Virus record (IMG/VR): IMGVR_UViG_3300023202_000383
Span: 124,001 to 188,000 of that record
Strand: one strand, 5' to 3'
DNA length: 64,000 nt
Shown one piece after another: positions 1 to 64,000 of the stretch. The notes under the pieces are model-generated. The model was not told the origin of the DNA and did no database searches. It saw only the letters and a list, made by a program, of their open reading frames with translations. The position numbers and the translations under genes are program-made. How positions within the stretch are numbered: the first letter of the stretch is position 1; each line of letters starts with the position of its first letter.

Positions 1-171
1 GGTAAGACCAGTCCTAAGACCTTAAAAGGTGCATCTAAGCAGATGCATGATTCTATGACAGAGAAAGAGCTTGAAGATTTCGCCAGGAAAGAGTCGTTTG
101 AATTGGCATTGGATACTGTTTTAGAATCAATAGGCTGATTTTTAGCACGCTCATGTCAATACACGTTTGAC

Positions 172-510
172 ATGAGCGTGCTAAAAAGAGCTGCAGTCGA
201 ATCAGAGGAAGGTTGGAGAGAGAAAGTTCTCCCAACTATGCCATTTATAAAATTCCCGGACGGCTGGGAAATAAAAATTATTCCACCTATTCAAGGTGCT
301 ACAACGAGGTTTATTGCAAAAATTGAGGGCATTGAGATATCGGTTTATTCAGATCATTTTGAAAACCTAGGCTGCTATGGTAAGCCGTATTGGGAAATAC
401 ACCCCATCGGTGGGGATGTTGCTAGATATGATTTGGACAAGCCAGATGAAATGATACTTGGAATATGCGAATCTGTAGTTGAACAAATGTCTAGAAAACA
501 GACGAAATGA
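172..510 (+). CDS. hypothetical protein
   Basis: 112-aa ORF in the co-directional gene run; no recognised motif. Confidence 0.7.
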   Translation: MSVLKRAAVESEEGWREKVLPTMPFIKFPDGWEIKIIPPIQGATTRFIAKIEGIEISVYSDHFENLGCYGKPYWEIHPIGGDVARYDLDKPDEMILGICESVVEQMSRKQTK

Positions 511-657
511 ATTGGATATTTAGAGTATTTACGCCGATGATGCGGCCAGACATATCACGCGCTCTAAGTGATCCAAGCACTATTGCTGCTTTCAAGAAAT
601 TCCAAAAATCTTTATGCGCCAACATAATAATGATCCCCCGATGCCCCTCAAATAAAA

Positions 658-1131
658 ATGCACATATTCAGCGCAGCAAATCGAAGGTCCCTTGAAGAAG
701 CGTCGGTTTTGGGCTTATGTTCAATTCGTGACGGAAAGATTGTAACGGACATAGATGGCCCACATTCTGACGCATTTGTGTGCTTTAGATTTGTCCTTAC
801 TAATGATGCCAAAATAGAAAAGATGGCATCAGATGTTGCTGCAAACATGGCATTCAAGGATATGACCGAGAGTCTCGTTCTTGGTTATAGAGGCAAGAGT
901 GTTGTGGATGTAGGATACTTTTATGCGCCACGTGTGTCACTCCATATCATCCCGGACGATGGTTTTGAATTTGTTTTGGGCGATACAATATTGGTTAATT
1001 CTGATTGTGATGGTTGGGTATTTTGTAAGTCAGGTAAAGTGATATCTCCATCACCATTTAATTTATATATCGAAGATTGCAATATGTTGTTGTCGTTGAT
1101 AAAAGAATATACTAATGAAGTCGGTGAATGA
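658..1131 (+). CDS. small protein containing a T4 gp23 (major capsid) C-terminal-like motif
   Basis: LVLGYRGKSVVDVGYFYAPRVSL resembles the gp23-family motif VGYKGxxxxDAGxxYAPYVxL; only 157 aa. Confidence 0.55.
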   Translation: MHIFSAANRRSLEEASVLGLCSIRDGKIVTDIDGPHSDAFVCFRFVLTNDAKIEKMASDVAANMAFKDMTESLVLGYRGKSVVDVGYFYAPRVSLHIIPDDGFEFVLGDTILVNSDCDGWVFCKSGKVISPSPFNLYIEDCNMLLSLIKEYTNEVGE

Positions 1132-1423
1132 TATGGATATGAGCGGAATTGATCTTAGATATAAGTCGGTTGATGGGTCTATGATTGCTGGGATCGTTGA
1201 TAAATATCTGAATTCAGTGTGGCCGAGGTTGGTTCTAGAAGAAGGCGGTCCGTGTGAATTGTTTTATTGGAAGTCGCATGAATCTAAAGTCAATGAAAAC
1301 TTTGCTGAAATGATTTATGTGATATGGGATGGCAACGAATGTATTGTAGTTGTTGAAAATGACATGGAAAATGCTATCAAAGAACTAATGAAGATTCACA
1401 TAAACTCAGTCAAACCCGCTTAA
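1115..1423 (+). CDS. hypothetical protein
   Basis: 102-aa ORF overlapping the upstream stop. Confidence 0.6.
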   Translation: MKSVNDMDMSGIDLRYKSVDGSMIAGIVDKYLNSVWPRLVLEEGGPCELFYWKSHESKVNENFAEMIYVIWDGNECIVVVENDMENAIKELMKIHINSVKPA

Positions 1424-1891
1424 TTTAGTCCATTTGTCAATCGCTAAGTATTTCCCCCAATGACCATGCATTTTCCCGGGTTTGCCGTGTTTTGTTATAG
1501 TTGTTGATGGTGTTATCAGAGCTTCGTCGGTATTATTTCGACCGTAGATTATCACTCCATTCTTATATCCTATTATATTTATTGCATCATCGATGATTTG
1601 TATTTGGTAATCGTTTACAAACAACCCATCATTGTCTATCTCGCTCCATTTGCCATACAATATTTTTATGTCTCCACACCAATCTCCATCATCTGCAAAG
1701 TCCAATGATAATCCATCGTCGTGAACAAATTCGTGCTTGATCTTAGTTAGCTTAGATTTTAAGGCGGCACTGCCTATGTCAATAAAATGTTGTTCTTTTA
1801 CTGGATATAATGGATCATTTAGTTTTGGGTCTCTAAATCCACTCCTCTGTGCCCACATAGCATAAAGCCAATTTGTGAGTTCTTGTTTCAT
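1406..1891 (-). CDS. hypothetical protein
   Basis: 161-aa ORF. Confidence 0.7.
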   Translation of the reverse strand: MKQELTNWLYAMWAQRSGFRDPKLNDPLYPVKEQHFIDIGSAALKSKLTKIKHEFVHDDGLSLDFADDGDWCGDIKILYGKWSEIDNDGLFVNDYQIQIIDDAINIIGYKNGVIIYGRNNTDEALITPSTTITKHGKPGKMHGHWGKYLAIDKWTKLSGFD

Positions 1892-2109
1892 CTTATTTTA
1901 TATACCATAATGACAAGAAAATATAAAGTAGAATGTTTTCGGCAATCAAATCATTCTTTAAAAAACGAAAATCTATTGCAAATAAGTCTACCCCAAAGGG
2001 CATGTCAAAAGTTATTGTTGTTGAATTCAAAAAAGATAAGATATATAAGTCAGTCAAATATGTCAAGCGCGACAATTTATAAAGCAGTTACTTGATGTCA
2101 CTGTAGGGA

Positions 2110-2475
2110 GTGAAAAAGCCATATCAATACGTTCTTGAATATAGAGGGATCGAGCTAGTTTATGTGCGTGATCTTGCGTTTGGGAATTATCAAGAGATCG
2201 TGCGTTTAGAAGATCCAACGGTTAAAATTGATCGCGAATTGTATTATTTAGTTTGCTTCTTAGTTGATGGAAGAGCACCAGACTCATCTCGATCAGACAC
2301 GCATGTTGCATATGTATTAGTGGATAACAATGAATATTATGAAGCAAGTTATTTGGCCCATCATTTACTTAAGGGATCTAGGTTGTTGAAAGGCATTAAA
2401 TATCACGACACATCACATGAACTCATAATAGCGTGTAAAGACGCTATCGATAAGCATATAGAGTCTATTGCATAG
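2110..2475 (+). CDS. hypothetical protein
   Basis: 121-aa ORF, GTG start preceded by AGGGA. Confidence 0.65.
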   Translation: MKKPYQYVLEYRGIELVYVRDLAFGNYQEIVRLEDPTVKIDRELYYLVCFLVDGRAPDSSRSDTHVAYVLVDNNEYYEASYLAHHLLKGSRLLKGIKYHDTSHELIIACKDAIDKHIESIA

Positions 2476-2998
2476 ACTCCAAATAAAATTGCACAGCTTT
2501 ATCTAACGTTTCTTTATCATATTTATATAATCTGAAGTCTGGTCGACAAATTTTGTTCGGATGTGGCCTCCACCACCCGACTTTTTCACCGTAAGCCTTT
2601 GGTGTTGTAGTGTAAAATGACCCATCATATATGACAAATTCTAAATCATCGAAGGCTTTTATCATTGTGAGAAAGCAGATAGTTGCATTTGGTCTTGAGA
2701 TATTGTAGTCTATTCTATCTTCTATTACAGATACAGTATCTAGTACCTCAGCATCCGATATCAGATTGCCCCTAATCTTGATCCCCCTATATACATACGT
2801 TATATATTTATTAACGTTTTCAAAGTCCCTCCATAATTTATTTGCAATCCTCATCTCTCTAAAGTATATTAAATGCGAAACCAACAATCTTACCAATTGG
2901 AGACTACGATGGAATCGCAACCAATGACGGACAGACCACAATCTAATTCTGAGCGCTATATTGAGAGAATAAATGTTCAAAAATGTATAGTTGCACAA
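2465..2998 (-). CDS. hypothetical protein (true start probably internal, near 2854)
   Basis: 177-aa ORF whose 5' part overlaps a + strand gene. Confidence 0.55.
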   Translation of the reverse strand: MCNYTFLNIYSLNIALRIRLWSVRHWLRFHRSLQLVRLLVSHLIYFREMRIANKLWRDFENVNKYITYVYRGIKIRGNLISDAEVLDTVSVIEDRIDYNISRPNATICFLTMIKAFDDLEFVIYDGSFYTTTPKAYGEKVGWWRPHPNKICRPDFRLYKYDKETLDKAVQFYLESMQ

Positions 2999-3193
2999 TG
3001 CAGGTTAAATGTTTCCGCTATTTCAGACGAATTAGACATGAATTTAAACGGGAGTGGTAGAGATAATGTTGAATGCGAAGAAGGGGATTGCAAAGATGGC
3101 GAGCCAACTAGCGTAAATATTGCCATATCCAAATTAGAGCAGGAAGTTGAAAGGTTGTCAAAACATATTGAAGCCTTGAGAGAAATTATATAA
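2873..3193 (+). CDS. hypothetical protein with C-terminal coiled coil
   Basis: 106-aa ORF; heptad-like C-terminus. Confidence 0.55.
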   Translation: MRNQQSYQLETTMESQPMTDRPQSNSERYIERINVQKCIVAQCRLNVSAISDELDMNLNGSGRDNVECEEGDCKDGEPTSVNIAISKLEQEVERLSKHIEALREII

Positions 3194-3238
3194 TTTTCGC
3201 CTGGTTAAGCTTGATGCACTGATGCATAAGGAAGACCA

Positions 3239-3517
3239 GTGGTGGAAAACACAGAACGAGTAAGATGGTACCACGTAGTTTCTAGTTTATCGGGTGGCGA
3301 CGCTGTATTGATCGTTGGTGTGTTTGTGCTTATAAGTGCCTTGATGGGTTTTGAATATGAGACTCCGATCGATGCTGTTTGGAATCTAGCGTTTTGTGCA
3401 GTTGGTTGGCAGATTGGTGGTCTTTTTAAGTGGAGAATGGGGACCCACCCGCATTTCAAATATAATTCAGATGGCAACCTATCTGGATCCGAGGAAGAAG
3501 AAGACGAAGAAGCGTAA
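3239..3517 (+). CDS. small membrane protein with acidic tail
   Basis: two hydrophobic segments and a SEEEEDEEA tail; AGGAAG upstream. Confidence 0.6.
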   Translation: MVENTERVRWYHVVSSLSGGDAVLIVGVFVLISALMGFEYETPIDAVWNLAFCAVGWQIGGLFKWRMGTHPHFKYNSDGNLSGSEEEEDEEA

Positions 3518-3710
3518 GTCTAAAGATAGGCTTAAGCGCAGAAAACCATGGCCATATCGGTTTGCTAGAAAGCCCAATATCGGGTTTGTATCGCAAGCTG
3601 GTCCTGGGTTCGCTGGCGGTGGGTTGGTGGGTGGTGGTTCGTACGCCGCAGCAGTTGGCGAAAGCTATATTAAAAAGCTTGATGATGTATTGTTGTCACC
3701 AATCTCTTAA
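3471..3710 (+). CDS. small basic, Gly-rich protein
   Basis: ATG at 3471 within ORF 3396..3710; RKKKTKKRKSK and GGGLVGGG. Confidence 0.5.
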   Translation: MATYLDPRKKKTKKRKSKDRLKRRKPWPYRFARKPNIGFVSQAGPGFAGGGLVGGGSYAAAVGESYIKKLDDVLLSPIS

Positions 3711-3723
3711 CGCATAATACGTT

Positions 3724-4101
3724 GTGAACCACAAAAGAGTGCATGTTGTTGAATTTTCTGATTCACCAGATGGTGAAGTTCTGTCAGTCAATGTCATTAG
3801 TACCGTAGCTATAGATTATAAAAATATGAGGCTTTGTGATGATATCGACAACCCAGATTTTACTCCGGCATTTAGGATAATGGTTAGACTACGAAGGAGA
3901 GATGTATCGATACAAGCTCAATTAATCGTAGCACCAGATGTATGGTATCAGGAAGATATTTCAACACAATTTTCATACTCACATTCACATCAAAAGAATG
4001 ACATGATATTTGAAGGTGAAGATGCGATGTCGAATGGCGAGAGAAAATGGATAGAAAATTGCATTCAAAGGTATATTGATAGTGCTATATGTAAATCATA
4101 A
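3724..4101 (+). CDS. hypothetical protein
   Basis: 125-aa ORF. Confidence 0.65.
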   Translation: MNHKRVHVVEFSDSPDGEVLSVNVISTVAIDYKNMRLCDDIDNPDFTPAFRIMVRLRRRDVSIQAQLIVAPDVWYQEDISTQFSYSHSHQKNDMIFEGEDAMSNGERKWIENCIQRYIDSAICKS

Positions 4102-4459
4102 CAAATATATTAAAGTGGAGGAGGATAGGTTCAATTCGTTTATTGATGGTTATAGACCAAATATCATAACTGGGCCAAATGGTGCTCCGGAGATAGAGGT
4201 CATAGATATAGTCCATATATCGAACAATAGGGCATATTATGGTGCAGATAAGCCGGGTGTCATCCCGTGGGTGTTGATGTCAATAAAGATACCAAATAGG
4301 GTTTACATAATAACAGATGGTGATAAGTGGGCATATGTCAGGCTGTCGATCTTCGGTTTATTATTGCCAGACAATGTTGATATTGAATTGAATCAGAAAG
4401 ATAGAGCGATAATTATAGGTGAGATGTTGCAATTTTCTGATAGTGTTCTAGCCATATGA
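4076..4459 (+). CDS. hypothetical protein
   Basis: 127-aa ORF. Confidence 0.6.
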   Translation: MIVLYVNHNKYIKVEEDRFNSFIDGYRPNIITGPNGAPEIEVIDIVHISNNRAYYGADKPGVIPWVLMSIKIPNRVYIITDGDKWAYVRLSIFGLLLPDNVDIELNQKDRAIIIGEMLQFSDSVLAI

Positions 4460-4493
4460 TTTCTCTCATCTTTGGCTTGTTGCAAGATAAGAT

Positions 4494-4718
4494 ATGAAAA
4501 CGGAAGACCTAAAAATTGGCAAAAGCGTTAGTTATATTTTTAGGGCTGTTGTGCCGTACAAGACGACCGGAATTGGGCACGGAAAAGTTGTTTCATTTGA
4601 CAATGACACTGTTTGTTTAGTTGATTCTGTTGGAGATCAATATTTGCATTTTGTTCCAATGCACGAGGTTTTTGATGCACAGCATCAAGCCGAAATGTTT
4701 ATTAAAAATGAAGAATAA
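4494..4718 (+). CDS. hypothetical protein
   Basis: 74-aa ORF. Confidence 0.6.
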   Translation: MKTEDLKIGKSVSYIFRAVVPYKTTGIGHGKVVSFDNDTVCLVDSVGDQYLHFVPMHEVFDAQHQAEMFIKNEE

Positions 4719-4786
4719 TTTCTGGCATCGAAACAATGTGCCATCGGTGCAAAGATAATATCGAACGTATTGTAAAAACAGAACAA

Positions 4787-4913
4787 TGATCCAGTTACAT
4801 ATGCCATCCATCCTCTCGCCCAGAACCTCAACGAGGTCACGCCTGTCTTCTATAAAAAGGCTATGCGTACTCGTCGGTCGCGGGACAGAGGGTAAGCATA
4901 TGTAACTGGATCA
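4787..4913 (+). ncRNA. candidate structured ncRNA closed by a perfect 18-bp stem
   Basis: TGATCCAGTTACATATGC (4787-4804) is the exact reverse complement of 4896-4913; internal hairpins; intergenic; followed by a terminator-like hairpin. Confidence 0.5.
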
Positions 4914-4935
4914 CCAAGCATTGAGAGCGGCACGT

Positions 4936-4976
4936 AACGCCCGGTGATCCAGAAGGTCACCGGGCGTTTGTTATTT
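4936..4976 (+). terminator. intrinsic terminator-like hairpin
   Basis: AACGCCCGGTGA / TCACCGGGCGTT 12-bp stem followed by TGTTATTTT. Confidence 0.6.
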
Positions 4977-5037
4977 TAGGAGGCAATGATGACTAGCGTT
5001 GAACGATTCCCTTAGTTATCTAACTAAGGAGAGTCGA

Positions 5038-5253
5038 ATGACAGACGAGAGAGTAAAAGAATGGCGATGGCTAAGACACCCAAAGACTACGCAAGAAAGG
5101 AGAGCCAATCAAGACAGAAATGGTGGGTATCATAGGCCGAGGAGAAGAAAACAGAATGTGCCTTGTGCTTATGATGATATTCATGTTTCTTGTTTAGATG
5201 ACAAATGCTGGAAAAGATGGCGTAAGACCCAATACTATCCAGTAGACATGTAA
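5038..5253 (+). CDS. small basic phage protein (PKTTQERR motif)
   Basis: ATG 5038 with AAGGAG Shine-Dalgarno (SD); Arg-rich. Confidence 0.65.
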   Translation: MTDERVKEWRWLRHPKTTQERRANQDRNGGYHRPRRRKQNVPCAYDDIHVSCLDDKCWKRWRKTQYYPVDM

Positions 5254-5257
5254 ATAG

Positions 5258-5340
5258 GCGGGTGTGGCGGAACGGAAGACGCGGCAGGTTTAGGTCCTGC
5301 TGACCGCAAGGTCGTGGAGGTTCGACTCCTCTCACCCGTA
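5258..5340 (+). tRNA. tRNA-Leu(TAG)
   Basis: cloverleaf GCGGGTG/CACCCGT; anticodon arm GCAGG-TTTAGGT-CCTGC; long variable arm. Confidence 0.92.
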
Positions 5341-5348
5341 TTCGGATG

Positions 5349-5399
5349 ATTCGCACCTTAGATCAAATATAAGAAGGAGTATAGATCTGAGGTGCGAAT
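5349..5399 (+). promoter_or_regulatory. hairpin sequestering the SD of the endonuclease gene
   Basis: ATTCGCACCTTAGATC pairs with GATCTGAGGTGCGAAT (16 bp, one G-U), covering GAGGTG 5389-5394 just before ATG 5400. Confidence 0.6.
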
Positions 5400-6062
5400 A
5401 TGGCTGCAAAAATTGATGAAACAATTGTAAAAAAGATTATAAAATTAAGGCAAAATGGAGAACCGGTAAAAAGAATAGCAAAAATTGTTGGATGTTCCAG
5501 TAGCACTGCGTCAAAATATTGTCAAGATGTAAATATCGACAATATTGACAGACACAATAAGATTTGCAACGATACAAAAAGAGAAAATGCATTGGCAGCA
5601 AGCGATGTTGCTAGAGAAAAGTGGCGGCAAAGAAGGGATGAGGTAAAGCGGGCTGCTAAATCTGAATGGAATGAGATAAAAAGTGATCCTCTTATGGTTG
5701 CATTTTTAGGATTATATGCTGGTGAAGGTAAAAAGACAACGTCAACGATAGGAATATCCAACAATGACCCAAGAATTATAAGACTGTCACTAAAAGCAAT
5801 TAGGAAATTGGATCCTAATAAAACATTGTCAGCCAGGGTGGTTTATTACGAGTCACACAACCCAGACGAATGCATGAAGTTTTGGCGAGAGATTTTTGAT
5901 GAGAACGTCAAAATAAAATTGGTTAAAAATTCAGACAATAGGTGCCAAAATTTGTCAGAGCCGCATAAACGGTGCACATTTGGGAGATGTGATCTGGAAT
6001 ACAATAAGTTCCGAACTTATTGGCGAATAATGCAGTGGATTGACTGCATGTATGATATGTGA
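5400..6062 (+). CDS. HTH plus LAGLIDADG-like endonuclease family protein
   Basis: N-terminal HTH (VKRIAKIVGCSSSTASKY); FLGLYAGEGKK motif followed by ISNNDP; located between tRNAs. Confidence 0.6.
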   Translation: MAAKIDETIVKKIIKLRQNGEPVKRIAKIVGCSSSTASKYCQDVNIDNIDRHNKICNDTKRENALAASDVAREKWRQRRDEVKRAAKSEWNEIKSDPLMVAFLGLYAGEGKKTTSTIGISNNDPRIIRLSLKAIRKLDPNKTLSARVVYYESHNPDECMKFWREIFDENVKIKLVKNSDNRCQNLSEPHKRCTFGRCDLEYNKFRTYWRIMQWIDCMYDM

Positions 6063-6199
6063 TCTTTTGAAAGTTAATAACCGTGATCACTTGCTTAGGT
6101 AGAGCCGCAGCCCACTAAAGTAGCCGTGTTGCGTACGGCAGCCGAAGTAGGTGTCTACTGGTGGTCAGAGCCCAATATGATGGGTGGCCACCAGTATCA

Positions 6200-6273
6200 G
6201 CCCCTGTCGTCTAGTTTGGTTAGGACGTCGCCCTCTCACGGCGAAAACGCTGGTTCAAATCCAGTCAGGGGTA
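6200..6273 (+). tRNA. tRNA-Glu(CTC)
   Basis: anticodon arm TCGCC-CTCTCAC-GGCGA; GCCCCTG/CAGGGGT acceptor. Confidence 0.92.
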
Positions 6274-6278
6274 TTATT

Positions 6279-6365
6279 GGAAGAGTGGCCGAGCGGTAAG
6301 GCAGCAGTTTGCTAAACTGTAATAGGGGTAATTCTCTATCGCGGGTTCGATTCCCGCCTCTTCCG
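6279..6365 (+). tRNA. tRNA-Ser(GCT)
   Basis: loop TTGCTAA; long variable arm; G73. Confidence 0.92.
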
Positions 6366-6370
6366 TTTAT

Positions 6371-6457
6371 GGAATCGTGGCAGAGAGGCTGAATGCGTCG
6401 TCTTGGAAAGGCGATATGCACTTTTGTGCATCATGGGTTCGAATCCCATCGATTCCG
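6371..6457 (+). tRNA. tRNA-Ser(GGA)
   Basis: loop TTGGAAA; long variable arm; G73. Confidence 0.92.
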
Positions 6458-6482
6458 TTCCAAATATATCGAGGAGGAGAAG

Positions 6483-6563
6483 ATGGGGGAAATGTGGTTA
6501 TATGTCAGAGCGTTTTTTGACATGTTTTTTAAGTTCATAAAGGACGTCTTTGGGTCAAGATGA
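6483..6563 (+). CDS. 26-aa amphipathic peptide MGEMWLYVRAFFDMFFKFIKDVFGSR
   Basis: strong GAGGAGG SD and AAATATA motif upstream; below the ORF-track size cut-off. Confidence 0.45.
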   Translation: MGEMWLYVRAFFDMFFKFIKDVFGSR

Positions 6564-6657
6564 CGTCTCGTTGGCTTCCCTTTGCCTTTGGAGGTTAATA
6601 GGGTGTCCAGACCTATCCCAGAAAAGACCGCAAAAGAGAGCCCTTCCGGGCCTTACA

Positions 6658-6729
6658 GACCCCGTAGCTTAATGGGCAAAGCATCGGTTTCCGGAACCGA
6701 CGATGCGGGTTCAATTCTTGCCGGGGTTA
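6658..6729 (+). tRNA. tRNA-Arg(CCG)
   Basis: TCGGT-TTCCGGA-ACCGA anticodon arm; GACCCCG/CGGGGTT acceptor. Confidence 0.88.
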
Positions 6730-7259
6730 TTGATAAACATGTTAGGGATAAATCGGTAGCAATAATAGGAAATAGTAATTCTATATTTAATGGCAATTAT
6801 GGAGATACAATAGATTCTCATGATATAATTATTAGGATTAATAGGGGGCATGAGATAGAAAGCCCTAAATCCCAAGGATCAAAAACTGATATTTTGTCAA
6901 TATCTATCCCAATACCAGAAAAGCTAGTAACACCGATAATGCCTGAACTAGTAATATGGGCCACAAACAAGATTGGCAATATGCCGAAGTATAACAATAT
7001 AGTTATGGTCAGGAATAGTGACAGTGCATGGAAAAAGCTCTTTGACCAAATCGGATCGAGACCATCTACCGGCTTGATCACAATAAATCTGTTTGCTAAT
7101 TATATGAATTGTAAGAACATATCATTATTTGGATTCGATTTTTTTAAAACAAAGACGTTCTATCATACAGATAGGCGAATAAAGATGCCGCATGACGGCA
7201 AATCAGAGGAAGCATTCGTTAGAAAATTGGTTGGTCGGAAAAACCTAATGCTCTATTGA
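6729..7259 (+). CDS. glycosyltransferase family 29 (sialyltransferase)-like protein; start codon uncertain
   Basis: VAIIGNS...IDSHDIIIRIN...GSKTD (L-motif-like) and RPSTGLITI...FGFDFF (S-motif-like); ORF-track 5' part is the tRNA. Confidence 0.7.
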   Translation: MDKHVRDKSVAIIGNSNSIFNGNYGDTIDSHDIIIRINRGHEIESPKSQGSKTDILSISIPIPEKLVTPIMPELVIWATNKIGNMPKYNNIVMVRNSDSAWKKLFDQIGSRPSTGLITINLFANYMNCKNISLFGFDFFKTKTFYHTDRRIKMPHDGKSEEAFVRKLVGRKNLMLY

Positions 7260-7923
7260 ATTCTACCCCACCTGCCAGTTTAAACCATTGTTCCGCTGCA
7301 GGTGTCCATTCCTCTAAAGTAGTATTCTTACTTCTCTTGGTGAGATTTTGTTTTCTCAATGCTTCGTCTACTACAATGCTTGGGTCGATATGTTGAATGC
7401 CGAGAAACTCGACAATTCTGATAACTTCAGACATTGCTGTCGATTCATTTGTGATTGATTCGAATTTACATGGTAAATATTTAGATTCCATCCATCCGAT
7501 ATTCAGTTTTGCATGATTTAATATATAATTACCGCACCGCTTGATTGAATCAAGGTGATTTTTGAATTTACCACCCTGAGTGAGTCGGTGTCTACGCCAT
7601 GACAAAATGCAGTGGCGGAGTTCTCTATGCATAAATATAACTTTGCAATCTGATAATTGATTATGACACTGATATTGCACATGGCCGATACTGAATCCGT
7701 TTTCTGGTATCGCGTCTATTGACTCGCTGAGCGATCGTTTTATGGAACCATATTTTCCTTGCTCTTTTAGTTTGGCCATCTGCTCCAAACTATTGATACC
7801 TTTATTTACAATATATCGATCTTCTCTCACATGATGGCCGGTCCAATTAAGACCTAGTATGTCAAGATACTGGCACATTAGGTATGTACCTGATTTTGGG
7901 ATTGATGTTACGAATGCTTTCAT
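7219..7923 (-). CDS. sulfotransferase-like protein
   Basis: SIPKSGTYLM 5'-PSB-like loop; ATG 7923 overlaps the upstream TGA. Confidence 0.65.
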   Translation of the reverse strand: MKAFVTSIPKSGTYLMCQYLDILGLNWTGHHVREDRYIVNKGINSLEQMAKLKEQGKYGSIKRSLSESIDAIPENGFSIGHVQYQCHNQLSDCKVIFMHRELRHCILSWRRHRLTQGGKFKNHLDSIKRCGNYILNHAKLNIGWMESKYLPCKFESITNESTAMSEVIRIVEFLGIQHIDPSIVVDEALRKQNLTKRSKNTTLEEWTPAAEQWFKLAGGVEFNRALGFSDQPIF

Positions 7924-8537
7924 TTTGTTATCATTGCATTGCCGCATTCTAATGCAGCAAACTTCATGGAATAATCGTTGCTACAGAATTCCATAACTGC
8001 TTTTGTGCAACCTGGAAAATTTCCGCCTTTAGGCCACGGTCCAAAATCATCGATTATTATAATGCCGTGATCAACCATTCTTGGATAAAAGTATTCTAGC
8101 GATTGTTTTGTTGGATGATATAGATCAACATCAATATGAACGAAGCTGTACTTTTCTGTGTCTGATTGTTCAAAGACTTCTGGGATCCAGCCTTTGTGGA
8201 CGCTGATGTTGTCGGCCTCTTTAAGAACCCATTTTAGGTTATCAACTGATGATTTGAATTGGCCTTTTTTGCTTTTTGGGATGCGGTCTTTATCAGACGG
8301 CATGCTAAGGCCTTTAAATGAATCAAATATGTCGAATTGGCAATAATTCAAATAGTTTGATATTAAGTATGATGATAATCCTTTATAGCATCCAGCCTCC
8401 GCTATATTGCCATAGGGACACAAGCGAGCTATCTGGATCATATTGTAAAACCTTCGTCTCCTACGAGACAGATCCGGCATATTAGTCAGAGCGATAGCTC
8501 TGTCATATATTGTATTAAATTCGCTGAAAGGATGCAT
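7920..8537 (-). CDS. TylF/MycF-family O-methyltransferase
   Basis: IAEAGCYKGLS, FDSFKGL, KGWIPEVF, HIDVDLY, IIIIDDFG motifs. Confidence 0.85.
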   Translation of the reverse strand: MHPFSEFNTIYDRAIALTNMPDLSRRRRRFYNMIQIARLCPYGNIAEAGCYKGLSSYLISNYLNYCQFDIFDSFKGLSMPSDKDRIPKSKKGQFKSSVDNLKWVLKEADNISVHKGWIPEVFEQSDTEKYSFVHIDVDLYHPTKQSLEYFYPRMVDHGIIIIDDFGPWPKGGNFPGCTKAVMEFCSNDYSMKFAALECGNAMITK

Positions 8538-8556
8538 ATTTTATTTTTGTGATGAT

Positions 8557-8643
8557 GGTGGGATGGCAGAGCGGCTGAATGCGTTGGTTTTGAAAACCAA
8601 TAACGATTAACTTCGTTCGTGGGTTCGAATCCCACTCCCACCT
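8557..8643 (+). tRNA. tRNA-Ser(TGA)
   Basis: TTGGT-TTTGAAA-ACCAA; long variable arm. Confidence 0.9.
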
Positions 8644-8689
8644 TTTCTGCCCATTCTGCTGCCAAGGTCCTTACGCTCCCCCAAGTGAA

Positions 8690-8764
8690 TTAGCCCCGCT
8701 CGGCCTCGAACCGAGTTTTCCGGATTTAAAGCCCGGCGTGCTAACCAGGTACACTACGGGGCCA
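8690..8764 (-). tRNA. ochre-suppressor-type tRNA, anticodon TTA
   Basis: minus strand (T)GGCCCCG-TA-GTGT-ACCTGGTTA-GCAC-G-CCGGG-CTTTAAA-TCCGG-AAAA-CTCGG-TTCGAGG-CCGAG-CGGGGCT(A)-A. Confidence 0.85.
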
Positions 8765-8804
8765 CTTCCCGGACCAAGGATGACGTCCAGCAGGATGGGT
8801 ATTT

Positions 8805-8892
8805 GGAGCGTCAAGCAGATTGGCGACTGCACTGTTTTCGAACAGCAGCGAGCCTGAACAAGGCCTTGGGGGTTCGATTCCCTCACGCTCCG
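8805..8892 (+). tRNA. tRNA-Ser(CGA)
   Basis: CTGTT-TTCGAAC-AGCAG anticodon arm; long variable arm; G73. Confidence 0.82.
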
Positions 8893-8894
8893 TT

Positions 8895-9263
8895 ATGAAG
8901 TTAAGGCATAAATTACCAAACAGTAGCAAACGACCAACCACTATTAGAGAAGTGCTTGTTGTCACAATCGATAGAAAGCCAAAGACGCTGATAAGCCTAA
9001 TTTCTCAATCTATAGAGGATCCAGATAGAGAGATATTTTGGGTCATAACATATAGTTGGGATGCGTCGAGAGATGCTACATCGAGGCATGCTACATCATA
9101 CCTAACTAGATCTGTATTGGTAGATGCGAATTTGGAGAGATATGGTGCTATTATCAATGTTGGTAGTGATATCAACCCAGAGTATGGTGTTGACAGGACA
9201 ACTGAATTGGAAATAATTCCGACTAAAGAACAAATAATAAAAGCGATAAATAATAAATTTTAG
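8895..9263 (+). CDS. hypothetical protein
   Basis: ATG 3 nt after the tRNA-Ser discriminator, within ORF 8820..9263. Confidence 0.65.
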   Translation: MKLRHKLPNSSKRPTTIREVLVVTIDRKPKTLISLISQSIEDPDREIFWVITYSWDASRDATSRHATSYLTRSVLVDANLERYGAIINVGSDINPEYGVDRTTELEIIPTKEQIIKAINNKF

Positions 9264-9335
9264 CCTCCGTAGCTCAATTGGTAGAGCAGCGTGCTCTTAA
9301 CGCGTTTGTTGTAGGTTCGAGCCCTACCGGGGGTA
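9263..9335 (+). tRNA. tRNA-Lys(CTT)
   Basis: GCGTG-CTCTTAA-CGCGT. Confidence 0.9.
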
Positions 9336-9337
9336 TT

Positions 9338-9415
9338 GGGAGTGTAGCTCAGCTGGCAGAGTTCTCGGCTTTTAACCGAGCGTTTTGGGTTGCAAGCATT
9401 AACGGTGATGCACCT
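9338..9415 (+). pseudogene. tRNA fragments: 5' half of a Lys(TTT) tRNA followed by a second acceptor/D-arm remnant
   Basis: GGGAGTG-TA-GCTC..GAGT-T-CTCGG-CTTTTAA-CCGAG with no T-arm; then GGGTTGC-AA-GCAT-TAACGGTG-ATGC-A. Confidence 0.6.
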
Positions 9416-9488
9416 GGCCTCCTAACTCAATCGGCAGAGTTCTTGACTTTTAATCAAGATGTTCTGGGTTCGAATCCCAGGGAGGCCA
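9416..9488 (+). tRNA. tRNA-Lys(TTT)
   Basis: CTTGA-CTTTTAA-TCAAG; GGCCTCC/GGAGGCC. Confidence 0.9.
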
Positions 9489-9522
9489 TTTAAAGCATAC
9501 TTATGTCATTAAAATATAAGTT

Positions 9523-10257
9523 ATGGACCCAGATAAAATTCTTATTGCGTGGTATCGTAAGAACAAAGAGACTTTGTCTGCCAATGGAATGAAAAGTCTT
9601 GATGATGTTATTGGTTTTATGGGCTGGCCATCAGAAGAGGATTTTCAGCCTTATTTAGAAGATGGCGGAAGCGCACTAAATACATATGAAGAAGATTTGG
9701 GTCTCCCATTGCCAAAAGAAATAATGCAGTATAAGATAAGCAAATGGCTTGGTAGAGAGGTTAAAATCGATCACCCGCTTGTGGTCAATCCAGATAAATG
9801 GCGGGGGATAGAAATGGATTCGCAATTTGATTCCGAAGATCCAATTGAATATAAACAATACTGGTTGCTAGTATACAATTCTGCTGGCCCAGAATTTAAG
9901 AAAAATATGGGATCATATAAAGATGTTACGGGCCGTATCGAATCTCCGGAAGTTCGAGGGAAGCTATATTATACTAGCATAAATGGCGTACCGGTTTCTA
10001 TTGTTGCTGGCGATGACTCTGTTGCATTCTTAATCGACAACGAAAAGATCAAAATATTCGATTATGATGGAAACAGGTTATATAAAGAAACTGGTAGTGA
10101 TCCTGATGACTACCCGAAAGTGATCAGTTGGATATCTGGATATCCAGGCCTCGGGATTAAATTAGATGATTTGAACCAGTTGCACGCCATCCTTGGTAAT
10201 AAATTAGCTAACTTAGTGATTGGCAAAGACGATATAAGTGTGCTCGATTTGCCGTAA
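9523..10257 (+). CDS. hypothetical protein
   Basis: 244-aa ORF with AAATATA motif upstream. Confidence 0.75.
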   Translation: MDPDKILIAWYRKNKETLSANGMKSLDDVIGFMGWPSEEDFQPYLEDGGSALNTYEEDLGLPLPKEIMQYKISKWLGREVKIDHPLVVNPDKWRGIEMDSQFDSEDPIEYKQYWLLVYNSAGPEFKKNMGSYKDVTGRIESPEVRGKLYYTSINGVPVSIVAGDDSVAFLIDNEKIKIFDYDGNRLYKETGSDPDDYPKVISWISGYPGLGIKLDDLNQLHAILGNKLANLVIGKDDISVLDLP

Positions 10258-10267
10258 TTCTTAATAT

Positions 10268-10339
10268 GTGCCTATAGCTCAGTGGCAGAGCGTCACCTTG
10301 CCAAGGTGAATGTCGTGGGTTCAAATCCCACTAGGCACT
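10268..10339 (+). tRNA. tRNA-Gly(GCC)
   Basis: TCACC-TTGCCAA-GGTGA; U73. Confidence 0.92.
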
Positions 10340-10343
10340 TTCT

Positions 10344-10416
10344 GGCCCCGTAGCTCAATGGATTAGAGCAATGCACTACGGATGCAAAGATAGAGGTTCG
10401 AATCCTCTCGGGGCTA
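10344..10416 (+). tRNA. tRNA-Arg(ACG)
   Basis: loop CTACGGA; GGCCCCG/CGGGGCT. Confidence 0.88.
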
Positions 10417-10432
10417 TTTCCAAATATAAAGT

Positions 10433-10594
10433 GTGATATTTAACTCCAAATTTCAATTTTGGTGTGGCGCACTGGCTTTTGTGTTTGGGTTTATTGCAAC
10501 ATCTATATTATCTGAACTGGTTTGGTGTGTTATAGGTGTTGTAAGCCTTATTTGGGGATCGATCTTATATGAACTTAGAAGATGCGGCCAATAG
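10433..10594 (+). CDS. small two-TM membrane protein (53 aa)
   Basis: GTG-start ORF translated by hand; two hydrophobic stretches. Confidence 0.45.
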   Translation: MIFNSKFQFWCGALAFVFGFIATSILSELVWCVIGVVSLIWGSILYELRRCGQ

Positions 10595-10676
10595 GGTATT
10601 TTTCGTCACAGTTGGTGATGTCATAACAACGTGTAAAACCTCAACCTCATAGAGTGCAATAGCTCGGGAGAAAACA

Positions 10677-11429
10677 ATGTCTGAAAAGAAGAATCCACGT
10701 CTGAACCAGATCATCGCGGTGCTGACCGCCCGCAAGAACCAGTCCCAAAAGAGACTGACTGATCTGTATAAAATGGTCCAGAGACCCGATGCCTTTAACG
10801 GCATGAGCAAGGTCTACACTCCTCGCGATGAAGATGGGGTCAAGTTCCCGACTGACTCGAAGCGTGTCCAGTTTCGTGCTAAGGATGTGTTTGATCGTGC
10901 CGAAGAGATCCTTACTGATTTCTTCGATCTAGCACTCACCCAGGATTCTGGCAACCAAGTGGCTAAGGCTGATGTGGTTGTTGGTGGCGAGACGATCGCT
11001 ACTGATGTTCCTGTCTCGACGCTGCTTTTCTTTGAGAAGCAGCTGACCGACATGAGAACTTTGATCACTAACGTTCCTACTCTCGATCCCGCCCACGAAT
11101 GGGATTTCGATGACAACTCTGGGCTGTACCGGACCAAGGACGAGATCATCAGTACCAAGACGCAGAAGGTCGCCAAGCCGATCGTTCTGCATCCGCCCAC
11201 CAAGGAACACCCGGCCCAGACCGAAATGGTGACCGAAGATCAGGTCGTTGGCGACTGGCATACGACCTACCTGTCCGGTGCTATCAGCCAGAGACGCAGA
11301 GATCAGCTTCTGCAGCGTGTCGATAAGCTGATCGATGCCGTCAAGACGGCTCGCGAGGAAGCCAACGCGATCGAAGTCGAACAACGCAAGGTCGGCAACA
11401 AGCTTATGGCCTTCCTGTTCTCCGAATAA
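10677..11429 (+). CDS. conserved helical protein of unknown function (LNQIIA...LLFFEKQL...HPAQ...AREEAN family)
   Basis: motifs I recall from a widespread uncharacterised bacterial/phage family; visibly more GC-rich than its flanks. Confidence 0.8.
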   Translation: MSEKKNPRLNQIIAVLTARKNQSQKRLTDLYKMVQRPDAFNGMSKVYTPRDEDGVKFPTDSKRVQFRAKDVFDRAEEILTDFFDLALTQDSGNQVAKADVVVGGETIATDVPVSTLLFFEKQLTDMRTLITNVPTLDPAHEWDFDDNSGLYRTKDEIISTKTQKVAKPIVLHPPTKEHPAQTEMVTEDQVVGDWHTTYLSGAISQRRRDQLLQRVDKLIDAVKTAREEANAIEVEQRKVGNKLMAFLFSE

Positions 11430-11433
11430 CTAT

Positions 11434-11898
11434 CAAACCCCTCCCCCTAGGATGGGGGAGGGGCTCCCATAGCTGGAGCCAAACTTAGACTTAAGCTCAA
11501 GTTAAATAAAAGCGTGACAGTGTGTGGTTCGAATCCCGCCCCCGGCATTCAAACTAACCCTAAGCCGGGGTAGCCCAATGGCAGAGGCAGCGCGAATAAA
11601 AGTCAAGTTATTGCTCCCAAGCTCAAGCGTGCTGTTCATCGTCTCGAACTCCAACCCCTGGATGCCTGGTGCTGGTTCGAATCCGGCCCTCCCCTTTCTG
11701 GTTTGAAGCACGCGAAAACATCGGGGAGGTAGCTCAAGGGCAGAGCAAGGTATATGAAGCTAAGGGAAGGATTAAACGGAAATGTGGCGATGAAGTGAGC
11801 AACAGGCCAGCGCGGATACAAAGAACTATCTCTTGAAAAGATAGTGGACTTGTAATCCACTCCGCCCCCGTAGCAGGGTATGCTACGGGGGCTTTTTA
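11434..11898 (+). ncRNA. structured RNA with two circularly permuted tRNA-like modules (Y RNA/YrlA-like topology)
   Basis: T-arm, then 3' acceptor strand, loop, 5' acceptor strand and D-arm, twice (11522-11589 and 11671-11747); perfect 7-bp acceptor helices; ends in a terminator. Confidence 0.75.
11864..11898 (+). terminator. intrinsic terminator
   Basis: GCCCCCGTAGCA/TGCTACGGGGGC 12-bp stem plus T-run. Confidence 0.85.
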
Positions 11899-12031
11899 TA
11901 AAACAATCGGCAGAAATGCCGTTGCGATAACCGGTTCCAGGCTCCAAAGGTTGGAGCAAAAACTAGGGATTGCGCACTAATCCCGCCTCTTACTGGTGCC
12001 GATTTGCCCGTCTCCACCCGAGCGGGCAAAT

Positions 12032-12103
12032 GCGCTATTGGTGTAATAGGAAACACGCCACTCTTCCAAAGTGGAATTATCAGTTCGATTCTGATATGGC
12101 GCA
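12032..12103 (+). tRNA. tRNA-Gly(TCC)
   Basis: CCACT-CTTCCAA-AGTGG; GCGCTAT/ATGGCGC; A73. Confidence 0.85.
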
Positions 12104-12125
12104 TTAGTTCGAATAATGCAGAATC

Positions 12126-12473
12126 ATGAATCTTCATAAAATAATTGCAAAGACCATTGTCGATGAATTGAATTTAAATTCTGCTTATATGGTAAAATCA
12201 AATAAACATAGGTCGTTCATAAGACAATATGGTACCACTAGAGAAGATGCGATTATAGAAAATGATAAAGTATATATAGGAATCAGATATAGAAGAATCG
12301 AATTCGACCCATGCGATCCAGATTTCGATCCGATAAGAATCGAATTCGACCCATGCGATCCAGATTTCGATCCGATAAGAATCGAATTCGACCCATGCGA
12401 TCCAGATTTCGATCCGATAATATTTTCATCAAAGATCGCAAACAAAATAGACAATTTACCGCCACTTCCTTAA
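12126..12473 (+). CDS. hypothetical protein with 3 x RIEFDPCDPDFDPI repeat
   Basis: ORF track; repeat visible in the DNA. Confidence 0.65.
   Translation: MNLHKIIAKTIVDELNLNSAYMVKSNKHRSFIRQYGTTREDAIIENDKVYIGIRYRRIEFDPCDPDFDPIRIEFDPCDPDFDPIRIEFDPCDPDFDPIIFSSKIANKIDNLPPLP
12294..12419 (+). repeat. perfect 42-bp tandem repeat x3 (coding)
   Basis: AGAATCGAATTCGACCCATGCGATCCAGATTTCGATCCGATA three times with no spacers. Confidence 0.95.
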
Positions 12474-12491
12474 AACAGGTATTTTATTGTC

Positions 12492-13004
12492 ATGGCCCAG
12501 AAAAAGAAACAGCGAGAATATACTCAGGAAGAAATTTCTGGAGCCTTGGAGAAGCTTGATCAAATATTAAGACATATCAAATTAGTCCAAGATGCTTGTC
12601 ATCTACTCGGTAGAAGATTGATTCAAGATGGGGATGTTCAACTTGGGTTGAATCTAATAAGAAATAGCTTCAAGCACGACAATAGCAAGTTTTATGGTCT
12701 AGAGTGGGAGCATATTGCTACAGCCGTGTCAGACAATAAAGATATTCAACAATTAGTTATTTACCATCATCGAATGATAAATGATCACCATCCTGAATTT
12801 TGGGACGGGATCGACCATATGCCGCAGGTTTCTTTAGCAGAATGCGTATGTGATTGGTACGCTAGAAGCACTGAATTCGCCACTGATCTCAGGGAATGGA
12901 TAAATAAAGAAGCATTAGATAGATATGATGTTTCTAAACACAGCAAAACATACAAATCAATAAAACGGTATGTTGATTTGTTGGTAGAGAAACCATTTAA
13001 ATGA
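12492..13004 (+). CDS. HD-like putative phosphohydrolase (DUF5662-like)
   Basis: KHDNSKF, HH...NDHHPEFW, LAECVCDWYA motifs. Confidence 0.65.
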   Translation: MAQKKKQREYTQEEISGALEKLDQILRHIKLVQDACHLLGRRLIQDGDVQLGLNLIRNSFKHDNSKFYGLEWEHIATAVSDNKDIQQLVIYHHRMINDHHPEFWDGIDHMPQVSLAECVCDWYARSTEFATDLREWINKEALDRYDVSKHSKTYKSIKRYVDLLVEKPFK

Positions 13005-13194
13005 GGAATATTATGGATCGTCGCAATTATAAAGCTGCTTGATGTGAACGATGATTACAAGCCATTTATGATATATGGTTGGATAGAATTAAGGCAACAT
13101 TGTTTTGATAACAAGAAGTTGTTGTCCATTAGCGATTACACCAGAGCAAATACAATGTCTGTCGATAAGTGGGAACAAGCATACTTGTAATTAT

Positions 13195-13267
13195 GCCGAT
13201 GTAGCTCAATTGGTAGAGCAGTTCTCTCGTAAAGAACAGGTCGTCGGTTCAAGCCCGACCATCGGCT
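13195..13267 (+). tRNA. tRNA-Thr(CGT)
   Basis: GTTCT-CTCGTAA-AGAAC. Confidence 0.92.
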
Positions 13268-13269
13268 TT

Positions 13270-13584
13270 ATGAAATCATTGAGAAGCTTTAGGAGGAAGG
13301 TTCTCAGCATTAAAGCCTCTGCGGAGTTGAGCTGCGCCAAATCAACAAAATATCATAGGCTGTTTCTTGAATGCGGCCATATTGTAAATCAACATAAAGA
13401 CAGAAAAATGTGGAGCATGAGAGTGACACTTGTTAAAAAGGGTTATGGTCCCTTTTTCACATGTTGCAAAATGTGTCAATCAAATGAGCCGCCTTCATTG
13501 GATATCACGACAAAAGAGTATGAAGTATTGCCGAAAGACGTGAGAGCCAAAATAGATAAACAGCTTGACAAAATGGTCAAATAA
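13270..13584 (+). CDS. hypothetical protein (Cys-containing)
   Basis: ATG 3 nt after the tRNA-Thr discriminator. Confidence 0.6.
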   Translation: MKSLRSFRRKVLSIKASAELSCAKSTKYHRLFLECGHIVNQHKDRKMWSMRVTLVKKGYGPFFTCCKMCQSNEPPSLDITTKEYEVLPKDVRAKIDKQLDKMVK

Positions 13585-13877
13585 TGTATTATGGCAGCCC
13601 AGAATATCACCGAGTAGTTGGATATAAAGGCGGAAGAATCATATATAATCCTGATCCTGAGACGAATTGTGCAATGTATGTGATTAATGTTAATCACAAA
13701 ACAAAATGTGGTTGGCTCGTGGATGTTAATGGAAAACGCGTGAAACCGATAATAAGCAAAGAAGTAACTGGAGAAGATATTTGCCACAAGCGATGGTACA
13801 GAGTCGGCAGCGGCATACATGTTGAGCATTTAGTAGAAGAAGCCGAGTATTATTTGCGGTGGTGCATGGCTCCATAG
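13584..13877 (+). CDS. hypothetical protein
   Basis: 97 aa; TAATG coupling to the upstream gene. Confidence 0.6.
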   Translation: MYYGSPEYHRVVGYKGGRIIYNPDPETNCAMYVINVNHKTKCGWLVDVNGKRVKPIISKEVTGEDICHKRWYRVGSGIHVEHLVEEAEYYLRWCMAP

Positions 13878-13938
13878 TTAAATGGCATAACACGTTCTTG
13901 GTACGAACGGATTGTGGGTTCAACTCCCGCTGGAGCCT
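13868..13938 (+). tRNA. tRNA-Thr(GGT)
   Basis: CGTTC-TTGGTAC-GAACG; GGCTCCA/TGGAGCC. Confidence 0.88.
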
Positions 13939-13953
13939 TTATTAGGAGATAAA

Positions 13954-14184
13954 ATGAGCAACAAGAAAGATCTTAGAGATATGGCGGCTATCATCTTTAA
14001 TGGATGTATTATTAGAGGGGTGGCAGGTCCCGACCACTCTGCTGGCGATAACAATAAAGCCATTAAGTTTGCTGTTGCCTGCGGGAAAAAGTTGATTGAC
14101 CGTGCCGATAAAGAAGCCCCAGCTGAGTCAGATATGCCTCCTCAAAGTGTGCTTAATGCTCCTTTGCCAGATCAGAATGTTTGA
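13954..14184 (+). CDS. hypothetical protein
   Basis: AGGAG SD; ATG 13954. Confidence 0.65.
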   Translation: MSNKKDLRDMAAIIFNGCIIRGVAGPDHSAGDNNKAIKFAVACGKKLIDRADKEAPAESDMPPQSVLNAPLPDQNV

Positions 14185-14440
14185 CAGACAAATCCAATCA
14201 AGCAGATGGGTTCTCGATAAGGCTATGATTGTGTTCTTTGTTAATGTATTTCTCGACAATCCGAATGAAATATTTAAAGACTTTGATCCGGGCAAGAAGC
14301 CAAAGCCGAAGATTTGGGTTGAATTAACTGGATTCTTGTTTTGCAGGAATTCCACATTTACTGAAACTCAAACAAGAGCTGATGCTAAAATTAGAGCTGC
14401 ATTTGATGTAGACAAGATGTTGACATGTGGGGGATTATGA
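14177..14440 (+). CDS. hypothetical protein
   Basis: internal ATG overlapping the upstream stop. Confidence 0.55.
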   Translation: MFDRQIQSSRWVLDKAMIVFFVNVFLDNPNEIFKDFDPGKKPKPKIWVELTGFLFCRNSTFTETQTRADAKIRAAFDVDKMLTCGGL

Positions 14441-14631
14441 TTTCAAAATATAGTGTTAATACCAAAACTAATTCATTTCATCTTTGCCATGTTTTTGATG
14501 CATCAAAAAAAGAATTTGTGGTATCTAATAATCCGAGCATTGCATGCCATGATAGTAATTATATAATCAATAGAGATGAATTAATGGAACACATCGGAGA
14601 ATGTGTTGAAGAAATACTAACTAATGAATAA
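14437..14631 (+). CDS. hypothetical protein
   Basis: ATGA overlap. Confidence 0.5.
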   Translation: MISKYSVNTKTNSFHLCHVFDASKKEFVVSNNPSIACHDSNYIINRDELMEHIGECVEEILTNE

Positions 14632-14866
14632 AAAGTTAGAACAAATACCGAAAGGTCACTATTGTTACAATAAAGATGGCGTGTGCCCGCATTGGGAGAA
14701 TCATCCAGAATATGGTGAGCAGAACAGTGGGTACTGCAGCTTGCTAGAGATTGGAGACTGGATGTTTGTTCCGGAAAATCAATGGATTGGGAAAGATGGC
14801 ATTATCCGGCACATGGGACTGTTGTGGGACAAAGTCAAAATCTGTGAGAAGAATGAAGACAAATGA
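14624..14866 (+). CDS. hypothetical protein (IPKGHYCY...CPHW motif)
   Basis: 80-aa ORF with Cys motifs. Confidence 0.6.
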   Translation: MNKKLEQIPKGHYCYNKDGVCPHWENHPEYGEQNSGYCSLLEIGDWMFVPENQWIGKDGIIRHMGLLWDKVKICEKNEDK

Positions 14867-14914
14867 AGGAAATAGTAAGCAAAATATGTAACCAAACTCT
14901 TGTGCAAATAAAAG

Positions 14915-15112
14915 ATGCCATATCTGATTTATTGGAAAGGCGATCGAATGGTGAATAAAGCGTCCAGTATGCTTTCAATAGCTAACCTACTAATTGCAAA
15001 AAACATGGTAGATAAGTCACTTGGCGATGAATCCAAATTACCGTTTTGGATCCGCAAAGAATGCAAGCATCGTGACTTATCTTTATCGGAGTGGATAAAA
15101 GTAATACCTTGA
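14915..15112 (+). CDS. hypothetical protein
   Basis: 65-aa ORF. Confidence 0.45.
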   Translation: MPYLIYWKGDRMVNKASSMLSIANLLIAKNMVDKSLGDESKLPFWIRKECKHRDLSLSEWIKVIP

Positions 15113-15156
15113 TTGTACGTGATAAAACAGATCTCAGATTATGTCCCACAATAGAA

Positions 15157-15230
15157 GGCCCTGTATCCCAACTGGCAGAGGAATGACGCTTAAAACGTCA
15201 GAGTTGGCGGTTCGAATCCGCCCAGGGCTA
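15157..15230 (+). tRNA. tRNA-Leu(TAA), short variable loop
   Basis: TGACG-CTTAAAA-CGTCA; variable region only GAGTT. Confidence 0.85.
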
Positions 15231-15232
15231 TT

Positions 15233-15433
15233 ATGCTTGACAAGGATGGCCTTTATTCTGTTGACTTGCCATATGCTTGTTATGGCATTGTGATTGAGAA
15301 TGGTGTTGTTATAGAAGCGGCTAATATAGCGGGATGGATGACGGGAAAGCGTGCTGAGGATGTCGAAAGATGGTTGATCAAAAAGAACGCGAAAATGATC
15401 GGTCCGCTTGAGCATCATTTGCCGAATTCATAA
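15233..15433 (+). CDS. hypothetical protein
   Basis: ATG 3 nt after the tRNA discriminator. Confidence 0.6.
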   Translation: MLDKDGLYSVDLPYACYGIVIENGVVIEAANIAGWMTGKRAEDVERWLIKKNAKMIGPLEHHLPNS

Positions 15434-16053
15434 CCAAAATATTTTATGTCTTTCTTGAACACTTTGGCGACTATATCTTTGGTTTTGTCTGTATAATGCT
15501 CCCAGTATGGTTTTCTTGGTCTGCTTGACTTATTCAGATGCGGTATCTTGTGCTTGCCAAGGCCAATTCTGTCCAATACTTCATTTGTGTCGTGTTCAAA
15601 ATTTTCGAATCTTCCTATGAAATCCATTGCAACATTTCCGTTGTGATCGGTTATCCAATCTAATTGAAGCCTATGGTCCCAATTAGAGACATATTCTTCA
15701 AACGGCATGTTTTTGGTTGAATATGGCATGCCATCGAACATGTCGTCCTTTTTATAAAAATAGTGCGACACGGCCCTGTCCCAGGGATTTCTGACAAACG
15801 CGAATTTGAAATAATCATCTAGGTCTATATTGCACCTATCTACATACTCTCTTATTGTCCAATGGCCACCGGTCCAATTTTTAAGTGCCTCTTTCGATTT
15901 TTTAGTCTTTTGTGGATAAAGATTGGCTATGTCTTCATTAGAAATGTCATCTAATACATCTAGGTCGTGGGTATTAACCAGGATGCATTTTAAACTTATG
16001 CCCCCAGTTTTTGGTATCCTAACGCCCAGCCACTTGTGCTCGGAATTCATCAT
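15415..16053 (-). CDS. sulfotransferase family 2 protein
   Basis: VRIPKTGG, FAFVRNPWDRAVSHY, DFIGRFEN. Confidence 0.88.
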   Translation of the reverse strand: MMNSEHKWLGVRIPKTGGISLKCILVNTHDLDVLDDISNEDIANLYPQKTKKSKEALKNWTGGHWTIREYVDRCNIDLDDYFKFAFVRNPWDRAVSHYFYKKDDMFDGMPYSTKNMPFEEYVSNWDHRLQLDWITDHNGNVAMDFIGRFENFEHDTNEVLDRIGLGKHKIPHLNKSSRPRKPYWEHYTDKTKDIVAKVFKKDIKYFGYEFGK

Positions 16054-16212
16054 GATAATTAAATACTGATATGGGACGATTAGACACTGAATTTATATCT
16101 TAAGTCATTAACTGCAGCAGTTGATGATGGTGCTGTACGCATAGGTCGGTGAGCATAGAGCTAACCGAGGATAAAATGTAATAGATAAATCCATTGATAA
16201 ATGGCTTAATAC

Positions 16213-16284
16213 GCCCTCGTAGCTCAGCGGAAGAGCAGCTGCCTTCTAAGCAGCAGGCCGCAGGTTCGAATCCTGCCGGGGGTA
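16213..16284 (+). tRNA. tRNA-Arg(TCT)
   Basis: GCTGC-CTTCTAA-GCAGC. Confidence 0.92.
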
Positions 16285-16286
16285 TT

Positions 16287-16360
16287 GTGACTGGAGCTCG
16301 GTCTGGTAGAGCACCTGATTGTGGTTCAGGGGGTCGCGGGTTCAAATCCCGTCAGTCACC
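16287..16360 (+). tRNA. tRNA-His(GTG)
   Basis: CCTGA-TTGTGGT-TCAGG; C73; base at -1 is T. Confidence 0.9.
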
Positions 16361-16381
16361 TTTACAACAAATATTCTATGG

Positions 16382-17278
16382 ATGTCAAGATATAGACCAA
16401 AAGTATATTTATTAAATGACACGAGCCGAGAACATGTCGGTTCAAAAGCTGCATCATATGTCATAAAGTCAGCGATCCGTAAGAACTACAGATTATATGC
16501 TAAGCATTTTACAAACACTCCGGTTGATTATGATATATTAAAAGCATCAAATATTGTAGTTATCAATGGCGAAGGAACTATGCATCATGATACAAGCAGG
16601 TCTATAATTTTAATGACGGCTATTAGACGAGCAATTAAGATGAACAAGCAAGTTCATCTCGTTAATACCGTGTGGCAAGATATGCACAGAAAATGGACTC
16701 GCATACTAAATAAAGTTGATAGCATAGTTGTAAGAGAGCCGAGAAGCAAGGCCGCATTGGAAGACATCGGAGTCAATAATGTCGAGATTTACCCAGACAT
16801 TTGTGTTGGGTTGAAAGCTAAGAAAGTAAAACCACAAATAAACTTTAGAGGCAAAGTCGTCGTGGGAGATAGCGTTAGAAAATTCAACGACATGCCACTA
16901 AAGGACGATAGAGTGTTTAGAAGGACGCCAAATTACAATATCCCGCGTGACAATTGGGCGCATTTTATAGCAGTGTTAAAGACTATAGGCGTATATGTAA
17001 CTGGTAGGCATCACGGGATATATGCCTGTTGTGCTGCTAAGACGCCGTTTGTGGCGTTTAAATCCAACACGCACAAAATGGAGGGACTTCTTGAATGGGC
17101 TGGATCATCCATCCCAATTTTAGACAACCCAAAAGATGCGCCATCAGCTATAAGATGGGCAAAGGACAACCAAGAAGAATATGATAAGCTCTTCAAATGG
17201 ATGAGAAGTCTACAAAAATGGCCAGGGTTTGATGATACTCGAGCACGACGCAATAATAATTCCGGAAGCGGCGGTTGA
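16382..17278 (+). CDS. polysaccharide pyruvyltransferase-family protein
   Basis: HVGS, VINGEGTMHH, VVREPRS, YPDI, VTGRHHG, SNTHKMEGLL. Confidence 0.8.
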   Translation: MSRYRPKVYLLNDTSREHVGSKAASYVIKSAIRKNYRLYAKHFTNTPVDYDILKASNIVVINGEGTMHHDTSRSIILMTAIRRAIKMNKQVHLVNTVWQDMHRKWTRILNKVDSIVVREPRSKAALEDIGVNNVEIYPDICVGLKAKKVKPQINFRGKVVVGDSVRKFNDMPLKDDRVFRRTPNYNIPRDNWAHFIAVLKTIGVYVTGRHHGIYACCAAKTPFVAFKSNTHKMEGLLEWAGSSIPILDNPKDAPSAIRWAKDNQEEYDKLFKWMRSLQKWPGFDDTRARRNNNSGSGG

Positions 17279-17648
17279 TTACCAAGGTTATGGGTGGCCG
17301 CATTCTAATTTGTTCTATATTTACAATGCCAGTTTCTCTTCTAAACGGATTGGTGGGGAACAGATTACATTTCTAGCTGAACAAGCCAAGGTGGTAATAT
17401 GCAATGTAAAGATGGATTTAGATATATGCCTCCGCGACAGGTCTCGATATTGTGTAGATCTTAATATTAGTGACCCGAGTATTCAACCTTGGATTATTGT
17501 GTTTTTTGGGCTAGATAAGTTTTTGTTGACCGACTCAGTGAATTGGTACGTTTTAAAAAGTTCTAATCTATATCATGATAGTAACCATGGTAGAGTCGGC
17601 GTACCTAAGTCTGTAATCGAAGCATGCATAGAGGCCAATATTAGGTGA
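17229..17648 (+). CDS. hypothetical protein
   Basis: 139-aa ORF. Confidence 0.5.
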   Translation: MMILEHDAIIIPEAAVDYQGYGWPHSNLFYIYNASFSSKRIGGEQITFLAEQAKVVICNVKMDLDICLRDRSRYCVDLNISDPSIQPWIIVFFGLDKFLLTDSVNWYVLKSSNLYHDSNHGRVGVPKSVIEACIEANIR

Positions 17649-18118
17649 ACCTGTTCATTCTAGATCGAAATCCAATAAAAGCTGCAGAAATGTATTGTGA
17701 TAAGCACGTTTGTAAAATCATACTTGAATCTGCACAGATGATGGCGATGGTTCATTGGATCCAGGGTTTTGATGTTCCTTCGGAATTAATATGCAAGTCG
17801 CATAAAAATAATCATGTTTCTAAATGGGTCAGGCAAACTACTGGAAATTACGAATGGACTGGGATCCATGCTAAGGCGTTATGTTCAGAATACACATACC
17901 GATATGGTAAGACCCATAAATGGAATAGCCATATTGATTGGTTAGCAACTAGCAATTCCTGCATCAGAGACCGAGGGATGACCGAATTCAGGCAAGCGGT
18001 CGACGATCCATGTCGTGACCCAGACCCAGTATTGGCATACCGCAAATATTATATGACTACCAAAAGAAGCATCTGTAAATGGGACAAAGGTAGACCAAAA
18101 CCGCGTTGGTTCATTTGA
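17645..18118 (+). CDS. pyrimidine-dimer DNA glycosylase / endonuclease V-like protein
   Basis: MNLFILD...CDKHVCKIILESAQM...HKNNHVSKW...EYTYRYGKTH...AYRKYY family pattern. Confidence 0.75.
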   Translation: MNLFILDRNPIKAAEMYCDKHVCKIILESAQMMAMVHWIQGFDVPSELICKSHKNNHVSKWVRQTTGNYEWTGIHAKALCSEYTYRYGKTHKWNSHIDWLATSNSCIRDRGMTEFRQAVDDPCRDPDPVLAYRKYYMTTKRSICKWDKGRPKPRWFI

Positions 18119-18388
18119 ATGCCAGAATATGAATTTAGTTTGGTTTGTATTGATGGTAACATGGTTGTTGATATTATAGACAATCCTGGGTCTAAGCCAT
18201 ATGTATTGGTAAAGCACGACTATCACAATAGATTGGTTGACTTAGATGAGTCTAGAATAGCTGACTGTTATCATGATCTCAAGAACACGTATATTCTTAG
18301 CGAATTTAGAAGGTGTCTTAGGTTCAATGATGGCCCGGTGATAGATGCCGCCATAAAATGGATTAGGAGTTTAGATATCAATGCCTAA
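18119..18388 (+). CDS. hypothetical protein
   Basis: 89-aa ORF. Confidence 0.55.
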   Translation: MPEYEFSLVCIDGNMVVDIIDNPGSKPYVLVKHDYHNRLVDLDESRIADCYHDLKNTYILSEFRRCLRFNDGPVIDAAIKWIRSLDINA

Positions 18389-18767
18389 AGAACCAAAAGT
18401 TAGCGAGATAGATCTTAAATGTGTCTGTTGTGGCGCAGGCATAGATGAAGTACCGGGATCTCCTGACTCTGAAGCGTCTTCGTCGTGTTGGGATGGTGCT
18501 GTTGTCGATAAGATTTGTGGTGGTTATGGGTCTAAGCATGATATGTCATTGTTCATTATTGGTATTTGTGATAAATGCGTGTCTGAAAGAATAGAAAGCG
18601 GGCTGCTAATAAGATTCAGAACCATGGACGATATGCTCGAATCTCCTGAATTTAAAGCACAACAAGCTGGAATTTTAGAGATAATTAGGGATCAAAAAGG
18701 AAATGCAAAAAAGAATTCGCTCAAAAGATTCTGGAGAACACTTAGAGAATACCTCATTAATCCCTGA
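18381..18767 (+). CDS. hypothetical zinc-finger-like protein
   Basis: CVCC...ICDKC. Confidence 0.6.
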   Translation: MPKEPKVSEIDLKCVCCGAGIDEVPGSPDSEASSSCWDGAVVDKICGGYGSKHDMSLFIIGICDKCVSERIESGLLIRFRTMDDMLESPEFKAQQAGILEIIRDQKGNAKKNSLKRFWRTLREYLINP

Positions 18768-18860
18768 GTGCGACCACTCCAGTATGACTGTTGCAGAATC
18801 TTATGTTAAATCAAAATGCATGATTTGTGGAAAGATTTTGATTTGCATAGAGACACCAAA

Positions 18861-18933
18861 CAGCGTTATGCCGAGCGGTTGAGGCGCTGCGTTTGGGGCG
18901 CAGATCTGGCTGGTTCGACTCCAGCAACGCTGA
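18861..18933 (+). tRNA. tRNA-Pro(TGG)
   Basis: CAGCGTT/AACGCTG, A73; CTGCG-TTTGGGG-CGCAG. Confidence 0.85.
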
Positions 18934-18997
18934 TTGAAAGACATGATTGATAGCGAACCCACAAAACACAGAGAATTAAAGCAGAAGCGAGGACCCG

Positions 18998-19717
18998 ATG
19001 GATGACACACCGAAACCATGCCCGTTTTGCGGGGAAGATGATGCATACTTCACCAGCCACTATGTATCGCCTAACGTAAGGGTCGCGTGTGGGACGTGTG
19101 GAGCATCCAGCATTGACAAGTGCTGCAAAGAGGACGCTGTGAAATTGTGGAATGCACGCGCCACCCCGAAGGCAGAGACAGTGGGTCGAATCACAGAAAG
19201 GAAGTGCAAAATGAACTTTGAGCCAACACACACAATGGGAAAGAATGGACCAAGATGCAAGCCCCTAAACTTTGAGTCTGATCATATATCTAACGAATGC
19301 CTATTAGATAACGGCGTGGTTGTTGAGGTTCCAACGCTTGATCTCATTCCCATTAACCCACCGCTCAAGTGCGAGCCGGAGTACGTGACGGTTCGGAGGT
19401 TGATCGACGGGTACGGTGCAATGCATCGTGATTGGTGGACCAGCCGGGACCCGGACAGCGTGAAACACCACACGAACACAGGCGATGAGCGCACGTTCCT
19501 CGTCGGAGTGCCTATGGTCGAAGAGTTTGTCGAGCATTTCGACGTAGGGATCAAGGGCTATAAGTGGGGTGGCATCTCATTCAGCCCGCTCGGAGATGAT
19601 TTTAAGTTCCGATCGTTAATACCATGCAAGGAAACGTTGGACGAAGCTCGCATTGCGGTATGGGAATACATGATCGAGCACGAGCCCGACAAAGCACGGG
19701 CATGGATTGAGCAGTGA
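18998..19717 (+). CDS. Lar (restriction alleviation)-like zinc-finger domain fused to an unknown domain
   Basis: KPCPFCG...VACGTCGAS...AVKLWNAR. Confidence 0.6.
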   Translation: MDDTPKPCPFCGEDDAYFTSHYVSPNVRVACGTCGASSIDKCCKEDAVKLWNARATPKAETVGRITERKCKMNFEPTHTMGKNGPRCKPLNFESDHISNECLLDNGVVVEVPTLDLIPINPPLKCEPEYVTVRRLIDGYGAMHRDWWTSRDPDSVKHHTNTGDERTFLVGVPMVEEFVEHFDVGIKGYKWGGISFSPLGDDFKFRSLIPCKETLDEARIAVWEYMIEHEPDKARAWIEQ

Positions 19718-19733
19718 TTTGGGGTGAATGTGA

Positions 19734-19994
19734 TTGAAATTAAGATTTATTGACAATATCTCTATTGCTAAGATAAGCAATATTTGTTGCTTTTCTGGAG
19801 CTCATAAGCGTGAGGAAATCACGTTTAAGGCTGGTGATGAAATTGAGTATAACGGACTATCAGAAGAACGCAGGTTAGATGCTCCTAATGGTCGTAAAGG
19901 CGATAAGGTGGTTGATATTTTCATTAGCGATAGAACATTACATCCTAATAGGTATATTGACGTCCCTATTAAATCGTTTGAGGCAATAGAATGA
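19734..19994 (+). CDS. hypothetical protein
   Basis: 86-aa ORF. Confidence 0.55.
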   Translation: MKLRFIDNISIAKISNICCFSGAHKREEITFKAGDEIEYNGLSEERRLDAPNGRKGDKVVDIFISDRTLHPNRYIDVPIKSFEAIE

Positions 19995-20067
19995 CCGCAT
20001 TTAGCTCAATTTGGTAGAGCGCTCGCTTTGGGGCGAGAGGTTGCAAGTTCAAATCTTGCAATGCGGA
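19995..20067 (+). tRNA. tRNA-Pro(TGG) with an anticodon arm one base short (atypical or pseudo)
   Basis: CCGCATT/AATGCGG; CTCGC-TTTGGG-GCGAG gives a 6-nt loop. Confidence 0.7.
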
Positions 20068-20102
20068 TTCACAAAAGTTTTGATCCCAATCAAACATAAG
20101 CT

Positions 20103-21020
20103 ATGAAATTCAATGAAATCGACTGGGATCTAATACAATCAGATTATGATTCGGGCCTTACTCTTAGGCAGGTTGGCAAGAGACATAAAATTGGCAATTC
20201 TAGTATCCATAAAGCACAAAAATCAGGACTTCTTAAGACTACGCGGAAGCGATCGTTATCAGAAGAGCATAGAAAAAAGCTTTCTGATAGTATGAAAAAA
20301 GCTGGTATAAGACCGCCCACAACTGTCAAGAGAGAAATTTCAAGCACTAAAGCATGTACTAAATGTACATGCTTGAAACCTATTAATCAATTCCATAAAA
20401 AAGATGGAGCATATGATGGTAGGCAATCAATATGCAAATCGTGCCGCAATATTCATGGTAGAAAATATATGTGCAAGCCGCATATAAACAAAAAACTCAA
20501 GAAACGAAAAGAAGAAATAAAATACAGAAATCAGAGATATATTAAAGAATATTTGTCGATGCATTCATGCAAGTGTGGTGTCGATGACATCAGACTTCTT
20601 GAATTCCACCATCTTAAAAATAAAAAATATGAAGTCCATCAAATGGTGTGGCACAAGTTAGAATCCATAGATAAAGAAATCGCAAAATGTGTTGTTTTGT
20701 GTGTTAATTGTCATAGAAGAGAAACAAATAAAGATAACCCTAGAGAGAATCAGAAGCATCGCAGGGCCATAAAATACAAATTAATAGAAGAAATTCATGG
20801 TACTAAATGTGTGGAGTGTGGGCTTGACGATAAGATAATTATGGATTTAAACCATATCGACCCAACGACCAAATTATTCAATATTGGCGGGTGGTCTGCG
20901 GGCGATACTGATGTATTGATTAAAGAGATAAAGAAATGTGAGCTTATCTGCCCTAATTGTCATCGTCTCAAAACTATTACACAGTCCGACAATTACCTTC
21001 ACAGGATAAAGGAGGCCTAA
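20103..21020 (+). CDS. HNH homing endonuclease with HTH and two tandem HNH domains
   Basis: CKCG...LEFHHL...CVVLCVNCHRRET and CVECG...LNHID...CELICPNCHRLKT. Confidence 0.85.
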   Translation: MKFNEIDWDLIQSDYDSGLTLRQVGKRHKIGNSSIHKAQKSGLLKTTRKRSLSEEHRKKLSDSMKKAGIRPPTTVKREISSTKACTKCTCLKPINQFHKKDGAYDGRQSICKSCRNIHGRKYMCKPHINKKLKKRKEEIKYRNQRYIKEYLSMHSCKCGVDDIRLLEFHHLKNKKYEVHQMVWHKLESIDKEIAKCVVLCVNCHRRETNKDNPRENQKHRRAIKYKLIEEIHGTKCVECGLDDKIIMDLNHIDPTTKLFNIGGWSAGDTDVLIKEIKKCELICPNCHRLKTITQSDNYLHRIKEA

Positions 21021-21021
21021 A

Positions 21022-21794
21022 ATGGCCAGGAAACCAAGAATACCGGTTAAGAACAGGGGGCGGCTTTGACTCCGCTAAGAATGGTGGAGTAAGGGGGTGT
21101 CTTTGAAAATGCCACTGAAATTATCGTCGAAATCCAATTTGGCGAAGGTGGCGATGATAGCAAGTTGTTTGTGGACGACCTGTTATCTGCTTACTTGAAA
21201 TATGCCAAGTCGCTCGGTTTTAAGTCCGATCTGATATTCTCAGATAACGGGCATGCTACAATTAAAATCATTGGTAACAATGTTTGGAAGGCTTTTAGAT
21301 ATGAGCCTGGTAAACATTGTGTTCAGCGTATCCCACCAACAGAGAGCAAGGGTAGAGCGCAGACTTCTATTGTTTCTGTGGCTGTGTTGCCGATACCGCC
21401 CAAGATAGGCACTAAGCTTAAATCGAGTGATCTCAAAATTGAGAGGGTTAACCTCGGTGGAAAGGGCGGACAGCACCAGAATAAGACTCTATCTGGTTGC
21501 AGAATGACTCATATTCCAACTGGCCTTAAAGCAACCATCAATGGTAGAGATTACCATAGCAATGAGCGGGAAGCTAAGAGGATACTGGCTGCTAGAGTTC
21601 AGGAGCTTAAACAATCTAAAGCCAATGCTAATTACTCCGCAAAAAGAGTTGAGCAACTTGGGGGCGGAGGCAGGAGCGATAAGGTGAGAACTTACAACTT
21701 CATTAAATCTAGGGTTGTAGACCATAATCTTGGCACTAAGACCAGGAACATCAAGCAAGTGATGAAGGGCAACTTTGAGCTGTTGTTGAAATAA
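21022..21794 (+). CDS. class I peptide-chain release factor (RF1-like PxT, GGQ; domain 1 largely absent) expressed through two +1 frameshifts
   Basis: AGGAGG SD and ATG 21022; CTT-TGA at 21064-69 and 21101-06; then EIIVEIQFGEGGDD, HCVQRIPPTE, GGKGGQHQNKT, THIPTG, RSDKVRTYNF; predicted 256 aa. Confidence 0.85.
21055..21070 (+). promoter_or_regulatory. prfB-type +1 programmed frameshift cassette 1
   Basis: AGGGGG-CGG-CTT-TGA-C, same architecture as E. coli prfB AGGGGG-TAT-CTT-TGA-C. Confidence 0.88.
21092..21107 (+). promoter_or_regulatory. prfB-type +1 programmed frameshift cassette 2
   Basis: AGGGGG-TGT-CTT-TGA-A, in the +1 frame of cassette 1; its own +1 frame is the RF ORF. Confidence 0.88.
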
Positions 21795-21819
21795 TGGAAA
21801 CACCGAACATAGGTGTCAT

Positions 21820-22179
21820 ATGGACAAACCGCACGTAATAAAGAGGAAAAAAGCCATAGATGTGACGCCACTAGATCACGGCATTTGGTGCACAGTATGT
21901 GACAGTGAGCCGTTCGTCAACGCTATTGTACTGCGAAAGTGGTCTGAAGATGGCAAAAAGATATGGTTTATGTTAGACACTCATAATTTCATGGATGCCG
22001 ACCCTGATGAAGAGATAGATGTTGTTGAGATTGAGCCAATGTATCCTCCTAAATTGTTTAGAGAATGTCTAGAAAAAGACAAGATAAAAATGGCCAATAG
22101 GCCGATAGAGCAGCATAATTGTCCACACTGCAACGGCTCTGGAAAATCCCCGTTGCCAAAGAGCCTGGTGGTAGAATAG
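21820..22179 (+). CDS. hypothetical protein
   Basis: 119-aa ORF; CPHCNGSG at the C-terminus. Confidence 0.6.
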   Translation: MDKPHVIKRKKAIDVTPLDHGIWCTVCDSEPFVNAIVLRKWSEDGKKIWFMLDTHNFMDADPDEEIDVVEIEPMYPPKLFRECLEKDKIKMANRPIEQHNCPHCNGSGKSPLPKSLVVE

Positions 22180-22264
22180 TATTTAATATTAACCAAGTAA
22201 ATGACGATAGAGAAGGTAAAGACCACCGTTTGTTCTTGGCGTTGAATATAAATGTGTCCCTGTA

Positions 22265-22337
22265 GCCCCCATCGGTTAATTGGATAAACCACGGGCTTCC
22301 TAAGCCTGGACTGCAGGTTCGAATCCTGCTGGGGGTA
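22265..22337 (+). tRNA. tRNA-Arg(CCT)
   Basis: CGGGC-TTCCTAA-GCCTG; GCCCCCA/TGGGGGT. Confidence 0.88.
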
Positions 22338-22351
22338 TTAAGGAGTGTCAA

Positions 22352-22540
22352 ATGGCTAAGAAAGTAATACTGCAGGTTCAAAAGTCTGATGGCTGGTACG
22401 TTGGTAAGGCCAAGGACTGTTTGGGTGTAATTAGTCAAGGCAGGACAATCGAAGAACTAAAAGAAAATATTATTGATGCCCATTTATTGATGTATCCTAA
22501 TGAACCTAGAGAGATAGATATAGAAGTAGTTACTATATGA
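22352..22540 (+). CDS. HicB-like antitoxin (N-terminal domain only)
   Basis: DGWYVG...GVISQGRTIEELKENIIDA; AAGGAG SD. Confidence 0.8.
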   Translation: MAKKVILQVQKSDGWYVGKAKDCLGVISQGRTIEELKENIIDAHLLMYPNEPREIDIEVVTI

Positions 22541-22739
22541 AAGACGAATGTGACTAGGATGAAGTGTCATAAGAATCCGTATGTATGGCATGAGACGAAA
22601 AACGCTATTAGAGTTTATTTTGAGTCTGTTTATTGGGCGTTTAGCAAGACAGGCAGAAAACTGCCAGTCTAATTAAGTGGCTCTTTGGGAAGAGCCACTA
22701 AGCAGTTTTCCAAACATACCATAGAAAGGAGGTGGTGGA

Positions 22740-23357
22740 ATGTCTGCTGTACTTTCGCAGCCGGTTCTTGTTATCAACAAGAATTATCGTGCCGTTAACT
22801 TCGCAAGCGTCAAAAGAGCTTTCTGCCTTCTAGCTAATGGTGTGGCAGAAGTCATTGACGTAGAAGACGGCAAATACTACAATTACGACTTTGAGTCGTG
22901 GCAAGAACTTAGTGAGTTTGAATCTGAGTTCGAAGACAATAGGTATGACTGGGTCAATTGCGTTGACTACAAAATTCCTATACCAAAAATTGTTCGTCTG
23001 TTAGCATTCGGAGAATTCAAGAGACCGAAGGTTAAGTTCAATCGTAGGAACATCTACGCAAGGGATAAGAACACTTGTCAGTATTGTGGAAAGAGGTTCT
23101 CTACTAAGGATCTTAACTTGGACCATGTTTTGCCAAGATCTCTTGGAGGCCAGAGTTGTTGGACCAATATCGTATGCAGTTGCATAAAGTGCAACACGAA
23201 AAAGGCCAACAGAACGCCAGAGCAGGCTGGGATGAAGTTGATAAGACCTCCGAAGGCATTAGATAGGCCAATTTTTATGGTCAAGGAAAAGTATCACCAC
23301 GATTCCTGGAAGCATTTCGTGGACGAAGCTTATTGGAATGTGACCCTACGTGACTAG
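22740..23357 (+). CDS. HNH endonuclease (McrA-like / HNH_5, bacterial type)
   Basis: VLVINKNY, FNRRNIYARDKNTCQYCG, LNLDHVLPRSLGG, NIVCSCIKCNTKKANRTP. Confidence 0.9.
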   Translation: MSAVLSQPVLVINKNYRAVNFASVKRAFCLLANGVAEVIDVEDGKYYNYDFESWQELSEFESEFEDNRYDWVNCVDYKIPIPKIVRLLAFGEFKRPKVKFNRRNIYARDKNTCQYCGKRFSTKDLNLDHVLPRSLGGQSCWTNIVCSCIKCNTKKANRTPEQAGMKLIRPPKALDRPIFMVKEKYHHDSWKHFVDEAYWNVTLRD

Positions 23358-23521
23358 GCAATACAATATGTGCCTAAGACAACAAAAGTGTAGAAGTTTT
23401 GGGTTGAATTGGTTAGAGCAAGCAGTTTAAGAATTAATTACCGTGTTGGTAATAACTTGGGATCGTAAGACTAACGCCACCCTGTCTGATCCCTCACTCT
23501 CGGTAGGTTAAGCCGAGTTTG

Positions 23522-23594
23522 GGGCCTGTAGCTCAGCGGTCAGAGCTGGCCACTCATAATGGCTAGGTCGGGGGTTCGAATCCCTCCAGGCCCA
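23522..23594 (+). tRNA. tRNA with CAT anticodon, Ile2-type body
   Basis: GGGCCTG-TAGCTCAG..., GGCCA-CTCATAA-TGGCT; A73. Confidence 0.85.
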
Positions 23595-23657
23595 TTCAAG
23601 CATATGATATGAAGATACAATGCAACGAATGTGGGAAATATTCAATAAGAGACCAAG

Positions 23658-24053
23658 CTAAGCGCTTATTGAATTCATGAAACTGACGAATTCTGAGTCA
23701 GCATTGAGATCAGCCAATACTGCTGCTAAATCTGCGGTTATTTGCTCATCTATTGAAGACAATTCTTTGTTGCTGCCTAGAACGTTAATGGATCCGTTCG
23801 TAGTTACGGCAGCAAACCTGAATGTATAATCTTCTACAGTATTAGGTGTGGGGTCCGGGGATCCCTTGCCGTATCCTATAGCCTGTAGAAATGTATTTAG
23901 TTCTGGTAGTGTAGTAGCAACAGAGAAATCAGATAGCTCACCATTCACAAATCTCACGACGCCATTTGAAGTGTTATCCTTTATAGCAGCGAAATTATCT
24001 TCTAGGCCGTTGGTTCTGGCTAGTTGAATTGATAGTGTCCAAAGAGTTTCCAT
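23658..24053 (-). CDS. hypothetical protein
   Basis: 131 aa; GGAGG SD. Confidence 0.75.
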   Translation of the reverse strand: METLWTLSIQLARTNGLEDNFAAIKDNTSNGVVRFVNGELSDFSVATTLPELNTFLQAIGYGKGSPDPTPNTVEDYTFRFAAVTTNGSINVLGSNKELSSIDEQITADLAAVLADLNADSEFVSFMNSISA

Positions 24054-24102
24054 TTAATACCTCCTTGATATGTTTGATAAAATATAATTAGGAGGTTTAA
24101 CT

Positions 24103-24315
24103 ATGTTTATGTTTCTAAAGAAATTGTTCACAAAGACTCCTTTGGGTCTCATTGTGAGGGTTGAAAACAAGAATAAGCACCATGCTGCTGATAAGCAGTA
24201 TTATGTTGTAAAGGTGAAGTTTACTAATGGTGTCAGACATCTGATGTTGACTGATACTGAGGTCGAGCGTGCCCTCAAAAGAGTAGAGAAAAATAAAGAA
24301 GATCTACCTAAGTAA
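24103..24315 (+). CDS. hypothetical protein
   Basis: 70 aa; AGGAGG SD. Confidence 0.7.
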   Translation: MFMFLKKLFTKTPLGLIVRVENKNKHHAADKQYYVVKVKFTNGVRHLMLTDTEVERALKRVEKNKEDLPK

Positions 24316-24333
24316 ATAGCAAATTCAAGCCCA

Positions 24334-25656
24334 TTGGAGATTATGATGCCGAGACCAGATAAACCACGAGCAGACCTGACTGCCAAAGAAGCTATTGCTA
24401 ATCTAAGTAAAGAAATATCAGATTTCATGTTATCCAGGCGCATGAATTCAATGGTTGAGATGGGCGACTTTAAGGGTCTTCAGGAATGGGCGTTGAGGGC
24501 AGCCGAAAAATATAAAGAAAGAGGGCTTAGTAGAGCCCATTATATGGAATTCGTCAACGCTGTTAAGGGCACGCCTTTACCAGGGAAAGAAGGGAAGTTC
24601 ACTGGAAGTTATGGTCGAAAGATATGGGACCATATCCAAAGGGGTGACGTAGCCGCTTTGGCTCAAATGTTGTCTAATTATGCCCTGTCCGGTGCTGACT
24701 TGTCTGTATTGTCACAATCTAAAAAACCGTATCATAGAGAAAGTTTAAGCGATGTTGATATCGTTGCATCTATGATGACGGAAGATCCGAATATATTTAA
24801 TGATTTGCCCGATCGTTACAAGGAATTGGTTGAGGCATATGCTGAAATGTTTCCGGGCGATGAGAGTATAGCGATAAAGCTTATATATGAAAATGCACAG
24901 ATATTTGAAGATGAAGAAGTTGGTGACTATGCTGGAGATTATGGACGTGAAGAAGCGGATATGTCTTCCGGAGATCTGACTAGCTCAGAGGCAAGACCAA
25001 ACCTCAGCAAAGAGATCTCAGAATTTATGAATAGTGAGCGAATGGCCGAAATGGTCAGTTCCGGCGATTTAGATGGTCTTAAGCAATGGGCTTTGGAAGC
25101 AGCTGCAAAATATCGTGGCAAGGGGTTGAGTGAAAGAAATTACAAAGAATTTATCAGGAGAGTACATCAAGCCAGAAATATTGATAGACTGAGTATGATG
25201 CTTTCTAATTATATGCTGAAAGCAGCGGGTCTCGGTGTTCTTGAATCATCGAATGCCATAGATGCAATAGCGCGTTGTATTACTGAGGATATCAACACAT
25301 TTAACAATATGTCTGACGAGCAGAAGAGGCTTGCCACTTTACATCTTGAAATGTTCCCAGACACGCAAGTTGTGATGCTTGAAGACCATAACGATTATGA
25401 AGATGGAGTAGAAGCCAGTATGTCTGTTGGCGTTAGCAAGCCTGAACCGGAGCCTGAGGCAGAGGACCACGGACACGACGAAATGGTTTTGGTAATTGCT
25501 GATATGAAAGACCAGCCGCCAGCGGTCTTTTCTGGAAATTATGGGTTGTTGGAATCTTTATTTAAAGGTCAGGGTCGCGAATACCATATAATGAAAGCCT
25601 CTGAAGTCCATGATTTCTTAGGCGGCAGAGAGTTTGTAACTTCACATATGTCATGA
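24334..25656 (+). CDS. acidic protein with an internal ~110-aa duplication
   Basis: NLSKEISDFM...GLQEWALRAAEKY recurs as NLSKEISEFM...GLKQWALEAAAKY. Confidence 0.8.
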   Translation: MEIMMPRPDKPRADLTAKEAIANLSKEISDFMLSRRMNSMVEMGDFKGLQEWALRAAEKYKERGLSRAHYMEFVNAVKGTPLPGKEGKFTGSYGRKIWDHIQRGDVAALAQMLSNYALSGADLSVLSQSKKPYHRESLSDVDIVASMMTEDPNIFNDLPDRYKELVEAYAEMFPGDESIAIKLIYENAQIFEDEEVGDYAGDYGREEADMSSGDLTSSEARPNLSKEISEFMNSERMAEMVSSGDLDGLKQWALEAAAKYRGKGLSERNYKEFIRRVHQARNIDRLSMMLSNYMLKAAGLGVLESSNAIDAIARCITEDINTFNNMSDEQKRLATLHLEMFPDTQVVMLEDHNDYEDGVEASMSVGVSKPEPEPEAEDHGHDEMVLVIADMKDQPPAVFSGNYGLLESLFKGQGREYHIMKASEVHDFLGGREFVTSHMS

Positions 25657-26069
25657 TTAGATATGCTAGAATCGAAGATTTAGACGACATATTAAGGTTA
25701 TTAGACCAGCTAAGCCCAGCTGATAAAACAGATAGATCGGAATTTGTATTCAGAATGCTCATAAATAATGGGCATTATGTTATAGCTTTATATGAAGATG
25801 GTAATAAAGTAATTGGCACTGCAACTTTGATGGTCAGGATAAATCTGTCTCACGATTGCAGGCCGGTTGGCTATATAGAAAATGTTGTTGTTGATGATTC
25901 GTACAGGGGTCAGGGCATAGGGAAAAAACTTGTTGAAAATCTTCTTGATAAAGCAGACGCTCTGGACTGCTATAAAGTAATATTAGATTGCTCCAAACAC
26001 AATATTAAGTTCTATGAAAAGGTTGGCTTCTCTGTAACTGATGAAGTGAATATGAGAGTTGACCTGTAG
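25653..26069 (+). CDS. GNAT acetyltransferase, glucosamine-6-phosphate N-acetyltransferase (GNA1)-like
   Basis: VGYIENVVVDDSYRGQGIGKKLV, CYKVILDC, FYEKVGF. Confidence 0.88.
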   Translation: MIRYARIEDLDDILRLLDQLSPADKTDRSEFVFRMLINNGHYVIALYEDGNKVIGTATLMVRINLSHDCRPVGYIENVVVDDSYRGQGIGKKLVENLLDKADALDCYKVILDCSKHNIKFYEKVGFSVTDEVNMRVDL

Positions 26070-26098
26070 AACAAAAATATTTATGGAGGATAGGAGAG

Positions 26099-26701
26099 AT
26101 GAGAATATTAATTGCTATGGTCGTGTTGTTGGTGTCGTCTGCTGTTCTAGCAGACAATTTAACTGATTCAGAACGTAAAGAAAAAGCCGATGTTGTGCGT
26201 TCTGAATTGGCGCATAATCAAATGCAGAGGCGAATGATAATTGAGAGAGCCAAGATGCTCAACTCTGCTATGGTTATGCTGCGTAAAGAACGCCCTGATG
26301 CCAGTGACGAAGACAAGAAAGAAATCGACAAGAGAATTGATCGCCTAAAGCTTGAGCTGCAATCTCTTAGAATAGAGTCTTTGAGGTTGTCGCATTCTAG
26401 AATGCGACTAATCCATGAGCAAAATCGAGATCGTGCAAGAGAAAAAGAAAAGCCGCCAGTCTTCAAAATGAGGACTAGGTATAAGATTAAGAACAAGAGA
26501 TTTGTGCCAATTCCGCCACATATTGCTGCTACAAGTTACTACTTACGTGACCCACGAACTGGCCAGTATTATTATGTCAATATGCATGATGCTGGGTCTG
26601 CAACGCCTGGACTAAGGCACGCTCCTAGGCAGCCGAAGGTTCTTAAGTATGATTATGAGAGATATCACAAATATAATCCAGTCGAATCTAAAAGTAAGTG
26701 A
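26099..26701 (+). CDS. secreted coiled-coil protein (signal peptide)
   Basis: MRILIAMVVLLVSSAVLA-D signal-like N-terminus. Confidence 0.7.
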   Translation: MRILIAMVVLLVSSAVLADNLTDSERKEKADVVRSELAHNQMQRRMIIERAKMLNSAMVMLRKERPDASDEDKKEIDKRIDRLKLELQSLRIESLRLSHSRMRLIHEQNRDRAREKEKPPVFKMRTRYKIKNKRFVPIPPHIAATSYYLRDPRTGQYYYVNMHDAGSATPGLRHAPRQPKVLKYDYERYHKYNPVESKSK

Positions 26702-27276
26702 TATCAAGCATATATAAATGCATATTTGTGCACATCCCGCGAACGGGCGGCACCAGTATAGAGAAGCAGCTTAATCCTTCTCTTAGGGATGGCGTAAAGA
26801 GCGGTCATTCTAAACACATGACCGCTAAGCAGATTTATAGTTTACATCCTGATGCGTGGGACAAGTACTTCAAATTCTCATTTGTTAGAAACCCATGGGA
26901 CAGAATGGTATCTATGTACTACCAAGGATTCTATAATAATCCTAAAATTCCAACTAGATATTATGGGCATAAATCAGGACATTCTTTAGAAGAATTTATT
27001 GAATGGTGGAAGCCCACCAAATGGGAAAAGCTGCTGCAAGTAGAATATTTTGACCATAGTGAGATGGACTTTATTGGTAGGTTTGAGAGACGCAGTAGGG
27101 ATTTGACATACATCTCTGATCAGATAGGTCTAGATTTGACAAGCAGCATAAAACTTCGTCCTAGTCGCGGCAGGCCGAAGGATTATACGAAGCTTTATAC
27201 TAGGCAAGCAATTAAAACGGTAGAAAACAGATTCGCAGAAGATATTGAAGCGTTTGGATATAAATTTGGAAAATAA
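26698..27276 (+). CDS. sulfotransferase family 2 protein
   Basis: FVHIPRTGGTSI, FSFVRNPWDRMVSMY, DFIGRFE. Confidence 0.9.
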   Translation: MISSIYKCIFVHIPRTGGTSIEKQLNPSLRDGVKSGHSKHMTAKQIYSLHPDAWDKYFKFSFVRNPWDRMVSMYYQGFYNNPKIPTRYYGHKSGHSLEEFIEWWKPTKWEKLLQVEYFDHSEMDFIGRFERRSRDLTYISDQIGLDLTSSIKLRPSRGRPKDYTKLYTRQAIKTVENRFAEDIEAFGYKFGK

Positions 27277-27286
27277 AATATAAAAT

Positions 27287-27733
27287 ATGGAAGATTCGAC
27301 TAAGAAAACAATATATAAAACTGTTGCCAGTGTTTTGGCTGGCGCTGTACTAACTTGGGGCACTTGGGTAACGGTTAATATATATGGGTCGCAAAGCAAG
27401 CAAGCAGAATATGACACATATATTCAAGCGGCGTTTAGTACTCTTGCTAAAGCAGAAGAAATGGCATCTAAAGCCGATAGAGAGTCATATGCTAACAGCA
27501 AAGTAAACGAAATGCTGGTTCAAATAATGTCTGGACATGGCATAGATCCAGAAAAAGTTAAAAACGCTCTAGAAAGTGTTGATCCAACAGAAGATGGCGC
27601 AGAAGAGGACAGGAGCTTGCCTAATAGGAATACAAGCTCGGATCGTAGCTCTCCACCCAGGACAATTACTGGAGAAGAGTTAGATAGATACATGCAACGC
27701 CAGGTCCAGCAGGTAGCACCCGCTGGAAAATAG
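27287..27733 (+). CDS. single-TM membrane protein
   Basis: N-terminal hydrophobic helix. Confidence 0.65.
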   Translation: MEDSTKKTIYKTVASVLAGAVLTWGTWVTVNIYGSQSKQAEYDTYIQAAFSTLAKAEEMASKADRESYANSKVNEMLVQIMSGHGIDPEKVKNALESVDPTEDGAEEDRSLPNRNTSSDRSSPPRTITGEELDRYMQRQVQQVAPAGK

Positions 27734-27739
27734 ATTTAA

Positions 27740-27821
27740 GCCCCCATGATGGAATTGGCAGACATGTGGCACTCAAAATGCCATGCCGCAAGGCGTGTAG
27801 GTTCGAATCCTACTGGGGGTA
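27740..27821 (+). tRNA. tRNA-Leu(CAA)
   Basis: TGGCA-CTCAAAA-TGCCA; long variable arm. Confidence 0.92.
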
Positions 27822-27823
27822 TT

Positions 27824-28477
27824 GGGCCTGTAGCTCAGTTTGGCCAGAGCGTTCAGGATTGTACTTTTGTCCACAAATTCGAGCAAATATGATAAATGGA
27901 TAAATGGAAAAACGAACAGTATCTTACTAAATTAATATCAAGCGGATTGACTCAAAGAGAAATTGCAAAAGAATGCAATGTTAGTCAATCGACAATAAAA
28001 TATTGGCTTAAAAAGTTTAGCCTAAAAACAAGCAATGACAATAAACCACGACCACGACCACGACCACGACCACAATGTAGATACTGCGGTGACGACAAGC
28101 TTGAGTCATTTTACAGAAAACAACGCAGAATGTGCAAAAAATGCGACGCAAAAAGAATAGTGGAATTGTCAAGGTCCAAAAAAGCTAGAGCTGTTGAATA
28201 CAAAGGCGGTGAATGCGAACGATGTGGATATCATAAATATCATGGGTCATTGGCGTTCCATCATGTAGATCCATCTTCAAAGGATCCAAATTTTAATTCT
28301 ATGAATTTATGGAAATGGGATAGAATAAAAGAAGAAATTGATAAATGTATGCTATTGTGCACTAACTGTCATCAAGAATTGCACGGTGGTGTTTGGGCGA
28401 TTGGCGCAGATGGCTAGCGCGCCGGTGTTAGTGCTTACACCGCATGTGAGTCGGGGGTTCGAGTCCCTCCAGGCCCA
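27824..28477 (+). pseudogene. tRNA split by an HNH gene (5' half 27824-27851; T-arm and acceptor 3' half ~28447-28477)
   Basis: GGGCCTG plus D-arm upstream of the HNH pairs perfectly with CAGGCCC-A downstream; a second tRNA 5' half GGGCGAT starts at 28395. Confidence 0.75.
27896..28417 (+). CDS. HNH homing endonuclease with N-terminal HTH
   Basis: TQREIAKECNVSQSTIKYW; YKGGECERCGY...AFHHVDP...CMLLCTNCHQELH; ACCACG repeat at 28045-28072. Confidence 0.88.
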   Translation: MDKWKNEQYLTKLISSGLTQREIAKECNVSQSTIKYWLKKFSLKTSNDNKPRPRPRPRPQCRYCGDDKLESFYRKQRRMCKKCDAKRIVELSRSKKARAVEYKGGECERCGYHKYHGSLAFHHVDPSSKDPNFNSMNLWKWDRIKEEIDKCMLLCTNCHQELHGGVWAIGADG

Positions 28478-28555
28478 TTACATAATGCCCCCAGTTCGAT
28501 CCTGAGATCGCCCATTATAAATTTTTGTTGTTTGCTATGTTATGTACATTAAAAC

Positions 28556-29137
28556 ATGGCAGATCCCAAAAAAGCCCAAGAAATTTTAAGAGAATACTTC
28601 AAGAGCGTCTCCAAAGAGCAATTTCTCAAAGACGTTGAAGAATCCAGTCCAGGATTCTTAAAAGAATGCGCCGATGTAGCTCAACTGGCAGAGCAGCCGC
28701 CTCATGAGCGGTATGTTGGGGGTTCGAATCCCTCCATCGGTATTACAGTAGTTGCTTCGGCATTAGTGCCGGGCAATGGTAAGATCTTGCTTGGTAAACG
28801 TAAGAAAAGTACCAGCCAATGGTGGGGCATGCCTGGCGGGAAGGTTGAATTTGGCGAAAACCCTATCGAGGCTGTAAAGCGAGAAGTCTTCGAGGAGACA
28901 AACCTTAAGATTGATAAATTAAGCTTGTTCGATGTTGTGTCATGGGTGGGAGAAAATGGGCACAAGATAGTTATAATTTACGCAGCAAGGTCGAAAACCG
29001 GCGAGCTTAAGAATATGGAGCCCGATAAGTTCGAAGAGTGGCGATATTTTGGCGTAGATGAATTATCAGAAACCGGCAACCCTTCCATCGGGAAGTACCA
29101 AAATGAAGAAGATTTCTGGTGGAGATTTTGGAAATGA
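28556..29137 (+). CDS. NUDIX hydrolase; the reading frame runs through a tRNA gene
   Basis: Nudix box GGKVEFGENPIEAVKREVFEETNL; domain starts right after tRNA 28670-28742. Confidence 0.75.
   Translation: MADPKKAQEILREYFKSVSKEQFLKDVEESSPGFLKECADVAQLAEQPPHERYVGGSNPSIGITVVASALVPGNGKILLGKRKKSTSQWWGMPGGKVEFGENPIEAVKREVFEETNLKIDKLSLFDVVSWVGENGHKIVIIYAARSKTGELKNMEPDKFEEWRYFGVDELSETGNPSIGKYQNEEDFWWRFWK
28670..28742 (+). tRNA. tRNA-Met(CAT)-type
   Basis: GCCGATG/CATCGGT; GCCGC-CTCATGA-GCGGT. Confidence 0.85.
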
Positions 29138-29361
29138 CAGAAGAGAATGCTAGAAAACAGGCGAAGAAAATCGCTGAAAAGATCCAAGTCGAAGCGAGAA
29201 AAGAACGAGAAAAGTACCACGACATTATCATGCGGGGCGGAAATGCCTCGGAATATGGAATGAGAGGAGATGTCGAATTAATAACCGACATTCTCGCTCC
29301 TGAAATTCTTAAAATAAGTAGAAAATTGCCATTCTCTGATGATCCCGACTTCACTTTCTGA
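29134..29361 (+). CDS. hypothetical protein
   Basis: ATGA overlap with the NUDIX stop. Confidence 0.55.
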   Translation: MTEENARKQAKKIAEKIQVEARKEREKYHDIIMRGGNASEYGMRGDVELITDILAPEILKISRKLPFSDDPDFTF

Positions 29362-29363
29362 AT

Positions 29364-29436
29364 GGCACCTTAGCTCAGTTGGCAGAGCGGCTCTCTTGTA
29401 AAGAGCAGGTCGTCGGTTCAAGCCCGACAGGTGCCT
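29364..29436 (+). tRNA. tRNA-Thr(TGT)
   Basis: GCTCT-CTTGTAA-AGAGC. Confidence 0.92.
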
Positions 29437-29438
29437 TT

Positions 29439-29990
29439 ATGAATTACTTTACAATATCGATAGCGTTTTATGCTGGCGCATCTATTATCACTTTGGTAAT
29501 GATGCTTGGCTCATATTGTGAGAATGTGTGTTGTAAAAGAAATTATTCTCATAGTATAAAAGTGTTGTTATTGATATTCGCTTGTTCGTGCTTATGGCCG
29601 ATTCTTTTGGTATATACTACAATATATCTTTGTGATTTGAGATCGAAAACAAAATCATGTGAGGATGATCGCTCTGAAAGAATATCGCACATTGTGTTTG
29701 ATAAGCCAGTCGATTCCGGTCAGTGGATTACTGGAATAACTATACGCAAACCGGCGATTTCTCCAGATCCAGATACAGAGGCCAGATTAAAATTTGATAT
29801 CGATATCGAGTTAGATAGTCCGTTATCTGGTATAGGGGCACAATCATCGGCATCTACTAAAGTATATATGAATGATAGCGGCGAACTAGAATTTGTCGAT
29901 GGAGATCTTGTTAAAGCAGGCAATCTTGATATTGCAATAGATACTATAGAAAAGATCATTGGTTGGCATTTTGATGGGATACTTAAGTAA
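29439..29990 (+). CDS. membrane protein
   Basis: ATG 3 nt after the tRNA discriminator; two TM segments. Confidence 0.65.
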   Translation: MNYFTISIAFYAGASIITLVMMLGSYCENVCCKRNYSHSIKVLLLIFACSCLWPILLVYTTIYLCDLRSKTKSCEDDRSERISHIVFDKPVDSGQWITGITIRKPAISPDPDTEARLKFDIDIELDSPLSGIGAQSSASTKVYMNDSGELEFVDGDLVKAGNLDIAIDTIEKIIGWHFDGILK

Positions 29991-30023
29991 GTGGTCACGG
30001 TTAAATTGGCCGGGTAGCCAAAT

Positions 30024-30108
30024 GCACGGTTGGCCGAGTGGTTGAAGGCGTTGGCCTGCAAAGCCAATGGGCGGAAGCTCCACGTGGGTTCGAATCCCTC
30101 ACCGTGCT
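30024..30108 (+). tRNA. tRNA-Cys(GCA) with a long variable arm
   Basis: TTGGC-CTGCAAA-GCCAA; U73; 16-nt variable region. Confidence 0.85.
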
Positions 30109-30126
30109 TTTGCCAAAGGTTTGATT

Positions 30127-30492
30127 ATGAATAAAATAACTTTTAATCAATTCATTCCTGGCAAAGAGACTCTGGTACATATAAATGTTGTTCGTGTAGT
30201 GTCTATGAATGAAGTTGGCGACATAGAGGAAGATATCGCCAATCCTTCAAAATCTGTATTTCTTGAATTAACCGTACGTAATAATGCTAATATTAGTTTT
30301 ACTATCATAACTGATGGTGACAGTTGGGCCAATGTAGCAAAAGTTTTGGCCGATATTTACAGCTATGATAGTCTTGGTGCTGACATGAAGTATAGAATTG
30401 TAGACATGTCTGACTTAATTCAACTAACCACGGCAGACCAAGACAAAATAAAATCTAATATCCAAAAATTCTTGGAAGATTTAGACATATGA
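30127..30492 (+). CDS. hypothetical protein
   Basis: internal ATG after the tRNA. Confidence 0.65.
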   Translation: MNKITFNQFIPGKETLVHINVVRVVSMNEVGDIEEDIANPSKSVFLELTVRNNANISFTIITDGDSWANVAKVLADIYSYDSLGADMKYRIVDMSDLIQLTTADQDKIKSNIQKFLEDLDI

Positions 30493-31067
30493 GATCGATA
30501 ATCCATGTTGGTGCACATAGAGGTCAGGAAGCCAAGAAATATCATAATTCTGGGTCGCAAGTTGTGTGGGTCGAGGCAATACCGTGGATCTTCTTAGACC
30601 TCCAGGAGAAAATTAAAAAATATAAAAATCAAGTTGCCATAAATGCATTGGTGTCAGACAAGCATGATTCTGAATATAACTTTAAAATATCAAATAATAG
30701 AGATGGTGTAAGTTCATCTATATATGAATTCGGTAAAGATGGAAATGAAATGTTCGACATCTCTATGTGCAGTTCTATATTGTTGCGTAGCACTACATTA
30801 AAAATGCTGTTTGATAATTATAGGTTGCATAAAAGAAATATTGAGCATATGGTTCTGGATGTTCAAGGTGCAGAACTGTTGGTATTAAAAGGTGCCGGTT
30901 CTCTGCTAGGTCAGTTCAAGATTATTAAAACCGAAGTGAGTACGGTTGAAGTTTACAAAGATGGCGTTCAATGGCCAGAATTGAGACAGTTCTTGAACAA
31001 TAAGGGATTCAAGGAAGTTGCGGCACCATCTAAAGAACATTGCGATGTAGTTTTTAAACGCGTATAA
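30489..31067 (+). CDS. FkbM-family methyltransferase
   Basis: IIHVGAHRGQE, VEAIP, LDVQGAELLVLKG, TEVS. Confidence 0.9.
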   Translation: MRSIIHVGAHRGQEAKKYHNSGSQVVWVEAIPWIFLDLQEKIKKYKNQVAINALVSDKHDSEYNFKISNNRDGVSSSIYEFGKDGNEMFDISMCSSILLRSTTLKMLFDNYRLHKRNIEHMVLDVQGAELLVLKGAGSLLGQFKIIKTEVSTVEVYKDGVQWPELRQFLNNKGFKEVAAPSKEHCDVVFKRV

Positions 31068-31174
31068 TTTCTGTGCAATAATGCGTTTGATATAACGTAT
31101 TCAAAGATAGACTGCGGCAATGGGCCGCAGAAGAAGAGTGGCAGCAATCGGCTGCGAAGAAGAAGGAGATTGTC

Positions 31175-32071
31175 ATGAGTATTGGCGAGAAGTTTCTATC
31201 TGTACGTAGTATCCTCCAAGAGCACAATAAAGTTATTGGCGAAGGAAATGCGGGATTTATAGATCTCGACAAATTTTTTGCCAATATCAAAGCTGCTGGA
31301 GGAACGTCTGAACCCCGCTTAAAATCAATGAAGTATGAGGATATCCTTGCATGCTTCCCTGCAAGCGGGTCTACCGATGGTGGCGTCAAGCCCACAGCAC
31401 TTGCCCGAGACATAGCTAAGGTCTTTAGGGGCAAGGAAGACACAACGGCGAGCCGAAGGCCAGTATCTTCTAGGCGTGCCGAATTGATGCCGCTAAATGA
31501 GCTTATCGGAGCGTTTGATCCCGACGAGCCGGATAACCCCGTAGCGAAGCGGCTTAAAACGATTAGTAGTAATCGACCGTTTATTGTCTACAATGATGGT
31601 GTAGACGTAAATGTCGAGGCTACATATCAATTGCTAAAAGAATTGAAGCAGGGATATCCGCCGAGAGACAGCTTCGATGTAAATGGAGTCCCCAAGAAGA
31701 TATATTCTGTCGGTGACAGGCCAGATAGATTGGTTCCCGAAAATCCAATTTATCACGGAAGGCCGTTGCGTCCCGATGGGACATGTGATCAAACTGGCAG
31801 ATCATGGGATGGTGTCGATAAGGAAGTCAGGCAACTGATACGTATTGGTACCAGGATTGGCGAGATCAAGATCAAGAGTATCGATGATGCCCATTCAGTC
31901 ATGGACCTCGCCATCTCTGAGGATGCTGCTAATAAGTTGAGATCTCGGTACAAGAAAACATCTCTCGAATTTGATAACAAGGACAGATTGGGCAACCTGC
32001 CTAATCTGGTTGTAGAATTAGGTAAGTCCGGCTCTAGCTTTCCGGACGGCAAAAAAGTTCTTTTGGGCTAA
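31175..32071 (+). CDS. conserved hypothetical phage protein
   Basis: 298-aa ORF; AGGAG SD. Confidence 0.8.
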   Translation: MSIGEKFLSVRSILQEHNKVIGEGNAGFIDLDKFFANIKAAGGTSEPRLKSMKYEDILACFPASGSTDGGVKPTALARDIAKVFRGKEDTTASRRPVSSRRAELMPLNELIGAFDPDEPDNPVAKRLKTISSNRPFIVYNDGVDVNVEATYQLLKELKQGYPPRDSFDVNGVPKKIYSVGDRPDRLVPENPIYHGRPLRPDGTCDQTGRSWDGVDKEVRQLIRIGTRIGEIKIKSIDDAHSVMDLAISEDAANKLRSRYKKTSLEFDNKDRLGNLPNLVVELGKSGSSFPDGKKVLLG

Positions 32072-32089
32072 ATTGACAAGGAGACAAAA

Positions 32090-32878
32090 ATGTCTGGAAA
32101 AGCTCATGTTGCGATTGTTTTAGATAGGTCGGGCTCGATGTTCGACAAGGTCGAAGAAACTGTTAAAGGTTTCAACGAGCAGGTTCAGCAGGTAAAGCAC
32201 AATGCTGAGGAGATTGAAACCGAAGTGTCATTGATCACATTTAATGGCAATGTCTTCGAACACTTATGGAACGAACCTGCTGGTTCGTTGGTCGAGACAA
32301 CTGCTGAAGGTTATGAGCCCAGTGGAGTAACGGCTATGTACGATGCTCTTGGGTATGTGGTTGACAAATTTAAGGAAACTACTGATTATCAGAATGAAGA
32401 CAATACATATCTGATAGTTGTGATTTCCGATGGTGATGAAAATTCATCTCGTCATTACAATTCGAGTTCTATAAAAGAGATAGTCGAGGGATGCCAAGCG
32501 ACTGGAAGATGGACGTTTACATTTATCGGCTGCGATAAGAGTTCTCTTGAGAAGTTAGCTAGGGCAACTAGCGTCCCAGTTAGCAATATGGCTGCTGTCG
32601 ATTGGAGTGCCAGGAATGCTGTGTCGGCTGGATTTGCTGCCACTGCGGCCAACACTGGTAGATACTTGAGAAGCAGGGGCGAGGGCGTTATCAGAACTGC
32701 CAATTTGTATAGTAAAACTGACAATTTGGTGGATATATCAGCAGACAATGCCGACATGATTGTTGACAATCTTGCGGATGAATCTGGTAATGTGTTAAAG
32801 ACCACTACCAATGTGCTTGGGTCCGGCAATGTGCTTGGATCCGGTAAGCAAGTTACGATTAGCCGCAGCGATTCTTAA
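32090..32878 (+). CDS. von Willebrand factor A domain protein
   Basis: IVLDRSGSM MIDAS motif, TAMYDALG, ISDGDENSS. Confidence 0.92.
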   Translation: MSGKAHVAIVLDRSGSMFDKVEETVKGFNEQVQQVKHNAEEIETEVSLITFNGNVFEHLWNEPAGSLVETTAEGYEPSGVTAMYDALGYVVDKFKETTDYQNEDNTYLIVVISDGDENSSRHYNSSSIKEIVEGCQATGRWTFTFIGCDKSSLEKLARATSVPVSNMAAVDWSARNAVSAGFAATAANTGRYLRSRGEGVIRTANLYSKTDNLVDISADNADMIVDNLADESGNVLKTTTNVLGSGNVLGSGKQVTISRSDS

Positions 32879-33866
32879 CGTACCAGTCGATCGTTCGTTT
32901 TAGACCTTCATCAAGGCCTACCTTGGGTTCCCATCCGAGGTAGGCCTTTGCTTTAGATATATCTAGGCATCGCCTTGGCTGCCCGTCCGGTTTTGATGAA
33001 TCCCACACTATCTCACCTTCGTATCCACATAAATCGGCTATTTTGTTGGATAAATCTCTTATTGTGATTTCGCTGCCTGTGCCGAGGTTTATTGGCGTGG
33101 GGTTATCAACCTTTTTGGTGATTTCGATTATTCCATCTGCTGCATCACCCACATATAGGAATTCTCTGCTTGCAGATCCTGTGCCCCAACATTCTACTTG
33201 TGGCTTCCTGTTTTCTTTAGCTTCCAAAAATTTTCGAATAAGAGCTGGTATTACGTGGCTGGTTTCTAAATTGAAGTTGTCTTCGGGTCCGTAAAGATTT
33301 ACTGGCACTGGAATAGCACTACGCATTCCATACTCTCTATTATATGCATCTAGCATGACGAATAGAGATTTCTTAGCAACACCATATGGGGCGTTTGTTT
33401 CTTCAGGGTATCCATTCCATATGTCGTCTTCATTAAACGGCACTGGTGTGAATTTTGGATATGCGCACACTGTACCAACTTGGATAAATTTATATATGCC
33501 TCTTTTTCTAGATTCTTCGATTAAATTAAGACCCATAGCTATATTGGCAAAAAAGAATCTGCCGGGCCGCTTCATATTTGCACCTATCCCGCCGACTTCT
33601 GCTGCTAGATGAATCACAATTGTGTGTCTAGGATCCCTGCATATTGTTTGGAACATTTCTTTTGCGTGGCTTGATTGAGTCAGATCAAATCGCTTACTTC
33701 TAGGAATCCATATGGATCTGCACCCTATATCTGATAATTTTTTGACTAGTGGCTTACCCAGGAAGCCCGCACCACCTGTTACAATAAAATCAAATCTCGA
33801 AAGGTCCAAATCATCCTCCTTGAATGTTTGGCAATCCTTGTCTCTGTTTGAACATGTGGGCATCAC
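32859..33866 (-). CDS. fcl: GDP-L-fucose synthase
   Basis: VTGGAGFLG, IHLAAEVGGIGAN, GTVCAYPKF, PYGVAKK, NLYGPEDNF, SHVIPALI, WGTGSASREFLYV. Confidence 0.92.
   Translation of the reverse strand: MMPTCSNRDKDCQTFKEDDLDLSRFDFIVTGGAGFLGKPLVKKLSDIGCRSIWIPRSKRFDLTQSSHAKEMFQTICRDPRHTIVIHLAAEVGGIGANMKRPGRFFFANIAMGLNLIEESRKRGIYKFIQVGTVCAYPKFTPVPFNEDDIWNGYPEETNAPYGVAKKSLFVMLDAYNREYGMRSAIPVPVNLYGPEDNFNLETSHVIPALIRKFLEAKENRKPQVECWGTGSASREFLYVGDAADGIIEITKKVDNPTPINLGTGSEITIRDLSNKIADLCGYEGEIVWDSSKPDGQPRRCLDISKAKAYLGWEPKVGLDEGLKRTIDWYVKNRCG
32913..32948. terminator. hairpin between converging genes
   Basis: AAGGCCTACCTTGGG / CCGAGGTAGGCCTT inverted repeat just after the VWA stop. Confidence 0.5.
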
Positions 33867-34224
33867 GTCGAATATTATATTCTGGGTTGGGCTTCATAAC
33901 CCTATTTACTTTTATCTTTCCGGAGTCTCTATTGATGCTGCTTCTCTTGTAGCCCTTTTTGTGTATGGCGGGCGATTTGTATTGCGAGCGGAATTCCGTT
34001 TCTTGATCTTGTTTAGATTTGCTGGGCAGGTTTCTCAATGTATCGTTGATATCTCTAAGAGCATTTACATCGTCAATTGATAGATCAGCTATATCTATCT
34101 TAGATGCATTTTTTATTATCTCATCTATTATTGTGCCGTTGTCAGTCTCGGAGTATGATTCTGTTTCGCCAATAATTGAGTTGAGTTTAGATTCAAAATC
34201 AGTCGTTTTATAGTTTATATTCAT
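33811..34224 (-). CDS. hypothetical protein
   Basis: 137-aa ORF. Confidence 0.6.
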   Translation of the reverse strand: MNINYKTTDFESKLNSIIGETESYSETDNGTIIDEIIKNASKIDIADLSIDDVNALRDINDTLRNLPSKSKQDQETEFRSQYKSPAIHKKGYKRSSINRDSGKIKVNRVMKPNPEYNIRRDAHMFKQRQGLPNIQGG

Positions 34225-34240
34225 ATTATATCTTTGGATA

Positions 34241-34275
34241 AGAAAAGACCCGTTGATGCGGTCTGCACCAACGGG
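34241..34275 (-). terminator. intrinsic terminator downstream of RNR
   Basis: CCCGTTGGTGC/GCATCAACGGG plus TCTTTTCT on the minus strand. Confidence 0.7.
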
Positions 34276-34339
34276 CCTGGATCCCGGCCAGCGGACCTCC
34301 CGCCGACTTCACGGGATGCCTATTACTGTGTGATTTCTT

Positions 34340-37150
34340 TTAAAGGTTGATCTGGCATGTTCCACCAGCACATGCTGCTTCACCAGACAGGTCAGTGTTG
34401 TCTTCTTCCTCGTGGAAGTCTTCCCAATTTATTTTTGTATAATTTGAGATTAGCTCTTTCCACTTTGCTTCATCTGCGTCGGTGGATATTTCTTCAAATG
34501 GAGCGTTTTCATACTCTTTATCACCAGTAAATGCCAGCATTGATACGCCCGAGAAGTACTTCTTATTTTTCCACAAGAATTCTTTAACATCATCCCATTC
34601 ATCTTCCTTGACGCTTATCGTGTTAGACACATTGTGCGTGACCCCTGGAGATGAATCAGGCTTGGCGGTTCCGGGCGATACCCAATTCTTTTGAGTAGAC
34701 ATGACACGCTCAAGGAATTCAACAGCTGTGAAGTCCGATCTTATAAGTGCCCCATCTGGTGCCTTGACTGGGAACATTAGAAGATCTTTGTTCTTATTGA
34801 CAGTAATGCACATATGCGGATTATGTTTTTTAAATTCCTTGTATGCTTCGCATTGCGGATTTACTCTTATTCTTCTGAAATATCTTCTAGCGTGGTGGCA
34901 ATGATGGCCAGCACCTACGCCTCCAAGCACTAATGATGCGGTGCCGCTTGGTTTGACGCATGTTACTCTAGCTGCCGACCTTATTCCAATTTTGTTTGCG
35001 ATTTCAATATTGGTTTCGACAGCTATTTGAGCTGCTGTCTTCTGAACCTCCGGGCTTAGAGCAATATCTGGATTGTCCATTATACCAGTGAGAGATACTC
35101 CTAGAAGTGCCTCTCTAGTGCATATTGCTTCGCTGACCCATCCAAGATAACCAAAATCTGTATATCCTGCTTGAGCTGTGCCAAGTATAGCTGCTGCTTT
35201 TACTCTGTCATAAAACTCTTCTGTTGTGTCTGCAGTTGCACAATTTACCTCAGATAAATTACATTGCTGCCAGCCCCAGTAGGTTGAGCCGACTTTCAAT
35301 TTTGGGGTCTTTTTGCCATTCTCTTTGGCCCATTTTTCTGTCCATACTTTTATCTGTGGCGTGATTTCGAATTTTGGGTTCAACCCGATTTCGACGCATT
35401 GTCCTATTTGAATAGTATTGATGAATACTTCATTATTTGATGGTTCGTTTAGGCAGTACACCTGCTTCTTGCCAATATATTCAATAGCTTTAACTTTGGT
35501 ATAGTCGTAAGATCCCTGGGGATAAGCTAGCGGGATTCTATCGCCAATTTTTAAGTCTTTGCATTGTTTCCTGATTTTAGTCCTACCAGCAACAGCAGTA
35601 GCAGTAGATCCAGTACCGTTTTTGCGCCAGTTTCTCTTATCTTCAAGGACTATCCATTGATGATTGGAAGTAGTCTCTATTTGGTCACCATTCTGCAATG
35701 TTATTCTATATACCTTAGCAGATTTAGATGTCCTAAAAACATTCGATGCAATTGATCTACCGTGACTGTTGACTATATTCTGGACGCCATAATCATCGAG
35801 AGTCTTATGGCTAGCATATTCTTGGCGTCCTCCGTTTTCCCACAATTCTTCGATGGTCTTGTATCCATCGCTTGTCATTAGCTTCATGTTGCCAGTAAAG
35901 CACGGATTAGCCCCTGTATCTTCGTCATTAGTAAAATAAAATCCAGGCTCGCCCCATTGTCTTGTCGATTTGAATATTCTGTCGTATTGTCTCTTCTTTG
36001 TCTCTTTACGATGCAAAACAACAGAGTTGTTAGACCTAGCCCTCCATGGATGAGTCTCGCCCCATTTGCCAGTCTTGGCATTCATCATTTCGCCATCGTC
36101 AATAGAAAACAGGCATATCATTGCCGCTTCTCTGATGCCGCCAGCGTAAACAGCGTCTGCCAATGAGCACATGATGTCATAACATTCTATTGGTCTTAGG
36201 TGTCTTCCTTGTGCTAAGTCTAGAATGCTTCTGGATCTATCTAATGCCTGCTTAAGCGGTAAGTGTCCAGGTGCCTTCCCGCCGCTTGTTTTAAGAGGAG
36301 ATCCCTTAGGTCTTATCTTGCCGTATGAGAACTCTACGTATGTTCCCGTATGCATATAGGATCTGATCAATTCGTGTGCTGCATCTGCCCAGCCTTCGAT
36401 TGTGTCTGGTATAGCAAAATGTTTTACATTGTCACTATCGATTCTTTTAAGCTCTGGCAACTGATCTACATGCTGGAATTGAACAGAGAACCCAACTCCA
36501 GTTCCACTCAACAGCAACCAGAAAGCTTCTGCAAAAAATTTTGGTCTGTTGCAAACAGAGAATGAGCAGTTGTAGCCTTTAGCGTGATTCAATTCTTGAG
36601 CAGGTCCTCCGAATTGCATAGATCTCATTGATCCAAGCACCTGCTTGTCCCGTACCTTATCCATTACCCAATCTAATTCGCCCTTAATTTGCGGGTATCG
36701 GTCAGCGTGCATTTTGTGCACTCTGTCTACACACTCTTCATAGGTTTCTCGCCTTTTCAGATCTTCTCTGTAGCGAGAATATCGCATTCTTACTACGAGA
36801 TCTTCTATTATTGTTGGGTCTGGGTCTAGACGAGTCTTTCTTAGATCGTCTTTGTGTCTACTATATAATATGTATTCTTCTGCAACACCGTGAAATTGAT
36901 AATCCATCAGTTTACGTTTGACGATTTGTTGAATGTCGTCGACGCCTATTCGATTGTCGCTGTCTAATCTGACAAATGCTTCATCTTCTATCGCTTTTAA
37001 AAGATGATCGAATTTCCCATTAATGTCTGTGCTAGCATCTTTTGCTGCTTTTTGGATCGCTATCTTTATTTTGTCTGGATTCCAGTCTACTGATGTTTTC
37101 CCATCTCTTTTGATAACTTTAGCGGACGCCTTCGTAAGTGGTGACATCAT
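34340..37150 (-). CDS. nrdJ: class II (B12-dependent) ribonucleotide reductase with ATP-cone and intein
   Basis: ATP-cone VIKRDG; SMRSMQFGG; YNCS; NPC-intein-CVEI; TCVKPSGTAS; C-terminal EAACAGGTC. Confidence 0.9.
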   Translation of the reverse strand: MMSPLTKASAKVIKRDGKTSVDWNPDKIKIAIQKAAKDASTDINGKFDHLLKAIEDEAFVRLDSDNRIGVDDIQQIVKRKLMDYQFHGVAEEYILYSRHKDDLRKTRLDPDPTIIEDLVVRMRYSRYREDLKRRETYEECVDRVHKMHADRYPQIKGELDWVMDKVRDKQVLGSMRSMQFGGPAQELNHAKGYNCSFSVCNRPKFFAEAFWLLLSGTGVGFSVQFQHVDQLPELKRIDSDNVKHFAIPDTIEGWADAAHELIRSYMHTGTYVEFSYGKIRPKGSPLKTSGGKAPGHLPLKQALDRSRSILDLAQGRHLRPIECYDIMCSLADAVYAGGIREAAMICLFSIDDGEMMNAKTGKWGETHPWRARSNNSVVLHRKETKKRQYDRIFKSTRQWGEPGFYFTNDEDTGANPCFTGNMKLMTSDGYKTIEELWENGGRQEYASHKTLDDYGVQNIVNSHGRSIASNVFRTSKSAKVYRITLQNGDQIETTSNHQWIVLEDKRNWRKNGTGSTATAVAGRTKIRKQCKDLKIGDRIPLAYPQGSYDYTKVKAIEYIGKKQVYCLNEPSNNEVFINTIQIGQCVEIGLNPKFEITPQIKVWTEKWAKENGKKTPKLKVGSTYWGWQQCNLSEVNCATADTTEEFYDRVKAAAILGTAQAGYTDFGYLGWVSEAICTREALLGVSLTGIMDNPDIALSPEVQKTAAQIAVETNIEIANKIGIRSAARVTCVKPSGTASLVLGGVGAGHHCHHARRYFRRIRVNPQCEAYKEFKKHNPHMCITVNKNKDLLMFPVKAPDGALIRSDFTAVEFLERVMSTQKNWVSPGTAKPDSSPGVTHNVSNTISVKEDEWDDVKEFLWKNKKYFSGVSMLAFTGDKEYENAPFEEISTDADEAKWKELISNYTKINWEDFHEEEDNTDLSGEAACAGGTCQINL
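35399..35902 (-). mobile_element. mini-intein (168 aa), C1...Gln end, at the catalytic NPC|EI site
   Basis: CFTGNMKLMT N-terminus; KQVYCLNEP...VFINTIQIGQ followed by C+1; no endonuclease motif. Confidence 0.85.
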
Positions 37151-37269
37151 TACCTCGTGTTTATGAATTAAATTTCTTGTCGGATTGACCAGTGTATCTT
37201 TGACAAATGTTTTGCAAGCTCATGCCACATGTTGGATAGCGCTGGTCACAACAGACTGTCATTTACATT

Positions 37270-37773
37270 TTGTTTATATACTTAAACGACAAAAATACTA
37301 TAATGGATATTTTAGAAAATCTGAATCTTGCGATTCAATCAATATCTGAAGATATCGATAAAGGCGATCTAGATGCATTTAATACTGCCGGTTCATATGT
37401 TGATGCTCCTGGTTATCTGATAGCGTATAGGATGCTAATTGGTGGCAGAAGATCTGGTTATTGGATAGTAAATTATAATGACCAAATGGTTGGCACAATA
37501 AACATAAAAGGAACTAAATGGAAGCACGAACAAATAAATCATACATATAATTATCCTAATAAAGTAATGAATAAGGACAATAGGAGGTATCTAGATAGCA
37601 AAATGCACGATTTGGGCAGGGAGATAAGGAAAGCGATTTCTGCCAGAAATGCCGACATTGTAAAAATAAAAGTAGATAACGAAGAGATCAATGCATCTGA
37701 AATGAATTATACGATACCAAATTATAGGGGAGGAGCCGCATTTGCAGACCCAGAAAGGCGGAGGCCAAGATGA
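37270..37773 (+). CDS. hypothetical protein
   Basis: 167-aa ORF. Confidence 0.65.
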   Translation: MFIYLNDKNTIMDILENLNLAIQSISEDIDKGDLDAFNTAGSYVDAPGYLIAYRMLIGGRRSGYWIVNYNDQMVGTINIKGTKWKHEQINHTYNYPNKVMNKDNRRYLDSKMHDLGREIRKAISARNADIVKIKVDNEEINASEMNYTIPNYRGGAAFADPERRRPR

Positions 37774-38060
37774 GTTGCGATAAAACCCCATGGCCGCAGT
37801 CAAAGACTGCTCAAGTGATGCTCACAAACAAGGCTGTAGTGCATTCCAATGCACAGCCAGAAACGCCAGATAGTGTAGTCAATCAAATAGCTGCCATGAT
37901 GGATGAGAACGATGAGCCAAAGCCAGCTAAAACTAAAGACGTTAAAATAGAAACTAGTCCGCTGAAGCTCAATGGCAATCTGCCTGCTGCGAAAGTCGTT
38001 GATATGAGCTCAGAAAAAGTGCTTGTTGACTTGCTATCGCAGGGCTATGAGATATTATGA
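37770..38060 (+). CDS. hypothetical protein
   Basis: ATGA overlap. Confidence 0.65.
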   Translation: MSCDKTPWPQSKTAQVMLTNKAVVHSNAQPETPDSVVNQIAAMMDENDEPKPAKTKDVKIETSPLKLNGNLPAAKVVDMSSEKVLVDLLSQGYEIL

Positions 38061-38578
38061 AATTCGATGATATACTAAACTTGGCGTTAGAGACTATCGA
38101 ACCAGAAGACAAAGCTGGGTCGCAATGGGCTAAAAGCGGTTCACAAGATAGAGAAAAGGGCAAAATCGGGCCAAAAACTTTTAGCGGCGAAGAAGATAAA
38201 GTAAAAATCAAATTCGACCCAGACGACCCGGACATTAAGGGTGAGTATATTGAACATACCCATCCGATACCGGATGGAATGGAGCCATCTGTTGCCATAG
38301 CACTTCCATCTCATGAAGACTTAGAAGTAGCCATGGATCATATAGACCATAATATTGCTGGCATAATAGTTTATACCAGTGATGGCAGATATCAGTCTAA
38401 ATTGACTTATACTGACAAAATAAGACCAAATGCTGACACATCAGCTTACAAACAAGTATTCGAGATAGCCGCTAAAGATCGCACAGATGAAAATATTCAG
38501 AGGGCGATAGATGAATTAAAGAAGTTGGGATTTGATGTGGATATAATCGACCACGAGAAATCACAAGAATTAGCTTAA
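38057..38578 (+). CDS. hypothetical protein with JAB-like HTHP...PSxxD motif
   Basis: EHTHPIP...LPSHEDL. Confidence 0.55.
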   Translation: MKFDDILNLALETIEPEDKAGSQWAKSGSQDREKGKIGPKTFSGEEDKVKIKFDPDDPDIKGEYIEHTHPIPDGMEPSVAIALPSHEDLEVAMDHIDHNIAGIIVYTSDGRYQSKLTYTDKIRPNADTSAYKQVFEIAAKDRTDENIQRAIDELKKLGFDVDIIDHEKSQELA

Positions 38579-38579
38579 C

Positions 38580-38930
38580 TTATTCTAACGACCCACAATC
38601 CCTTCTGATAATATCATTTGTGTCTAACTCTGTCCAGTAAATTTCATAGCAGATCGAATCATTATCTAAAACTTCAAATCTATGATATTCTTCTGGTTTT
38701 ATTGTCATAGATTGGTGTGGTTCTAATATTGTTTCGTCGACTAAGTCATAATCATTTTTCTCAATTACTACTTTTATTCGCCCTTTTTCAACAAAAAACA
38801 TCGAATATTTATGGCTATGCTTATGCATAGAACTTTTGCCGCCGGTTTTACCGACTATTCTAAATATTTCAACATTGTTTTTGGAAAACAATTTACTTGT
38901 GCATCCCCATACTTTTCCGCTAATATCCAT
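38580..38930 (-). CDS. cupin-fold protein (mannose-6-phosphate isomerase-like)
   Basis: GKVWG, SMHKHSHKYSMFFVEKG, PEEYHRF, EIY. Confidence 0.8.
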   Translation of the reverse strand: MDISGKVWGCTSKLFSKNNVEIFRIVGKTGGKSSMHKHSHKYSMFFVEKGRIKVVIEKNDYDLVDETILEPHQSMTIKPEEYHRFEVLDNDSICYEIYWTELDTNDIIRRDCGSLE

Positions 38931-39657
38931 TTTTGTTCTCCATGTGAAATTTACACAATTGATAGATCCAACCATAAAATTCGTCGATGGTTTTGTTTGA
39001 TTTTGCTGAATTACATGTGGTACAACATGGTACTACATTGTTGACTGCATAATGCTGTAGATTGTCTACTCTATCCAATCCGTTATAATAATAATCTCCA
39101 TTGCCTCTTGGATTTTTAATAATTGACTGAGGCTTAGATCCACAATAATGGCAATTCATTGATGTCAATTTAATAAATTCGCCAAATGGTATATCAAAGA
39201 CCAGATTCCTGTTGCCAGCTGATGATTTATATATATTAAAAAGCGCCTTTTTTGAACTCATCCCAAATTCAGTTTTGCGTTTTAAATAGCACCCGCAACT
39301 AGACATTTTATTTGGCTGCAAGCTAGAAGTGCGTTTTGTTATTTTCTTGCCGCAGTCGCACCGGCATAGCCATATTCTGTCTGTGCGTTTGAAATTTTTG
39401 CCCCTAACTTTTGTGCCAGCTGACTCTAGTACTATTAATTTGCCGAACCTCTGCCCAATAAGATTTTTACGACTTCTGCACCCGCAGTTTGTGGATTTTC
39501 CATTAGCTAGGTGCCCAAAACTTACTAATTTTATGCTCCCACATTTGCATTTGCATTCATAATAATTTGAATTAGAATTTTGGTTTTTACAAGGTCCATT
39601 TAGCACAGTCCACGACCCGCATTTGCTGCCGGGCTTTAAGTTTGCCGCTTTACGCAT
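38920..39657 (-). CDS. HNH-type homing endonuclease with repeated CxCxCG/SCGC domains
   Basis: ECKCKCG...STNCGC; WLCRCDCG...SSCGC; CHYCG...GLDRVDN...NVVPCCTTCNSAK. Confidence 0.85.
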   Translation of the reverse strand: MRKAANLKPGSKCGSWTVLNGPCKNQNSNSNYYECKCKCGSIKLVSFGHLANGKSTNCGCRSRKNLIGQRFGKLIVLESAGTKVRGKNFKRTDRIWLCRCDCGKKITKRTSSLQPNKMSSCGCYLKRKTEFGMSSKKALFNIYKSSAGNRNLVFDIPFGEFIKLTSMNCHYCGSKPQSIIKNPRGNGDYYYNGLDRVDNLQHYAVNNVVPCCTTCNSAKSNKTIDEFYGWIYQLCKFHMENKNGY

Positions 39658-39725
39658 ATCGAGTTATATTTGAGTAAGAATGTGAATGTTTGTGTTTTGC
39701 CCCAGACCTTTCCTTGGACTTCCAT
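39636..39725 (-). pseudogene. 5' fragment of a cupin gene (MEVQGKVWGKTQTF...)
   Basis: GGAGG SD; the first 14 codons are homologous to MDISGKVWGCTSKLF of the intact cupin beyond the HNH. Confidence 0.75.
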
Positions 39726-39792
39726 GATAGCCTCCTAATTGCTGGAAAAGCTTCTATGATATATTTTAGCAGGGGTTGACCGAAGAGGGATT

Positions 39793-40569
39793 ATGAAAGA
39801 CGGCTTCGATAGAGTGTATATTGACGATTCGTTTAAGAAATCGAATTGCATGAGAGTGTATGACATCGACATTGATGTCGAACGCCAAGTGGTTTTGTTT
39901 TATGAGCCGATATCGAAGTTCCCTAAGTCAGATGAACAATTTATGTTTAAACAGTATAATTTCTTTAAATATAGATACTTAAGATTTAAAGATGAACAAT
40001 ATTATCATAAAGCCAAAATCATAAAAGACAAGATTGGGAAACAATATATAAATCTTATCAGAAAAGAAGCACAGAGGTGCGCAGAACGGACCAGCAGGAC
40101 GGAATCTTATGATGATGCGTTCTCTGAAGCGAATATATTGTTCTCTAGATCAATAGATTTATTTAATTTTAATCTGGGATATAGATTTTCAACTTACATT
40201 GTTAATTCCATAAGAACTACGTTGCCTAGAAACTTCCTACGATTATTTAGGCACCATAGCAAGGAATGGAATTGTTCTAATGCTGTTGATAGTGACGATG
40301 CATTTATCAAGATCATAGACCCAAAATCTGGCAAGGACCTGGATGGGGCGTTAATAAGGTCCGACATTGATATGATATTTAATGGTAATGTTGAATTGTT
40401 AGATGATAGAGAACGAGAGATAATGCGTAGAAGGTATGGTTTCAATGGCGAAACAATATCTATGAGGGATCTCGCCAAAGAAACAGGGATTAGTCTAGCT
40501 AGCGTTAGCGGTGCAGAATCATCAGCTAAAAAGAAGCTGCGTGGATTCCGCGAAAAAGGCGGTATTTAA
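39793..40569 (+). CDS. sigma70-family sigma factor (regions 2 and 4)
   Basis: DAFSEANILFSRSIDLFNFNLGYRFSTY; LDDREREIMRRRYGF...SMRDLAKETGISLASV. Confidence 0.85.
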   Translation: MKDGFDRVYIDDSFKKSNCMRVYDIDIDVERQVVLFYEPISKFPKSDEQFMFKQYNFFKYRYLRFKDEQYYHKAKIIKDKIGKQYINLIRKEAQRCAERTSRTESYDDAFSEANILFSRSIDLFNFNLGYRFSTYIVNSIRTTLPRNFLRLFRHHSKEWNCSNAVDSDDAFIKIIDPKSGKDLDGALIRSDIDMIFNGNVELLDDREREIMRRRYGFNGETISMRDLAKETGISLASVSGAESSAKKKLRGFREKGGI

Positions 40570-40574
40570 TTCCG

Positions 40575-41606
40575 GTGAATAAAATTGTATTTAGACATCA
40601 TTTATCGCCTGGAGATATAGTGTGCATGACTGCGGCGATCCGCGATCTGCATATGAACCATAGCGGTAAGTTTGAGACTGGCGTTGATACAACTGCAATG
40701 CAGGTTTGGCAGGGCAATCCATATATTACCAAATTCAACCATAAAGATATAGTAAAGCTAGACAACGACAAAGATGATAAATATAGAGCTACCCACGACG
40801 AAATAAAAGAAATATGGGATTCTGGCAAGATCCCATCAGTGAAGCTTCATTATGATTTGATCCATCAATCGAACACTTGCACTGGCCATTTTATAGATGG
40901 GTTTTGCGATGGCATAGAAGATCTTCTAAATGTTAGAATAAAGAACCGCAAATGTTATGGTGACATATATATATCTGATGTCGAGCGGTCATGGGTGTCT
41001 CAAGTCCAAGAAGTGACTGAATCTGACACCCATTTCTGGATAGTTGTGAATGGCGGAAAATACGACTTCACATGCAAATGGTGGGATCCATTTAGGATGC
41101 AGAAGGTCGTAAACGCTATGAGACACATAACATTTGTGCAAGTTGGTGAAAAAGGGCACAACCATCATCCATTGGTTGGCCCAAATGTGATAGATTTTAT
41201 AGGCAAAACAGACATTAGGCAGCTGATAAGATTAGTGTATCATAGTAGTGGAGCCATATGTCCGGTTACATTTATGATGCATCTGGCGGCTGCTGTGCCA
41301 GTAAGGCCAGAAAAGACGTATGCTAGAAAAACAAGGCCTTGTGTTGTTATTGCTGGGGGCAGAGAGCCCTCCAGATGGGAAGCATATACCAATCATGCAT
41401 ATTTGCACAAATGTGGTACACTAGCATGCTGCGACAATGGTGGGTGTTGGAAGTCTAGAGTTGTTCCTTTAGGTGACGAAGATGAGAAAGATAAGGATCT
41501 CTGTTTAGATCCAGTTACCACAGAAAATGGTATAATCGTCCCTAAATGTATGAAAATGATAACAGTGTCTGATGTTATAGAAGCTATTGAAAGCTATTTA
41601 CCATAG
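40575..41606 (+). CDS. glycosyltransferase family 9 (heptosyltransferase)-like
   Basis: SPGDIVCMTAAIRDLH; TCKWW; DFIGKTDIRQLIRLVYHS; HLAAA. Confidence 0.75.
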   Translation: MNKIVFRHHLSPGDIVCMTAAIRDLHMNHSGKFETGVDTTAMQVWQGNPYITKFNHKDIVKLDNDKDDKYRATHDEIKEIWDSGKIPSVKLHYDLIHQSNTCTGHFIDGFCDGIEDLLNVRIKNRKCYGDIYISDVERSWVSQVQEVTESDTHFWIVVNGGKYDFTCKWWDPFRMQKVVNAMRHITFVQVGEKGHNHHPLVGPNVIDFIGKTDIRQLIRLVYHSSGAICPVTFMMHLAAAVPVRPEKTYARKTRPCVVIAGGREPSRWEAYTNHAYLHKCGTLACCDNGGCWKSRVVPLGDEDEKDKDLCLDPVTTENGIIVPKCMKMITVSDVIEAIESYLP

Positions 41607-41614
41607 GAGTTGTA

Positions 41615-43234
41615 ATGCCGAAGGATATCATTTTTGATGAGTCAGTTAGAAGCAAGATCCAAGACGGTCTCAACAAGCTGGCCCAAGCAGTCAGAGTGAC
41701 TTTGGGGCCGACTGGCCGTGTTGTCATGATTGAAAGGGATTTTGGAGACCCTATCATAACGAAGGATGGGGTCACTGTAGCCAAACACATAGATCTTGAA
41801 GATAAGCTGTCGAATATGGCTGCAATGATGGTGCGTCAGGCGGCGTCCAAAACTGCCTCTGAGGCTGGAGATGGCACAACGACTGCTACTATTTATACTG
41901 AAGCAATATATGGTGCTGGTATAAAGAGTGTTCTGGCTGGGGCTAATCCTCAAGATCTCAAAAATGGGATGAATAAAGCTGTACAGGCTATCGTCCATCA
42001 ACTTGAGAGAATGGCTAAGCCTATAACCAGCACAGAAGAGATAAAGCAGGTCGCTGCGTGCAGCGCCAATCAAGACAATATTATAGGGTCTATAATTGCC
42101 GACGCTATGGATAAAGTCGGCAAAGATGGCGTTGTCACAATAGAAGAAGGCAAGACGTTGGATACTTCGGTATCTGTTGTCGATGGTTATCAATTCGATA
42201 AAGGATATATGAGCCAACATTTTGTGACCAATAAGGAAAAGATGGTCGCTGAATACGAGGAGCCCTATATACTGTTGAGCGAAGATCGAATCGACGATCT
42301 TAAAAGCCTCTTGGGGATGCTTGAGCTCGCAATCAAGAAGGGCCAAAGGCCGATAGTTATCATAGCCGATGATTTTGATGATACGGTCATGACGACTTTG
42401 ACTGTCAATCACTTAAGGGGGTCGTTGAAAGTGTTGGCTATAAAGTCCCCCGGCTTTGGCGACAGACGTAAGCAGATGATGGAAGATATAGCAACAATAA
42501 CTGGTGCGAAGGTCTTCTCCAAGGCATCTGGCGTGACAATGAAGAATCCTAGCATAGACGCTTTTGGGTCGTGCGAAAAGATCACTGCGTCTGATGATTC
42601 CACTATTATAGTGGAAGGTGCTGGCGATGAATCTGAAATAGAAGAAAGAATAAATCAGATCAGGACTCAGCTCGAATCTGTTGGTGGCGATTTTGATAAA
42701 GAAAAGCTCCAAGAAAGGCTTTCTAAGCTGATAGGCGGCGTTGCTAGAATTGTCGTCGGCGGTGCTACAGAAGTTGAAGTTAGAGAAAAGAAAGATCGCA
42801 TCGACGACGCTTTACATGCTTGCAAAGCTGCTGTTCAAGAAGGAATATTGCCTGGCGGTGGTGTTGCTGTTCTACGAGCTTTCCAATCTGTTTCTCTGGA
42901 GTTTGATTCTAGAGATGAGGAAATGGGAGTTGGCATAATATTCAAAGCCATAGAAGATCCAATAAGGCAAATCGCCAAGAATACTGGCAAGGATGATGGT
43001 GCTGTTCTCGCTAAAGTGATGGAAAGCAGCGATGCCAACTTTGGGTTCAATGCTGCCAAGGATTCCTTCGAAAATCTGATCGACGCTGGCATAATCGTCC
43101 CAGCCAAGGTTGAGAGGATTGCATTGCAAAATGCCGCATCTATAGCTGCCTTACTTCTTGCTACGGATTGCATGATATCTATAATTCCTGAAGTCGCACC
43201 CGCACAGCCTGACGGGATATATCCAGGGATGTAG
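41615..43234 (+). CDS. groEL: chaperonin GroEL
   Basis: TLGPTGR, ITKDGVTVAK, GDGTTTAT, PGFGDRRK, GGGVA. Confidence 0.97.
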   Translation: MPKDIIFDESVRSKIQDGLNKLAQAVRVTLGPTGRVVMIERDFGDPIITKDGVTVAKHIDLEDKLSNMAAMMVRQAASKTASEAGDGTTTATIYTEAIYGAGIKSVLAGANPQDLKNGMNKAVQAIVHQLERMAKPITSTEEIKQVAACSANQDNIIGSIIADAMDKVGKDGVVTIEEGKTLDTSVSVVDGYQFDKGYMSQHFVTNKEKMVAEYEEPYILLSEDRIDDLKSLLGMLELAIKKGQRPIVIIADDFDDTVMTTLTVNHLRGSLKVLAIKSPGFGDRRKQMMEDIATITGAKVFSKASGVTMKNPSIDAFGSCEKITASDDSTIIVEGAGDESEIEERINQIRTQLESVGGDFDKEKLQERLSKLIGGVARIVVGGATEVEVREKKDRIDDALHACKAAVQEGILPGGGVAVLRAFQSVSLEFDSRDEEMGVGIIFKAIEDPIRQIAKNTGKDDGAVLAKVMESSDANFGFNAAKDSFENLIDAGIIVPAKVERIALQNAASIAALLLATDCMISIIPEVAPAQPDGIYPGM

Positions 43235-43250
43235 TCAAAGATATCATGGA

Positions 43251-44363
43251 ATGATTTCTGATAGATTAGATACGGCCTTGGAGCAGGTCGGTCACTGGAG
43301 ACCCCATACTGGTGGCCGAGTTAGATTTACTGCATATCCAGAGAAATATCCAGACTCGATGGACAAATTAGATTCATCTGGTAAAATCAAAAAGAAGCGA
43401 AAGAAGAAAAAAGGCAAGTTCTTCGAAGATTCTAGTAATCTGACCGTGTATCTATATATACCAGAATGGGACGATTACGATGCTTTTTCTGGCAGCGAAG
43501 AAGATCTACGGAAAGAATTATTCGGCTATCTTCAAAAATATGATTCGAAGCAATTGTTTAATATAGCCAAAGAAGGCCATGATTTTAAATTATATTATGA
43601 TTTGCCAAGTAAAAACGCTGTGATCAGGAATCTTATTGATAATTTAATAGATCGTGCTCATGAGCGTGCGAAGGAAGATACAATGCATAGCCCAAGAATT
43701 CCTCCAAAAGGCCCTAATCCATATAGAGCCAGGGCACATAATCCAATTAGGTCGTGGGTTGGTGCTGAAAATTTGGATAAAGTAGATGATGTTTTAAATG
43801 AATTAGTAAGTAGCGGCGCTGTTGCTATGGGCGATGTGGCGGCATTTCATGATGTCACTAAGAATGCTGCCACTCACGGAGGATACGGAAGAGTTGACGG
43901 GCTTAGCGGAGGAGACCACAAACAACCGAAACCGGGTCGACTACTTCGGAAAACGAAAAAGAAAAAGAAGAGCAAAGGGAAGCCAAAAAAGATACATTCC
44001 CGGCTCACCCATAAACTCGCTGGGATAAATGAGGAAGGTGAGCGTCCTCTAAGTGTACACCCGGGGGAATTATTAGATAACACTGTTGAAGATATATATT
44101 GGATGTTCCGCAAGTTGCAGTCTAGAGAGAAGCGGACGGAAGATGCTATTCATAAATTAAGATATGGATTGTTGTTCCTAAAAAATTTCAAATCCAGTGT
44201 AGAGCCTGAGAAACAGAGATATTGGTTTAGAAGGGCAGTTGATAGTCTTGAAGCAGTAGCTGGATTCTACGCGGATACAGATGAGGGTAAAGAGCTGGAC
44301 AGTGTTTTGAAGTCGCTCGATAAGTATATAAAATTAGTAAATGATCGATCTGAATCTGACTAA
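43251..44363 (+). CDS. hypothetical protein with Lys-rich patches
   Basis: 370-aa ORF. Confidence 0.75.
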   Translation: MISDRLDTALEQVGHWRPHTGGRVRFTAYPEKYPDSMDKLDSSGKIKKKRKKKKGKFFEDSSNLTVYLYIPEWDDYDAFSGSEEDLRKELFGYLQKYDSKQLFNIAKEGHDFKLYYDLPSKNAVIRNLIDNLIDRAHERAKEDTMHSPRIPPKGPNPYRARAHNPIRSWVGAENLDKVDDVLNELVSSGAVAMGDVAAFHDVTKNAATHGGYGRVDGLSGGDHKQPKPGRLLRKTKKKKKSKGKPKKIHSRLTHKLAGINEEGERPLSVHPGELLDNTVEDIYWMFRKLQSREKRTEDAIHKLRYGLLFLKNFKSSVEPEKQRYWFRRAVDSLEAVAGFYADTDEGKELDSVLKSLDKYIKLVNDRSESD

Positions 44364-44366
44364 TTT

Positions 44367-44792
44367 ATGAAGAAGAAGCCATATCTTAGAATAGGTAGAG
44401 ACGAGCCAGCTGAGGGGAAAGCTGTATATGAGTTGGTCGTAGACGACTACTTTGAGGAACTCAATCCTCCGAAACAGCTTGGTGTCGAATCGATGAGTCC
44501 AGCAATGTATTATGTCACTAGTGGTGACGCTGTGCAGAAAGCGTTGAAGCTTAAGAAAGACTTATACGCTTATGCTGGAAATGCAAGATCAGCTCTAAAT
44601 TCTATTAAATCTCCATCGAAATCCAGCAAAGAATTTGTCAAAAAATGTTGGTCTGCCGCTTCTAAATGCAATCAGCTTATAAAGGATTTAGAAGCAGCTC
44701 GTGGGGATGATGTGTTCTTAGAGACCGAGAGAGACATCGAGGGTAAATTAAAATGCATTCCTAAAAACCCACGAATTAAGAAGTCTTCTTAA
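44367..44792 (+). CDS. hypothetical protein
   Basis: 141-aa ORF. Confidence 0.7.
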   Translation: MKKKPYLRIGRDEPAEGKAVYELVVDDYFEELNPPKQLGVESMSPAMYYVTSGDAVQKALKLKKDLYAYAGNARSALNSIKSPSKSSKEFVKKCWSAASKCNQLIKDLEAARGDDVFLETERDIEGKLKCIPKNPRIKKSS

Positions 44793-45209
44793 GTCCTCTA
44801 GAGACCCATTGTTGCTTATTGTTTCCGTCGAATCTTCTGGGCCTATTTGATCTGTTGTATTTCTGTTTGCAGATGCCCTATCTATCCATAATATATGATC
44901 AAATAAGTGCTTAGATGCTTTGATTTCATCTTTATTTCTTACGCCTACTATAATATTGTGATTTTCAAGTCCCTTGGATACTGGATAACTCGGATCCTTG
45001 GCTTGCTTTTCCCTTCCGAATTGATATAGGTCATCTCTCAAATCTTTTTTGTTGGCAACTACGTAATCAACATCTAAGTTATTTGAATCGGCAAAATCTT
45101 GCATGATTATATCAGATGTGTTTATAGCAGACATATTAAGCTTTTCTGCTAACATATCTGCGGCGGCGCTTTTGCCGGATTCGCTATATCCAAGAATCAT
45201 GATGTTCAT
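44748..45209 (-). CDS. P-loop nucleotide kinase-like (dNMP kinase)
   Basis: ILGYSESGKSAAA Walker A; VGVRNKDE; ISNNGSLEDL. Confidence 0.7.
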   Translation of the reverse strand: MNIMILGYSESGKSAAADMLAEKLNMSAINTSDIIMQDFADSNNLDVDYVVANKKDLRDDLYQFGREKQAKDPSYPVSKGLENHNIIVGVRNKDEIKASKHLFDHILWIDRASANRNTTDQIGPEDSTETISNNGSLEDLRRLLNSWVFRNAF

Positions 45210-45556
45210 TGCACATTCCAAACATAATAGGCTGCTATCAAACTTGCGCCAACTGTCGATATGATAGCAACAATCACGCATATTGTTGCTATCCTGTTGT
45301 TGGTTTTGTCGTGGTTTTCTTCGGGGTCTTGCTCGTCTATTCCCATCAATTTGTTCCTGTTATTTCTGAGTTTTGTCAGCTGGATCTCTCCGATTTTCAA
45401 CACATCATACTCTGATTTGCTTATCTGCATAATGTCGCTTGGTGTCTTGCCGTCTTGCAATAAACTTAATGCGACGTATTCAAAGCTTATAGCTTGGTCG
45501 ACACCACTATAGTAGTTACCATTATCATCATAGGCTTTATATTTAAAGTATCGCAT
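45206..45556 (-). CDS. membrane protein with a PilC/GspF-like N-terminal domain
   Basis: MRYFKYKAYDDNG...G...A.S...VA..L...G..P..I pattern; C-terminal TM helix. Confidence 0.55.
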   Translation of the reverse strand: MRYFKYKAYDDNGNYYSGVDQAISFEYVALSLLQDGKTPSDIMQISKSEYDVLKIGEIQLTKLRNNRNKLMGIDEQDPEENHDKTNNRIATICVIVAIISTVGASLIAAYYVWNVQ

Positions 45557-45750
45557 TGGAGGTTGCTGTGGATTTATTGGTAAAATACCAGTCTGATGAG
45601 ATAAGGGAGCATATGTCTGTTAAATATGCCAAAAGAGGCGATGCTGGCATAGATCTATATAATGCAAGTGGTAAAGAAATAATCATCAAACCAGACACTA
45701 AAGAACGGGGATCGTGGCGCACCGTCTTTCTTAGAAAAATAATCGCATAG
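45556..45750 (+). pseudogene. dUTPase 5' fragment
   Basis: KYAKRGDAGIDLY (motif I), then stop. Confidence 0.7.
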
Positions 45751-45823
45751 CACATGCCAGCCAATCGAGGTGGTGATTTCTTGTCGTCAACTATTTTAAT
45801 TTATGTAGATTAGGGGCAGCAAA

Positions 45824-47014
45824 ATGCCATTGGTCAAAGTACTACCAACTGCTAATTATAAAGAACTTCCAAAATTAAAGCAGTTCACAAAAGGTTCTGT
45901 TGGCATCGACCTATATTGCGCATCCGATGCCACAATCATGCCCAGGCAAAAAATAGATATTCCATGTGCTATAAAATTAGAATTGCCAAAAGGGTATTAT
46001 GCTAGGATTACCGGCAGATCTTCATCATTCATGCTTGGTATAGATATTAGAGAAGGCATAATCGACCAAGACTACAGGGGCGAGATTTATATTGGTGCCT
46101 ATAATTTTAGCGATGAGACGGTCACGATTAGCAGAGGTGACCGGCTAGCTCAAATGCTAATATCAAAATACGAGGATATAAGCATTGAGTACGTTGAATC
46201 AATAAATGATACTCAGAGGGGAGACGGGGGTTTTGGCAGCACAGATGTTACTGTTGGGGTAGAACATGCCAATTTTATCAATAAAGAATTCTTAGATGAA
46301 TTCTACATAAAAAAAGGGCTGTCTGCTGCCGAAATCGCCAAGAGATTCAACGTTGGCAAAACAACAGTACTGAGGAAAATGACAGAAAATGGTGTTGCCG
46401 CCTTAAATTCGTGGGAAAGACATCCACCAGAATTAGACGAATTACAGAGCATGCTAATTGCCGGGTCTATAATCGGCGATTTATCCATCAAGCATAGCGA
46501 GGCTTGGACGCATGCCAGGTGTGACTTCGCACACGGGCCTAATCAAATAGACTACTTAAGATATAAAAAAGACATAATGGCGAAATTCGTTACAATGGAC
46601 ATAAATTCTAAATATAACAAAGAATTCGATTCCGTCACTTTTTATTTCTCGACCATCACACATCCAATATTCACGCGACTGAGGGAGGAATATTATCCTA
46701 ATGGTGTGAAAGTGGTGACCGATAAGCTTTTGAATAGATTGAATCCTTTTTCACTATCTGTTTGGTATATGGACGATGGGTCTCTGCACATTAGTAATAG
46801 CAATAGTAGGTGGATATCTATGCATGTGGAGGGGTTTGACCCCGACTCACAAGTTAGAATCTTGTCGTGGCTTAATGATAACAGGTATGAGGCTAAATTC
46901 AGAAACGACGGGAAAGGCCATAGGTTTATCGTTCTCAATTCGATTGGTACAAGAAGGCTTATAGACACAGTAGAACCACACATCATCCCATGCATGCAAT
47001 ACAAAATTAGGTAA
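45824..47014 (+). CDS. dut: dUTPase fused to HTH and LAGLIDADG endonuclease
   Basis: GSVGIDL, GRSS, GIIDQDYRGEI, GDRLAQM, RGDGGFGST; then IAGSIIGDLSI and LSVWYMDDGS. Confidence 0.88.
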   Translation: MPLVKVLPTANYKELPKLKQFTKGSVGIDLYCASDATIMPRQKIDIPCAIKLELPKGYYARITGRSSSFMLGIDIREGIIDQDYRGEIYIGAYNFSDETVTISRGDRLAQMLISKYEDISIEYVESINDTQRGDGGFGSTDVTVGVEHANFINKEFLDEFYIKKGLSAAEIAKRFNVGKTTVLRKMTENGVAALNSWERHPPELDELQSMLIAGSIIGDLSIKHSEAWTHARCDFAHGPNQIDYLRYKKDIMAKFVTMDINSKYNKEFDSVTFYFSTITHPIFTRLREEYYPNGVKVVTDKLLNRLNPFSLSVWYMDDGSLHISNSNSRWISMHVEGFDPDSQVRILSWLNDNRYEAKFRNDGKGHRFIVLNSIGTRRLIDTVEPHIIPCMQYKIR

Positions 47015-47019
47015 CTAGC

Positions 47020-47112
47020 GTGATTCCGTATTTAAGTGCTAACATCATAGAAGTGAATTCGTTGCCGGACACCGAGAGAGAGCATAGTGGTTTTGGGAAT
47101 TCCGGTCTTTAA
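47020..47112 (+). pseudogene. dUTPase 3' fragment
   Basis: VIPYLSANIIEVNSLPDTEREHSGFGNSGL* resembles motif V. Confidence 0.7.
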
Positions 47113-47130
47113 TAGTTCAAAGATAATAAA

Positions 47131-47415
47131 ATGTTTTTAGTGGTATATTGTAAAATTAGTGATGATAAATCCGAAGGCATAGAGCTATCGACTGTATATT
47201 TTGGTGGTGTCTGTGCGACTCAAGAAGAAGCGGATAATGTCGCAACTGAATGCGTTAGCAACACACAGGGCGGGATAATAATACCTAGAATATTGCAGTT
47301 TGAAGGCAATATGTTTGATGCCATAGATGAGGTCATTGTCCAGCTTGATAAAATGATACAAAGAATGCAAGACAATGATGATATTATGCGGAATACTAAA
47401 TATTATAAGAGGTAG
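47131..47415 (+). CDS. hypothetical protein
   Basis: 94-aa ORF. Confidence 0.7.
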   Translation: MFLVVYCKISDDKSEGIELSTVYFGGVCATQEEADNVATECVSNTQGGIIIPRILQFEGNMFDAIDEVIVQLDKMIQRMQDNDDIMRNTKYYKR

Positions 47416-48135
47416 TTATTTCTTGTTTGCTCTTGATTTTATGGTATAATCCTTGCCTAAAGGATGCATTTGTTTTTCTATTGTGCATTGAATCTTTATA
47501 GCTCTAATTTTATTTGAATCTTTTACGGTTTTAACGAAGAAGCAATTTACATTTATGCTTCTTGCATGGATGTATCCAAATTCAGATAGGAAACTGATCA
47601 GTTTTGTTTTGTCTTGGTTTGAATTTGCTTCAGCAACAATCACATCTGGCTTGTTGGATTTTAGGTCCATGCCACTTAAAACATCAAGCTCGTGACCTTC
47701 TACATCTATAGAAATGAAGTTGATATGTCTATTGGGCAAGACATTAGACAGGGGTTTGCATATGACTTTGTGATTCTTGACGCCAGGATATTCTAATTTC
47801 CTGCCTCGATATCTCTTTTTTAGGTCATTTTCGTCAACGTTTATCCCAGACAAAAGACCTATGTCCTCTGCCATAAAGTCAACAACGTATTCTTTAGACC
47901 CACATGCTATCTCTAGGCATTTAGAGTTTGGTCGATTTGATTTGCACAACGGAAAATATTTTGGATGCGGTTCTATGCATATGCCGTCCCACCCGGCTAA
48001 CTCGAACGAATATGAATTACTTAAATGTACACCATCAAATGCACCAACGTCTACGTAAAACCCATCTGGCTTCCTGTCAAAGAATTCCCATAATAAGTAA
48101 TCCTCCCCATGCTGACTATAGTATTTATATTCCAT
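47416..48135 (-). CDS. FkbM-family methyltransferase
   Basis: YSQHGED, VDVGAFDGVHLSNS, GICIEP, ISIDVEGHE. Confidence 0.92.
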   Translation of the reverse strand: MEYKYYSQHGEDYLLWEFFDRKPDGFYVDVGAFDGVHLSNSYSFELAGWDGICIEPHPKYFPLCKSNRPNSKCLEIACGSKEYVVDFMAEDIGLLSGINVDENDLKKRYRGRKLEYPGVKNHKVICKPLSNVLPNRHINFISIDVEGHELDVLSGMDLKSNKPDVIVAEANSNQDKTKLISFLSEFGYIHARSINVNCFFVKTVKDSNKIRAIKIQCTIEKQMHPLGKDYTIKSRANKK

Positions 48136-48904
48136 GAAAATAGCTCATATAATAAATCCAGTTAATGTTAAACCGAATTCCAATCTCGGTATTGCTCAAC
48201 CAATAACATTTAAGACGATGGAAATCGCCAAAGATCATGTTAAAAATACTATCGATGTTAAACTATATTCTGCACAATACAAAGAAGATAGGGTGGCTGT
48301 GCCTGCCGGATTTATTATGACCCCGGACCTAAAAGAATCGGTGTTGGATTATGGTAAATTTAATATTCCTAGGAAGTTGCCTATTCTTGACGATATAATA
48401 AGAAGGTTACATCATTACTCCAACGAAGATTATTTGATATATACAAATGCTGACATAGCATTGATGCCAAATTTTTATCAAGAAGTTGCAAGATATATAG
48501 ACGATGGGCACGATGCCATCGAAATAACAAGAAGAACGATACCATCTACATATAGTGATGTGAGCCAGATAAAAAAGATGTTTAAATTAAAAGGGAAGAA
48601 GCATCCCGGCCACGATTGTTTTGTGTTCCACGCGTCTCTGTTTCAGAGAATGTTTGAATTGGCCAAAGTTTGTATAGGTGCACCTGCTGTCGGTAAGTGC
48701 ATGTTGTTGAACTTGCGGTGCTTCGCTAAGAAATTTATCAGGGTCACTGATCGTCATTTAACATTCCATATTGGTGACGATAAGATTTGGAATAAATATG
48801 CTGACTATAAAGAATACAATAGGTCAGAATATAGAAAAGCACACAATAGACTGCTAGTTAGGCATGCAATCCCAAATAGACTATTGGAATGGGCCGAGCT
48901 ATGA
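48134..48904 (+). CDS. glycosyltransferase-like protein
   Basis: YLIYTNADIAL DxD-like motif; HPGHDCFVF. Confidence 0.6.
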   Translation: MKIAHIINPVNVKPNSNLGIAQPITFKTMEIAKDHVKNTIDVKLYSAQYKEDRVAVPAGFIMTPDLKESVLDYGKFNIPRKLPILDDIIRRLHHYSNEDYLIYTNADIALMPNFYQEVARYIDDGHDAIEITRRTIPSTYSDVSQIKKMFKLKGKKHPGHDCFVFHASLFQRMFELAKVCIGAPAVGKCMLLNLRCFAKKFIRVTDRHLTFHIGDDKIWNKYADYKEYNRSEYRKAHNRLLVRHAIPNRLLEWAEL

Positions 48905-49945
48905 GCAATAGAATATGTAATCTGTGTGCTTTGAGGCTATTCTTGTCAGCACTTTTATGATTCTGTGTGGCTTGAATAATTTTTTAGCTTCATCGTACTG
49001 ATAATTGTTGACAAACACGATTGAGTTTTTATATTCTCCAGACACTTCAGCTATTTCTCTTATATCAGCTTTCCTGAATCTTCTTATGGCAATAAGAACG
49101 TCCTTGCTCCTCGATAGGCCCAACCCTATTGCGTTGTAAAATTCGTTGCCAAATCTATCTTCGTGTCTTAAGGGATAATATTTGTGTCCTTGGAGTGCAC
49201 ATGCTACGGCCTTTTCTCCAACGTTTGGAAACATGTCGTGTATCGTCCTGTTTTCACTATCTTCTAAGAGGTTAAAGATACCTTTGTATACTGCTGGAGA
49301 TACCCATTTCGGCCCACCATATTTATAAGTCTTTCCTATTATGTTGTTTATAGTAATGTCTTGCGTGGCACTATTTGCCATTTTAGATATTACTAAATAG
49401 CGTATTCTTTTATCATCCATTGTCCTTCTGAATGATTTATCATACTTGTTCTCGACTATATCTTGAAAATTGACGTACTTCTCGAATATTTGTCTTCCTG
49501 CTTTTCTCCTGTGGTAAGCATGGATATGATCGGACACCTTTATCATCGAAACATCATCTATTCGTTTCAATTCATTGTATGTTTCTGTGTCTGTATATAC
49601 TGGATCTGTATATCCAGTGACTCTCAGCAACAGTTTATGGATAAGTATTTCTTTATCCATATATGTTGAATTTTTTAGGTCGCTCTTTTTTACTAATGGA
49701 TACTTATTTGAATCTCGGTCGTGAAATTGATCATGTATTGGTATGTCGCGGCTTATTACGCCTTTTTCTCTGTCTATCGGCCTTATATATCTATATCGTT
49801 TTTTGGGCTCTAGAAAGCAATAATTTCTTTTCATCCCATTCTTGTATGTGACATATATTCTATCGGTGTCGAGACGTAATTTTTCAACCACGTCTTTCGC
49901 CTTTAATGCCTCGAATAACCTTCTAACCCATATCGGGGGTGACAT
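48899..49945 (-). CDS. hypothetical protein
   Basis: 348-aa ORF. Confidence 0.75.
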   Translation of the reverse strand: MSPPIWVRRLFEALKAKDVVEKLRLDTDRIYVTYKNGMKRNYCFLEPKKRYRYIRPIDREKGVISRDIPIHDQFHDRDSNKYPLVKKSDLKNSTYMDKEILIHKLLLRVTGYTDPVYTDTETYNELKRIDDVSMIKVSDHIHAYHRRKAGRQIFEKYVNFQDIVENKYDKSFRRTMDDKRIRYLVISKMANSATQDITINNIIGKTYKYGGPKWVSPAVYKGIFNLLEDSENRTIHDMFPNVGEKAVACALQGHKYYPLRHEDRFGNEFYNAIGLGLSRSKDVLIAIRRFRKADIREIAEVSGEYKNSIVFVNNYQYDEAKKLFKPHRIIKVLTRIASKHTDYIFYCS

Positions 49946-50514
49946 TGATAATACCTAATGCTAATTCCTGCCTTGGTTAACCATTGCCTTATTGTGCTGG
50001 CACTAACCCCAGCCAGCCTGGCACATTCTCTCATACCCATCATCTTATCGATATGATGCTCTTTAAGCCATTCTATATTATTTAGTGGGTGTTTTTGCTC
50101 ATTGTTGTCGATCGTGATGTTTTCTTTTGCTAACATCCTCTTTATTCTTTCTTTAGAACACTGAAAGATGTGAGCTAGTCTTCTAAGGCTATAACCTTTT
50201 TCATATAATTCACATACTCTATTGATATTTAGTGGCTCTATTTCGTCATTGTACTTAGGTTCTCTTGGTGGTTTGTATGGTTCTAGTCTCTCTATCTCCG
50301 CTAGGCAGTTGCCAAAGTCTATTATGACTACTTCGTCTACTCCCCATCTCTTCTTTGTATGTATAATTGACTGTTCTGATGTGCCGATCACGTGTGACAA
50401 TTCGGCATTAGTAAGGTCTTGATGCGACTTAAACCAAGATCTTAATGATTTTATGTCTTTTTTGCCGATCGATTCGAATTGCTCTTTGATCTTATCTAGG
50501 TCTTGATCTTTCAT
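49903..50514 (-). CDS. multi-HTH DNA-binding protein
   Basis: YSLRRLAHIFQCS; GMRECARLAGVSASTIRQWL. Confidence 0.7.
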   Translation of the reverse strand: MKDQDLDKIKEQFESIGKKDIKSLRSWFKSHQDLTNAELSHVIGTSEQSIIHTKKRWGVDEVVIIDFGNCLAEIERLEPYKPPREPKYNDEIEPLNINRVCELYEKGYSLRRLAHIFQCSKERIKRMLAKENITIDNNEQKHPLNNIEWLKEHHIDKMMGMRECARLAGVSASTIRQWLTKAGISIRYYQCHPRYGLEGYSRH

Positions 50515-53447
50515 GGCTGGTTAGGATCAGGGACCGGTTCCCACACAGCGAGTTTTACGCCGCGTCTTGGATCAAATGCTACCCATTTACGCCTAAACAA
50601 CACATTAAGCCTTGTGTTGTAATAGAAATTGTTTCTATGTGTTGTCGCATCTGGCTCGTGAGGCAGGTAATCTATGATAGCACCACCAAACATCTCGACA
50701 AATCTATGAGGATTGTCTCCAGGCTCTCTAGGTCTAACGGCTGTAGACGATGAGCTTGAACTGGACTCGCTCGATTCGGAGCTTTCGCTGCTTGCTGAAC
50801 TTGAAGCACTAGATCCGCTTGAATCGCTGGATCCACTGGATGAGCTTGATGGTATCGAGCTTTCGCTGCTTGCCGAACTTGAGCTGCTTGGGAATGTTCC
50901 GCAGGCAGCGAATTCGAATCCAGCAGTTTGGTTGTCGTTATCATCTACAGCCACGACTCTAAAGTCATATGTACTATTAGCGTCTAATCCAGTAACAGTA
51001 AATGTAGTTGCTGGTGGAGGCAATGTTCCGCCTCCAGAGTTCGACCCAGATAAAATCCAAAATGCATCACCAGTCATTCTGTAGTAGATATCATATCTTA
51101 CGACTTCTCCGTCTGGGTCAGTCGACGCATCCCATTCTATGTCTATGGTAGTAGCGGTGGAGTCGACGCATCTAATATTTCCTGGTGCAGTCGGCGGAAT
51201 ATCTCCTGGAGATGTAGAGCTGCTGGAACTACTACCGCTAGATGATGAGCTTTGGCTCGAATCTGAGCTTTGGCTGGAACTGCTGGAATCGGAGCTTGAG
51301 CTTTGGCTAGAACTGCTATCACTGCTCGAGCTACTAGAACCAGAACTGGAGCTAGAACTAATGCTGCTGGAGCTGCTAACACTACTAGAACTTGAGCTCC
51401 CGCTCGATGAGCTCGATGAGCTTTTGCTTGATCCTGAGCTTGAGCTGCTTCCGCTAGAACTGCTTCTACTGGAGCTTGATGGCAATGTAAATCCAGACCC
51501 AGCGAAGGCCAAGCCACCAACAACATCATCAATTACAGTGCCAGTTATTGGGTATGCAGCAGAGAATCCAGGACTAGAAACCCTTAGTACATCCCCACCG
51601 TTAGTGTCCAATATCCATAATCTACCGTTGGCGTCATACGCCATGGCAGTTGGGATAAGTGAACTATCTCCTGGATCGATCGAGTGCAATCCAGTATATG
51701 GGAATGGCACCCTTGTAAATCTTGTGTTCGCACTAGGAACGGGACCTATCGCAACAACTAAGTCCAAGTTGGATGGATCTATTGCACAAGCGCGGATACC
51801 AGCATTATTGGGGTTCGCTATACTGCCAAGAAATGTCCTAACGCCAGTAGCTATGTCTACTTCTGCGATTCTAACTGCTGGCGTTAATCCGCTCGATGGG
51901 ATGACTACAGAACCTGGAGTAAGAACATAGTAAACACCGGTCACATCACTTTTAGTGAAGCACCCGTCGTAATTTACCTGCAAAATGTTACTTGAAGTGT
52001 TGTCTACGGCACTAATATCAGCGAACTTTTGTCCGAGGTTTAGTGTTGTGGAAGCGCCGTGAACAACTATATCATCAGAAATGTCATCTCTGAACGCTGC
52101 ACCGCCGACTGCCGAAGAGAAAATTTCGGGAGTTCTTATCCCATCGACTCTTACTGTCAACCCAGCAGATGGACCTTCTGGCACTACCCTGTAAAGTCTT
52201 CTAGTTCCGACCATATATAAATCAGTCAGAGACTCCGGAGTGCTTGACGATGAAGAAGATGCTGTAACTGGTTGATCCAGGAATGGCGATCCGCTTATTA
52301 TAAAGACGCTACCATCGAATGTCGCTAAAGCTGTACCAAATTGGTCGCCAGCCCCAGCGCCAGACTCTTGGTCGAAATCCGATGTAGTAATTTGTTGCGA
52401 CTGAGAAAATGACCCACCGGACCTTGTAAATGTTACTATCGATCCGGAATTAGATCTATCGTTGTTGTTTGTTGTGGATGATGCACAAACAACCATCCTA
52501 TTGCTGTCCAATAAGGCGATTTTATTGCCGAGACCGTTGAATTGGCCTCCAACTATTCTTTGTGTTTGGGTCGCGGTGCCGTTGCTAGTGTTTAAACTGA
52601 ATACATATACAGCACCATTGGCATCGCCTAGTGGGTCCTCTTCTCCAGGCGCTCCAGTCACGATAGTACTGCCGCTTATGGCTACCGATGACCCAAATAG
52701 GACATCTTGGTCGCTTGGGTTACTGCCGGATGGCCTCAACACATCTGTTTCTATATAACTTGGCCCAGTAAGTTCATAGATGTGGAAAGCGCCATTAAAG
52801 TTTGCAGGCGACAATTCGTCTTGTCTGGCCCCGATTACAACAAAGTTACCATCAGTATCTATGTCGGAGCCGAAGAACCTGAAGTTGTTTGTGCCAGATG
52901 GCTGGTTGGGGCCATTTATGGCTTGGACAAAATTGAATCCCGATCCAGTGTAATCATATATAAAGACTCTACCGTGACCACTATTTGCGGCGATAGACGA
53001 TACAAATATTCTGTTTCCGTTTGCATGGATTATGTCTAAAACGTTGTCCGATATAGATATTGTAAGCTGTTCATTTAATGTATATGTACCGCCGCTTCTC
53101 TCGTACGCATAAACTTTCTTGAGAAAGCCACTTACGATAAACAATGTGGTGCCATTAAATGCGATTGCCTTTCCAAAGCTACCGAATGATTCCTCTGGCG
53201 ATTCGATAGTTTGAGCAAAGACTAATTCATCATTTATTATATCATATATATGTACCGCTCTGCCGACGCTCGATCCTGTAGCGGAGTTTAATTTAGCACC
53301 TATGGCGACTATGCTTCCATTTGAAGCAATGTCATCGCCAAAATTTTCTTGCCCAAAGACAACCGGCGGATTGACCTTATCGACTTCTACCAGTGATGAT
53401 AGGTCGTTACCTTTGAATAAATATGCTGCACCAACATCGAATGCCAT
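50511..53447 (-). CDS. large virion/surface protein: FG-GAP propeller, poly-Ser linkers, fibronectin type III
   Basis: FGSDIDTDGN, FGSSVAISG, QFGTALA; PTAPGNIRC...WDASTDPDG...YDFRVVAVD; Ser tracts. Confidence 0.85.
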   Translation of the reverse strand: MAFDVGAAYLFKGNDLSSLVEVDKVNPPVVFGQENFGDDIASNGSIVAIGAKLNSATGSSVGRAVHIYDIINDELVFAQTIESPEESFGSFGKAIAFNGTTLFIVSGFLKKVYAYERSGGTYTLNEQLTISISDNVLDIIHANGNRIFVSSIAANSGHGRVFIYDYTGSGFNFVQAINGPNQPSGTNNFRFFGSDIDTDGNFVVIGARQDELSPANFNGAFHIYELTGPSYIETDVLRPSGSNPSDQDVLFGSSVAISGSTIVTGAPGEEDPLGDANGAVYVFSLNTSNGTATQTQRIVGGQFNGLGNKIALLDSNRMVVCASSTTNNNDRSNSGSIVTFTRSGGSFSQSQQITTSDFDQESGAGAGDQFGTALATFDGSVFIISGSPFLDQPVTASSSSSSTPESLTDLYMVGTRRLYRVVPEGPSAGLTVRVDGIRTPEIFSSAVGGAAFRDDISDDIVVHGASTTLNLGQKFADISAVDNTSSNILQVNYDGCFTKSDVTGVYYVLTPGSVVIPSSGLTPAVRIAEVDIATGVRTFLGSIANPNNAGIRACAIDPSNLDLVVAIGPVPSANTRFTRVPFPYTGLHSIDPGDSSLIPTAMAYDANGRLWILDTNGGDVLRVSSPGFSAAYPITGTVIDDVVGGLAFAGSGFTLPSSSSRSSSSGSSSSSGSSKSSSSSSSGSSSSSSVSSSSSISSSSSSGSSSSSSDSSSSQSSSSDSSSSSQSSDSSQSSSSSGSSSSSSTSPGDIPPTAPGNIRCVDSTATTIDIEWDASTDPDGEVVRYDIYYRMTGDAFWILSGSNSGGGTLPPPATTFTVTGLDANSTYDFRVVAVDDNDNQTAGFEFAACGTFPSSSSSASSESSIPSSSSSGSSDSSGSSASSSASSESSESSESSSSSSSTAVRPREPGDNPHRFVEMFGGAIIDYLPHEPDATTHRNNFYYNTRLNVLFRRKWVAFDPRRGVKLAVWEPVPDPNQP
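50745..51478 (-). repeat. low-complexity Ser-codon tracts
   Basis: two poly-Ser runs flanking the FN3 domain. Confidence 0.85.
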
Positions 53448-53451
53448 CTGA

Positions 53452-54738
53452 TTATCCTAACAGGAAACCGAATTCCGTCTTGATTTCTTCTTCGATAGTT
53501 CTCAATTCAGGCCAATCAGATTCTGATATTACTTGCTCGCCATCGAATATGACTCGTACTGTTTCTTTCGATCTCCAATCGGCTTCTCCAAGCACCTCTG
53601 CGACATTGTCGCTAATGTCAATAATTGATTCTCTAGTCCTAATATTATATATCAAGATCAATTTATTGCCGTTAGAGAAATCAAAATAGCTACCTTTGTT
53701 CTCTAATTTATGATCGAAGAATTCATCTATTTGGTGGCATTTTATATATTCAGATGGATTACGCCATTGGACATCTTTTGTATTATCCAATTGCTCCACT
53801 ATCCTCTCTAATTTGTTTTCAAATGATTCTTCTACGTCTTCCGGCCCTTCCTTGTCCGTCTCTTCTCTACCTCTTAGCTTATCTACTAATCCTTTTATTC
53901 CGCCGCCTATTTTCTTGCCGGCTTGCTTGAGCTTGTCAACGATTTGTGATGCTATTTTCTTAACTTTTAGTTTGTCTGCTGCTGATTTAACGTCGCGTTT
54001 TATTCTGCTGACAATGTCATCTTTTTCTGGTTCTTCTGGTTCTTCTGGTTCTGGCTTTTCTTCCTTAGCTTCTGGTTCTGGTTTTTCTTCCGGTTCAGAT
54101 TCCGCTTCGGGTTCCTCTGGTTCGGGAACCGGCATCTTTGGCTCTTTTTCAGCTTCTGGCTCCGGTATCCTCGGGGCCTTTTCAGGTTCGTCAGGCATCT
54201 CCGGGGGCTCTTCTTGTGGCTTCGTTGGTGGTTCTGGCTCATCAGGCTCAGGTTCTGGTCGTTCCGGAAGTTCGTCTGGGTCTGGAGGAGTCACAGCTTT
54301 CGGCTCTGGCAACTTTCTTTCAGTATCTCTAGGATTGCTAATATAGGCTTGATTCCAGTGCCTATAGGTCCTTTTCATAAATTCTATGCCAAGCAGGTCT
54401 TTGGCTTTGCTATATCGCTCGCGGGGGCTAAGTTTGCTGCTCATTATTTCTGGCAGCGCTTCCTTAAATTGCTCTTTCGCTTGTTGCGGCAAAGACCTGA
54501 TCTTCTTTAGGTTCATTCCATAAAGAAGCTCGTTGTTGGTTCTAGGGTGCCTATATGCCCCGAATGGTATCACTAGTGGATTAGGGTCTGTTGTGTTTGG
54601 GCCAGCGTAATCCATCTGTAGAACCCTAAGCACACCCTCAATCAATAAGTCGATGTCATTGTGGTGGTCATATTCAGACAGCAACTTATCTAGTTGCGAT
54701 TCTGTGGCTGAATGTGTGATAAATTCGTGTAAATCCAT
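53452..54738 (-). CDS. hypothetical protein with a Pro/Glu-rich linker
   Basis: EPEPDEPEPP...EPEEPEEPEK. Confidence 0.8.
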   Translation of the reverse strand: MDLHEFITHSATESQLDKLLSEYDHHNDIDLLIEGVLRVLQMDYAGPNTTDPNPLVIPFGAYRHPRTNNELLYGMNLKKIRSLPQQAKEQFKEALPEIMSSKLSPRERYSKAKDLLGIEFMKRTYRHWNQAYISNPRDTERKLPEPKAVTPPDPDELPERPEPEPDEPEPPTKPQEEPPEMPDEPEKAPRIPEPEAEKEPKMPVPEPEEPEAESEPEEKPEPEAKEEKPEPEEPEEPEKDDIVSRIKRDVKSAADKLKVKKIASQIVDKLKQAGKKIGGGIKGLVDKLRGREETDKEGPEDVEESFENKLERIVEQLDNTKDVQWRNPSEYIKCHQIDEFFDHKLENKGSYFDFSNGNKLILIYNIRTRESIIDISDNVAEVLGEADWRSKETVRVIFDGEQVISESDWPELRTIEEEIKTEFGFLLG

Positions 54739-55233
54739 TTACTTGTAATCATCCAAATCTAATTCCTGGGAGACATGATCTCCGTGGTCTTTTACTTTAT
54801 CGTCATCGTTTTCTAGGTCTCTTTCTGATATTTGATTATCGTAATCACTGACCGTCGTGTCCACGACCTTACCTGGCCCTACTGCATTAGGGATTCTATA
54901 GGTCCATTTCTTTTTAATGGATTCTAATTCAGATTCTATATCTGGTTTCTTAACTACTTCTGGTTCCGGTTTTTCTTGGTCTGGGGGAGATACAGATCTA
55001 CCACTACCGCGTCGCTGTTTCATCTTTATCAGCTTTTGCGGTAGTGGTAGATCTTTAAATGGGATTCGAACGAGTCCCTTGTGAAACTTCTTATCTACAG
55101 TGGCAGGCAAATCCTGTTGAGGACTATTTCTTACTCGCCGGGAGTTCCTGCTTCTGTTTTTCAATGAATACACTCGCTTGCTTGACGGAATCGAAATAAC
55201 CTTCTGGATGGTCTTCCGCCCTACGCCACTCAA
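54739..55233 (-). CDS. hypothetical protein
   Basis: 164-aa ORF. Confidence 0.55.
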   Translation of the reverse strand: MSGVGRKTIQKVISIPSSKRVYSLKNRSRNSRRVRNSPQQDLPATVDKKFHKGLVRIPFKDLPLPQKLIKMKQRRGSGRSVSPPDQEKPEPEVVKKPDIESELESIKKKWTYRIPNAVGPGKVVDTTVSDYDNQISERDLENDDDKVKDHGDHVSQELDLDDYK

Positions 55234-57094
55234 ACTTCTCGCCGCTAGAGGTCTGGCCCGCCTTGGTTATTTCTTTTTGCCATTGCTGGACTTCATATTT
55301 GCCTTGTATCGTCTTTCCGTCATCGTCTTTTGCTGGCATTATCTTAAACGCGCGTCCGGTGTTACCACGCACATCCTTGTACTTCTTGCTGAGCTCTGGA
55401 TCTTTTTCAGATACATGTCTAAACTTCTTAATTGCGGACTTGATATCTTTGTTGACTTTAATTCCAGTCTTCCCCATGATCTTGCCAATCGCAGTAGGGC
55501 CATGCTTGACTCGCGGCCGCTTAATATATTCTTTGTACTGCTCGATCTGCGCATTTATTTGATCGGCGGCTGGATGATCAGCTGGTGCCTTAAGGCCGAA
55601 ATAAAGTCTAAGAGCCGTTTCCTGGCCTGGAGTTAGGTATGATTGGCCCATAAAATCTTGGCTAGATGCTTTATCGAAAAAGCCCTTGATGAGTGATGCT
55701 CTAAGGGCTTTTTCATCTCTAGTAGCCATTTGTGTTTCTGGTTTCGGAGGTTTTGGCTTTTCAGGCGATCTCTCATCTTTTACGGCAATCGTGCCTTTAC
55801 CGGCCCTTCCACCCTTGCCAAGCTGTTTTGCGACACCGCCACACATATCACAGCCAACTAGGAATTTGCGGCCCCCATATTCCATTTCTACGACGCCGCC
55901 GCCGCTTAGTTTCAATTCCACTCCCGGATTGATGGCTTTATCGTCCGCGCGTCGCAGATCTGCAATTCCAGCGTCTTTGAGTGATTTGCGGTTTTGTCTA
56001 GCGATCATTTTCCAGAGACTTTCATCACCAAATACGTCTCTGGCTATGCTTTTGAGAGTATCACCCTCTTTTGTTTCGTATGTTTCTTTAGATCCGCACT
56101 GTGGGCATATCTTCTTGGCCATAAATGCATCAACATGGCCCTGTATGTCATGCATCGACCCTTCGTCGTCGCCAACGGGAGCATCCATTGATTGGATTAC
56201 ATCGCCGACTTTTTGGCCTTTCGTTCTGGCTGTTCTAGTATCGACCTGAGAACGACCTTGCTTGTATGCACGGCGGTCGGCTCGTCTGCTCATTGCATTG
56301 AAGACGTGACCAGAGAATGGCTGAATACCCTTGTCGGTCTTCAGTGCCTGCATGATAGCAAACGTGGCTTCTTGGAATGCATCTCCAAGATCCATGCTGC
56401 GTTGGCGGCGTACGATTTTAGAAATCGGGCCTTTAACGCCGGAAGCTTCCCCACCCTTGAACTTCAGTCCGCCAAGGGCTTCAACGATTTCCGCTATAGT
56501 CCATGGTTGTCTACCGATTCTGTCGAGAGCCAGGGGAAGCTTGACATTCTTCAGATGTCTATAGTCCGGGAAGTCGGGATCATTGCGATACCCCTCTGGG
56601 TTGCTGTCCGACACTTCTCCTACATGCGTCTTTTCTTTTCCAGTTGCAGTTCTGTACTTCTCGTTGTCGGCTCTGAATTTCTGGATAGCAGCGAGGATTT
56701 CTTCGTCGAAGATATTGCCTTGCTCGTCTGCATTGCCAGCGAGGTCATATTCCTTGCCATCTACAGTTATCTGGTCTGGAAGACCACTGATACTCTTTTT
56801 GGATTTGTCTTCATCTCCTTCATCGGCCTTTGTGATTATTTTTATAGCATAGTCATCGTCATCCAGGCTGCTGCCGAGACCGCCTTCTTCCTTAGACATC
56901 TCAATGTATTCTGCGGCACCCTCGCGGTCCGTGAATTTACTGGAAACGGGCTCCCCTGATTTGTCTACAACAACATACTCATAGTTATCCTCGTCGAAAA
57001 ACACATCCTCAAGCAGGATCGGTGCTTCGACAAGATACAATACACCATGACTACGTATGAACATAACGAACCTCCTATTAGTAGATTTGCCCAA
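55124..57094 (-). CDS. sigma70-like protein with an inserted Zn-ribbon/LysM module
   Basis: region 2 DLGDAFQEATFAIMQAL...FSGHV; region 3 SMDAPVGDD; LysM YETKEGDTLKSIA...LWKMIARQN; region 4 LTPGQETALRLYFGL...AIGKIMG. Confidence 0.65.
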   Translation of the reverse strand: MGKSTNRRFVMFIRSHGVLYLVEAPILLEDVFFDEDNYEYVVVDKSGEPVSSKFTDREGAAEYIEMSKEEGGLGSSLDDDDYAIKIITKADEGDEDKSKKSISGLPDQITVDGKEYDLAGNADEQGNIFDEEILAAIQKFRADNEKYRTATGKEKTHVGEVSDSNPEGYRNDPDFPDYRHLKNVKLPLALDRIGRQPWTIAEIVEALGGLKFKGGEASGVKGPISKIVRRQRSMDLGDAFQEATFAIMQALKTDKGIQPFSGHVFNAMSRRADRRAYKQGRSQVDTRTARTKGQKVGDVIQSMDAPVGDDEGSMHDIQGHVDAFMAKKICPQCGSKETYETKEGDTLKSIARDVFGDESLWKMIARQNRKSLKDAGIADLRRADDKAINPGVELKLSGGGVVEMEYGGRKFLVGCDMCGGVAKQLGKGGRAGKGTIAVKDERSPEKPKPPKPETQMATRDEKALRASLIKGFFDKASSQDFMGQSYLTPGQETALRLYFGLKAPADHPAADQINAQIEQYKEYIKRPRVKHGPTAIGKIMGKTGIKVNKDIKSAIKKFRHVSEKDPELSKKYKDVRGNTGRAFKIMPAKDDDGKTIQGKYEVQQWQKEITKAGQTSSGEKFEWRRAEDHPEGYFDSVKQASVFIEKQKQELPASKK

Positions 57095-57103
57095 CTGGTT
57101 CTT

Positions 57104-58084
57104 TTATCGCCCTCTGATATATTCTTCGAACAATTCGCAGGCGTTATCCTTGAATTGTTCGAGATCATTCTTGGTAGCAAGCCCGTTGCTCAATGCAAGA
57201 TCGAACTCGTCGTCGAGCCTGCAGCCGAATTGTATGGGATCGTCTGTGTTTAGAGTGATCCTACAACCGGCTTCAATCATTCTTTTTATAGGATGGTCCC
57301 CTATCGATTTTACGACCCCAGTGTAGAGATTGCTGTGGAGGGCCAAATCAAAGGTGATCCCCTGGTTGTTGCACATGTCAAGAATCTCTTTAGAGGCTTG
57401 GATTCCGTGTGCTATTCGATCGACGCCACTACATTTTACCACATCTTCAACGTGCTTGCAAGTATCTGGCAGCTCACCCACATGTGCACGAACGTGCTTA
57501 CCGGCTTTGCGCCAGTTTTCGATGAGTGGTTTGTAAAAGTCGATATCAAAGGCTGCCTCATCCCCAACGAGGTCCATTCCAACAAAATGACGCGCTATCT
57601 CATCATCAAAAATTATATCGGCAAATCGCTTTTGATCATCTCTAGAGGACTCGTACTTTAAAGACAATAACAGGCCGACATTTACGTTATGTCTTTTAGA
57701 CGACTCTTCGAGGTTGCGTGTTATTATCTCAGCTGCTTTATGGACCGACCAGTTGTGGTGCTTAGTAAACTTGTTTAGTGACAAGCTTATTTCAGAGAAA
57801 TCAATATTATCCTCTCTGAGATCTTTACAGACCTGGTCGACCATTATTCTTATGGCCCACTCATCCCACGTAATCTCATCCAGAATTTGGAATTTAGTTA
57901 AGAATGTCTTGAAATCATTTTTGTCGCCACGAGAGAATCTCATGGCTTTGTTTACTTCTCGAAATGATTTAGCTATATGGTATGATTTAGATTTATTTAT
58001 TATTGACCATACAGTTTCAGGGGATATAGACCCACCTAGCTAAAGGTGGCGATGAATGTCGCACCTTGGACGTTCAATCGCCAC
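57104..58084 (-). CDS. add: adenosine/adenine deaminase with an in-frame TAG at codon 15 (CTT-TAG-CTA)
   Basis: AGGAGG SD and GTG 58084; DIHRHL*LGGSISPET; RAHVGE, RIAHG, LNTDDP; the ORF track shows only the 57104..57943 part. Confidence 0.85.
58037..58045 (-). promoter_or_regulatory. candidate stop-hop / readthrough site CTT-TAG-CTA
   Basis: Leu-amber-Leu inside the HxHLGGS motif; removing 6 nt restores the consensus. Confidence 0.7.
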
Positions 58085-58091
58085 AGTCCTC

Positions 58092-58415
58092 CTATCCTGA
58101 TATTAGATCCCTAATAGAGATATTTAAAGAGTTGAGCATTCTGTCCGTGATTCTATCCATCAAGTCATTTTTTCTATCATACGAATGAGTCAATAGAACT
58201 ATTTCTTTTACTGTTATATCATCGAGACTTTTAGACAAGTTATATTTCTTGTCGATAAGACCCGACTTTCTAAGAACCGCAACCACTTTCGCTATATACG
58301 ATTCTGATCCATCTATATTTTCTGATATGCCAGCAATGCTTTGAGCGCCGTCATCGACAGCTACTAATATATCGATAGCATACTCAATCCACTTTTCGTC
58401 TCTAAGCATTGTCAA
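58092..58415 (-). CDS. Rrf2-like winged-helix regulator
   Basis: YAIDILVAV...SIAGISE...SESYIAKVVAVLRKSGLI. Confidence 0.7.
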   Translation of the reverse strand: MTMLRDEKWIEYAIDILVAVDDGAQSIAGISENIDGSESYIAKVVAVLRKSGLIDKKYNLSKSLDDITVKEIVLLTHSYDRKNDLMDRITDRMLNSLNISIRDLISG

Positions 58416-58708
58416 TCCTTTTCGGATATCGTGTCAGTTTCTAGAGGCGTCGGTGGTGCTTGAAACACTTCTGGATTATAAGCCTCTAAAGACTTCTTAA
58501 AAACTTCATATGTTTGCCGATCTTCATTATGCGATGGTATTAGCATACAGGTATCACCATTATCGGCCCATATTGTGTAGCTGCCAACTGGTATCTTTAT
58601 AGCGTCAGATACCACAGCATTGATGTTAAGTGTCATTCCTTCCTCTATGACGAGCTCATTTTTGTCTAAGCTCTCTAGAGCCGCATGCAATTTATTGTCG
58701 AATTTCAT
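58412..58708 (-). CDS. hypothetical protein
   Basis: 98-aa ORF. Confidence 0.7.
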   Translation of the reverse strand: MKFDNKLHAALESLDKNELVIEEGMTLNINAVVSDAIKIPVGSYTIWADNGDTCMLIPSHNEDRQTYEVFKKSLEAYNPEVFQAPPTPLETDTISEKD

Positions 58709-58782
58709 ATTTCACCTATAGTATTTTTATTTCCATACGCAAGATAAGGCAAATCTATTAAAGAGATCTGGAGACTATATAT

Positions 58783-61700
58783 ATGCCGATTTTTAACAAT
58801 TCTTTGATCCCGTCAGTTAGTGCTGGCAGAATCATTGATAGATTTCTGTCTGATGAGACTCTGAATGTACGCTGGCTCACTCCGGAAGATCCTGCGCACT
58901 TTAGTGCTTTGAATAGGCCGTTGTCTGATCTTGCATTGAGGCAATTGGTAATTGCGAAAGTTCTCGACACCATTACATTAGATTTGAAGTTCGTTGAGAA
59001 GTTTCCGTTTGTGTGCCAGCCTGTTGTGGAAGGTGGTTCATTTACTTTAGATCTACCTCTGAAACTAATTAGAGATCTTCATGTGGCCTTCCCTGCTAAG
59101 TACGCGAATCCAAGACTAGCTAGGATAGATCGTTTAAATGGCTCGAATGATTCTGGGACTGATCCGAAATATACTGGAACGCTAAGATTTATATTTATTG
59201 CTGATTCTGGAGATGGTAGCGATGTTGCGTTATTTTATGCTGATTATTTAATCGATAGTAGTGATGATTTACAATTTGTTAGTGTAGAAGCCGCATCTGA
59301 CCAATCCAAAGTTCCTGGCTTAACTCCGCTCCCAAGCGAGGATTCTGGTTTCATTACCGGTGTTATGATATTTAGGACCGGTGACCAAGATTTATCAGAT
59401 ATAACTACATTTTATGATTTTGTTGCTCCAAGCGACGTCAATGGTATAGCCAATTATCCGATATTAGATGCACAAAGCTGTGAGATAAATATCGGAACTG
59501 ACGTTTTAGATAGCGGGAGCGGCTTACTAACATCTAGTGCTTATAATCAGATAATATCTGGTATTAATATAGAACCGGCAGCGGAAAGTGGAATAACTGT
59601 AGAATTTGATGAGGATCAAAATGCCTTTATAATTGGGCTAGATCAATCTCAGATAGATCATACTCAAATTGCAAATATTGGCGTCAACACTCACGACCAA
59701 ATTGATGCCCATATAATTAACACCAATAATCCCCACCAAGTCACGCCTACGCAGCTTGGCAATGGCTCTCCGATATGGAATACCAATAAAATTCAGAGCA
59801 GAAACGTCAGTAACCAAGCGCCAGAAGATGGCCAAGCTCTGATATTCGACCAAGCAACTAACCAATATATACCATCGGATGTGGCAGCTAGCGGCGGTGG
59901 CAGCGGAAATGTTGTTGAGAGAACTGTATTTATCGACCCAGTAACGGTTGATGAATCCGACTCATCCGACACTAAAGCGTTTACGACATTTGATGCATCT
60001 GACTTCGTCGACAATGATGCTGTCGCTGTCGTGCTGCAGGCCAAAGGTGATGGTGTTGCTGGCGTCGCTGGTAGTCTTTCATGGGTTGGCTTCACTGCCC
60101 ATCAATCCGAGCCGCTGGGCAGGGGTGCTGGCAGTCTTAATATACCTATATATCCTGGCGTTGTTGAAGTTTCCAGATCTGATGGTGTTCAGACTTATGC
60201 ATATGATGTGTCTGGCTTTGTTGGTAGCGGTTTCAACCAGAGCCAATTGACATTTATTCAGATCCATGCATATATAGATATCGGAACTGCTGGTGCGAGT
60301 TCATCTGACTTCATAAGAATACAAGCTAGGTGGCCAGATGGCTCATTTAGGGATTTAGCAGTAGGAAGAGCCGATGGTGGTGATGATTCTAGGCACGGCA
60401 AAACATTGTTGGTTCCTATTGCTCCTGGCCAAACGCAATTTGAAATAAGGATTGAGCAAACTTGGGACGACGACGGAGGGTGGGTATACCAGATTCTTGG
60501 TGCTGTCCAACAAGGAGGTGCTCAAGGGGGCAGCAGTGCCGGTCAGATAACCGTCAGAAAAGAAGATGGTGAACCAGAATACAATCTAATTATAGCTAGT
60601 GACGGTTCTGAGCAGGCGATCTTCCCGCTAGCCAGTGACAAGAGCTTTGAATATGCAGTACCAGCTGGGTTTGCTGACGGCTATAAGATAGAGCTTATAG
60701 GCTATATCAGAAGAAGTCTAGATGGTAGAAGTATACCGAGAGATCTTGCTGGCAGGACTTTCTTGCCAGCTGATTCGTCATCTACTAGATTCCATAGAGT
60801 AGGTGGATTTGGTACTGGTTCGTCAAGCCATTTCAAGAATATAGATAGGCTTGAAAAGAACCCCAATATGAACAATAGGTTCGACTATTGGGCTAAAAGG
60901 GTTAATCTCAACACCGGATTGACTAACGAAGCCGTGCCAGAGAATGCCACGCATGTCATGTTAAGGGTGTTGGCTGATTACAATTTACTAGGGTCTGATG
61001 AAGTTACGCTCCATATTGGAAAATTTGACAATAGCTTGCCAGAATCATATACTGGGTCTACATTCAATGATGCCAATTTAATAGGCACTACGCAAGCTAC
61101 TTCATTTATCAACACGCCTGGTACAGACAAAGCGCTGGCGTTGTCTAGAACAGCCACTACTAACTTGGATCAACAGGGATCGACAGTTGTGGTCCCAATA
61201 GAGCCAGAAGATACCAACCACATAACGTGGCTTCTTGGGCTAAGAGACATAGCAGATAACACATCGCTAGATTTTACGATTTATGTGGAAGGATATTATC
61301 TAAGAGAAAGCCAGACAATAGTCGATGATAGTGAGAGCACTGATACTGGAGGGGATACTGGTCCTGGCGGAATCTTGTTAGCCGACCTACTACAGGATCC
61401 GAATTTCTATGACCACCTTAGTGGAAATCTTGGGAATCAGAATTCCGGGATGACCACTAAGGGCGAGGCGTTGCCGTTTACTGAGGTGCCGCAGTCTGAG
61501 CAGACTATAGTTATAGATCCAGATAATGCAAGGCGTGTTGCGATACTCAGAGTAGACATTAGATATAGTGCTACCGGGAATGGCGATCCACTAACGTTTA
61601 GGCTAAGATCAACAACGGCTGGCGATACCTACACGAGGTGGGTAACGGATCTTTATCGCGCTGGCAATGGCGACAGACCTCACGCTGGTTTTTCGTCAAC

Positions 61701-62649
61701 AGTTTTGATACCTCTCGATGATTCTGGTGCTGTTAGAGTAACAGCATTCGCACAAGACATAAACGCTGCGTTCTACAGACTCCAGCTTGAAGGTTTCGCT
61801 TCCAATGAAGGGGGCGGAGGTGATGGGGGCGGGGGTGCAACACCCCCACCGGCAATTGTTTCTGGTTTAATAACTGGCTCAATAGGTGGGCTTCTTATGC
61901 GGCAAAGCACGGGAGATCCAGACAATGATATTGTCATAACTTCCGGGTCGTGTGTCGATGCGAATGAGACTATTTTGATGAGGGTAACTGGCACGCTCAT
62001 CAAGAGATTAGACGCACCTTGGAGCGAAGGCACGAATGATGGTGGTTTGGCTAGTTCGCTATCTGTTCAACCAAATAGAACTTATCATGTTTTCTTGATT
62101 GCCAAGCCTGATGGGACAGTGGATGGTGGATTTGATGAGGATGTGTCGGCCTCCGCATTATTAGCGGATGGTTCACCATCTGGGTACACAACTTATCGTA
62201 GGGTTGGGTCTATAGAGACCGATGGCAATAGCAGAATCAGAGATTTTGTCTCGAATGAGACTCCTGGTGGCGGCTTAGAAATCCTATGGTCCCAAGACAG
62301 GACCAAACCGTTGTCAACAGTTGGTTCGGGGGGATTTTTTGAACTCAATGTACCGTTTGGCGTAAGTTATGAGGCTATAATAAATGCCAGACTTAGCGGG
62401 CAAGGCGGCAACGGAGGAGAATTGCGGATAACAACTCCATCTGGTCCTATTCATAATTCCGATGTCCCAGCTATAGAAATTGGTGGTTCTTTTATAAGAG
62501 ATAGTGACCAAACAGATAATTTTATTTTGTCATCTCAATTGAGGGTAAGAACCAACGCAGCCAAACAAGTTGTAGTGTCTATCAGTGGCGATGACGATGA
62601 ATCAGAAGTGACAACAATCGGATTTATAGACTCCAGAAGACAAATTTAA
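58783..62649 (+). CDS. large virion structural protein (tail fibre-like)
   Basis: 1288 aa; H..N..NPH.VT..Q.G fibre motif; C-terminal KRLDAPWSEGTNDGGL...TYHVFLI. Confidence 0.75.
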   Translation: MPIFNNSLIPSVSAGRIIDRFLSDETLNVRWLTPEDPAHFSALNRPLSDLALRQLVIAKVLDTITLDLKFVEKFPFVCQPVVEGGSFTLDLPLKLIRDLHVAFPAKYANPRLARIDRLNGSNDSGTDPKYTGTLRFIFIADSGDGSDVALFYADYLIDSSDDLQFVSVEAASDQSKVPGLTPLPSEDSGFITGVMIFRTGDQDLSDITTFYDFVAPSDVNGIANYPILDAQSCEINIGTDVLDSGSGLLTSSAYNQIISGINIEPAAESGITVEFDEDQNAFIIGLDQSQIDHTQIANIGVNTHDQIDAHIINTNNPHQVTPTQLGNGSPIWNTNKIQSRNVSNQAPEDGQALIFDQATNQYIPSDVAASGGGSGNVVERTVFIDPVTVDESDSSDTKAFTTFDASDFVDNDAVAVVLQAKGDGVAGVAGSLSWVGFTAHQSEPLGRGAGSLNIPIYPGVVEVSRSDGVQTYAYDVSGFVGSGFNQSQLTFIQIHAYIDIGTAGASSSDFIRIQARWPDGSFRDLAVGRADGGDDSRHGKTLLVPIAPGQTQFEIRIEQTWDDDGGWVYQILGAVQQGGAQGGSSAGQITVRKEDGEPEYNLIIASDGSEQAIFPLASDKSFEYAVPAGFADGYKIELIGYIRRSLDGRSIPRDLAGRTFLPADSSSTRFHRVGGFGTGSSSHFKNIDRLEKNPNMNNRFDYWAKRVNLNTGLTNEAVPENATHVMLRVLADYNLLGSDEVTLHIGKFDNSLPESYTGSTFNDANLIGTTQATSFINTPGTDKALALSRTATTNLDQQGSTVVVPIEPEDTNHITWLLGLRDIADNTSLDFTIYVEGYYLRESQTIVDDSESTDTGGDTGPGGILLADLLQDPNFYDHLSGNLGNQNSGMTTKGEALPFTEVPQSEQTIVIDPDNARRVAILRVDIRYSATGNGDPLTFRLRSTTAGDTYTRWVTDLYRAGNGDRPHAGFSSTVLIPLDDSGAVRVTAFAQDINAAFYRLQLEGFASNEGGGGDGGGGATPPPAIVSGLITGSIGGLLMRQSTGDPDNDIVITSGSCVDANETILMRVTGTLIKRLDAPWSEGTNDGGLASSLSVQPNRTYHVFLIAKPDGTVDGGFDEDVSASALLADGSPSGYTTYRRVGSIETDGNSRIRDFVSNETPGGGLEILWSQDRTKPLSTVGSGGFFELNVPFGVSYEAIINARLSGQGGNGGELRITTPSGPIHNSDVPAIEIGGSFIRDSDQTDNFILSSQLRVRTNAAKQVVVSISGDDDESEVTTIGFIDSRRQI

Positions 62650-62679
62650 AATAGGTAAATATAATAGGGAAATTTAGGT

Positions 62680-64000
62680 ATGCCTAATTTTAATTCAGGA
62701 TTAGTTCCAACAATAACGCCAGGGACCATTTTTGATAGGTTCTTGTCGGATGAGACGATCAATATACGGTGGTTGACTGCTTTAGATCCAGCTTACTTTG
62801 AGGCTATCAACCGTCCGATGGCTGACATAACGCTGCGTCAGTTAATTATAGCCAAAGCTCTTGATACACAAAATGCTAAGCTTGGTGCCGCCTCTATATT
62901 CCCGTTCTTGATTACTCCACAGGTCACTAACGGTTCGTCAAGTGTAGAACTCCCCGTACGGTTGTTTTGGGACATGCATGTGTCGATACCAGGCAGGTGG
63001 AGGAATTTGAGGTTAGCTAGAGTTGACAGGATATCTGGGGCAAACAATCCAGATATCACTGGAACCGCCAGATTTATTTGGGCTGCTGAAGATTCGAGCG
63101 ATGGCGATACTGAAAAAGCTTTGTTTTATGCTGACTATGAAATAGATAGCGATGTCACGTATCAAATAGCTCCAATAACATTGGTTGATTCCGGAATTGC
63201 AAATCCTCTAACTGCCGCACCAGATGGTCAAGCCAATTTTATTGGTGGACTGGTGGTATTTAGGACGGGCGATCTGGATGACTCGACATTCAGTTCATTT
63301 TTCGAGTTTGTTGGTCCAGGCACTAATTTCAAATATGAAGTTGTCGATACTGATGGATCTGAAGTTGAGACATTTAGTGAATTTGGCCTAAGCCACGGTC
63401 GTGGGTTAATGGTTGCTAGTGCCTTCAATGTAATTCCTGGCACTGGTGGTGCTGGGACAGATGGTGGCACCGAAGGTGGTAGTGGTCTTGGATTCGATAT
63501 CGAGCCAGCAGGTAGCTCGGTTACAGTCACGTTTGATGACTCGACCAATACGTTTACGATCGGAATCGATCCGACAGAGATCGCACACCAATCATTGAAC
63601 GGTGTTGGGTCATTTACCCACGCCGACATTGATGACCATATTGTAGACAAAACGAACCCACATGCTGTTACTGCTGCCCAGGTTGGTAGGGATACTGCTC
63701 AATGGAATGCTAGCAAGATCCAGGGTACTCCTGTGGACGGTGCAGCACCAGCGGCCACTAATGACATTTTAGCGTACAACCTTGGCACGAACAGATATGA
63801 GCCGAAAGCATTAAGTTCTGATATTCTTACTGTAGATCTTCCGAGCGGTGACACAGTTAGCTTGACCGATTACGTTAGCTTGATCCCATCGGTAATAATT
63901 ATAACAGAAGTTAGCGACACTGCATTGTCAGTAGTTAAGGATGACTGGCAACCAAGAAGACTTAATACAATAGCTGCCAATAGTGCTGGATCAACCGTTT
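62680..64000 (+). CDS. paralogous virion structural protein (runs off the window end)
   Basis: MPNFNSGLVPTITPGTIFDRFLSDETINIRWLT matches the N-terminus of 58783..62649; NPHAVTAAQVG. Confidence 0.85.
   Translation, partial: MPNFNSGLVPTITPGTIFDRFLSDETINIRWLTALDPAYFEAINRPMADITLRQLIIAKALDTQNAKLGAASIFPFLITPQVTNGSSSVELPVRLFWDMHVSIPGRWRNLRLARVDRISGANNPDITGTARFIWAAEDSSDGDTEKALFYADYEIDSDVTYQIAPITLVDSGIANPLTAAPDGQANFIGGLVVFRTGDLDDSTFSSFFEFVGPGTNFKYEVVDTDGSEVETFSEFGLSHGRGLMVASAFNVIPGTGGAGTDGGTEGGSGLGFDIEPAGSSVTVTFDDSTNTFTIGIDPTEIAHQSLNGVGSFTHADIDDHIVDKTNPHAVTAAQVGRDTAQWNASKIQGTPVDGAAPAATNDILAYNLGTNRYEPKALSSDILTVDLPSGDTVSLTDYVSLIPSVIIITEVSDTALSVVKDDWQPRRLNTIAANSAGSTV

What the first reader, a model, noticed from the sequence alone, without database searches (positions are those of the whole stretch)
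27824..28477. HNH gene splits a tRNA and carries a second tRNA 5' half at its own 3' end
Seen: GGGCCTG plus D-arm (27824-51), then the HNH ORF, then T-arm plus CAGGCCC-A (to 28477). The last HNH codons overlap another tRNA 5' half (GGGCGAT-TG-GCGC-AGATGGCTA-GCGC, 28395-28421) and a Val-like CTTACAC loop. That 5' half forms only 4 bp with the resident 3' acceptor strand. No group I intron core is visible in the short flanks. Inference: an intron-less homing endonuclease invaded a tRNA and brought a replacement half from a non-cognate tRNA. Alternatively, the outer halves are joined by protein-mediated splicing.
Basis: partly seen in the sequence, partly recalled or inferred. Interest (0 to 1): 0.6.

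Follow-up and report, generated by a model that had tools for sequence, protein, structure and literature searches.

The report
Homing endonuclease scrambles a tRNA-Val gene
A selfish HNH nuclease gene in a jumbo phage's tRNA cluster sits inside a broken tRNA-Val gene, interleaved with pieces of a second tRNA-Val copy; this looks like a recombination scar that recurs wherever this nuclease family lives, not a spliced or working split tRNA.

Summary
Window 27824-28514 holds four tRNA pieces around an intact HNH gene (27896-28417). The B-3' acceptor strand pairs 7/7 with B-5'. Both A and B are tRNA-Val, so the second half is cognate, not non-cognate.

No piece or contiguous combination is a canonical tRNA. 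The A anticodon arm is 2 nt short. B breaks inside its anticodon. The contiguous B-5'/A-3' chimera scores 23.7 bits against Rfam's 29-bit threshold, while real tRNAs here score 48-74. I found no intron signal, no bulge-helix-bulge and no RNA ligase gene.

The HNH belongs to phrog_2255. In 83 distinct relatives, 71 lie beside tRNAs. In 28 the ORF stop falls at or inside the 5' end of a downstream tRNA. At least five loci show matching orphan tRNA halves around the cassette, and four carry a cognate replacement tRNA or part of one.

Best reading: a free-standing homing endonuclease that targets tRNA genes, like GIY-YIG SegB of T4, left a three-junction repair scar. This is a new variant of a known kind, of moderate interest.

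The parts
27740..27821 (+). Intact tRNA-Leu(CAA), the upstream neighbour. It ends 2 nt before the first Val fragment.
   Evidence: ARAGORN; Rfam tRNA 52.9 bits.
27824..27850 (+). A-5': orphan 5' fragment of a tRNA-Val gene, tRNA positions 1-25 (acceptor 5' strand, D-arm). Junction J1 follows at 27850/27851.
   Evidence: Read. 27/27 aligned bases identical, across one 1-nt gap, to Val(tac) of L127. nhmmer hit to tRNA profile positions 2-27. A contig in runs X2 and X3 continues this D-arm into an intact Val(TAC) anticodon arm.
27851..27895 (+). 45-nt leader of the HNH cassette. It shows no tRNA similarity after position 26.
   Evidence: Alignment A3 diverges from Val references here. Relatives have 40-80 nt between an upstream tRNA and the HNH start in 35 of 83 loci. 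No fold signal.
27896..28417 (+). Intact HNH endonuclease gene (173 aa): HTH, a (CCACGA)4 = PRPRPRPRP linker at 28045-28068, a Cys4 zinc ribbon and the HNH motif. The last 23 nt and the stop codon lie inside B-5'.
   Evidence: ORF; Pfam HTH_28/HTH_23 and weak HNH; phrog_2255 E 2.5e-25; invariant C107 C110 H122 H123 C151 C155 N157 C158 H159 in A1; relatives at 31-43% identity.
28395..28430 (+). B-5': 5' part of a second tRNA-Val allele, positions 1-35. It breaks inside the anticodon (after T34-A35). Junction J2 is at 28429-28430, with 1 nt shared.
   Evidence: 31/35 identical to Val(tac) of L031 through reference position 35. All 29 viral tRNAs with these ends are Val. Alignment A3.
28430..28477 (+). 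A-3': remainder of the split tRNA-Val, positions 26-76. It holds the anticodon arm with the TTACAC loop (15 nt where 17 are needed), a 7-nt variable loop, the T-arm, and an acceptor 3' strand that pairs 7/7 with 27824-27830.
   Evidence: Read. It matches the 21 letters of the intact Val contig of X2/X3 except for a 2-nt gap. Aligns to Val references from position 33/34 to the end. The T-arm and acceptor are nearly the same as in the genome's own tRNA at 23522-23594.
28395..28477 (+). Contiguous chimera B-5' + A-3'. It is tRNA-like but sub-threshold: 4/7 acceptor pairs, and a 6-bp hairpin with an 8-nt loop in place of an anticodon arm.
   Evidence: Rfam tRNA 23.7 bits against gathering 29, E 0.069, three non-pairs marked. 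Absent from the gathering-score list, where real tRNAs score 48-74. ARAGORN calls nothing here.
28478..28489 (+). Short spacer between A-3' and B-3'. Junction J3 lies in or at the end of it. Bases 28487-28493 resemble the first 7 nt of tRNA-Leu(CAA).
   Evidence: Read; inverted repeat I1 with the 3' end of tRNA-Leu. The origin is unresolved.
28490..28514 (+). B-3': orphan T-arm (one stem mismatch) plus an acceptor 3' strand and discriminator A. The strand pairs 7/7 with 28395-28401.
   Evidence: Read. 18/19 identical to positions 53-73 of Val(tac) of L031. The same T-loop occurs in viral Val(gac) genes.

Best explanation
The locus is the wreck of tRNA-Val gene(s), left by a free-standing HNH homing endonuclease cassette that lives in phage tRNA arrays.

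Shown:
- One tRNA-Val allele (A) is cut in two at tRNA position 25/26 by an insert of 579 nt. The insert consists of a leader, the HNH gene and positions 1-35 of a second tRNA-Val allele (B).
- The 3' end of B lies 12 nt beyond the end of A.
- Three non-homologous junctions result: 27850/51, 28429/30 and about 28487-28490.
- No piece or contiguous combination is a canonical tRNA.

Inferred:
- The HNH protein (HTH + zinc ribbon + HNH) recognises tRNA-gene DNA, probably around the D-stem and anticodon arm of tRNA-Val.
- It cuts or nicks HNH-free alleles in co-infecting relatives, and the break is repaired by copying from the HNH-bearing genome.
- The two Val alleles are too diverged for clean homologous exchange. 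Repair therefore ran through microhomology or template switches between the two genomes, leaving interleaved halves. Several successive events could give the same result.
- The ORF runs into the downstream tRNA sequence. tRNA processing of the array transcript would then sever it from its stop codon and keep expression low, as proposed for SegB and the T5 enzymes.
- The RNA pieces are not spliced, and the phage gets no working tRNA-Val from this locus.
For: Anatomy:
- Piece boundaries and pairings were read and aligned.
- A-5' is 27/27 identical to a viral Val(tac), and B-5' is 31/35 identical to another through position 35.
- All 29 B-type viral tRNAs are Val.
- An intact Val(TAC) with A's D-arm and A's anticodon-stem 3' strand stands in the same samples.
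- The whole 256-kb record has 35 tRNAs and none is Val.

Not a tRNA or an intron:
- The chimera scores 23.7 bits. No intron family matches. No RtcB or Rnl2 was found.

Family behaviour:
- The gene is intact with all motif residues.
- 71 of 83 distinct relatives have tRNAs in the flank. In 28, the stop lies within -37..+16 nt of a downstream tRNA start (mode -10). In 35, an upstream tRNA ends 16-80 nt before the start.
- Matching orphan halves flank the cassette in L151, L166, L187 and here, against 1 of 84 in the control. L011 shows the same with two G-U pairs.
- The accompanying tRNA is cognate in all four cases where there is one. L151 is Ala/Ala, both with G3:U70. L011 is Arg-TCT/Arg-TCT. 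L158 is Met/Met, 40/45 identical. This locus is Val/Val.
- 5' orphans end at about positions 22-29, and 3' orphans begin at about 26-36.
- One contig carries 7 paralogs, three of them in its tRNA region.

Mobility:
- Yersinia phage fHe-Yen9-03 has a family member directly after tRNA-Val where its sister fHe-Yen9-04 has 17 nt. Identity is 99% downstream and 93% in the tRNA.

Precedent:
- SegB cuts inside tRNA genes at the T-loop motif, drives recombination in tRNA arrays, and its ORF end meets a tRNA (PMC2330249; PMC13096335).
- T5 hegD overlaps a tRNA-Gln pseudogene by 23 nt.
Against: - No HNH-free allele of this exact locus was found, so homing here is inferred from the family, not shown.
- Nuclease activity and target site are untested. 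Pfam HNH is below its cut-off.
- No single simple event gives the interleaved order. Any path needs three illegitimate junctions.
- tRNA debris also occurs in this array away from any nuclease gene (9340-9380, 11524-11546, 11668-11689), so some pieces could be older, unrelated scars.
- There are no RNA data, so non-function of the RNA pieces is an inference from structure.
- The record is only about 70% complete, so a Val tRNA could lie in the missing part.
Confidence: 0.75

Rival explanations
1. Ordinary tRNA-array debris. The Val fragments arose by duplication, deletion and decay unrelated to the nuclease, and the HNH gene merely landed in or next to dead DNA.
For: Fragments with no nuclease nearby exist in the same window and in other arrays. 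tRNA arrays recombine readily (PMC13096335).
Against: - Two of the three junctions abut the cassette directly.
- The same split-pair picture recurs around relatives of this HNH in at least 5 independent loci, against 1 of 84 in the control.
- The partner tRNA is cognate in 4 of 4 cases.
- Breakpoints cluster at the D-stem and anticodon arm.
Confidence: 0.12
2. The contiguous chimera 28395-28477, or B-5' closed by B-3' at 28490-28514, is a working tRNA-like RNA. Candidates are a tRNA with an expanded anticodon loop, a decoy for anticodon nucleases, or an RNase P substrate that regulates the HNH message.
For: The D-arm and T-arm are intact. A clean 6-bp hairpin (28423-28428 with 28437-28442) sits where the anticodon arm should be. 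B-5' and B-3' pair 7/7 and fold into a cloverleaf-like shape. Odd-looped tRNAs exist in viral contigs (L058, L073). Phage tRNAs do counter host nucleases (titles and abstracts).
Against: - 23.7 bits against 48-74 for real tRNAs here.
- Three acceptor mismatches, and no U33-type loop.
- The fold is no better than shuffles (z -1.1).
- The hairpin is made by the junction of two different alleles.
- No conserved relative is known.
Confidence: 0.07
3. A true split tRNA-Val. The outer halves are joined after transcription by protein-mediated or unknown splicing, or they act as a two-piece tRNA held by the 7-bp acceptor stem.
For: The acceptor pairing is a perfect 7/7, extendable by 4 of 5 flanking pairs (inverted repeat I2). 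The D-arm and T-arm are complete. The genome has no other Val tRNA. Split pairs recur in the family.
Against: - The insertion is at 25/26, not in the anticodon loop.
- The anticodon arm of the 3' piece is 2 nt short, so even exact removal of 27851-28429 gives no canonical arm.
- No intron model matches. The junction sequences cannot form a bulge-helix-bulge (read).
- No RtcB or Rnl2 was found. The Rnl1 search was uninformative.
- In L166 and L187 the halves also lack a matching anticodon stem.
- In L011 and L151 a whole cognate tRNA sits in the insert, which makes splicing pointless.
Confidence: 0.04
4. Assembly chimera. The two sides of the (CCACGA)n repeat inside the ORF were joined wrongly.
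For: Logan contigs of X1 and X2 break at 28045-28073.
Against: An X3 contig spans 27310-28325 with 0 differences. The reading frame and domain order match relatives across the repeat. Junctions J2 and J3 lie on one contig.
Confidence: 0.01

Closest known systems
SegB of phage T4/T6 (GIY-YIG free-standing homing endonuclease in the tRNA cluster; PMC2330249, PMC13096335)
   Same: It is free-standing and lives in a phage tRNA array. It cuts inside tRNA genes, drives gene conversion and recombination between tRNA genes, and its ORF end meets the next tRNA. Its family is statistically tied to tRNAs across phages.
   Different: The nuclease fold differs (GIY-YIG, not HNH). SegB recognises the T-loop motif and sits between intact tRNAs. 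Here the breakpoints lie at the D-stem and anticodon arm, and the cassette lies inside a tRNA gene with matched orphan halves. The target of this enzyme is untested.
Phage T5 HNH endonucleases in the tRNA region (hegA/C/D; F-TflI, F-TflII, F-TflIV as cited in PMC2330249)
   Same: These are HNH genes between tRNAs. hegD overlaps a tRNA-Gln pseudogene by 23 nt and hegC overlaps tRNA-Ser by 14 nt, the same ORF-into-tRNA layout.
   Different: They are not detectably homologous beyond the HNH motif (best blastp E 0.047) and have a different domain make-up. No matched split halves are annotated there.
Homing endonuclease ORFs in fungal mitochondria that arrive with a replacement 3' end of the host gene and displace the resident end as a pseudogene (e.g. 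Allomyces atp6; recalled from memory, not checked here)
   Same: A mobile nuclease gene travels with a copy of part of its target gene. The resident part is left behind as an orphan.
   Different: Those targets are protein genes and the hybrid gene works. Here the target is a tRNA and the hybrid looks dead. In L011 and L151 the cargo is a whole tRNA.
Split and intron-bearing tRNA genes (Nanoarchaeum split tRNAs, archaeal BHB introns, bacterial group I introns in tRNA anticodon loops; PMC4090602 listed, otherwise textbook knowledge)
   Same: Two tRNA halves are separated by other sequence, and the acceptor strands are complementary.
   Different: There is no BHB, no group I core and no ligase. 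The insertion is at 25/26, the anticodon arm is defective, and the organism is a bacteriophage.

Membership tests
Free-standing HNH homing endonuclease of phages | HNH (beta-beta-alpha-metal) motif with catalytic His/Asn and zinc-binding Cys | tested here: met
   phrog_2255 E 2.5e-25. Invariant C107 C110 H122 H123 C151 C155 N157 C158 H159 in A1. Pfam HNH is only 19 bits against a 21.4 cut-off.
Free-standing HNH homing endonuclease of phages | Not inside an intron or intein | tested here: met
   No intron family at E<=10 or at gathering score. The ORF has its own start and a 45-nt leader.
Free-standing HNH homing endonuclease of phages | Presence/absence polymorphism between close relatives at the same site | tested here: inconclusive
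   Met for a family member (fHe-Yen9-03 against -04: 710 against 17 nt). No HNH-free allele of this locus was found.
Free-standing HNH homing endonuclease of phages | Site-specific cleavage of the endonuclease-free allele and preferential inheritance | not testable with these tools
   Needs enzyme assays or phage crosses.
SegB-like tRNA-array homing endonucleases | GIY-YIG catalytic domain | tested here: not met
   Pfam and PHROG hits are HTH and HNH only. It works like SegB but is not a member.
SegB-like tRNA-array homing endonucleases | Statistical association of the gene with tRNA genes | tested here: met
   71 of 83 distinct loci have a tRNA in the flank, and 28 have the stop at a tRNA 5' end.
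Functional tRNA (Rfam RF00005) | Score at or above the gathering threshold; 7-bp acceptor stem; 5-bp stem and 7-nt anticodon loop | tested here: not met
   23.7 against 29 bits with 3 acceptor non-pairs. ARAGORN makes no call. The A arm is 15 nt instead of 17.
Group I intron in a tRNA gene | Conserved catalytic core; insertion in the anticodon loop; exons join to a canonical tRNA | tested here: not met
   No Intron_gpI hit. Only 45 + 12 nt are non-coding. The insertion is at 25/26, and the exon anticodon arm is 2 nt short.
Archaeal-type split / BHB-intron tRNA | Bulge-helix-bulge at the junctions, plus a splicing endonuclease and RtcB-type ligase | tested here: not met
   The junction sequences are not complementary (read). 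No RtcB or Rnl2 was found. The Rnl1 search was uninformative because its control was silent. The splicing endonuclease itself was not searched.

The most novel reading that the evidence does not exclude
This HNH family (phrog_2255) may be a dedicated parasite of tRNA genes. It would home into the D-stem/anticodon-arm region of a specific tRNA gene and travel with a cognate tRNA, whole or in part, that replaces the gene it breaks. The orphan halves would then serve as homology arms for the next round. The Val locus here would be one such event gone wrong, and small indels in anticodon arms next to these genes would be immunity or repair footprints. Examples are the arm 2 nt short here, the 6-nt loop at 19995-20067, and the truncated loop in L166.
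Probability: 0.35. Interest if true: 0.6.

Novelty: new variant of a known kind. Interest (0 to 1): 0.45.

Why it matters
Phage tRNA arrays are now seen as counter-defence cargo, and SegB shows that a homing nuclease can reshape them. This locus points to a second, unrelated and widespread nuclease family tied to tRNA arrays in many uncultured and cultured jumbo phages. Its members sometimes land inside a tRNA gene, break it, and bring a cognate copy along.

Three things would follow if the reading holds:
- It would explain part of the tRNA pseudogenes and fragments that annotators see in phage arrays.
- It would give a testable target, the D/anticodon-arm DNA of tRNA-Val.
- It warns against reading matched tRNA halves in phages as split or spliced genes.

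For this phage the practical meaning is small: the locus most likely yields no tRNA-Val.

Tried and rejected
- **Close relatives of this locus.** Exact and gapped DNA patterns in viral contigs found nothing. In metagenome contigs one pattern found nothing and the other only two unrelated bacterial tRNA-Ile loci. The upstream 148-aa ORF has no relatives in viral contigs. blastn against cultured phages matched only single tRNAs and the HNH core. Relatives cannot be drawn for a virus record.
- **HNH-free allele in reads.** The four runs come from one study and are all contigs. They show only the HNH-bearing form, and the 'joints' are other organisms' tRNAs. No RNA run exists.
- **Leader homology.** An alignment of leaders shows a shared motif just before the start codon in L011, L151, L153 and L165. 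The window's leader does not align convincingly, so I make no claim.
- **Promoter and terminator scan.** No better than shuffles.
- **Folds.** Folds of the 5' piece and of B-5'..B-3' are not better than shuffles.
- **T5 heg proteins as homologs.** Rejected.
- **PDB sequence search.** Only HTH-level hits.
- **A single-event history.** I tried insertion, Campbell-type crossover, tandem duplication plus deletion, and excision plus re-insertion on paper. Every path needs three illegitimate junctions, so the order of events is left open.
- The joined forms were judged by reading the pieces exon by exon. The large protein searches were not needed, because PHROG and locus searches placed the protein.

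Full report
**Setting.** The window is bases 124001-188000 of a 256.5-kb IMG/VR virus record that is about 70% complete. It carries 26 ARAGORN tRNAs in its first 31 kb and 35 in the whole record, and none of them is tRNA-Val. Rfam at gathering score finds only tRNAs in the window, scoring 48-74 bits. An intein-bearing ATP-cone protein and a GroEL fit a jumbo phage.

**Observation.**
- A 5' acceptor strand and D-arm lie at 27824-27850.
- A 173-aa ORF runs 27896-28417.
- A T-arm and the complementary acceptor strand end at 28477.
- A second tRNA 5' half at 28395 overlaps the last 23 nt of the ORF.

The ORF has an N-terminal helix-turn-helix and a weak Pfam HNH match, but a strong match to phrog_2255 'HNH endonuclease' (E 2.5e-25). 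Every Cys, His and Asn of the zinc-ribbon and HNH motifs is invariant against ten relatives, so the gene looks intact. cmscan sees the contiguous second-half-plus-T-arm stretch (28395-28477) as a tRNA at only 23.7 bits (threshold 29), with three acceptor non-pairs.

**What was missed.** Twelve bases after 28477 lies another T-arm and acceptor strand (28490-28514). Its seven acceptor bases are the exact partner of the second 5' half. The order is therefore A5' - HNH - B5' - A3' - B3': two tRNAs interleaved.

**Identity of the pieces.**
- All 29 viral-contig tRNAs that start and end like B are tRNA-Val. B5' is 31/35 identical to one of them, up to reference position 35 inside the anticodon.
- tRNAs with A-type ends are mostly CAU-anticodon tRNAs. 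One, in L127, is a Val(tac) whose first 27 bases equal A5' apart from one extra T in the D-loop.
- In the runs that hold this phage, another contig carries A's D-arm (20 of 20 bases). It continues with 21 letters that spell a canonical Val(TAC) anticodon arm, then a T-arm.
- Bases 28430-28449 of the window match those letters except for a 2-nt gap. So A is a tRNA-Val(UAC) gene split between positions 25 and 26, and its anticodon arm is 15 nt long where 17 are needed.
- B is a second Val allele, broken after T34-A35 and resumed only at its T-arm.
- The neat 6-bp hairpin at 28423-28442 is made by the B/A junction itself.

**Not an intron, not a split gene in the archaeal sense.**
- No group I or II model matches, even at E 10.
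- The non-coding parts of the insert are 45 and 12 nt.
- The insertion point is 25/26, not the anticodon loop.
- The two junction sequences are not complementary, so no bulge-helix-bulge can form (read).
- No RtcB or Rnl2 gene is found in the record. The Rnl1 search was uninformative because its control was silent.
- Folds of the pieces are no better than shuffles.

The joined forms were judged by reading the two exons separately.

**Population data.** Three of the four runs of the one study that holds the stretch hold this arrangement without a single difference. The fourth holds only short matching pieces. One contig spans the (CCACGA)4 repeat inside the ORF where other contigs break. No HNH-free version of the locus appears, and there are no RNA runs. 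Searches for near relatives of the locus in viral and metagenome contigs failed.

**The nuclease family.** The first search gave 17 relatives at 31-41% identity, 16 of them among tRNA genes. A profile search gave 80 more loci. Among 83 distinct loci:
- 71 have a tRNA within the flank;
- 28 have the ORF stop within -37 to +16 nt of the start of a downstream tRNA, most often -10, where the stop is U8-A9-G10 of the tRNA;
- 35 have an upstream tRNA ending 16-80 nt before the start.

Cultured phages show the same. Pseudomonas phage M5.1 has the gene between tRNA-Cys and tRNA-Gly with a 15-nt overlap, and Yersinia and Erwinia jumbo phages have it between tRNAs. One contig holds seven paralogs, three of them in its tRNA region.

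**Splitting recurs.** A strict scan looked for an orphan T-arm plus acceptor strand downstream whose 7-mer partner lies upstream next to a D-arm start. It finds L151, L166, L187 and this window, against 1 of 84 with a reversed-strand control. L011 qualifies with two G-U pairs.
- In L151 the split tRNA and a whole tRNA lying between its 5' half and the HNH are both tRNA-Ala, each with the G3:U70 pair.
- In L011 both are Arg(TCT).
- In L158 a whole Met(cat) precedes the HNH, and a Met 3' fragment, 40/45 identical, follows it.
- In L166 the split tRNA is again Val(TAC), with a truncated loop.

The 5' orphans end at about positions 22-29, and the 3' orphans begin at about 26-36. So the accompanying tRNA is cognate in four of four cases, and the lesions cluster at the D-stem and anticodon arm.

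**Mobility in the family.** Yersinia phages fHe-Yen9-03 and -04 belong to one species. The former has a family member (g463) directly after tRNA-Val, where the latter has 17 nt. Downstream identity is 99%. The tRNA itself is 93% identical, with changes only in the T-arm and the closing acceptor pair.

**Known parallels.**
- T4 SegB, a GIY-YIG enzyme in the tRNA cluster, recognises the T-loop motif, cuts inside tRNA genes and drives preferential inheritance of the region. Its ORF end meets tRNA-Arg, and processing there was proposed to limit expression (PMC2330249).
- In T6 it drives recombination-dependent amplification of tRNA segments, and its family is tied to tRNAs across phages (PMC13096335).
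- In T5, hegD overlaps a tRNA-Gln pseudogene by 23 nt, but the T5 proteins are not homologs of this one.
- Full-text searches found no paper describing tRNA genes split by such genes in phages.

**Mechanism.** I conclude that a free-standing HNH homing endonuclease cassette entered a tRNA-Val gene. The break was repaired from a genome carrying a diverged Val allele next to the nuclease gene. With little homology, repair ran through microhomology or template switches and left three illegitimate junctions: 27850/51, 28429/30 (1 nt shared), and about 28487-28490.

- Shown: the pieces, their identities, the junctions, the family's habits.
- Inferred: the cleavage specificity, the repair route and the lack of function.

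I could not find a one-step history. All the paths I tried need three novel junctions.

**Rivals.**
- Unrelated array debris (0.12). Fragments do occur away from nucleases, but the recurrence, the cognate pairing and the abutting junctions argue against it.
- A working odd tRNA-like RNA or processing signal (0.07).
- A truly spliced or two-piece tRNA-Val (0.04).
- Mis-assembly (0.01).

**Verdict.** The thing is a new variant of a known kind: a tRNA-array homing endonuclease, here of the HNH type and lying inside the gene. The single locus is of modest interest. The family-level pattern is worth a bench test.

Noticed in passing
window 19995-20067 and 20103-21020: A tRNA-Pro(UGG)-like gene scores 62.9 bits in Rfam, but its anticodon loop has only 6 nt, so ARAGORN reads a 2-letter anticodon. 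After 35 nt comes a 305-aa ORF with two HNH-like modules of the same phrog_2255. An intact tRNA-Pro(UGG) lies at 18861-18933. This may be a second nuclease-adjacent anticodon-loop lesion in the same genome.
   Followed up: partly
window 8690-8764 (- strand): This is the only minus-strand tRNA in the array (Rfam 55.9 bits). Its anticodon is UUA, which would read the UAA stop codon. Whether it is a suppressor or hints at recoding was not examined.
   Followed up: no
window 9340-9380, 11524-11546, 11668-11689: Further tRNA debris with no nuclease gene nearby. One piece is a 5' two-thirds fragment of a Lys(UUU)-like tRNA between the two Lys genes. Two others are orphan T-arm/acceptor fragments.
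   Followed up: partly
window 28045-28068: A (CCACGA)4 repeat inside the HNH ORF encodes a PRPRPRPRP linker between the HTH and the zinc ribbon. Relatives have unrelated linkers of varying length. Short-read contigs of two runs break here.
   Followed up: partly
window 22740-23357: A third HNH gene (205 aa, phrog_16726, a different family) lies between tRNA-Arg(CCU) and the CAU-anticodon tRNA at 23522-23594. That tRNA shares its acceptor stem and T-stem with piece A.
   Followed up: no
window 34340-37150 (- strand): A 935-aa protein has an ATP-cone and an intein splicing domain, probably a ribonucleotide reductase interrupted by an intein. It is another mobile element in the same phage. A GroEL-type chaperonin is at 41615-43234.
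   Followed up: no
L135 1103-1175 and L137 1110-1179 (Yersinia phage fHe-Yen9-04, Erwinia phage Kaldavass): About 300 nt upstream of the family's HNH gene, a tRNA 3' fragment is followed within about 10 nt by a tRNA 5' fragment with a Val-like D-arm. This unannotated debris is conserved between two cultured jumbo phages.
   Followed up: no
L148 (phage T5, record 29344-29978, 34006-34524): hegD overlaps the annotated tRNA-Gln2 pseudogene by 23 nt. The 172-aa hypothetical ORF T5.069 overlaps tRNA-Asn by 24 nt. Several 'tRNA-like stable RNAs of unknown function' are annotated in the same array.
   Followed up: partly
L013 2832-2915; L017 3517-3602; L018 2845-2930: tRNAs next to family members carry unusually long variable regions for their isotype: Val(tac) 84 nt, Ile(gat) 86 nt, Asn(gtt) 86 nt. 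These may be insertions at old break sites or true type-II-like phage tRNAs.
   Followed up: no

What the first reader, a model, noticed from the sequence alone, without database searches (positions are those of the whole stretch)
45556..47112. dUTPase-LAGLIDADG fusion nested between the 5' and 3' remnants of another dUTPase
Seen: a 5' fragment with motif I (GDAGIDLY, 45556-45750), a complete dUTPase fused in-frame to HTH and LAGLIDADG domains, and a 3' fragment with motif V (TEREHSGFGNSG, 47020-47112). There are no intein motifs. Inference: a homing endonuclease travels fused to a full replacement copy of its target gene and inserted into the resident allele.
Basis: partly seen in the sequence, partly recalled or inferred. 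Interest (0 to 1): 0.6.

Follow-up and report, generated by a model that had tools for sequence, protein, structure and literature searches.

The report
dUTPase–homing endonuclease cassette inside dead dUTPase
A large T4-like phage carries its only dUTPase fused in frame to an intact LAGLIDADG homing endonuclease, and this gene sits between the two ends of a second, unrelated dUTPase gene that has lost its middle third. This looks like a selfish nuclease gene replacing a resident gene with the copy it brought along.

Summary
ORF 45824-47014 encodes a 396-aa protein: a complete trimeric-type dUTPase, a short linker, an HTH, and a complete I-SceI-family LAGLIDADG endonuclease with both catalytic Asp. 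It has no intein or intron features.

The flanking ORFlets (45568-~45708 and 47011-47112) are the 3rd- and 2nd-best dUTPase matches among 6,915 six-frame segments of the 256-kb genome. They lie on the same strand, are colinear, and cover profile positions 14-41 and 113-141. Motifs II-IV (~70 codons) are missing.

Each fragment, alone or joined, falls in a small clade of phage dUTPases (P0116-P0120; support 97-100). They are only 29% identical to the fused dUTPase, although an AU test does not formally exclude a sister relation (p 0.165).

Independent contigs bridge both junctions. The fusion occurs in two other contigs (65% and 50% identity), in otherwise unrelated contexts and without remnants. 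The fusion is therefore a stable unit, probably mobile, and nesting is not obligatory.

The event is a replacement of the resident gene's centre, not a clean insertion. That the endonuclease drove it is inferred, not shown. The closest analogues are the fungal mitochondrial mobile endonuclease ORFs (mORFs) that form gene hybrids, and the free-standing homing endonuclease genes (HEGs) of T4-type phages. I rate it a new variant of a known kind, of moderate interest.

The parts
45206..45556 (-). Divergent upstream neighbour, a 116-aa protein of unknown function with a C-terminal hydrophobic stretch. It marks the left edge of the former resident dut locus.
   Evidence: ORF list. No Pfam or PHROG family found. 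No relatives in viral contigs.
45558..45750 (+). 5' remnant of the resident dUTPase. It has a GGAGG Shine-Dalgarno sequence (45558-45562) and a GTG start (45568). About 47 codons are dUTPase-like, including motif I (GDAGIDLY), up to ~45708. Unrelated codons then follow to the TAG stop at 45748-45750.
   Evidence: Own dUTPase profile: E 0.015, positions 14-41, third best of 6,915 segments. An exhaustive search of 1.84 billion representative proteins finds only P0116 (49% identity, E 5e-4). The fragment alone falls in the P0116-P0120 clade, SH-aLRT 97.
45751..45823 (+). 73-nt spacer with stops in all frames. It carries the ribosome-binding region (AGGGG) of the fusion gene and is presumably the left end of the incoming DNA.
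   Evidence: Three-frame translation. No alignable DNA with L010 or L011 upstream regions.
45824..46246 (+). dUTPase domain of the fusion (aa 1-141). All five motifs are present. It is the only dUTPase in the 256-kb record.
   Evidence: Pfam PF00692 E 4.9e-32. PDB dUTPases match at E 8e-26 with motifs aligned. Only one PF00692 match in the genome. AF2 pLDDT is about 90 or higher for nearly all of aa 1-130.
46247..46270 (+). Variable 8-residue linker (aa 142-149) between dUTPase motif V and the endonuclease module.
   Evidence: 25% and 0% identity among the three fusions, against 51-69% in the two large domains. pLDDT below 50 at aa 139-144.
46271..46423 (+). Helix-turn-helix DNA-binding module (aa 150-200), the usual N-terminal module of free-standing phage homing endonucleases.
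   Evidence: HTH_7 E 1.3e-4 at aa 163-188. PHROG HNH-endonuclease N-terminal modules match aa 150-208. The free-standing relatives P0004, L006 and L007 start at this point.
46424..47014 (+). I-SceI-family (LAGLIDADG_2) endonuclease core (aa 201-396) plus the TAA stop. The two LAGLIDADG motifs carry the catalytic Asp219 (46478-46480) and Asp318 (46775-46777).
   Evidence: PF03161 E 5.7e-28. PDB 6x1j E 2.7e-9, aligned over residues 24-227 of 231. I-SceI E 3e-8. Both motifs and the C-terminal IIPxMxYK motif are aligned.
47011..47112 (+). 3' remnant of the resident dUTPase. It has 33 codons, running from just after motif IV through motif V (TEREHSGFGNSG) to the native TAA stop. It overlaps the fusion's stop codon by 4 nt in another frame.
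   Evidence: Own dUTPase profile: E 9.4e-4, positions 113-141, second best of 6,915 segments. The fragment alone falls in the P0116-P0120 clade, SH-aLRT 98, on a long terminal branch of 1.53.
47131..47415 (+). Downstream 94-aa gene, starting 18 nt after the remnant's stop. A weak homologue follows the fusion in L010.
   Evidence: BLASTP against L010 7249-7542: 28% identity over 60 aa, pairwise E 5e-6.

Best explanation
A resident dUTPase gene once lay between the 116-aa gene and the 94-aa gene of this T4-like jumbo phage. It belonged to the lineage seen today in P0116-P0120.

About 1.3 kb of foreign DNA replaced its central ~210 bp (motifs II-IV). The foreign DNA carries a short leader and a single ORF. 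In that ORF a complete, divergent dUTPase is fused through an 8-residue linker to a complete free-standing-type homing endonuclease (HTH plus an I-SceI-like LAGLIDADG core).

The phage now depends on the incoming dUTPase, which is the only one in the record. The endonuclease gene is hard to lose because it is part of the same reading frame.

The most likely route (inferred) has three steps. The endonuclease, or another break, cut the resident dut during a mixed infection. Exonucleases widened the gap. Repair then copied the donor's dut-endonuclease gene across the gap. Because the two dut genes are too different for homologous crossover inside the gene, the outer ends of the old gene survived as remnants.

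Shown: the anatomy, the distinct ancestry of inner and outer genes, the intactness of both inner domains, and recurrence of the fusion in unrelated contexts. Inferred: the order of events in mechanistic detail, endonuclease activity and its target, and whether the protein acts as a fusion.
For: - Fragment identity and colinearity.
- Fragments fall with P0116-P0120, joined (100/99) and each alone (97, 98). Identity is 42% to the L018 dUTPase and 29% to the fused dUTPase.
- The native Shine-Dalgarno sequence and start, and the native stop with close spacing to the next gene, are kept.
- The inner gene is complete in both halves.
- The endonuclease part matches whole free-standing HTH-LAGLIDADG genes from their first residues.
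- Three fusions have co-diverged domains (69/61/65% and 59/41/51%) around a free-varying linker.
- The L010 locus shares only this gene, and weakly the next one, with the 256-kb genome.
- It is the only dUTPase in the record.
- Both junctions are bridged by independent contigs.
- In the P0116-P0120 phages the 3' flank of dut is a variable spot that in L019 holds an HNH endonuclease gene.
Against: - No allele with an intact resident dut was found in reads, viral contigs or protein databases.
- No recognition site or cleavage is known.
- No microhomology or target duplication is evident at the junctions.
- Base composition does not mark the insert as foreign.
- The AU test does not reject fragments plus fused clade as one group (p 0.165).
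- A homologue of the downstream 94-aa gene follows the fusion in L010 too. This is awkward if the cassette ends at the stop codon.
- The two relatives lack remnants.
Confidence: 0.6

Rival explanations
1. The gene was replaced by ordinary illegitimate or short-homology recombination between co-infecting phages. The endonuclease was only a passenger, already fused to the donor's dut, and played no part in making the break.
For: - No target site, no allele lacking the endonuclease gene and no junction signature link the event to the endonuclease.
- The fusion exists stably elsewhere without remnants.
- One relative (P0003) has Asn and Ser at the two catalytic Asp positions yet keeps the full ORF. 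The fusion can therefore persist without cleavage.
Against: - The window's endonuclease keeps both catalytic Asp and full-length similarity to I-SceI-family enzymes.
- The replacement is centred on the very gene the endonuclease is attached to. This is what break-and-repair at the homologous locus predicts.
- Endonuclease genes at boundaries of genetic exchange are a documented pattern in phages (PMC10448857, PMC2988022).
Confidence: 0.25
2. The whole nested unit (5' remnant, fusion and 3' remnant, perhaps with the 94-aa gene) is itself the mobile element. The remnants would serve as homology arms for homing into P0116-P0120-type dut genes. The relatives L010 and L011 would have lost their arms.
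For: - The target site would lie in the deleted centre, which makes the donor immune. This is the standard logic of homing.
- A homologue of the 94-aa gene follows the fusion in L010.
- The 5' remnant sits on a short branch (0.27), as if still constrained.
Against: - L010 and L011 have only 57-62 nt or less on each side, with no trace of dUTPase.
- The remnants abut this phage's own neighbours with native-looking spacing and Shine-Dalgarno sequence.
- The 3' remnant is on a long branch (1.53) and has substitutions at conserved motif V positions, as expected for decay.
Confidence: 0.1
3. The fragments are exons or extein-like pieces of a still functional split gene (group I intron, intein, split-intein 'fractured gene', or translational bypass).
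For: HEGs are most often housed in introns or inteins, and this genome has three canonical inteins.
Against: - No Rfam intron family matches in 44500-48000, even at E 1.
- The fusion has no HINT or intein blocks.
- There are stops in all frames between the pieces.
- Joining the fragments would still lack motifs II-IV, i.e. profile positions 42-112.
Confidence: 0.02
4. The pattern is an assembly chimera, or a tandem duplication of the phage's own dut followed by decay.
For: Metagenome assemblies can join alleles. Duplicated genes decay to fragments.
Against: - The sequence is identical in three runs and in two JGI assemblies, and short contigs cross both junctions.
- The fragments are only 29% identical to the inner dUTPase and fall with another clade at 100/99 support.
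Confidence: 0.03

Closest known systems
Mobile endonuclease ORFs (mORFs) of fungal mitochondria that create gene hybrids: Allomyces macrogynus atp6; Glomus atp6, atp9, cox2 and nad3 (PMC3630166)
   Same: A LAGLIDADG (or GIY-YIG) endonuclease ORF lies in frame behind a foreign copy of host-gene sequence. The displaced native end of the host gene is left downstream as an untranslated remnant. The inserted and native pieces have different phylogenetic origins.
   Different: - In the fungal cases only the C-terminal part is brought in, and it is spliced in frame onto the native 5' part. Here a complete gene with its own start is brought in.
- Here the native 5' end is cut off by a stop and a 73-nt spacer, remnants lie on both sides, and the native centre is deleted.
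- The host here is a phage, not an organelle.
Free-standing homing endonucleases of T4-type phages (seg and mob genes; intronless homing, marker exclusion; mobE in nrdA of Aeh1, mobA in gene 39/60) (PMC2988022, PMC2790892)
   Same: The setting is a T4-like phage. The endonuclease gene sits next to or within a nucleotide-metabolism gene. The expected mechanism is cleavage of the allele that lacks the endonuclease gene, followed by co-conversion of flanking donor sequence. The endonuclease module has the free-standing HTH-plus-nuclease architecture.
   Different: - Those genes have their own start and stop. When they insert inside a gene, they split it into two working pieces.
- Here the endonuclease is translationally fused to a whole enzyme, and the interrupted gene is dead and replaced.
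- Most T4 examples are GIY-YIG or HNH, not I-SceI-type LAGLIDADG.
I-SceI and related monomeric LAGLIDADG_2 enzymes (PDB 1r7m, 6x1j)
   Same: Full-length sequence similarity, both LAGLIDADG motifs with catalytic Asp, and a conserved C-terminal motif.
   Different: Those enzymes are encoded inside mitochondrial group I introns. This one has an added N-terminal HTH and a dUTPase, with no intron.
HEG islands and nuclease genes at boundaries of genetic exchange in phages (PMC10448857)
   Same: An endonuclease gene marks the edge of a segment exchanged between otherwise dissimilar phages. Domain shuffling between HEGs and other genes is seen.
   Different: [quoted passage not shown] Here the exchanged unit is one fused gene, and the recipient's homologue is left as wreckage.

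Membership tests
Trimeric dUTPase (PF00692), fused N-terminal domain | Five conserved motifs (I AGxDL; II (P/G)RSS; III G(V/I)IDxDYRG; IV R(I/L)AQ; V RGxxGFGST) in a ~140-aa beta-barrel domain | tested here: met
   Pfam E 4.9e-32 over profile positions 7-128 of 129. The alignment to human-type dUTPase structures shows all motifs. AF2 pLDDT is above 90 for most of the domain. Enzyme activity was not tested.
Trimeric dUTPase (PF00692), outer fragments as a working gene | Presence of all five motifs in one reading frame | tested here: not met
   Only profile positions 14-41 and 113-141 are present. Positions 42-112 are absent, and stops separate the pieces.
LAGLIDADG_2 / I-SceI family homing endonuclease | Two LAGLIDADG motifs in one chain, each ending in a catalytic acidic residue | tested here: met
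   Motifs at aa 210-222 (Asp219) and aa 311-321 (Asp318) align to 6x1j and I-SceI. PF03161 E 5.7e-28.
LAGLIDADG_2 / I-SceI family homing endonuclease | Site-specific double-strand cleavage of an allele lacking the endonuclease gene, followed by homing | not testable with these tools
   No such allele or target was found. This needs biochemistry and phage crosses.
Intein | HINT splicing blocks, a nucleophile (Cys, Ser or Thr) at both junctions, and a C-terminal His-Asn | tested here: not met
   The fusion gives no Intein_splicing hit, while the helicase, RecA and portal inteins of the same genome do. The domain follows dUTPase motif V and ends at the protein's stop, so there is no C-extein.
Group I intron-encoded endonuclease | A ribozyme core flanking the ORF, and exons that join to give an intact gene | tested here: not met
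   No intron family matches in 44500-48000 at E up to 1. The joined fragments would lack motifs II-IV.
Free-standing phage homing endonuclease (seg/mob-like, intronless homing) | An independent ORF with its own start, lying between or within genes | tested here: not met
   In the window there is no ATG, GTG or TTG in frame between aa 1 and Met185 of the ORF, and Met185 lies inside the HTH, too late to start the module. The module corresponds to whole free-standing relatives but is fused. P0002 and P0003 have a Met at the equivalent of the relatives' start.
Fungal mitochondrial mORF gene hybrid | A foreign host-gene segment plus an endonuclease ORF in frame, with the native 3' end displaced downstream | tested here: met
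   The foreign dUTPase and the endonuclease form one ORF. The native 3' end lies directly downstream.
Fungal mitochondrial mORF gene hybrid | The foreign segment is joined in frame to the native 5' part, giving a hybrid gene | tested here: not met
   The 5' remnant ends at TAG 45748-45750. A 73-nt spacer with stops in all frames precedes the fusion's own start.
Fractured gene with split intein and HEG (PMC2677866) | Two gene halves, each ending or starting with a split-intein half, that together make the full protein | tested here: not met
   No intein similarity in either fragment, and the central third of the gene is missing.

The most novel reading that the evidence does not exclude
The dut-LAGLIDADG gene is a self-sufficient 'gene-replacement homing cassette'. 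Its endonuclease cuts the conserved core of foreign dUTPase genes. The cassette supplies its own divergent dUTPase, which is immune to cleavage, as a translational fusion. It can therefore invade unrelated phages without homology inside the target gene, destroy the resident allele, and make the host phage dependent on the invader. This would be an addiction-like strategy for a homing endonuclease, with the fusion guaranteeing expression and blocking clean loss.
Probability: 0.25. Interest if true: 0.75.

Novelty: new variant of a known kind. Interest (0 to 1): 0.55.

Why it matters
Homing endonuclease genes are thought to survive by hiding in introns or inteins, or by sitting between genes. 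Here one is welded to a complete metabolic enzyme and lies inside the wreck of the enzyme gene it displaced.

If the endonuclease made the break, this is a route by which selfish nucleases swap whole genes between unrelated phages where there is too little homology for ordinary homing. It would extend to viruses a pattern so far described for fungal mitochondria.

The finding also offers three practical things:
- a natural test of whether a trimeric dUTPase tolerates a 250-residue C-terminal passenger;
- a new I-SceI-family enzyme with an extra HTH, whose target could be found simply by testing dut alleles;
- a relative (P0003) that has lost both catalytic Asp but keeps the frame, a possible step toward domestication.

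The architecture is rare. It forms three clusters among 5.8 billion proteins and is absent from 50,697 deposited phage genomes.

Tried and rejected
- Group I intron: an Rfam scan of 44500-48000 at E up to 1 gave only a sub-threshold snoRNA hit. Rejected.
- Intein: no splicing domain in the fusion, unlike the three true inteins of the genome. Rejected.
- Close phage relatives by DNA: blastn of 44300-48300 against 50,697 phage records gave no match.
- Relatives of the flanking 116-aa and 94-aa genes in IMG/VR: none. No 'empty' or intact resident locus could therefore be recovered.
- Metagenome scan with the fusion alignment: it returned only plain dUTPases at 41-44% identity, because both search patterns fell in the dUTPase part.
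- Reads: three runs of one study hold the locus unchanged, with no alternative allele, joints or loose ends. These are contigs, so rare variants would be missed.
- Junction signatures: no meaningful direct repeats or microhomology. No DNA homology to L010 or L011 beyond the ORF. No compositional break.
- Kinase linkage: the nearby dNMP-kinase-like gene is not specifically related to the kinases that precede dut in the P0116-P0120 phages.
- AU test of 'fragments plus fused dUTPases as one clade': the constrained tree's log-likelihood is 18.3 lower, but p is 0.165, so it is not rejected. The separate origin therefore rests on bootstrap and SH-aLRT support and on identity levels.
- A possible continuation of the 5' remnant in another frame (TGIVA at ~45712-45726) is too short to evaluate. 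The left breakpoint is therefore given as 45705-45750.
- C-terminal extensions of other long dUTPases (P0005, P0007-P0009, P0011, P0012) have no PHROG family and are not endonuclease-like.
- AF2 model of the fusion: the N-terminal half of the LAGLIDADG core was poorly predicted (pLDDT 35-45), so no fold search was run.
Full report
**Setting**

The window is bases 124001-188000 of a 256.5-kb virus record, estimated about 70% complete. The genome encodes a T4-type portal protein, RecA and a helicase. Each of these three is interrupted by a canonical LAGLIDADG intein. A Cpn60-like chaperonin lies just upstream of the region of interest. The same sequence occurs in two JGI assemblies (a 332-kb and a 17-kb contig, 100% identical across the locus). 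It also occurs in three sequencing runs of one study.

**The observation**

ORF 45824-47014 (+) encodes 396 residues.
- Pfam finds dUTPase at aa 19-140 (E 4.9e-32), a resolvase-type HTH at aa 163-188 and LAGLIDADG_2 at aa 212-367 (E 5.7e-28).
- PHROGs agree: dUTPase, LAGLIDADG homing endonuclease, and N-terminal modules of HNH endonucleases for aa 150-208.
- The dUTPase part aligns to solved trimeric dUTPases with all five motifs in place (E 8e-26).
- The C-terminal 250 residues align end to end with I-SceI-family enzymes: 6x1j residues 24-227 of 231 (E 2.7e-9) and I-SceI (E 3e-8). Both LAGLIDADG motifs, their catalytic Asp (Asp219, Asp318) and the conserved C-terminal motif directly before the stop are included.
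- An AlphaFold model gives a confident dUTPase barrel, a disordered stretch at aa 139-144, a confident three-helix HTH and a partly confident LAGLIDADG core.
- There is no intein signature (compared) and no intron-like RNA in 44500-48000.

Pfam does not call the two flanking ORFlets. I therefore built a profile from 68 ordinary dUTPases and scored all 6,915 six-frame stop-to-stop segments of the genome.
- The fusion ranks first (E 1.8e-45).
- The 3' ORFlet ranks second (E 9.4e-4, profile positions 113-141).
- The 5' ORFlet ranks third (E 0.015, positions 14-41).
- Everything else scores E 0.46 or worse.

The two pieces lie on the same strand, are colinear, and directly abut the only dUTPase gene of the record. 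The 5' piece keeps a GGAGG Shine-Dalgarno sequence (45558-45562) five bases before a GTG (45568). The 3' piece keeps its stop (47110-47112) 18 bases before the next gene. Profile positions 42-112 (motifs II, III and IV, about 70 codons) are absent. A 73-nt spacer with stops in all frames separates the 5' piece from the fusion's start. Short independent contigs of run X3 cross both junctions (45553-45886 and 46903-47065), so the arrangement is not an assembly artefact.

**Are the fragments one gene, and whose?**

An exhaustive search of 1.84 billion representative proteins with the 5' piece found, apart from itself, one protein. This is P0116 (49% identity over 43 residues, E 5e-4). P0116 and its four relatives P0117-P0120 are dUTPases of 132-151 residues from phage contigs. 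Those contigs share the gene order PurA, nucleotide kinase, dut, a variable insert, DnaB. I call this group the RES clade.

On a 77-row alignment the fragments are 42%, 39%, 38% and 38% identical to four members of this group. They are 27-29% identical to the three fused dUTPases, and the window's own fused domain ranks 17th of 76.

In maximum-likelihood trees (LG+C20 PMSF) the joined fragments fall with the five RES proteins:
- joined fragments, quick tree: SH-aLRT 99;
- joined fragments, careful tree: ultrafast bootstrap 100, SH-aLRT 99;
- 5' piece alone: SH-aLRT 97;
- 3' piece alone: SH-aLRT 98.

The three fused dUTPases form their own clade (100/99). One caveat applies. With only about 80 informative residues, an AU test does not reject a tree that forces the fragments and the fused clade together (log-likelihood 18.3 lower, p 0.165).

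Even so, the fragments are clearly not recent copies of the inner gene. The 3' piece sits on a long branch (1.53, against a median of 0.44). It carries substitutions at normally conserved motif V positions (RE for RG, GN for GS), as expected for a decaying remnant.

**The fusion elsewhere**

Among 5.8 billion protein clusters only two other proteins share the architecture: P0002 (396 aa, 65% identity) and P0003 (388 aa, 50% identity). None of 50,697 deposited phage genomes has it.
- The domains have diverged in step: dUTPase 69% and 59%, HTH 61% and 41%, LAGLIDADG 65% and 51%. The 8-residue linker is free to vary, at 25% and 0%. The fusion is therefore old relative to these three, and both halves have been maintained.
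- Free-standing relatives of the endonuclease part (P0004, and genes in L006 and L007) begin exactly where the fusion's residue ~148 lies. The fusion thus equals a whole dut plus a whole free-standing HEG with the intervening stop and start lost.
- P0002 and P0003 still have a Met at that point. The window has Ile, and no in-frame start codon before Met185, which lies inside the HTH. Here the endonuclease can be made only as a fusion.
- P0003 has Asn and Ser at the two catalytic Asp positions. It is probably an inactive enzyme in a preserved frame.

**Contexts of the relatives**

Neither relative has dUTPase remnants. In L010 the fusion is flanked by 62 and 57 nt of unrelated sequence. In L011 it directly abuts its neighbours. 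The 10.4-kb L010 locus shares nothing with the 256-kb genome except the fusion gene and a weak homologue of the downstream 94-aa gene (28% identity, pairwise E 5e-6). A gene conserved at 65% identity between otherwise unrelatable genomes fits a unit that moves horizontally. The recurrence of the small downstream gene remains unexplained.

**Mechanism**

The data show three things:
- an inner, complete, foreign-lineage dut-HEG gene;
- an outer, dead, resident-lineage dut that keeps its native translation start and stop next to the phage's own neighbours;
- loss of the resident centre.

The simplest history is that about 1.3 kb of donor DNA replaced about 210 bp of the resident gene. I consider an endonuclease-initiated double-strand break in the resident dut the most likely trigger. 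Gap widening and repair from a co-infecting donor would follow. This matches what free-standing phage HEGs do (PMC2988022, PMC2790892). It also explains why the replacement is centred on the homologous gene. Finally, two genes that are only ~30% identical at the protein level offer no internal homology, so crossovers could not resolve cleanly and the ends survived.

The 3' flank of dut is also a variable spot in the RES phages, and in L019 it holds an HNH endonuclease gene. This shows dut to be a recurrent neighbourhood for such elements.

Nothing here demonstrates cleavage, and the junctions carry no diagnostic signature. Plain illegitimate recombination with the endonuclease as a passenger therefore stays a serious rival. 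So, less likely, does the idea that the remnants are homology arms of the element itself.

**Comparison with known systems**

The nearest described phenomenon is the mobile endonuclease ORF of fungal mitochondria. It brings a foreign C-terminal segment of atp6, atp9, cox2 or nad3 in frame with itself and leaves the native C-terminus downstream (PMC3630166, which cites the Allomyces atp6 case). The present case differs in four ways:
- the host is a phage;
- a whole gene with its own start is brought in, so no hybrid gene forms;
- remnants lie on both sides;
- the native centre is deleted.

Compared with T4 seg and mob genes, the endonuclease is not free-standing but fused. The invaded gene is not split into working halves but killed and substituted. 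I therefore class it as a new variant of a known kind.

**Verdict**

'Inserted' should read 'replaced the centre'. Nesting is not an obligate feature of the fusion. The endonuclease's causal role is untested.

Noticed in passing
L003 805-2892, L004 502-2667, L005 478-3246 (genome C1 ~222.3-224.4 kb, 47.6-49.7 kb, 104.7-107.7 kb; outside the window): Three canonical LAGLIDADG inteins interrupt a helicase, RecA and the T4-type portal protein gp20 of the same phage. The genome is rich in homing elements of the usual kind.
   Followed up: partly
L011 207-1373 (P0003): The most distant fusion has Asn and Ser in place of the two catalytic Asp of the LAGLIDADG motifs, but keeps a full-length open frame and an intact dUTPase. 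It may be an inactivated or domesticated endonuclease domain.
   Followed up: partly
L019 4469-5134; L018 5425-5889; L022 4447-6142; L020 4422: In the phages carrying the resident-type dUTPase (gene order PurA, kinase, dut, DnaB), the slot between dut and dnaB is variable. It holds an HNH endonuclease in L019, Dam-like methyltransferase candidates in L018 and L022, and nothing in L020 and L021.
   Followed up: partly
L018 5001-5420: The closest relative of the 5' remnant (P0116) is itself frameshifted. Motifs I-III are in frame 1, and motifs IV-V (ending GFGSSGR) in another frame after an AT-rich run. This is either a pseudogene or an assembly error.
   Followed up: partly
window 47131-47415 and L010 7249-7542: A small gene (94 and 97 aa, 28% identity, pairwise E 5e-6) follows the fusion in both otherwise unrelated genomes. 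In the window the 3' remnant lies between the fusion and this gene. No model here fully explains this.
   Followed up: partly
P0005, P0007, P0008, P0009, P0011, P0012 (database proteins): Several metagenomic dUTPases carry C-terminal extensions of 147-192 residues with no Pfam or PHROG family. C-terminal passengers on dUTPase are not unique to this case.
   Followed up: partly
L007 3983-5932; P0037: Relatives of the HTH-LAGLIDADG module are fused at their C-terminus to another domain: a DNA methyltransferase in P0037 (PF01555), and a ~390-residue C-terminal extension that was not family-scanned in L007. This is another example of this endonuclease family being welded to an enzyme.
   Followed up: no
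window ~41824-43234 (L012 1-1411): A phage-encoded Cpn60/GroEL-like chaperonin gene (539 aa) lies about 2.5 kb upstream of the locus.
   Followed up: no
window 43251-44363: A 370-aa protein with two poly-lysine tracts (KKKRKKKKGK and KTKKKKKSKGKPKK) and no detected family.
   Followed up: no
window 47416-48135 (-) and 44748-45281 (-): An FkbM-family methyltransferase (PF05050, E 6e-20) and a dNMP-kinase-like P-loop protein (phrog_139, E 9e-9) flank the locus. The kinase shows no specific relation to the kinases that precede dut in the P0116-P0120 phages.
   Followed up: partly

Follow-up and report, generated by a model that had tools for sequence, protein, structure and literature searches.

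What kind of protein carries a LysM domain in the middle of what otherwise reads as a sigma factor? The question arises from one gene on the (-) strand of the window, the whole stretch of 64,000 nucleotides that was analysed. The original prediction described its product, here P0002, as a sigma70-like protein with a LysM domain, flanked by CxxC pairs, inserted between regions 3 and 4, and began the gene at a TTG codon at 57094 (55124-57094). That start is replaced here by the ATG at 57064-57062, read from the sequence, which has an AGGAGG ribosome-binding site just upstream and gives the same length as the public gene call.

55124 to 57064, (-) strand: the whole gene, encoding P0002, 646 aa, stop codon included (open reading frame list, start context)
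57071 to 57076, (-) strand: ribosome-binding site AGGAGG, 6 nt 5' of the ATG, read directly from the sequence

The identical 646-aa protein is called on five public contigs, the longest of 332 kb, and the phage record contains a gp23-type (T4-type) capsid gene (E 4.9e-79); the source is an uncultivated jumbo phage. Stop-codon recoding was considered and rejected, as all three stops are in use (TAA 123, TGA 121, TAG 68). Coding density is 90.6 % under code 11, and in-frame ORF pairs divided by a single stop are spread over the stop types (14 TAA, 14 TGA, 12 TAG).

Standard family models do not recognise P0002 as a sigma factor. No Pfam model reaches threshold on the whole protein, which yields just two sub-threshold zinc-ribbon matches, and none of the sigma models of Pfam and NCBIfam reaches its cut-off (TIGR02937, 12 bits against 42.9). 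The evidence for membership of the sigma-70 family comes from relatives. A profile of 15 metagenomic relatives, built with P0002 excluded, aligns to P0002 over 278 columns (hhalign 99.9 %, E 1.3e-31), with LysM standing out as an insertion between two zinc knuckles. Searched against the PDB, the same profile finds SigA at E 9.6e-6 and matches solved SigA, RpoD and FliA chains, sigma factors making up 11 of its 13 matches at E <= 0.01. When P0002 is included, SigA (7ckq_F) is matched at E 1.3e-7 in three collinear stretches corresponding to region 2, the 3.2 segment and region 4. Matches to phrog_351, 'RNA polymerase sigma factor', come from five of the 15 family members (the strongest at 6e-9). 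A profile restricted to the eight nearest members of the main subfamily (A2) does not reach sigma factors in the PDB, so the sigma signal needs the broader alignment. P0002 shows no BLASTP similarity to the ordinary sigma factor of the same phage, and hhalign of alignment A1 against the sequence of that sigma is insignificant, though aligned at region 4.1. P0002 is a predicted, very divergent sigma-70-type transcription factor. Its order is an acidic N-terminal region, sigma 1.2/2, a linker with a 3.2 motif, a zinc ribbon, a Lys/Pro/Gly linker, region 4 and a C-terminal extension.

The region 2-like segment of the original prediction is borne out by both profile and model.

56249 to 56587, (-) strand: sigma region 1.2-like segment and sigma-2 (2.1-2.4), residues 160-272 (pLDDT 88-97, VIA-align, SigA profile)
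56117 to 56248, (-) strand: disordered linker with a 3.2-like motif, residues 273-316 (collinear SigA profile match; model disorder at 271-303)
56141 to 56191, (-) strand: the 3.2-like motif SMDAPVGDDEGSMHDIQ, residues 292-308 (aligned to the SigA 3.2 segment within the collinear match)

In SigA the family profile matches regions 2.1-2.4 (residues 145-216), and residues 163-271 of the AlphaFold model align with the sigma-2 domains of AlgU, sigmaE, sigma70, sigmaS and sigmaB at VIA-align Z 6.0-6.5. These scores are middling, and the program cautions that Z below 8 can reflect common helical arrangements. The individual alignments are to AlgU 6in7_B (Z 6.5, rmsd 3.4 A over 86), sigma70 6ca0_F (Z 6.3) and sigmaE 1or7_B (Z 6.2). 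Foldseek E-values are all above 1e-3 for both models, and we therefore judge by which folds fill the hit lists and by the VIA-align Z scores. The region 2.3/2.4 residues for -10 recognition and melting comprise an aromatic cluster and a tryptophan pair. P0002 lacks them: the profile alignment sets SigA FSTYATWWIRQ against FSGHVFNAMSR, placing Asn-Ala at the tryptophan-pair positions, and the family consensus has no Trp there, the residues being variable. Promoter melting may consequently be unusual or lost.

The region 3-like segment survives in part. SMDAPVGDDEGSMHDIQ aligns with SigA as an RpoD-like 3.2 linker, and it begins only about 20 residues past the region 2.4 helix, which leaves no place for a sigma-3 domain. 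'Between regions 3 and 4' accordingly means after a 3.2-like linker.

Region 4 is supported by the fold as well as by sequence, as the original prediction had it.

55397 to 55723, (-) strand: sigma region 4 (4.1 and 4.2 helix-turn-helix), residues 448-556 (A5 profile, model, VIA-align)
55724 to 55840, (-) strand: Gly/Lys/Pro-rich linker, predicted disordered, residues 409-447 (pLDDT 31-44; composition)

The A5 sub-profile finds RpoD/SigA region 4 in the PDB at E 1.5e-3 to 7e-3. A model of residues 440-566 (pLDDT 87.7), compared with 48,161 chains, returns sigma region 4 for nearly all of its top 27 matches (Z 8.0-5.1), the best being 4xln_F (Z 8.0, rmsd 3.5 A over 85). The relative P0003 comes close to the Pfam Sigma70_r4 cut-off (E 3.9e-5, 23.5 bits against 24.1). 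A helical insertion of about 29 residues (493-521) within region 4 is common to P0002 and P0011. Members of the largest subfamily have no recognisable recognition helix in region 4.2. Profile and structure searches were the test by which the original prediction was to stand or fall; the sigma regions and the LysM fold both stood, and a CxxC-flanked LysM between the 3.2 segment and region 4 is backed by profile and structure alike.

The two ends of the protein are less readily assigned.

56645 to 57064, (-) strand: acidic N-terminal region, residues 1-140 (charge count, alignment, phmmer ranges)
55127 to 55396, (-) strand: C-terminal extension, helical with a small module, residues 557-646 (model secondary structure)

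The N-terminus is long and acidic, as predicted, with a net charge of -20 over residues 1-140, and includes a small alpha/beta module without fold assignment; it is common only to P0002, P0003, P0015 and P0048. An Atlas search with the N-terminal 145 residues gave nothing usable. Whole-protein feature scores of 0.82 are leads only. The C-terminal extension (557-646) has no family match. No transmembrane or signal segment is found in P0002 (maximum hydropathy 1.15).

Between the 3.2-like linker and the Lys/Pro/Gly linker lie the two CxxC pairs and the LysM domain.

55835 to 56113, (-) strand: zinc ribbon, residues 318-410 (four Cys, family alignment, CXXCXGXG profile matches)
56096 to 56107, (-) strand: knuckle CPQC, residues 320-323
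55841 to 55852, (-) strand: knuckle CDMC, residues 405-408
55907 to 56086, (-) strand: LysM, residues 327-386, between the zinc knuckles (phmmer, NCBIfam, model, Kbp match)

The two flanking pairs noted in the original prediction are present, and C320, C323, C405 and C408 are the sole cysteines of P0002. All four align with nearly invariant cysteines of the family, and the zinc module of the family matches the CXXCXGXG pattern of anti-TRAP and DnaJ at E 0.0016-0.006. The model places a beta hairpin at 391-404, ahead of the second knuckle, the knuckles themselves being modelled at low confidence. On alignment evidence, the CxxC pairs are a predicted zinc ribbon conserved across a phage sigma-like family, and not a frame imported with LysM.

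The span from knuckle to knuckle is 18 residues in four members, 23-32 in five and 46-65, with four CxxC, in three; it is 100 in P0026, with an unrelated insert, and 89, with LysM, in P0002. The inter-knuckle loop of the family (18 to 100 residues), which is short in P0017 and P0101 for example, is a hot spot for insertions. LysM occurs at the zinc-ribbon loop in P0002 only, the other 15 family members examined being without it, and is a lineage-specific insertion into that loop. An intragenomic donor was rejected, as the sole LysM match in the 256-kb record is that of P0002 itself. Neither sequence searches nor keyword literature searches returned another case of LysM within a sigma zinc ribbon.

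A tblastn search of 50,697 GenBank phage records with P0002 and its relative P0019 gave no match, and neither did megablast with the 12-kb neighbourhood. A word-index protein search with P0002 alone or with alignment A1 found nothing but P0002 itself, and a related-locus search with P0002 alone found no relative in viral or metagenome contigs; the same search with sub-alignment A2 yields two loci. The lineage, previously unannotated, is found in uncultivated jumbo phages and falls below the thresholds of Pfam, PHROGs and NCBIfam.

The insert itself is a LysM domain, as predicted. Among 151 collected proteins, 150 of them the phmmer matches listed, 135 match segment 327-386, and the eight phmmer matches of this segment that were scanned are Pfam LysM proteins. 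NCBIfam LysM matches P0002 at E 6.6e-4. Pfam LysM (PF01476) covers profile positions 1-27 only and scores 16.3 bits against a cut-off of 20.9, because an extra loop of about 10 residues (366-376) separates LysM helix 2 from strand 2. The model (pLDDT 93-97) has the order strand-helix-helix-strand of the beta-alpha-alpha-beta fold. Its closest structure is E. coli Kbp (8zex; Z 8.2, rmsd 1.9 A over 56, 32 % identity), which is also the sole match when P0002 alone is searched against the PDB with phmmer; the LysM domains of YkuD, NlpC/P60 and CERK1 align at Z 6.0-6.5. The nearest solved LysM domains are those of Kbp and of baseplate components of phages and contractile injection systems, and the inserted LysM is of this Kbp or baseplate type. 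The premise that LysM is normally extracytoplasmic holds only loosely: E. coli Kbp is cytoplasmic, and LysM folds are structural parts inside the baseplates of phages and contractile injection systems. LysM domains ordinarily bind cell-wall sugars, but we do not think that this one is a cell-wall binder. Most likely it would regulate the holoenzyme or provide a docking surface on it, with a small ligand or a protein as its binding partner.

The genomic context bears on where the protein works.

57104 to 58084, (-) strand: adenosine-deaminase-like gene, upstream of the P0002 gene and sharing its strand and reading frame
39793 to 40569, (+) strand: second, conventional sigma-70-family gene, 258 aa (Pfam Sigma70_r2/r4, TIGR02937, phrog_351)

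The gene had been placed among structural genes. Its neighbours instead belong to nucleotide metabolism and regulation: an adenosine-deaminase-like protein, an Rrf2-like wHTH protein, HTH proteins, ribonucleotide reductase, GroEL, dUTPase and an epimerase, a 978-aa FG-GAP/fn3 protein being the only one that might be structural. The context argument for virion packaging therefore fails. That P0002 is carried in the capsid and injected, with LysM holding it at peptidoglycan during entry or assembly, is very improbable: LysM is common in phage tail and baseplate proteins (phrog_8272, 7145, 975; baseplate structures), and the long acidic N-terminal and C-terminal extensions are found in no cellular sigma, but the gene sits in a conserved block with deaminase-like, wHTH/HTH and nucleotide-metabolism genes rather than head or tail genes, P0002 is without an export signal, and the same extensions occur in relatives that lack LysM.

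The adenosine-deaminase-like gene adjoins the sigma-like gene at every related locus examined. Functional coupling between the two was rejected as an explanation, since the entire block is syntenic in related phages and the adjacency may reflect shared ancestry only. In this genome an in-frame TAG at 58042-58040 interrupts the deaminase-like gene within its HxH motif.

The separate ordinary sigma at 39793 is clearly identified (TIGR02937 E 9.5e-15, phrog_351 E 2.8e-23). ECF sigma factors usually come with a partner anti-sigma; Pfam and PHROG scans of ten proteins near the P0002 gene list no anti-sigma family. An intergenic motif, CAAANATA, is present in the genome and assignable to neither sigma; a scan for sigma-70-type promoters and terminators around the gene did no better than shuffled sequence, and these searches yielded no promoter attributable to P0002. 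Searches of the 256-kb record gave no match to beta or beta-prime domains of RNA polymerase; it is 70 % complete, so that a phage polymerase could lie in the remaining part. Jumbo phages of this group are reported to rely on the host polymerase and their own sigma factors (PMC7824862).

We propose that P0002 is probably an alternative sigma factor that the phage makes and that stays in the cytoplasm, a member of a sigma-70 lineage not annotated before, and that it most likely acts with the host polymerase. In a complex prediction, residues 145-275 with residues 230-345 of E. coli beta-prime (a stand-in for the host protein) score 0.43 against 0.02 for the best control, a result marked as 'weak support'. 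Of 80 solved complexes 58 attain this mark, as do 2 of 110 mismatched pairs; at scores of 0.60 or below, it is attained by only 7 of the 80 solved complexes and by both passing mismatches. At least 46 % of contacts recur between runs, with a partner pLDDT of at least 43. In the proposed mechanism, sigma-2 would bind the beta-prime clamp helices of host RNA polymerase, and the 3.2-like linker would enter the active-site cleft and leave through the RNA exit channel. Known sigma factors thread their linkers along this route (PMC6372665). The zinc ribbon starts about 11 residues past the 3.2-like motif and, being too bulky for the channel, would sit at its mouth, beside the beta flap and the zinc-binding and dock elements of beta-prime. 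The flexible linker of about 40 residues that follows could bring sigma-4 into contact with the flap tip and, on the promoter, a -35-like element, from which transcription would be directed. The zinc ribbon is the defining element of the family, and LysM an addition to its loop in this one phage.

An unlikely alternative is that P0002 is a repurposed sigma scaffold, which attaches to RNA polymerase by sigma-2 and by the module at the exit channel and directs no initiation. It might then block the binding of host sigma, or act at the exit channel on pausing or termination, like Q-type factors. The missing tryptophan pair of region 2.3 is consistent with such a role, as are the absence of a recognisable 4.2 recognition helix from most relatives and the conventional sigma already present in the phage. 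Three of the 15 members also match phrog_127, 'anti-termination protein Q-like', weakly (best E 0.0015), but these matches probably reflect the CxxC pairs only. A canonical region 4 helix-turn-helix is kept in P0002, P0003 and P0011, in agreement with the fold search, and the 3.2-like motif is unusually near that of RpoD, suggesting a linker that functions in initiation.

It is distinctly doubtful that P0002 is a ligand-gated sigma factor whose LysM binds a cytoplasmic GlcNAc-containing molecule or other small ligand. UDP-GlcNAc, UDP-MurNAc-peptide and recycled anhydro-muropeptides would be the candidates, and the ligand would shift the seat of the module at the RNA exit channel, such that sigma activity followed the cell-wall state of the host. 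The domain is well folded in the model (pLDDT 93-97) and retains the core motifs GDTL...N...PG. It has 38 % identity to a Thermus thermophilus LysM whose structure includes an N-acetylglucosamine oligomer as ligand (4uz3_C; Z 6.0, rmsd 2.0 A over 47). It adjoins a linker whose displacement controls promoter escape (PMC6372665), and sigma factors with built-in sensors are known, such as the CorE-like ECF44 proteins with a CxC between sigma-2 and sigma-4 (PMC6851896). LysM is nevertheless absent from the other 15 family members examined. The loop between LysM helix 2 and strand 2, which forms one wall of the usual sugar groove, carries the insertion of about 10 residues in P0002. Further, Kbp, which is the closest relative of known structure, senses potassium, and the role of LysM in it is structural.

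A fuller version, in which the ribbon docks at the mouth of the exit channel as the bacterial-virus counterpart of the TFB/TFIIB ribbon and LysM binds a cytoplasmic wall precursor or recycled muropeptide, is a long shot. Were it true, the condition of the host wall would switch phage transcription, which might serve to time late genes or lysis.

Sigma factors are among the best-studied bacterial proteins, and still this lineage remains below threshold in Pfam, PHROGs and NCBIfam. On the reading that P0002 is an alternative sigma factor, the family indicates that folded insertions of 18 to 100 residues can be accommodated in a sigma linker immediately past the segment that would fill the exit channel. 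Its range of loop lengths offers a natural series for relating promoter escape and sigma release to the bulk present at the mouth of the channel. If LysM binds a ligand, it would be a new viral means of reading host cell-wall metabolism; if it binds none, it would be a further case of the LysM fold as a plain protein module. The family may also lend itself, as a set of compact handles, to the engineering of sigma factors that carry sensor domains as inserts.

Among known systems, ECF (group 4) sigma factors such as M. tuberculosis SigL (6dv9), E. coli sigmaE and P. aeruginosa AlgU share with P0002 a sigma-2 and a sigma-4 without sigma-3, and they are the best structural matches for both domains. 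P0002 is not an ECF sigma factor by the TIGR02937 score (12 bits against 42.9), and it differs in its region 1.2-like lead-in, RpoD-like 3.2 motif and long terminal extensions. In place of the short unstructured ECF linker it has about 90 residues of zinc ribbon and LysM and a disordered stretch of about 40 residues. The best sequence-profile matches are instead to the primary and group 3 factors SigA/RpoD and FliA, collinear over region 2, the 3.2 motif and region 4, with SMDAPVGDDEGSMHDIQ paralleling the 3.2 segment of SigA/RpoD. Unlike these, P0002 has no sigma-3, region 1.1 or region 2.3 tryptophan pair, and its region 4 has the 29-residue insertion.

Cysteines between sigma-2 and sigma-4 also occur in the metal-responsive CorE-like ECF44 factors, where they are needed for activity and form a built-in metal site (PMC6851896). 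P0002 differs in having two CxxC(xGxG) knuckles, no CxC and no cysteine past residue 408, and no sequence similarity between the two was detected. The knuckles of the P0002 family, which read CPxCxGxG ... CxxCxGxG, resemble those of the DnaJ central domain and anti-TRAP; anti-TRAP (2bx9_A) provides the only non-sigma PDB matches of the family profile (E 0.0016-0.006), and the members with four CxxC resemble the two-zinc unit of DnaJ. The Pfam scores for these domains are all sub-threshold, however, and the family module sits inside a sigma linker. The TFB/TFIIB ribbon and B-reader likewise set a ribbon beside a segment of the cleft and exit channel in initiation (PMC6372665), a functional analogy only, as there is no homology, the chain order is different and the placement of the P0002 ribbon on polymerase is one that we infer. 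Finally, the LysM domains of Kbp (YgaU) and, judged by entry titles, of phage and contractile-injection baseplates work inside cells or particles rather than at the wall surface. The LysM of P0002 differs from them in its longer loop between helix 2 and strand 2 and in its insertion into the zinc-ribbon loop of a transcription factor.

The ORF at 55124-57094 on the minus strand was confirmed as a real gene. Translation likely starts at an ATG at 57064, with AGGAGG six bases before it, giving a 646-residue protein, P0002, which is also present, as the same protein, in public gene calls and in which no transmembrane or signal segment was found. P0002 occurs on five contigs, the longest being 332 kb; the record holding the window (bases 124001-188000) is 256.5 kb and is rated 70 % complete. 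This record has a coding density of 90.6 % with all three stop codons in use; the genome uses the standard genetic code, and stop usage, coding density and split-ORF junctions gave no sign of stop-codon recoding. Within a cluster of 26 tRNA genes (5258-30108), on the opposite strand, sits a well-scoring suppressor-type tRNA with anticodon UUA (8691-8763, minus strand; Rfam 55.9 bits).

Neither P0002 nor any member of its family matched a Pfam family at threshold. Searches of PHROGs, NCBIfam and PDB sequences picked up nothing in P0002 but a LysM-like stretch and, at residues 218-299, a very weak ECF-sigma hint (E 0.12), while neither P0002 nor its metagenomic relative P0019 matched any of 50,697 GenBank phage records. 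The ordinary sigma factor predicted at 39793 is indeed present: the gene at 39793-40569 encodes a clear sigma-70 family member, to which P0002 shows no similarity. With P0002 as query, phmmer was run exhaustively against 1.84 billion representative proteins and returned 164 matches in two groups. The larger consists of LysM-repeat proteins whose match is restricted to P0002 residues ~324-403; all eight that were scanned contain Pfam LysM, at the matched coordinates where these were compared. The smaller comprises about 15 true relatives matching residues ~140-336 or 466-565 (P0003, P0010, P0011, P0013-15, P0017, P0019, P0023, P0026, P0071, P0083, P0101 and P0115), and one further true relative comes from a viral contig, L011. 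Viral and metagenome contigs yielded no close relative of P0002. An alignment of P0002 with its relatives (A1) contains a conserved series, in order LR..QL..Y, V.D.NP.G, PL.LD..G..PWT..EI.EA, DDA.S.G..A.L.AL..DKG.APF......I.R.I.R, S.D.P.G, CPxCxGxG ... CxxCxGxG and L.PRQ.E..LL..GLEG.

P0002 is read as a sigma factor because independent sequence and fold evidence agree for each domain. A7, a profile of 15 relatives without P0002, aligns with P0002 over 278 columns (hhalign probability 99.9 %, E 1.3e-31) and matches solved SigA (E 9.6e-6). Its PDB matches at E <= 0.01 are sigma factors in 11 of 13 cases, the other two being anti-TRAP zinc modules. When P0002 is included, the profile matches SigA (7ckq_F, E 1.3e-7) in three collinear stretches, corresponding to region 2, the region 3.2 segment and region 4; a sub-profile of region 4 by itself recovers region 4 of RpoD/SigA (E 1.5e-3 to 7e-3), and five of the 15 members match a PHROG sigma family. 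In the AlphaFold model of whole P0002, confidence is high at residues 150-270 and 330-390. Its residues 163-271 fit the sigma-2 domains of AlgU, sigmaE, sigma70, sigmaS and sigmaB with Z values of 6.0-6.5, and the alignments with sigma70 take in region 1.2 as well. Residues 440-566, modelled separately (pLDDT 87.7), were searched with no pre-filter against 48,161 representative chains; sigma region 4 domains make up almost all of the 27 best matches, led by 4xln_F (Z 8.0), 7vpd_F (7.5) and 6dv9_F (7.0). The Z values for both domains are middling, as the comparison tool warns. Regions 2 and 4 of the original prediction are therefore upheld by profile and fold, while its region 3 is reduced to a 3.2 segment: P0002 has no sigma-3 domain, since the region 2.4 helix is followed by only ~20 disordered residues before the 3.2-like motif. 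In region 2.3, the profile alignment with SigA places Asn-Ala where SigA has a tryptophan pair, and a recognisable 4.2 helix is kept in P0002, P0003 and P0011 and missing from most relatives. Both observations weigh against a fully canonical sigma factor.

P0002 contains exactly four cysteines, C320, C323, C405 and C408, which fall at positions where cysteine is nearly invariant in the family; the predicted CPQCG and CDMCGG motifs flanking the LysM are thus family-conserved. The distance between the first and last knuckles (CxxC pairs) differs among members.

Knuckle span in members of the P0002 family
18 residues: four members, minimal form
23-32 residues: five members
46-65 residues: three members, four CxxC, DnaJ-like
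89 residues: P0002, LysM insert
100 residues: P0026, unrelated helical insert

From the conserved cysteines and variable span, the predicted zinc ribbon is a family trait whose loop tolerates insertions. The sole non-sigma PDB matches of the family profile fall on this zinc module (anti-TRAP and DnaJ). The unrelated ~90-residue insertion of P0026 (residues 180-279) has two helical repeats and occupies the same inter-knuckle loop as the LysM, and P0071 carries an additional C-terminal zinc ribbon (residues 498-529).

In the alignment of A7 with P0002, the LysM is an insertion between both knuckles. Residues 327-386 read TYETKEGDTLKSIARDVFGDESLWKMIARQN ... AINPGVELKL and align with numerous 'GD...W..I...N'-type LysM domains at 32-44 % identity. 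The model of this domain is confident (pLDDT 93-97) and superposes on the LysM of Kbp, a potassium-binding protein (32 % identity, with Z 8.2 and an rmsd of 1.9 A over 56 residues), as well as on baseplate LysM subunits from phages and contractile-injection systems and on YkuD, NlpC/P60 and plant receptor LysM domains. Pfam LysM scores 16.3 bits against a cut-off of 20.9 and its match ends at profile position 27, because the loop between helix 2 and strand 2 carries a ~10-residue insertion. The LysM unit predicted between the CxxC pairs is borne out by the phmmer matches and the Kbp-like model, and the profile and structure searches suggested as a check support sigma regions and LysM fold alike. 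Among 151 proteins, 150 of them listed phmmer matches, family core and LysM occur together only in P0002 (P0001, P0002 with a TTG-start extension, counts as the same protein). No second LysM was found in the 256-kb record.

Sigma linkers enter the active-site cleft and leave by the RNA exit channel (PMC6372665), and on the basis of this established path we propose a placement of P0002 on the polymerase. The 3.2-like motif would enter the cleft and the 11 residues after it the RNA exit channel, leaving the folded ribbon and LysM module (~90 residues) just outside the channel mouth, from where a 40-residue flexible linker would let region 4 reach the flap tip. A complex prediction of P0002 145-275 with E. 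coli beta-prime 230-345 lends weak support to polymerase binding: it scored 0.43 (best control 0.02), with runs agreeing in at least 46 % of contacts and a partner pLDDT of at least 43. Of 80 solved complexes, 58 reach the mark used, as do two of 110 mismatches; passing scores of <=0.60 comprise only seven of those 80 solved complexes and both mismatches that passed. A cytoplasmic GlcNAc-containing molecule is a candidate LysM ligand. The nearest solved relatives of the domain act within cells or within particles, and for this reason a role on the holoenzyme, in docking or regulation, appears likelier than wall binding.

The phage has a gp23-type capsid gene, whose nearest relative (39.5 % identity) is in an uncultured 595-kb phage, and the 256.5-kb, 70 % complete record yielded no beta or beta-prime domains of RNA polymerase. 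Both fit a jumbo-phage group described as using the host polymerase with phage sigma factors (PMC7824862). The P0002 gene lies within a long minus-strand run.

Minus-strand run, 58708 down to 48899
98-aa gene
Rrf2-like wHTH
57104-58084, adenosine-deaminase-like gene
55124-57064, sigma-like gene (P0002)
Small ORF
53452-54738, Pro/Glu-rich 428-aa protein with a long Pro/Glu/Lys low-complexity centre (EPEPDEPEPP...)
978-aa FG-GAP/fn3 protein
HTH protein
348-aa protein

Farther away are an epimerase gene and the following genes.

34340-37150 (-), ribonucleotide reductase, 936 aa, profile match in two stretches
41615-43234 (+), phage-encoded GroEL-like chaperonin (E 3e-165)
45824-47014 (+), 396-aa ORF, dUTPase (22-170) combined with a homing endonuclease region of LAGLIDADG type (208-395)

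The neighbourhood, one of nucleotide metabolism and regulation in which only the 978-aa protein might be structural, forms no structural module and does not support the predicted location among structural genes. The block at 48899-62649 is conserved in related jumbo phages (loci L007, L010 and L011) and comprises a 1288-aa protein, the 98-aa gene, the Rrf2-like wHTH, the deaminase-like gene, the zinc-ribbon sigma, the 428-aa protein, a 203-aa HTH protein and the 348-aa protein. Homologues of the 428-aa protein adjoin the sigma-like gene in L010 and L011. The deaminase-like gene is a constant neighbour, but because the whole block is syntenic it need not be a functional partner.

The deaminase-like gene, directly upstream of the P0002 gene, is broken: read from the GTG at 58084 that follows AGGAGG, it gives VAIERPRCDIHRHL, a TAG (58042-58040) and then LGGSISPETVW, where relatives have HRH[LFM]GGSISP; the palindrome TAGCTA forms six extra bases within the HxH metal-ligand motif. 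What is left, a 279-aa ORF from an ATG at 57943, lacks HxH, and the broken sequence is identical on the 332-kb public contig. This ORF and the sigma ORF share a frame, with one TAA (57104-57106) and 13 sense codons between them, and downstream a single TAA (54739-54741, minus strand) splits the 164-aa and 428-aa ORFs. Such junctions may be chance, since those genome-wide are spread over stop types (14 TAA, 14 TGA and 12 TAG).

The motif (T)CAAANATA, often preceded by AATTAT, has 82 copies in the whole record, including those at 5363, 20090, 24069, 31101, 37195, 39665, 43235 and 47117 in the window. Forty-five of the 82 lie in the 9.4 % of DNA that is non-coding and face a gene start located 12-45 nt downstream; a spacing of exactly 12 nt to the ATG is frequent. 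The motif is probably a phage promoter class; no copy lies upstream of the operon with the zinc-ribbon sigma.

A limited keyword check of the literature found no description of a sigma factor with a zinc ribbon in its linker or with a LysM. We rate P0002 as a sigma-70 relative, its new features being a zinc ribbon, family-wide and unannotated, and a LysM insertion that is unique. It resembles ECF sigma factors in its two-domain plan and is predicted to work likewise, but fails the ECF model, and it shares a region 1.2-like segment and the 3.2 motif with primary sigma factors. The closest known example of cysteines lying in the linker between sigma-2 and sigma-4 is found in CorE-like sigma factors.
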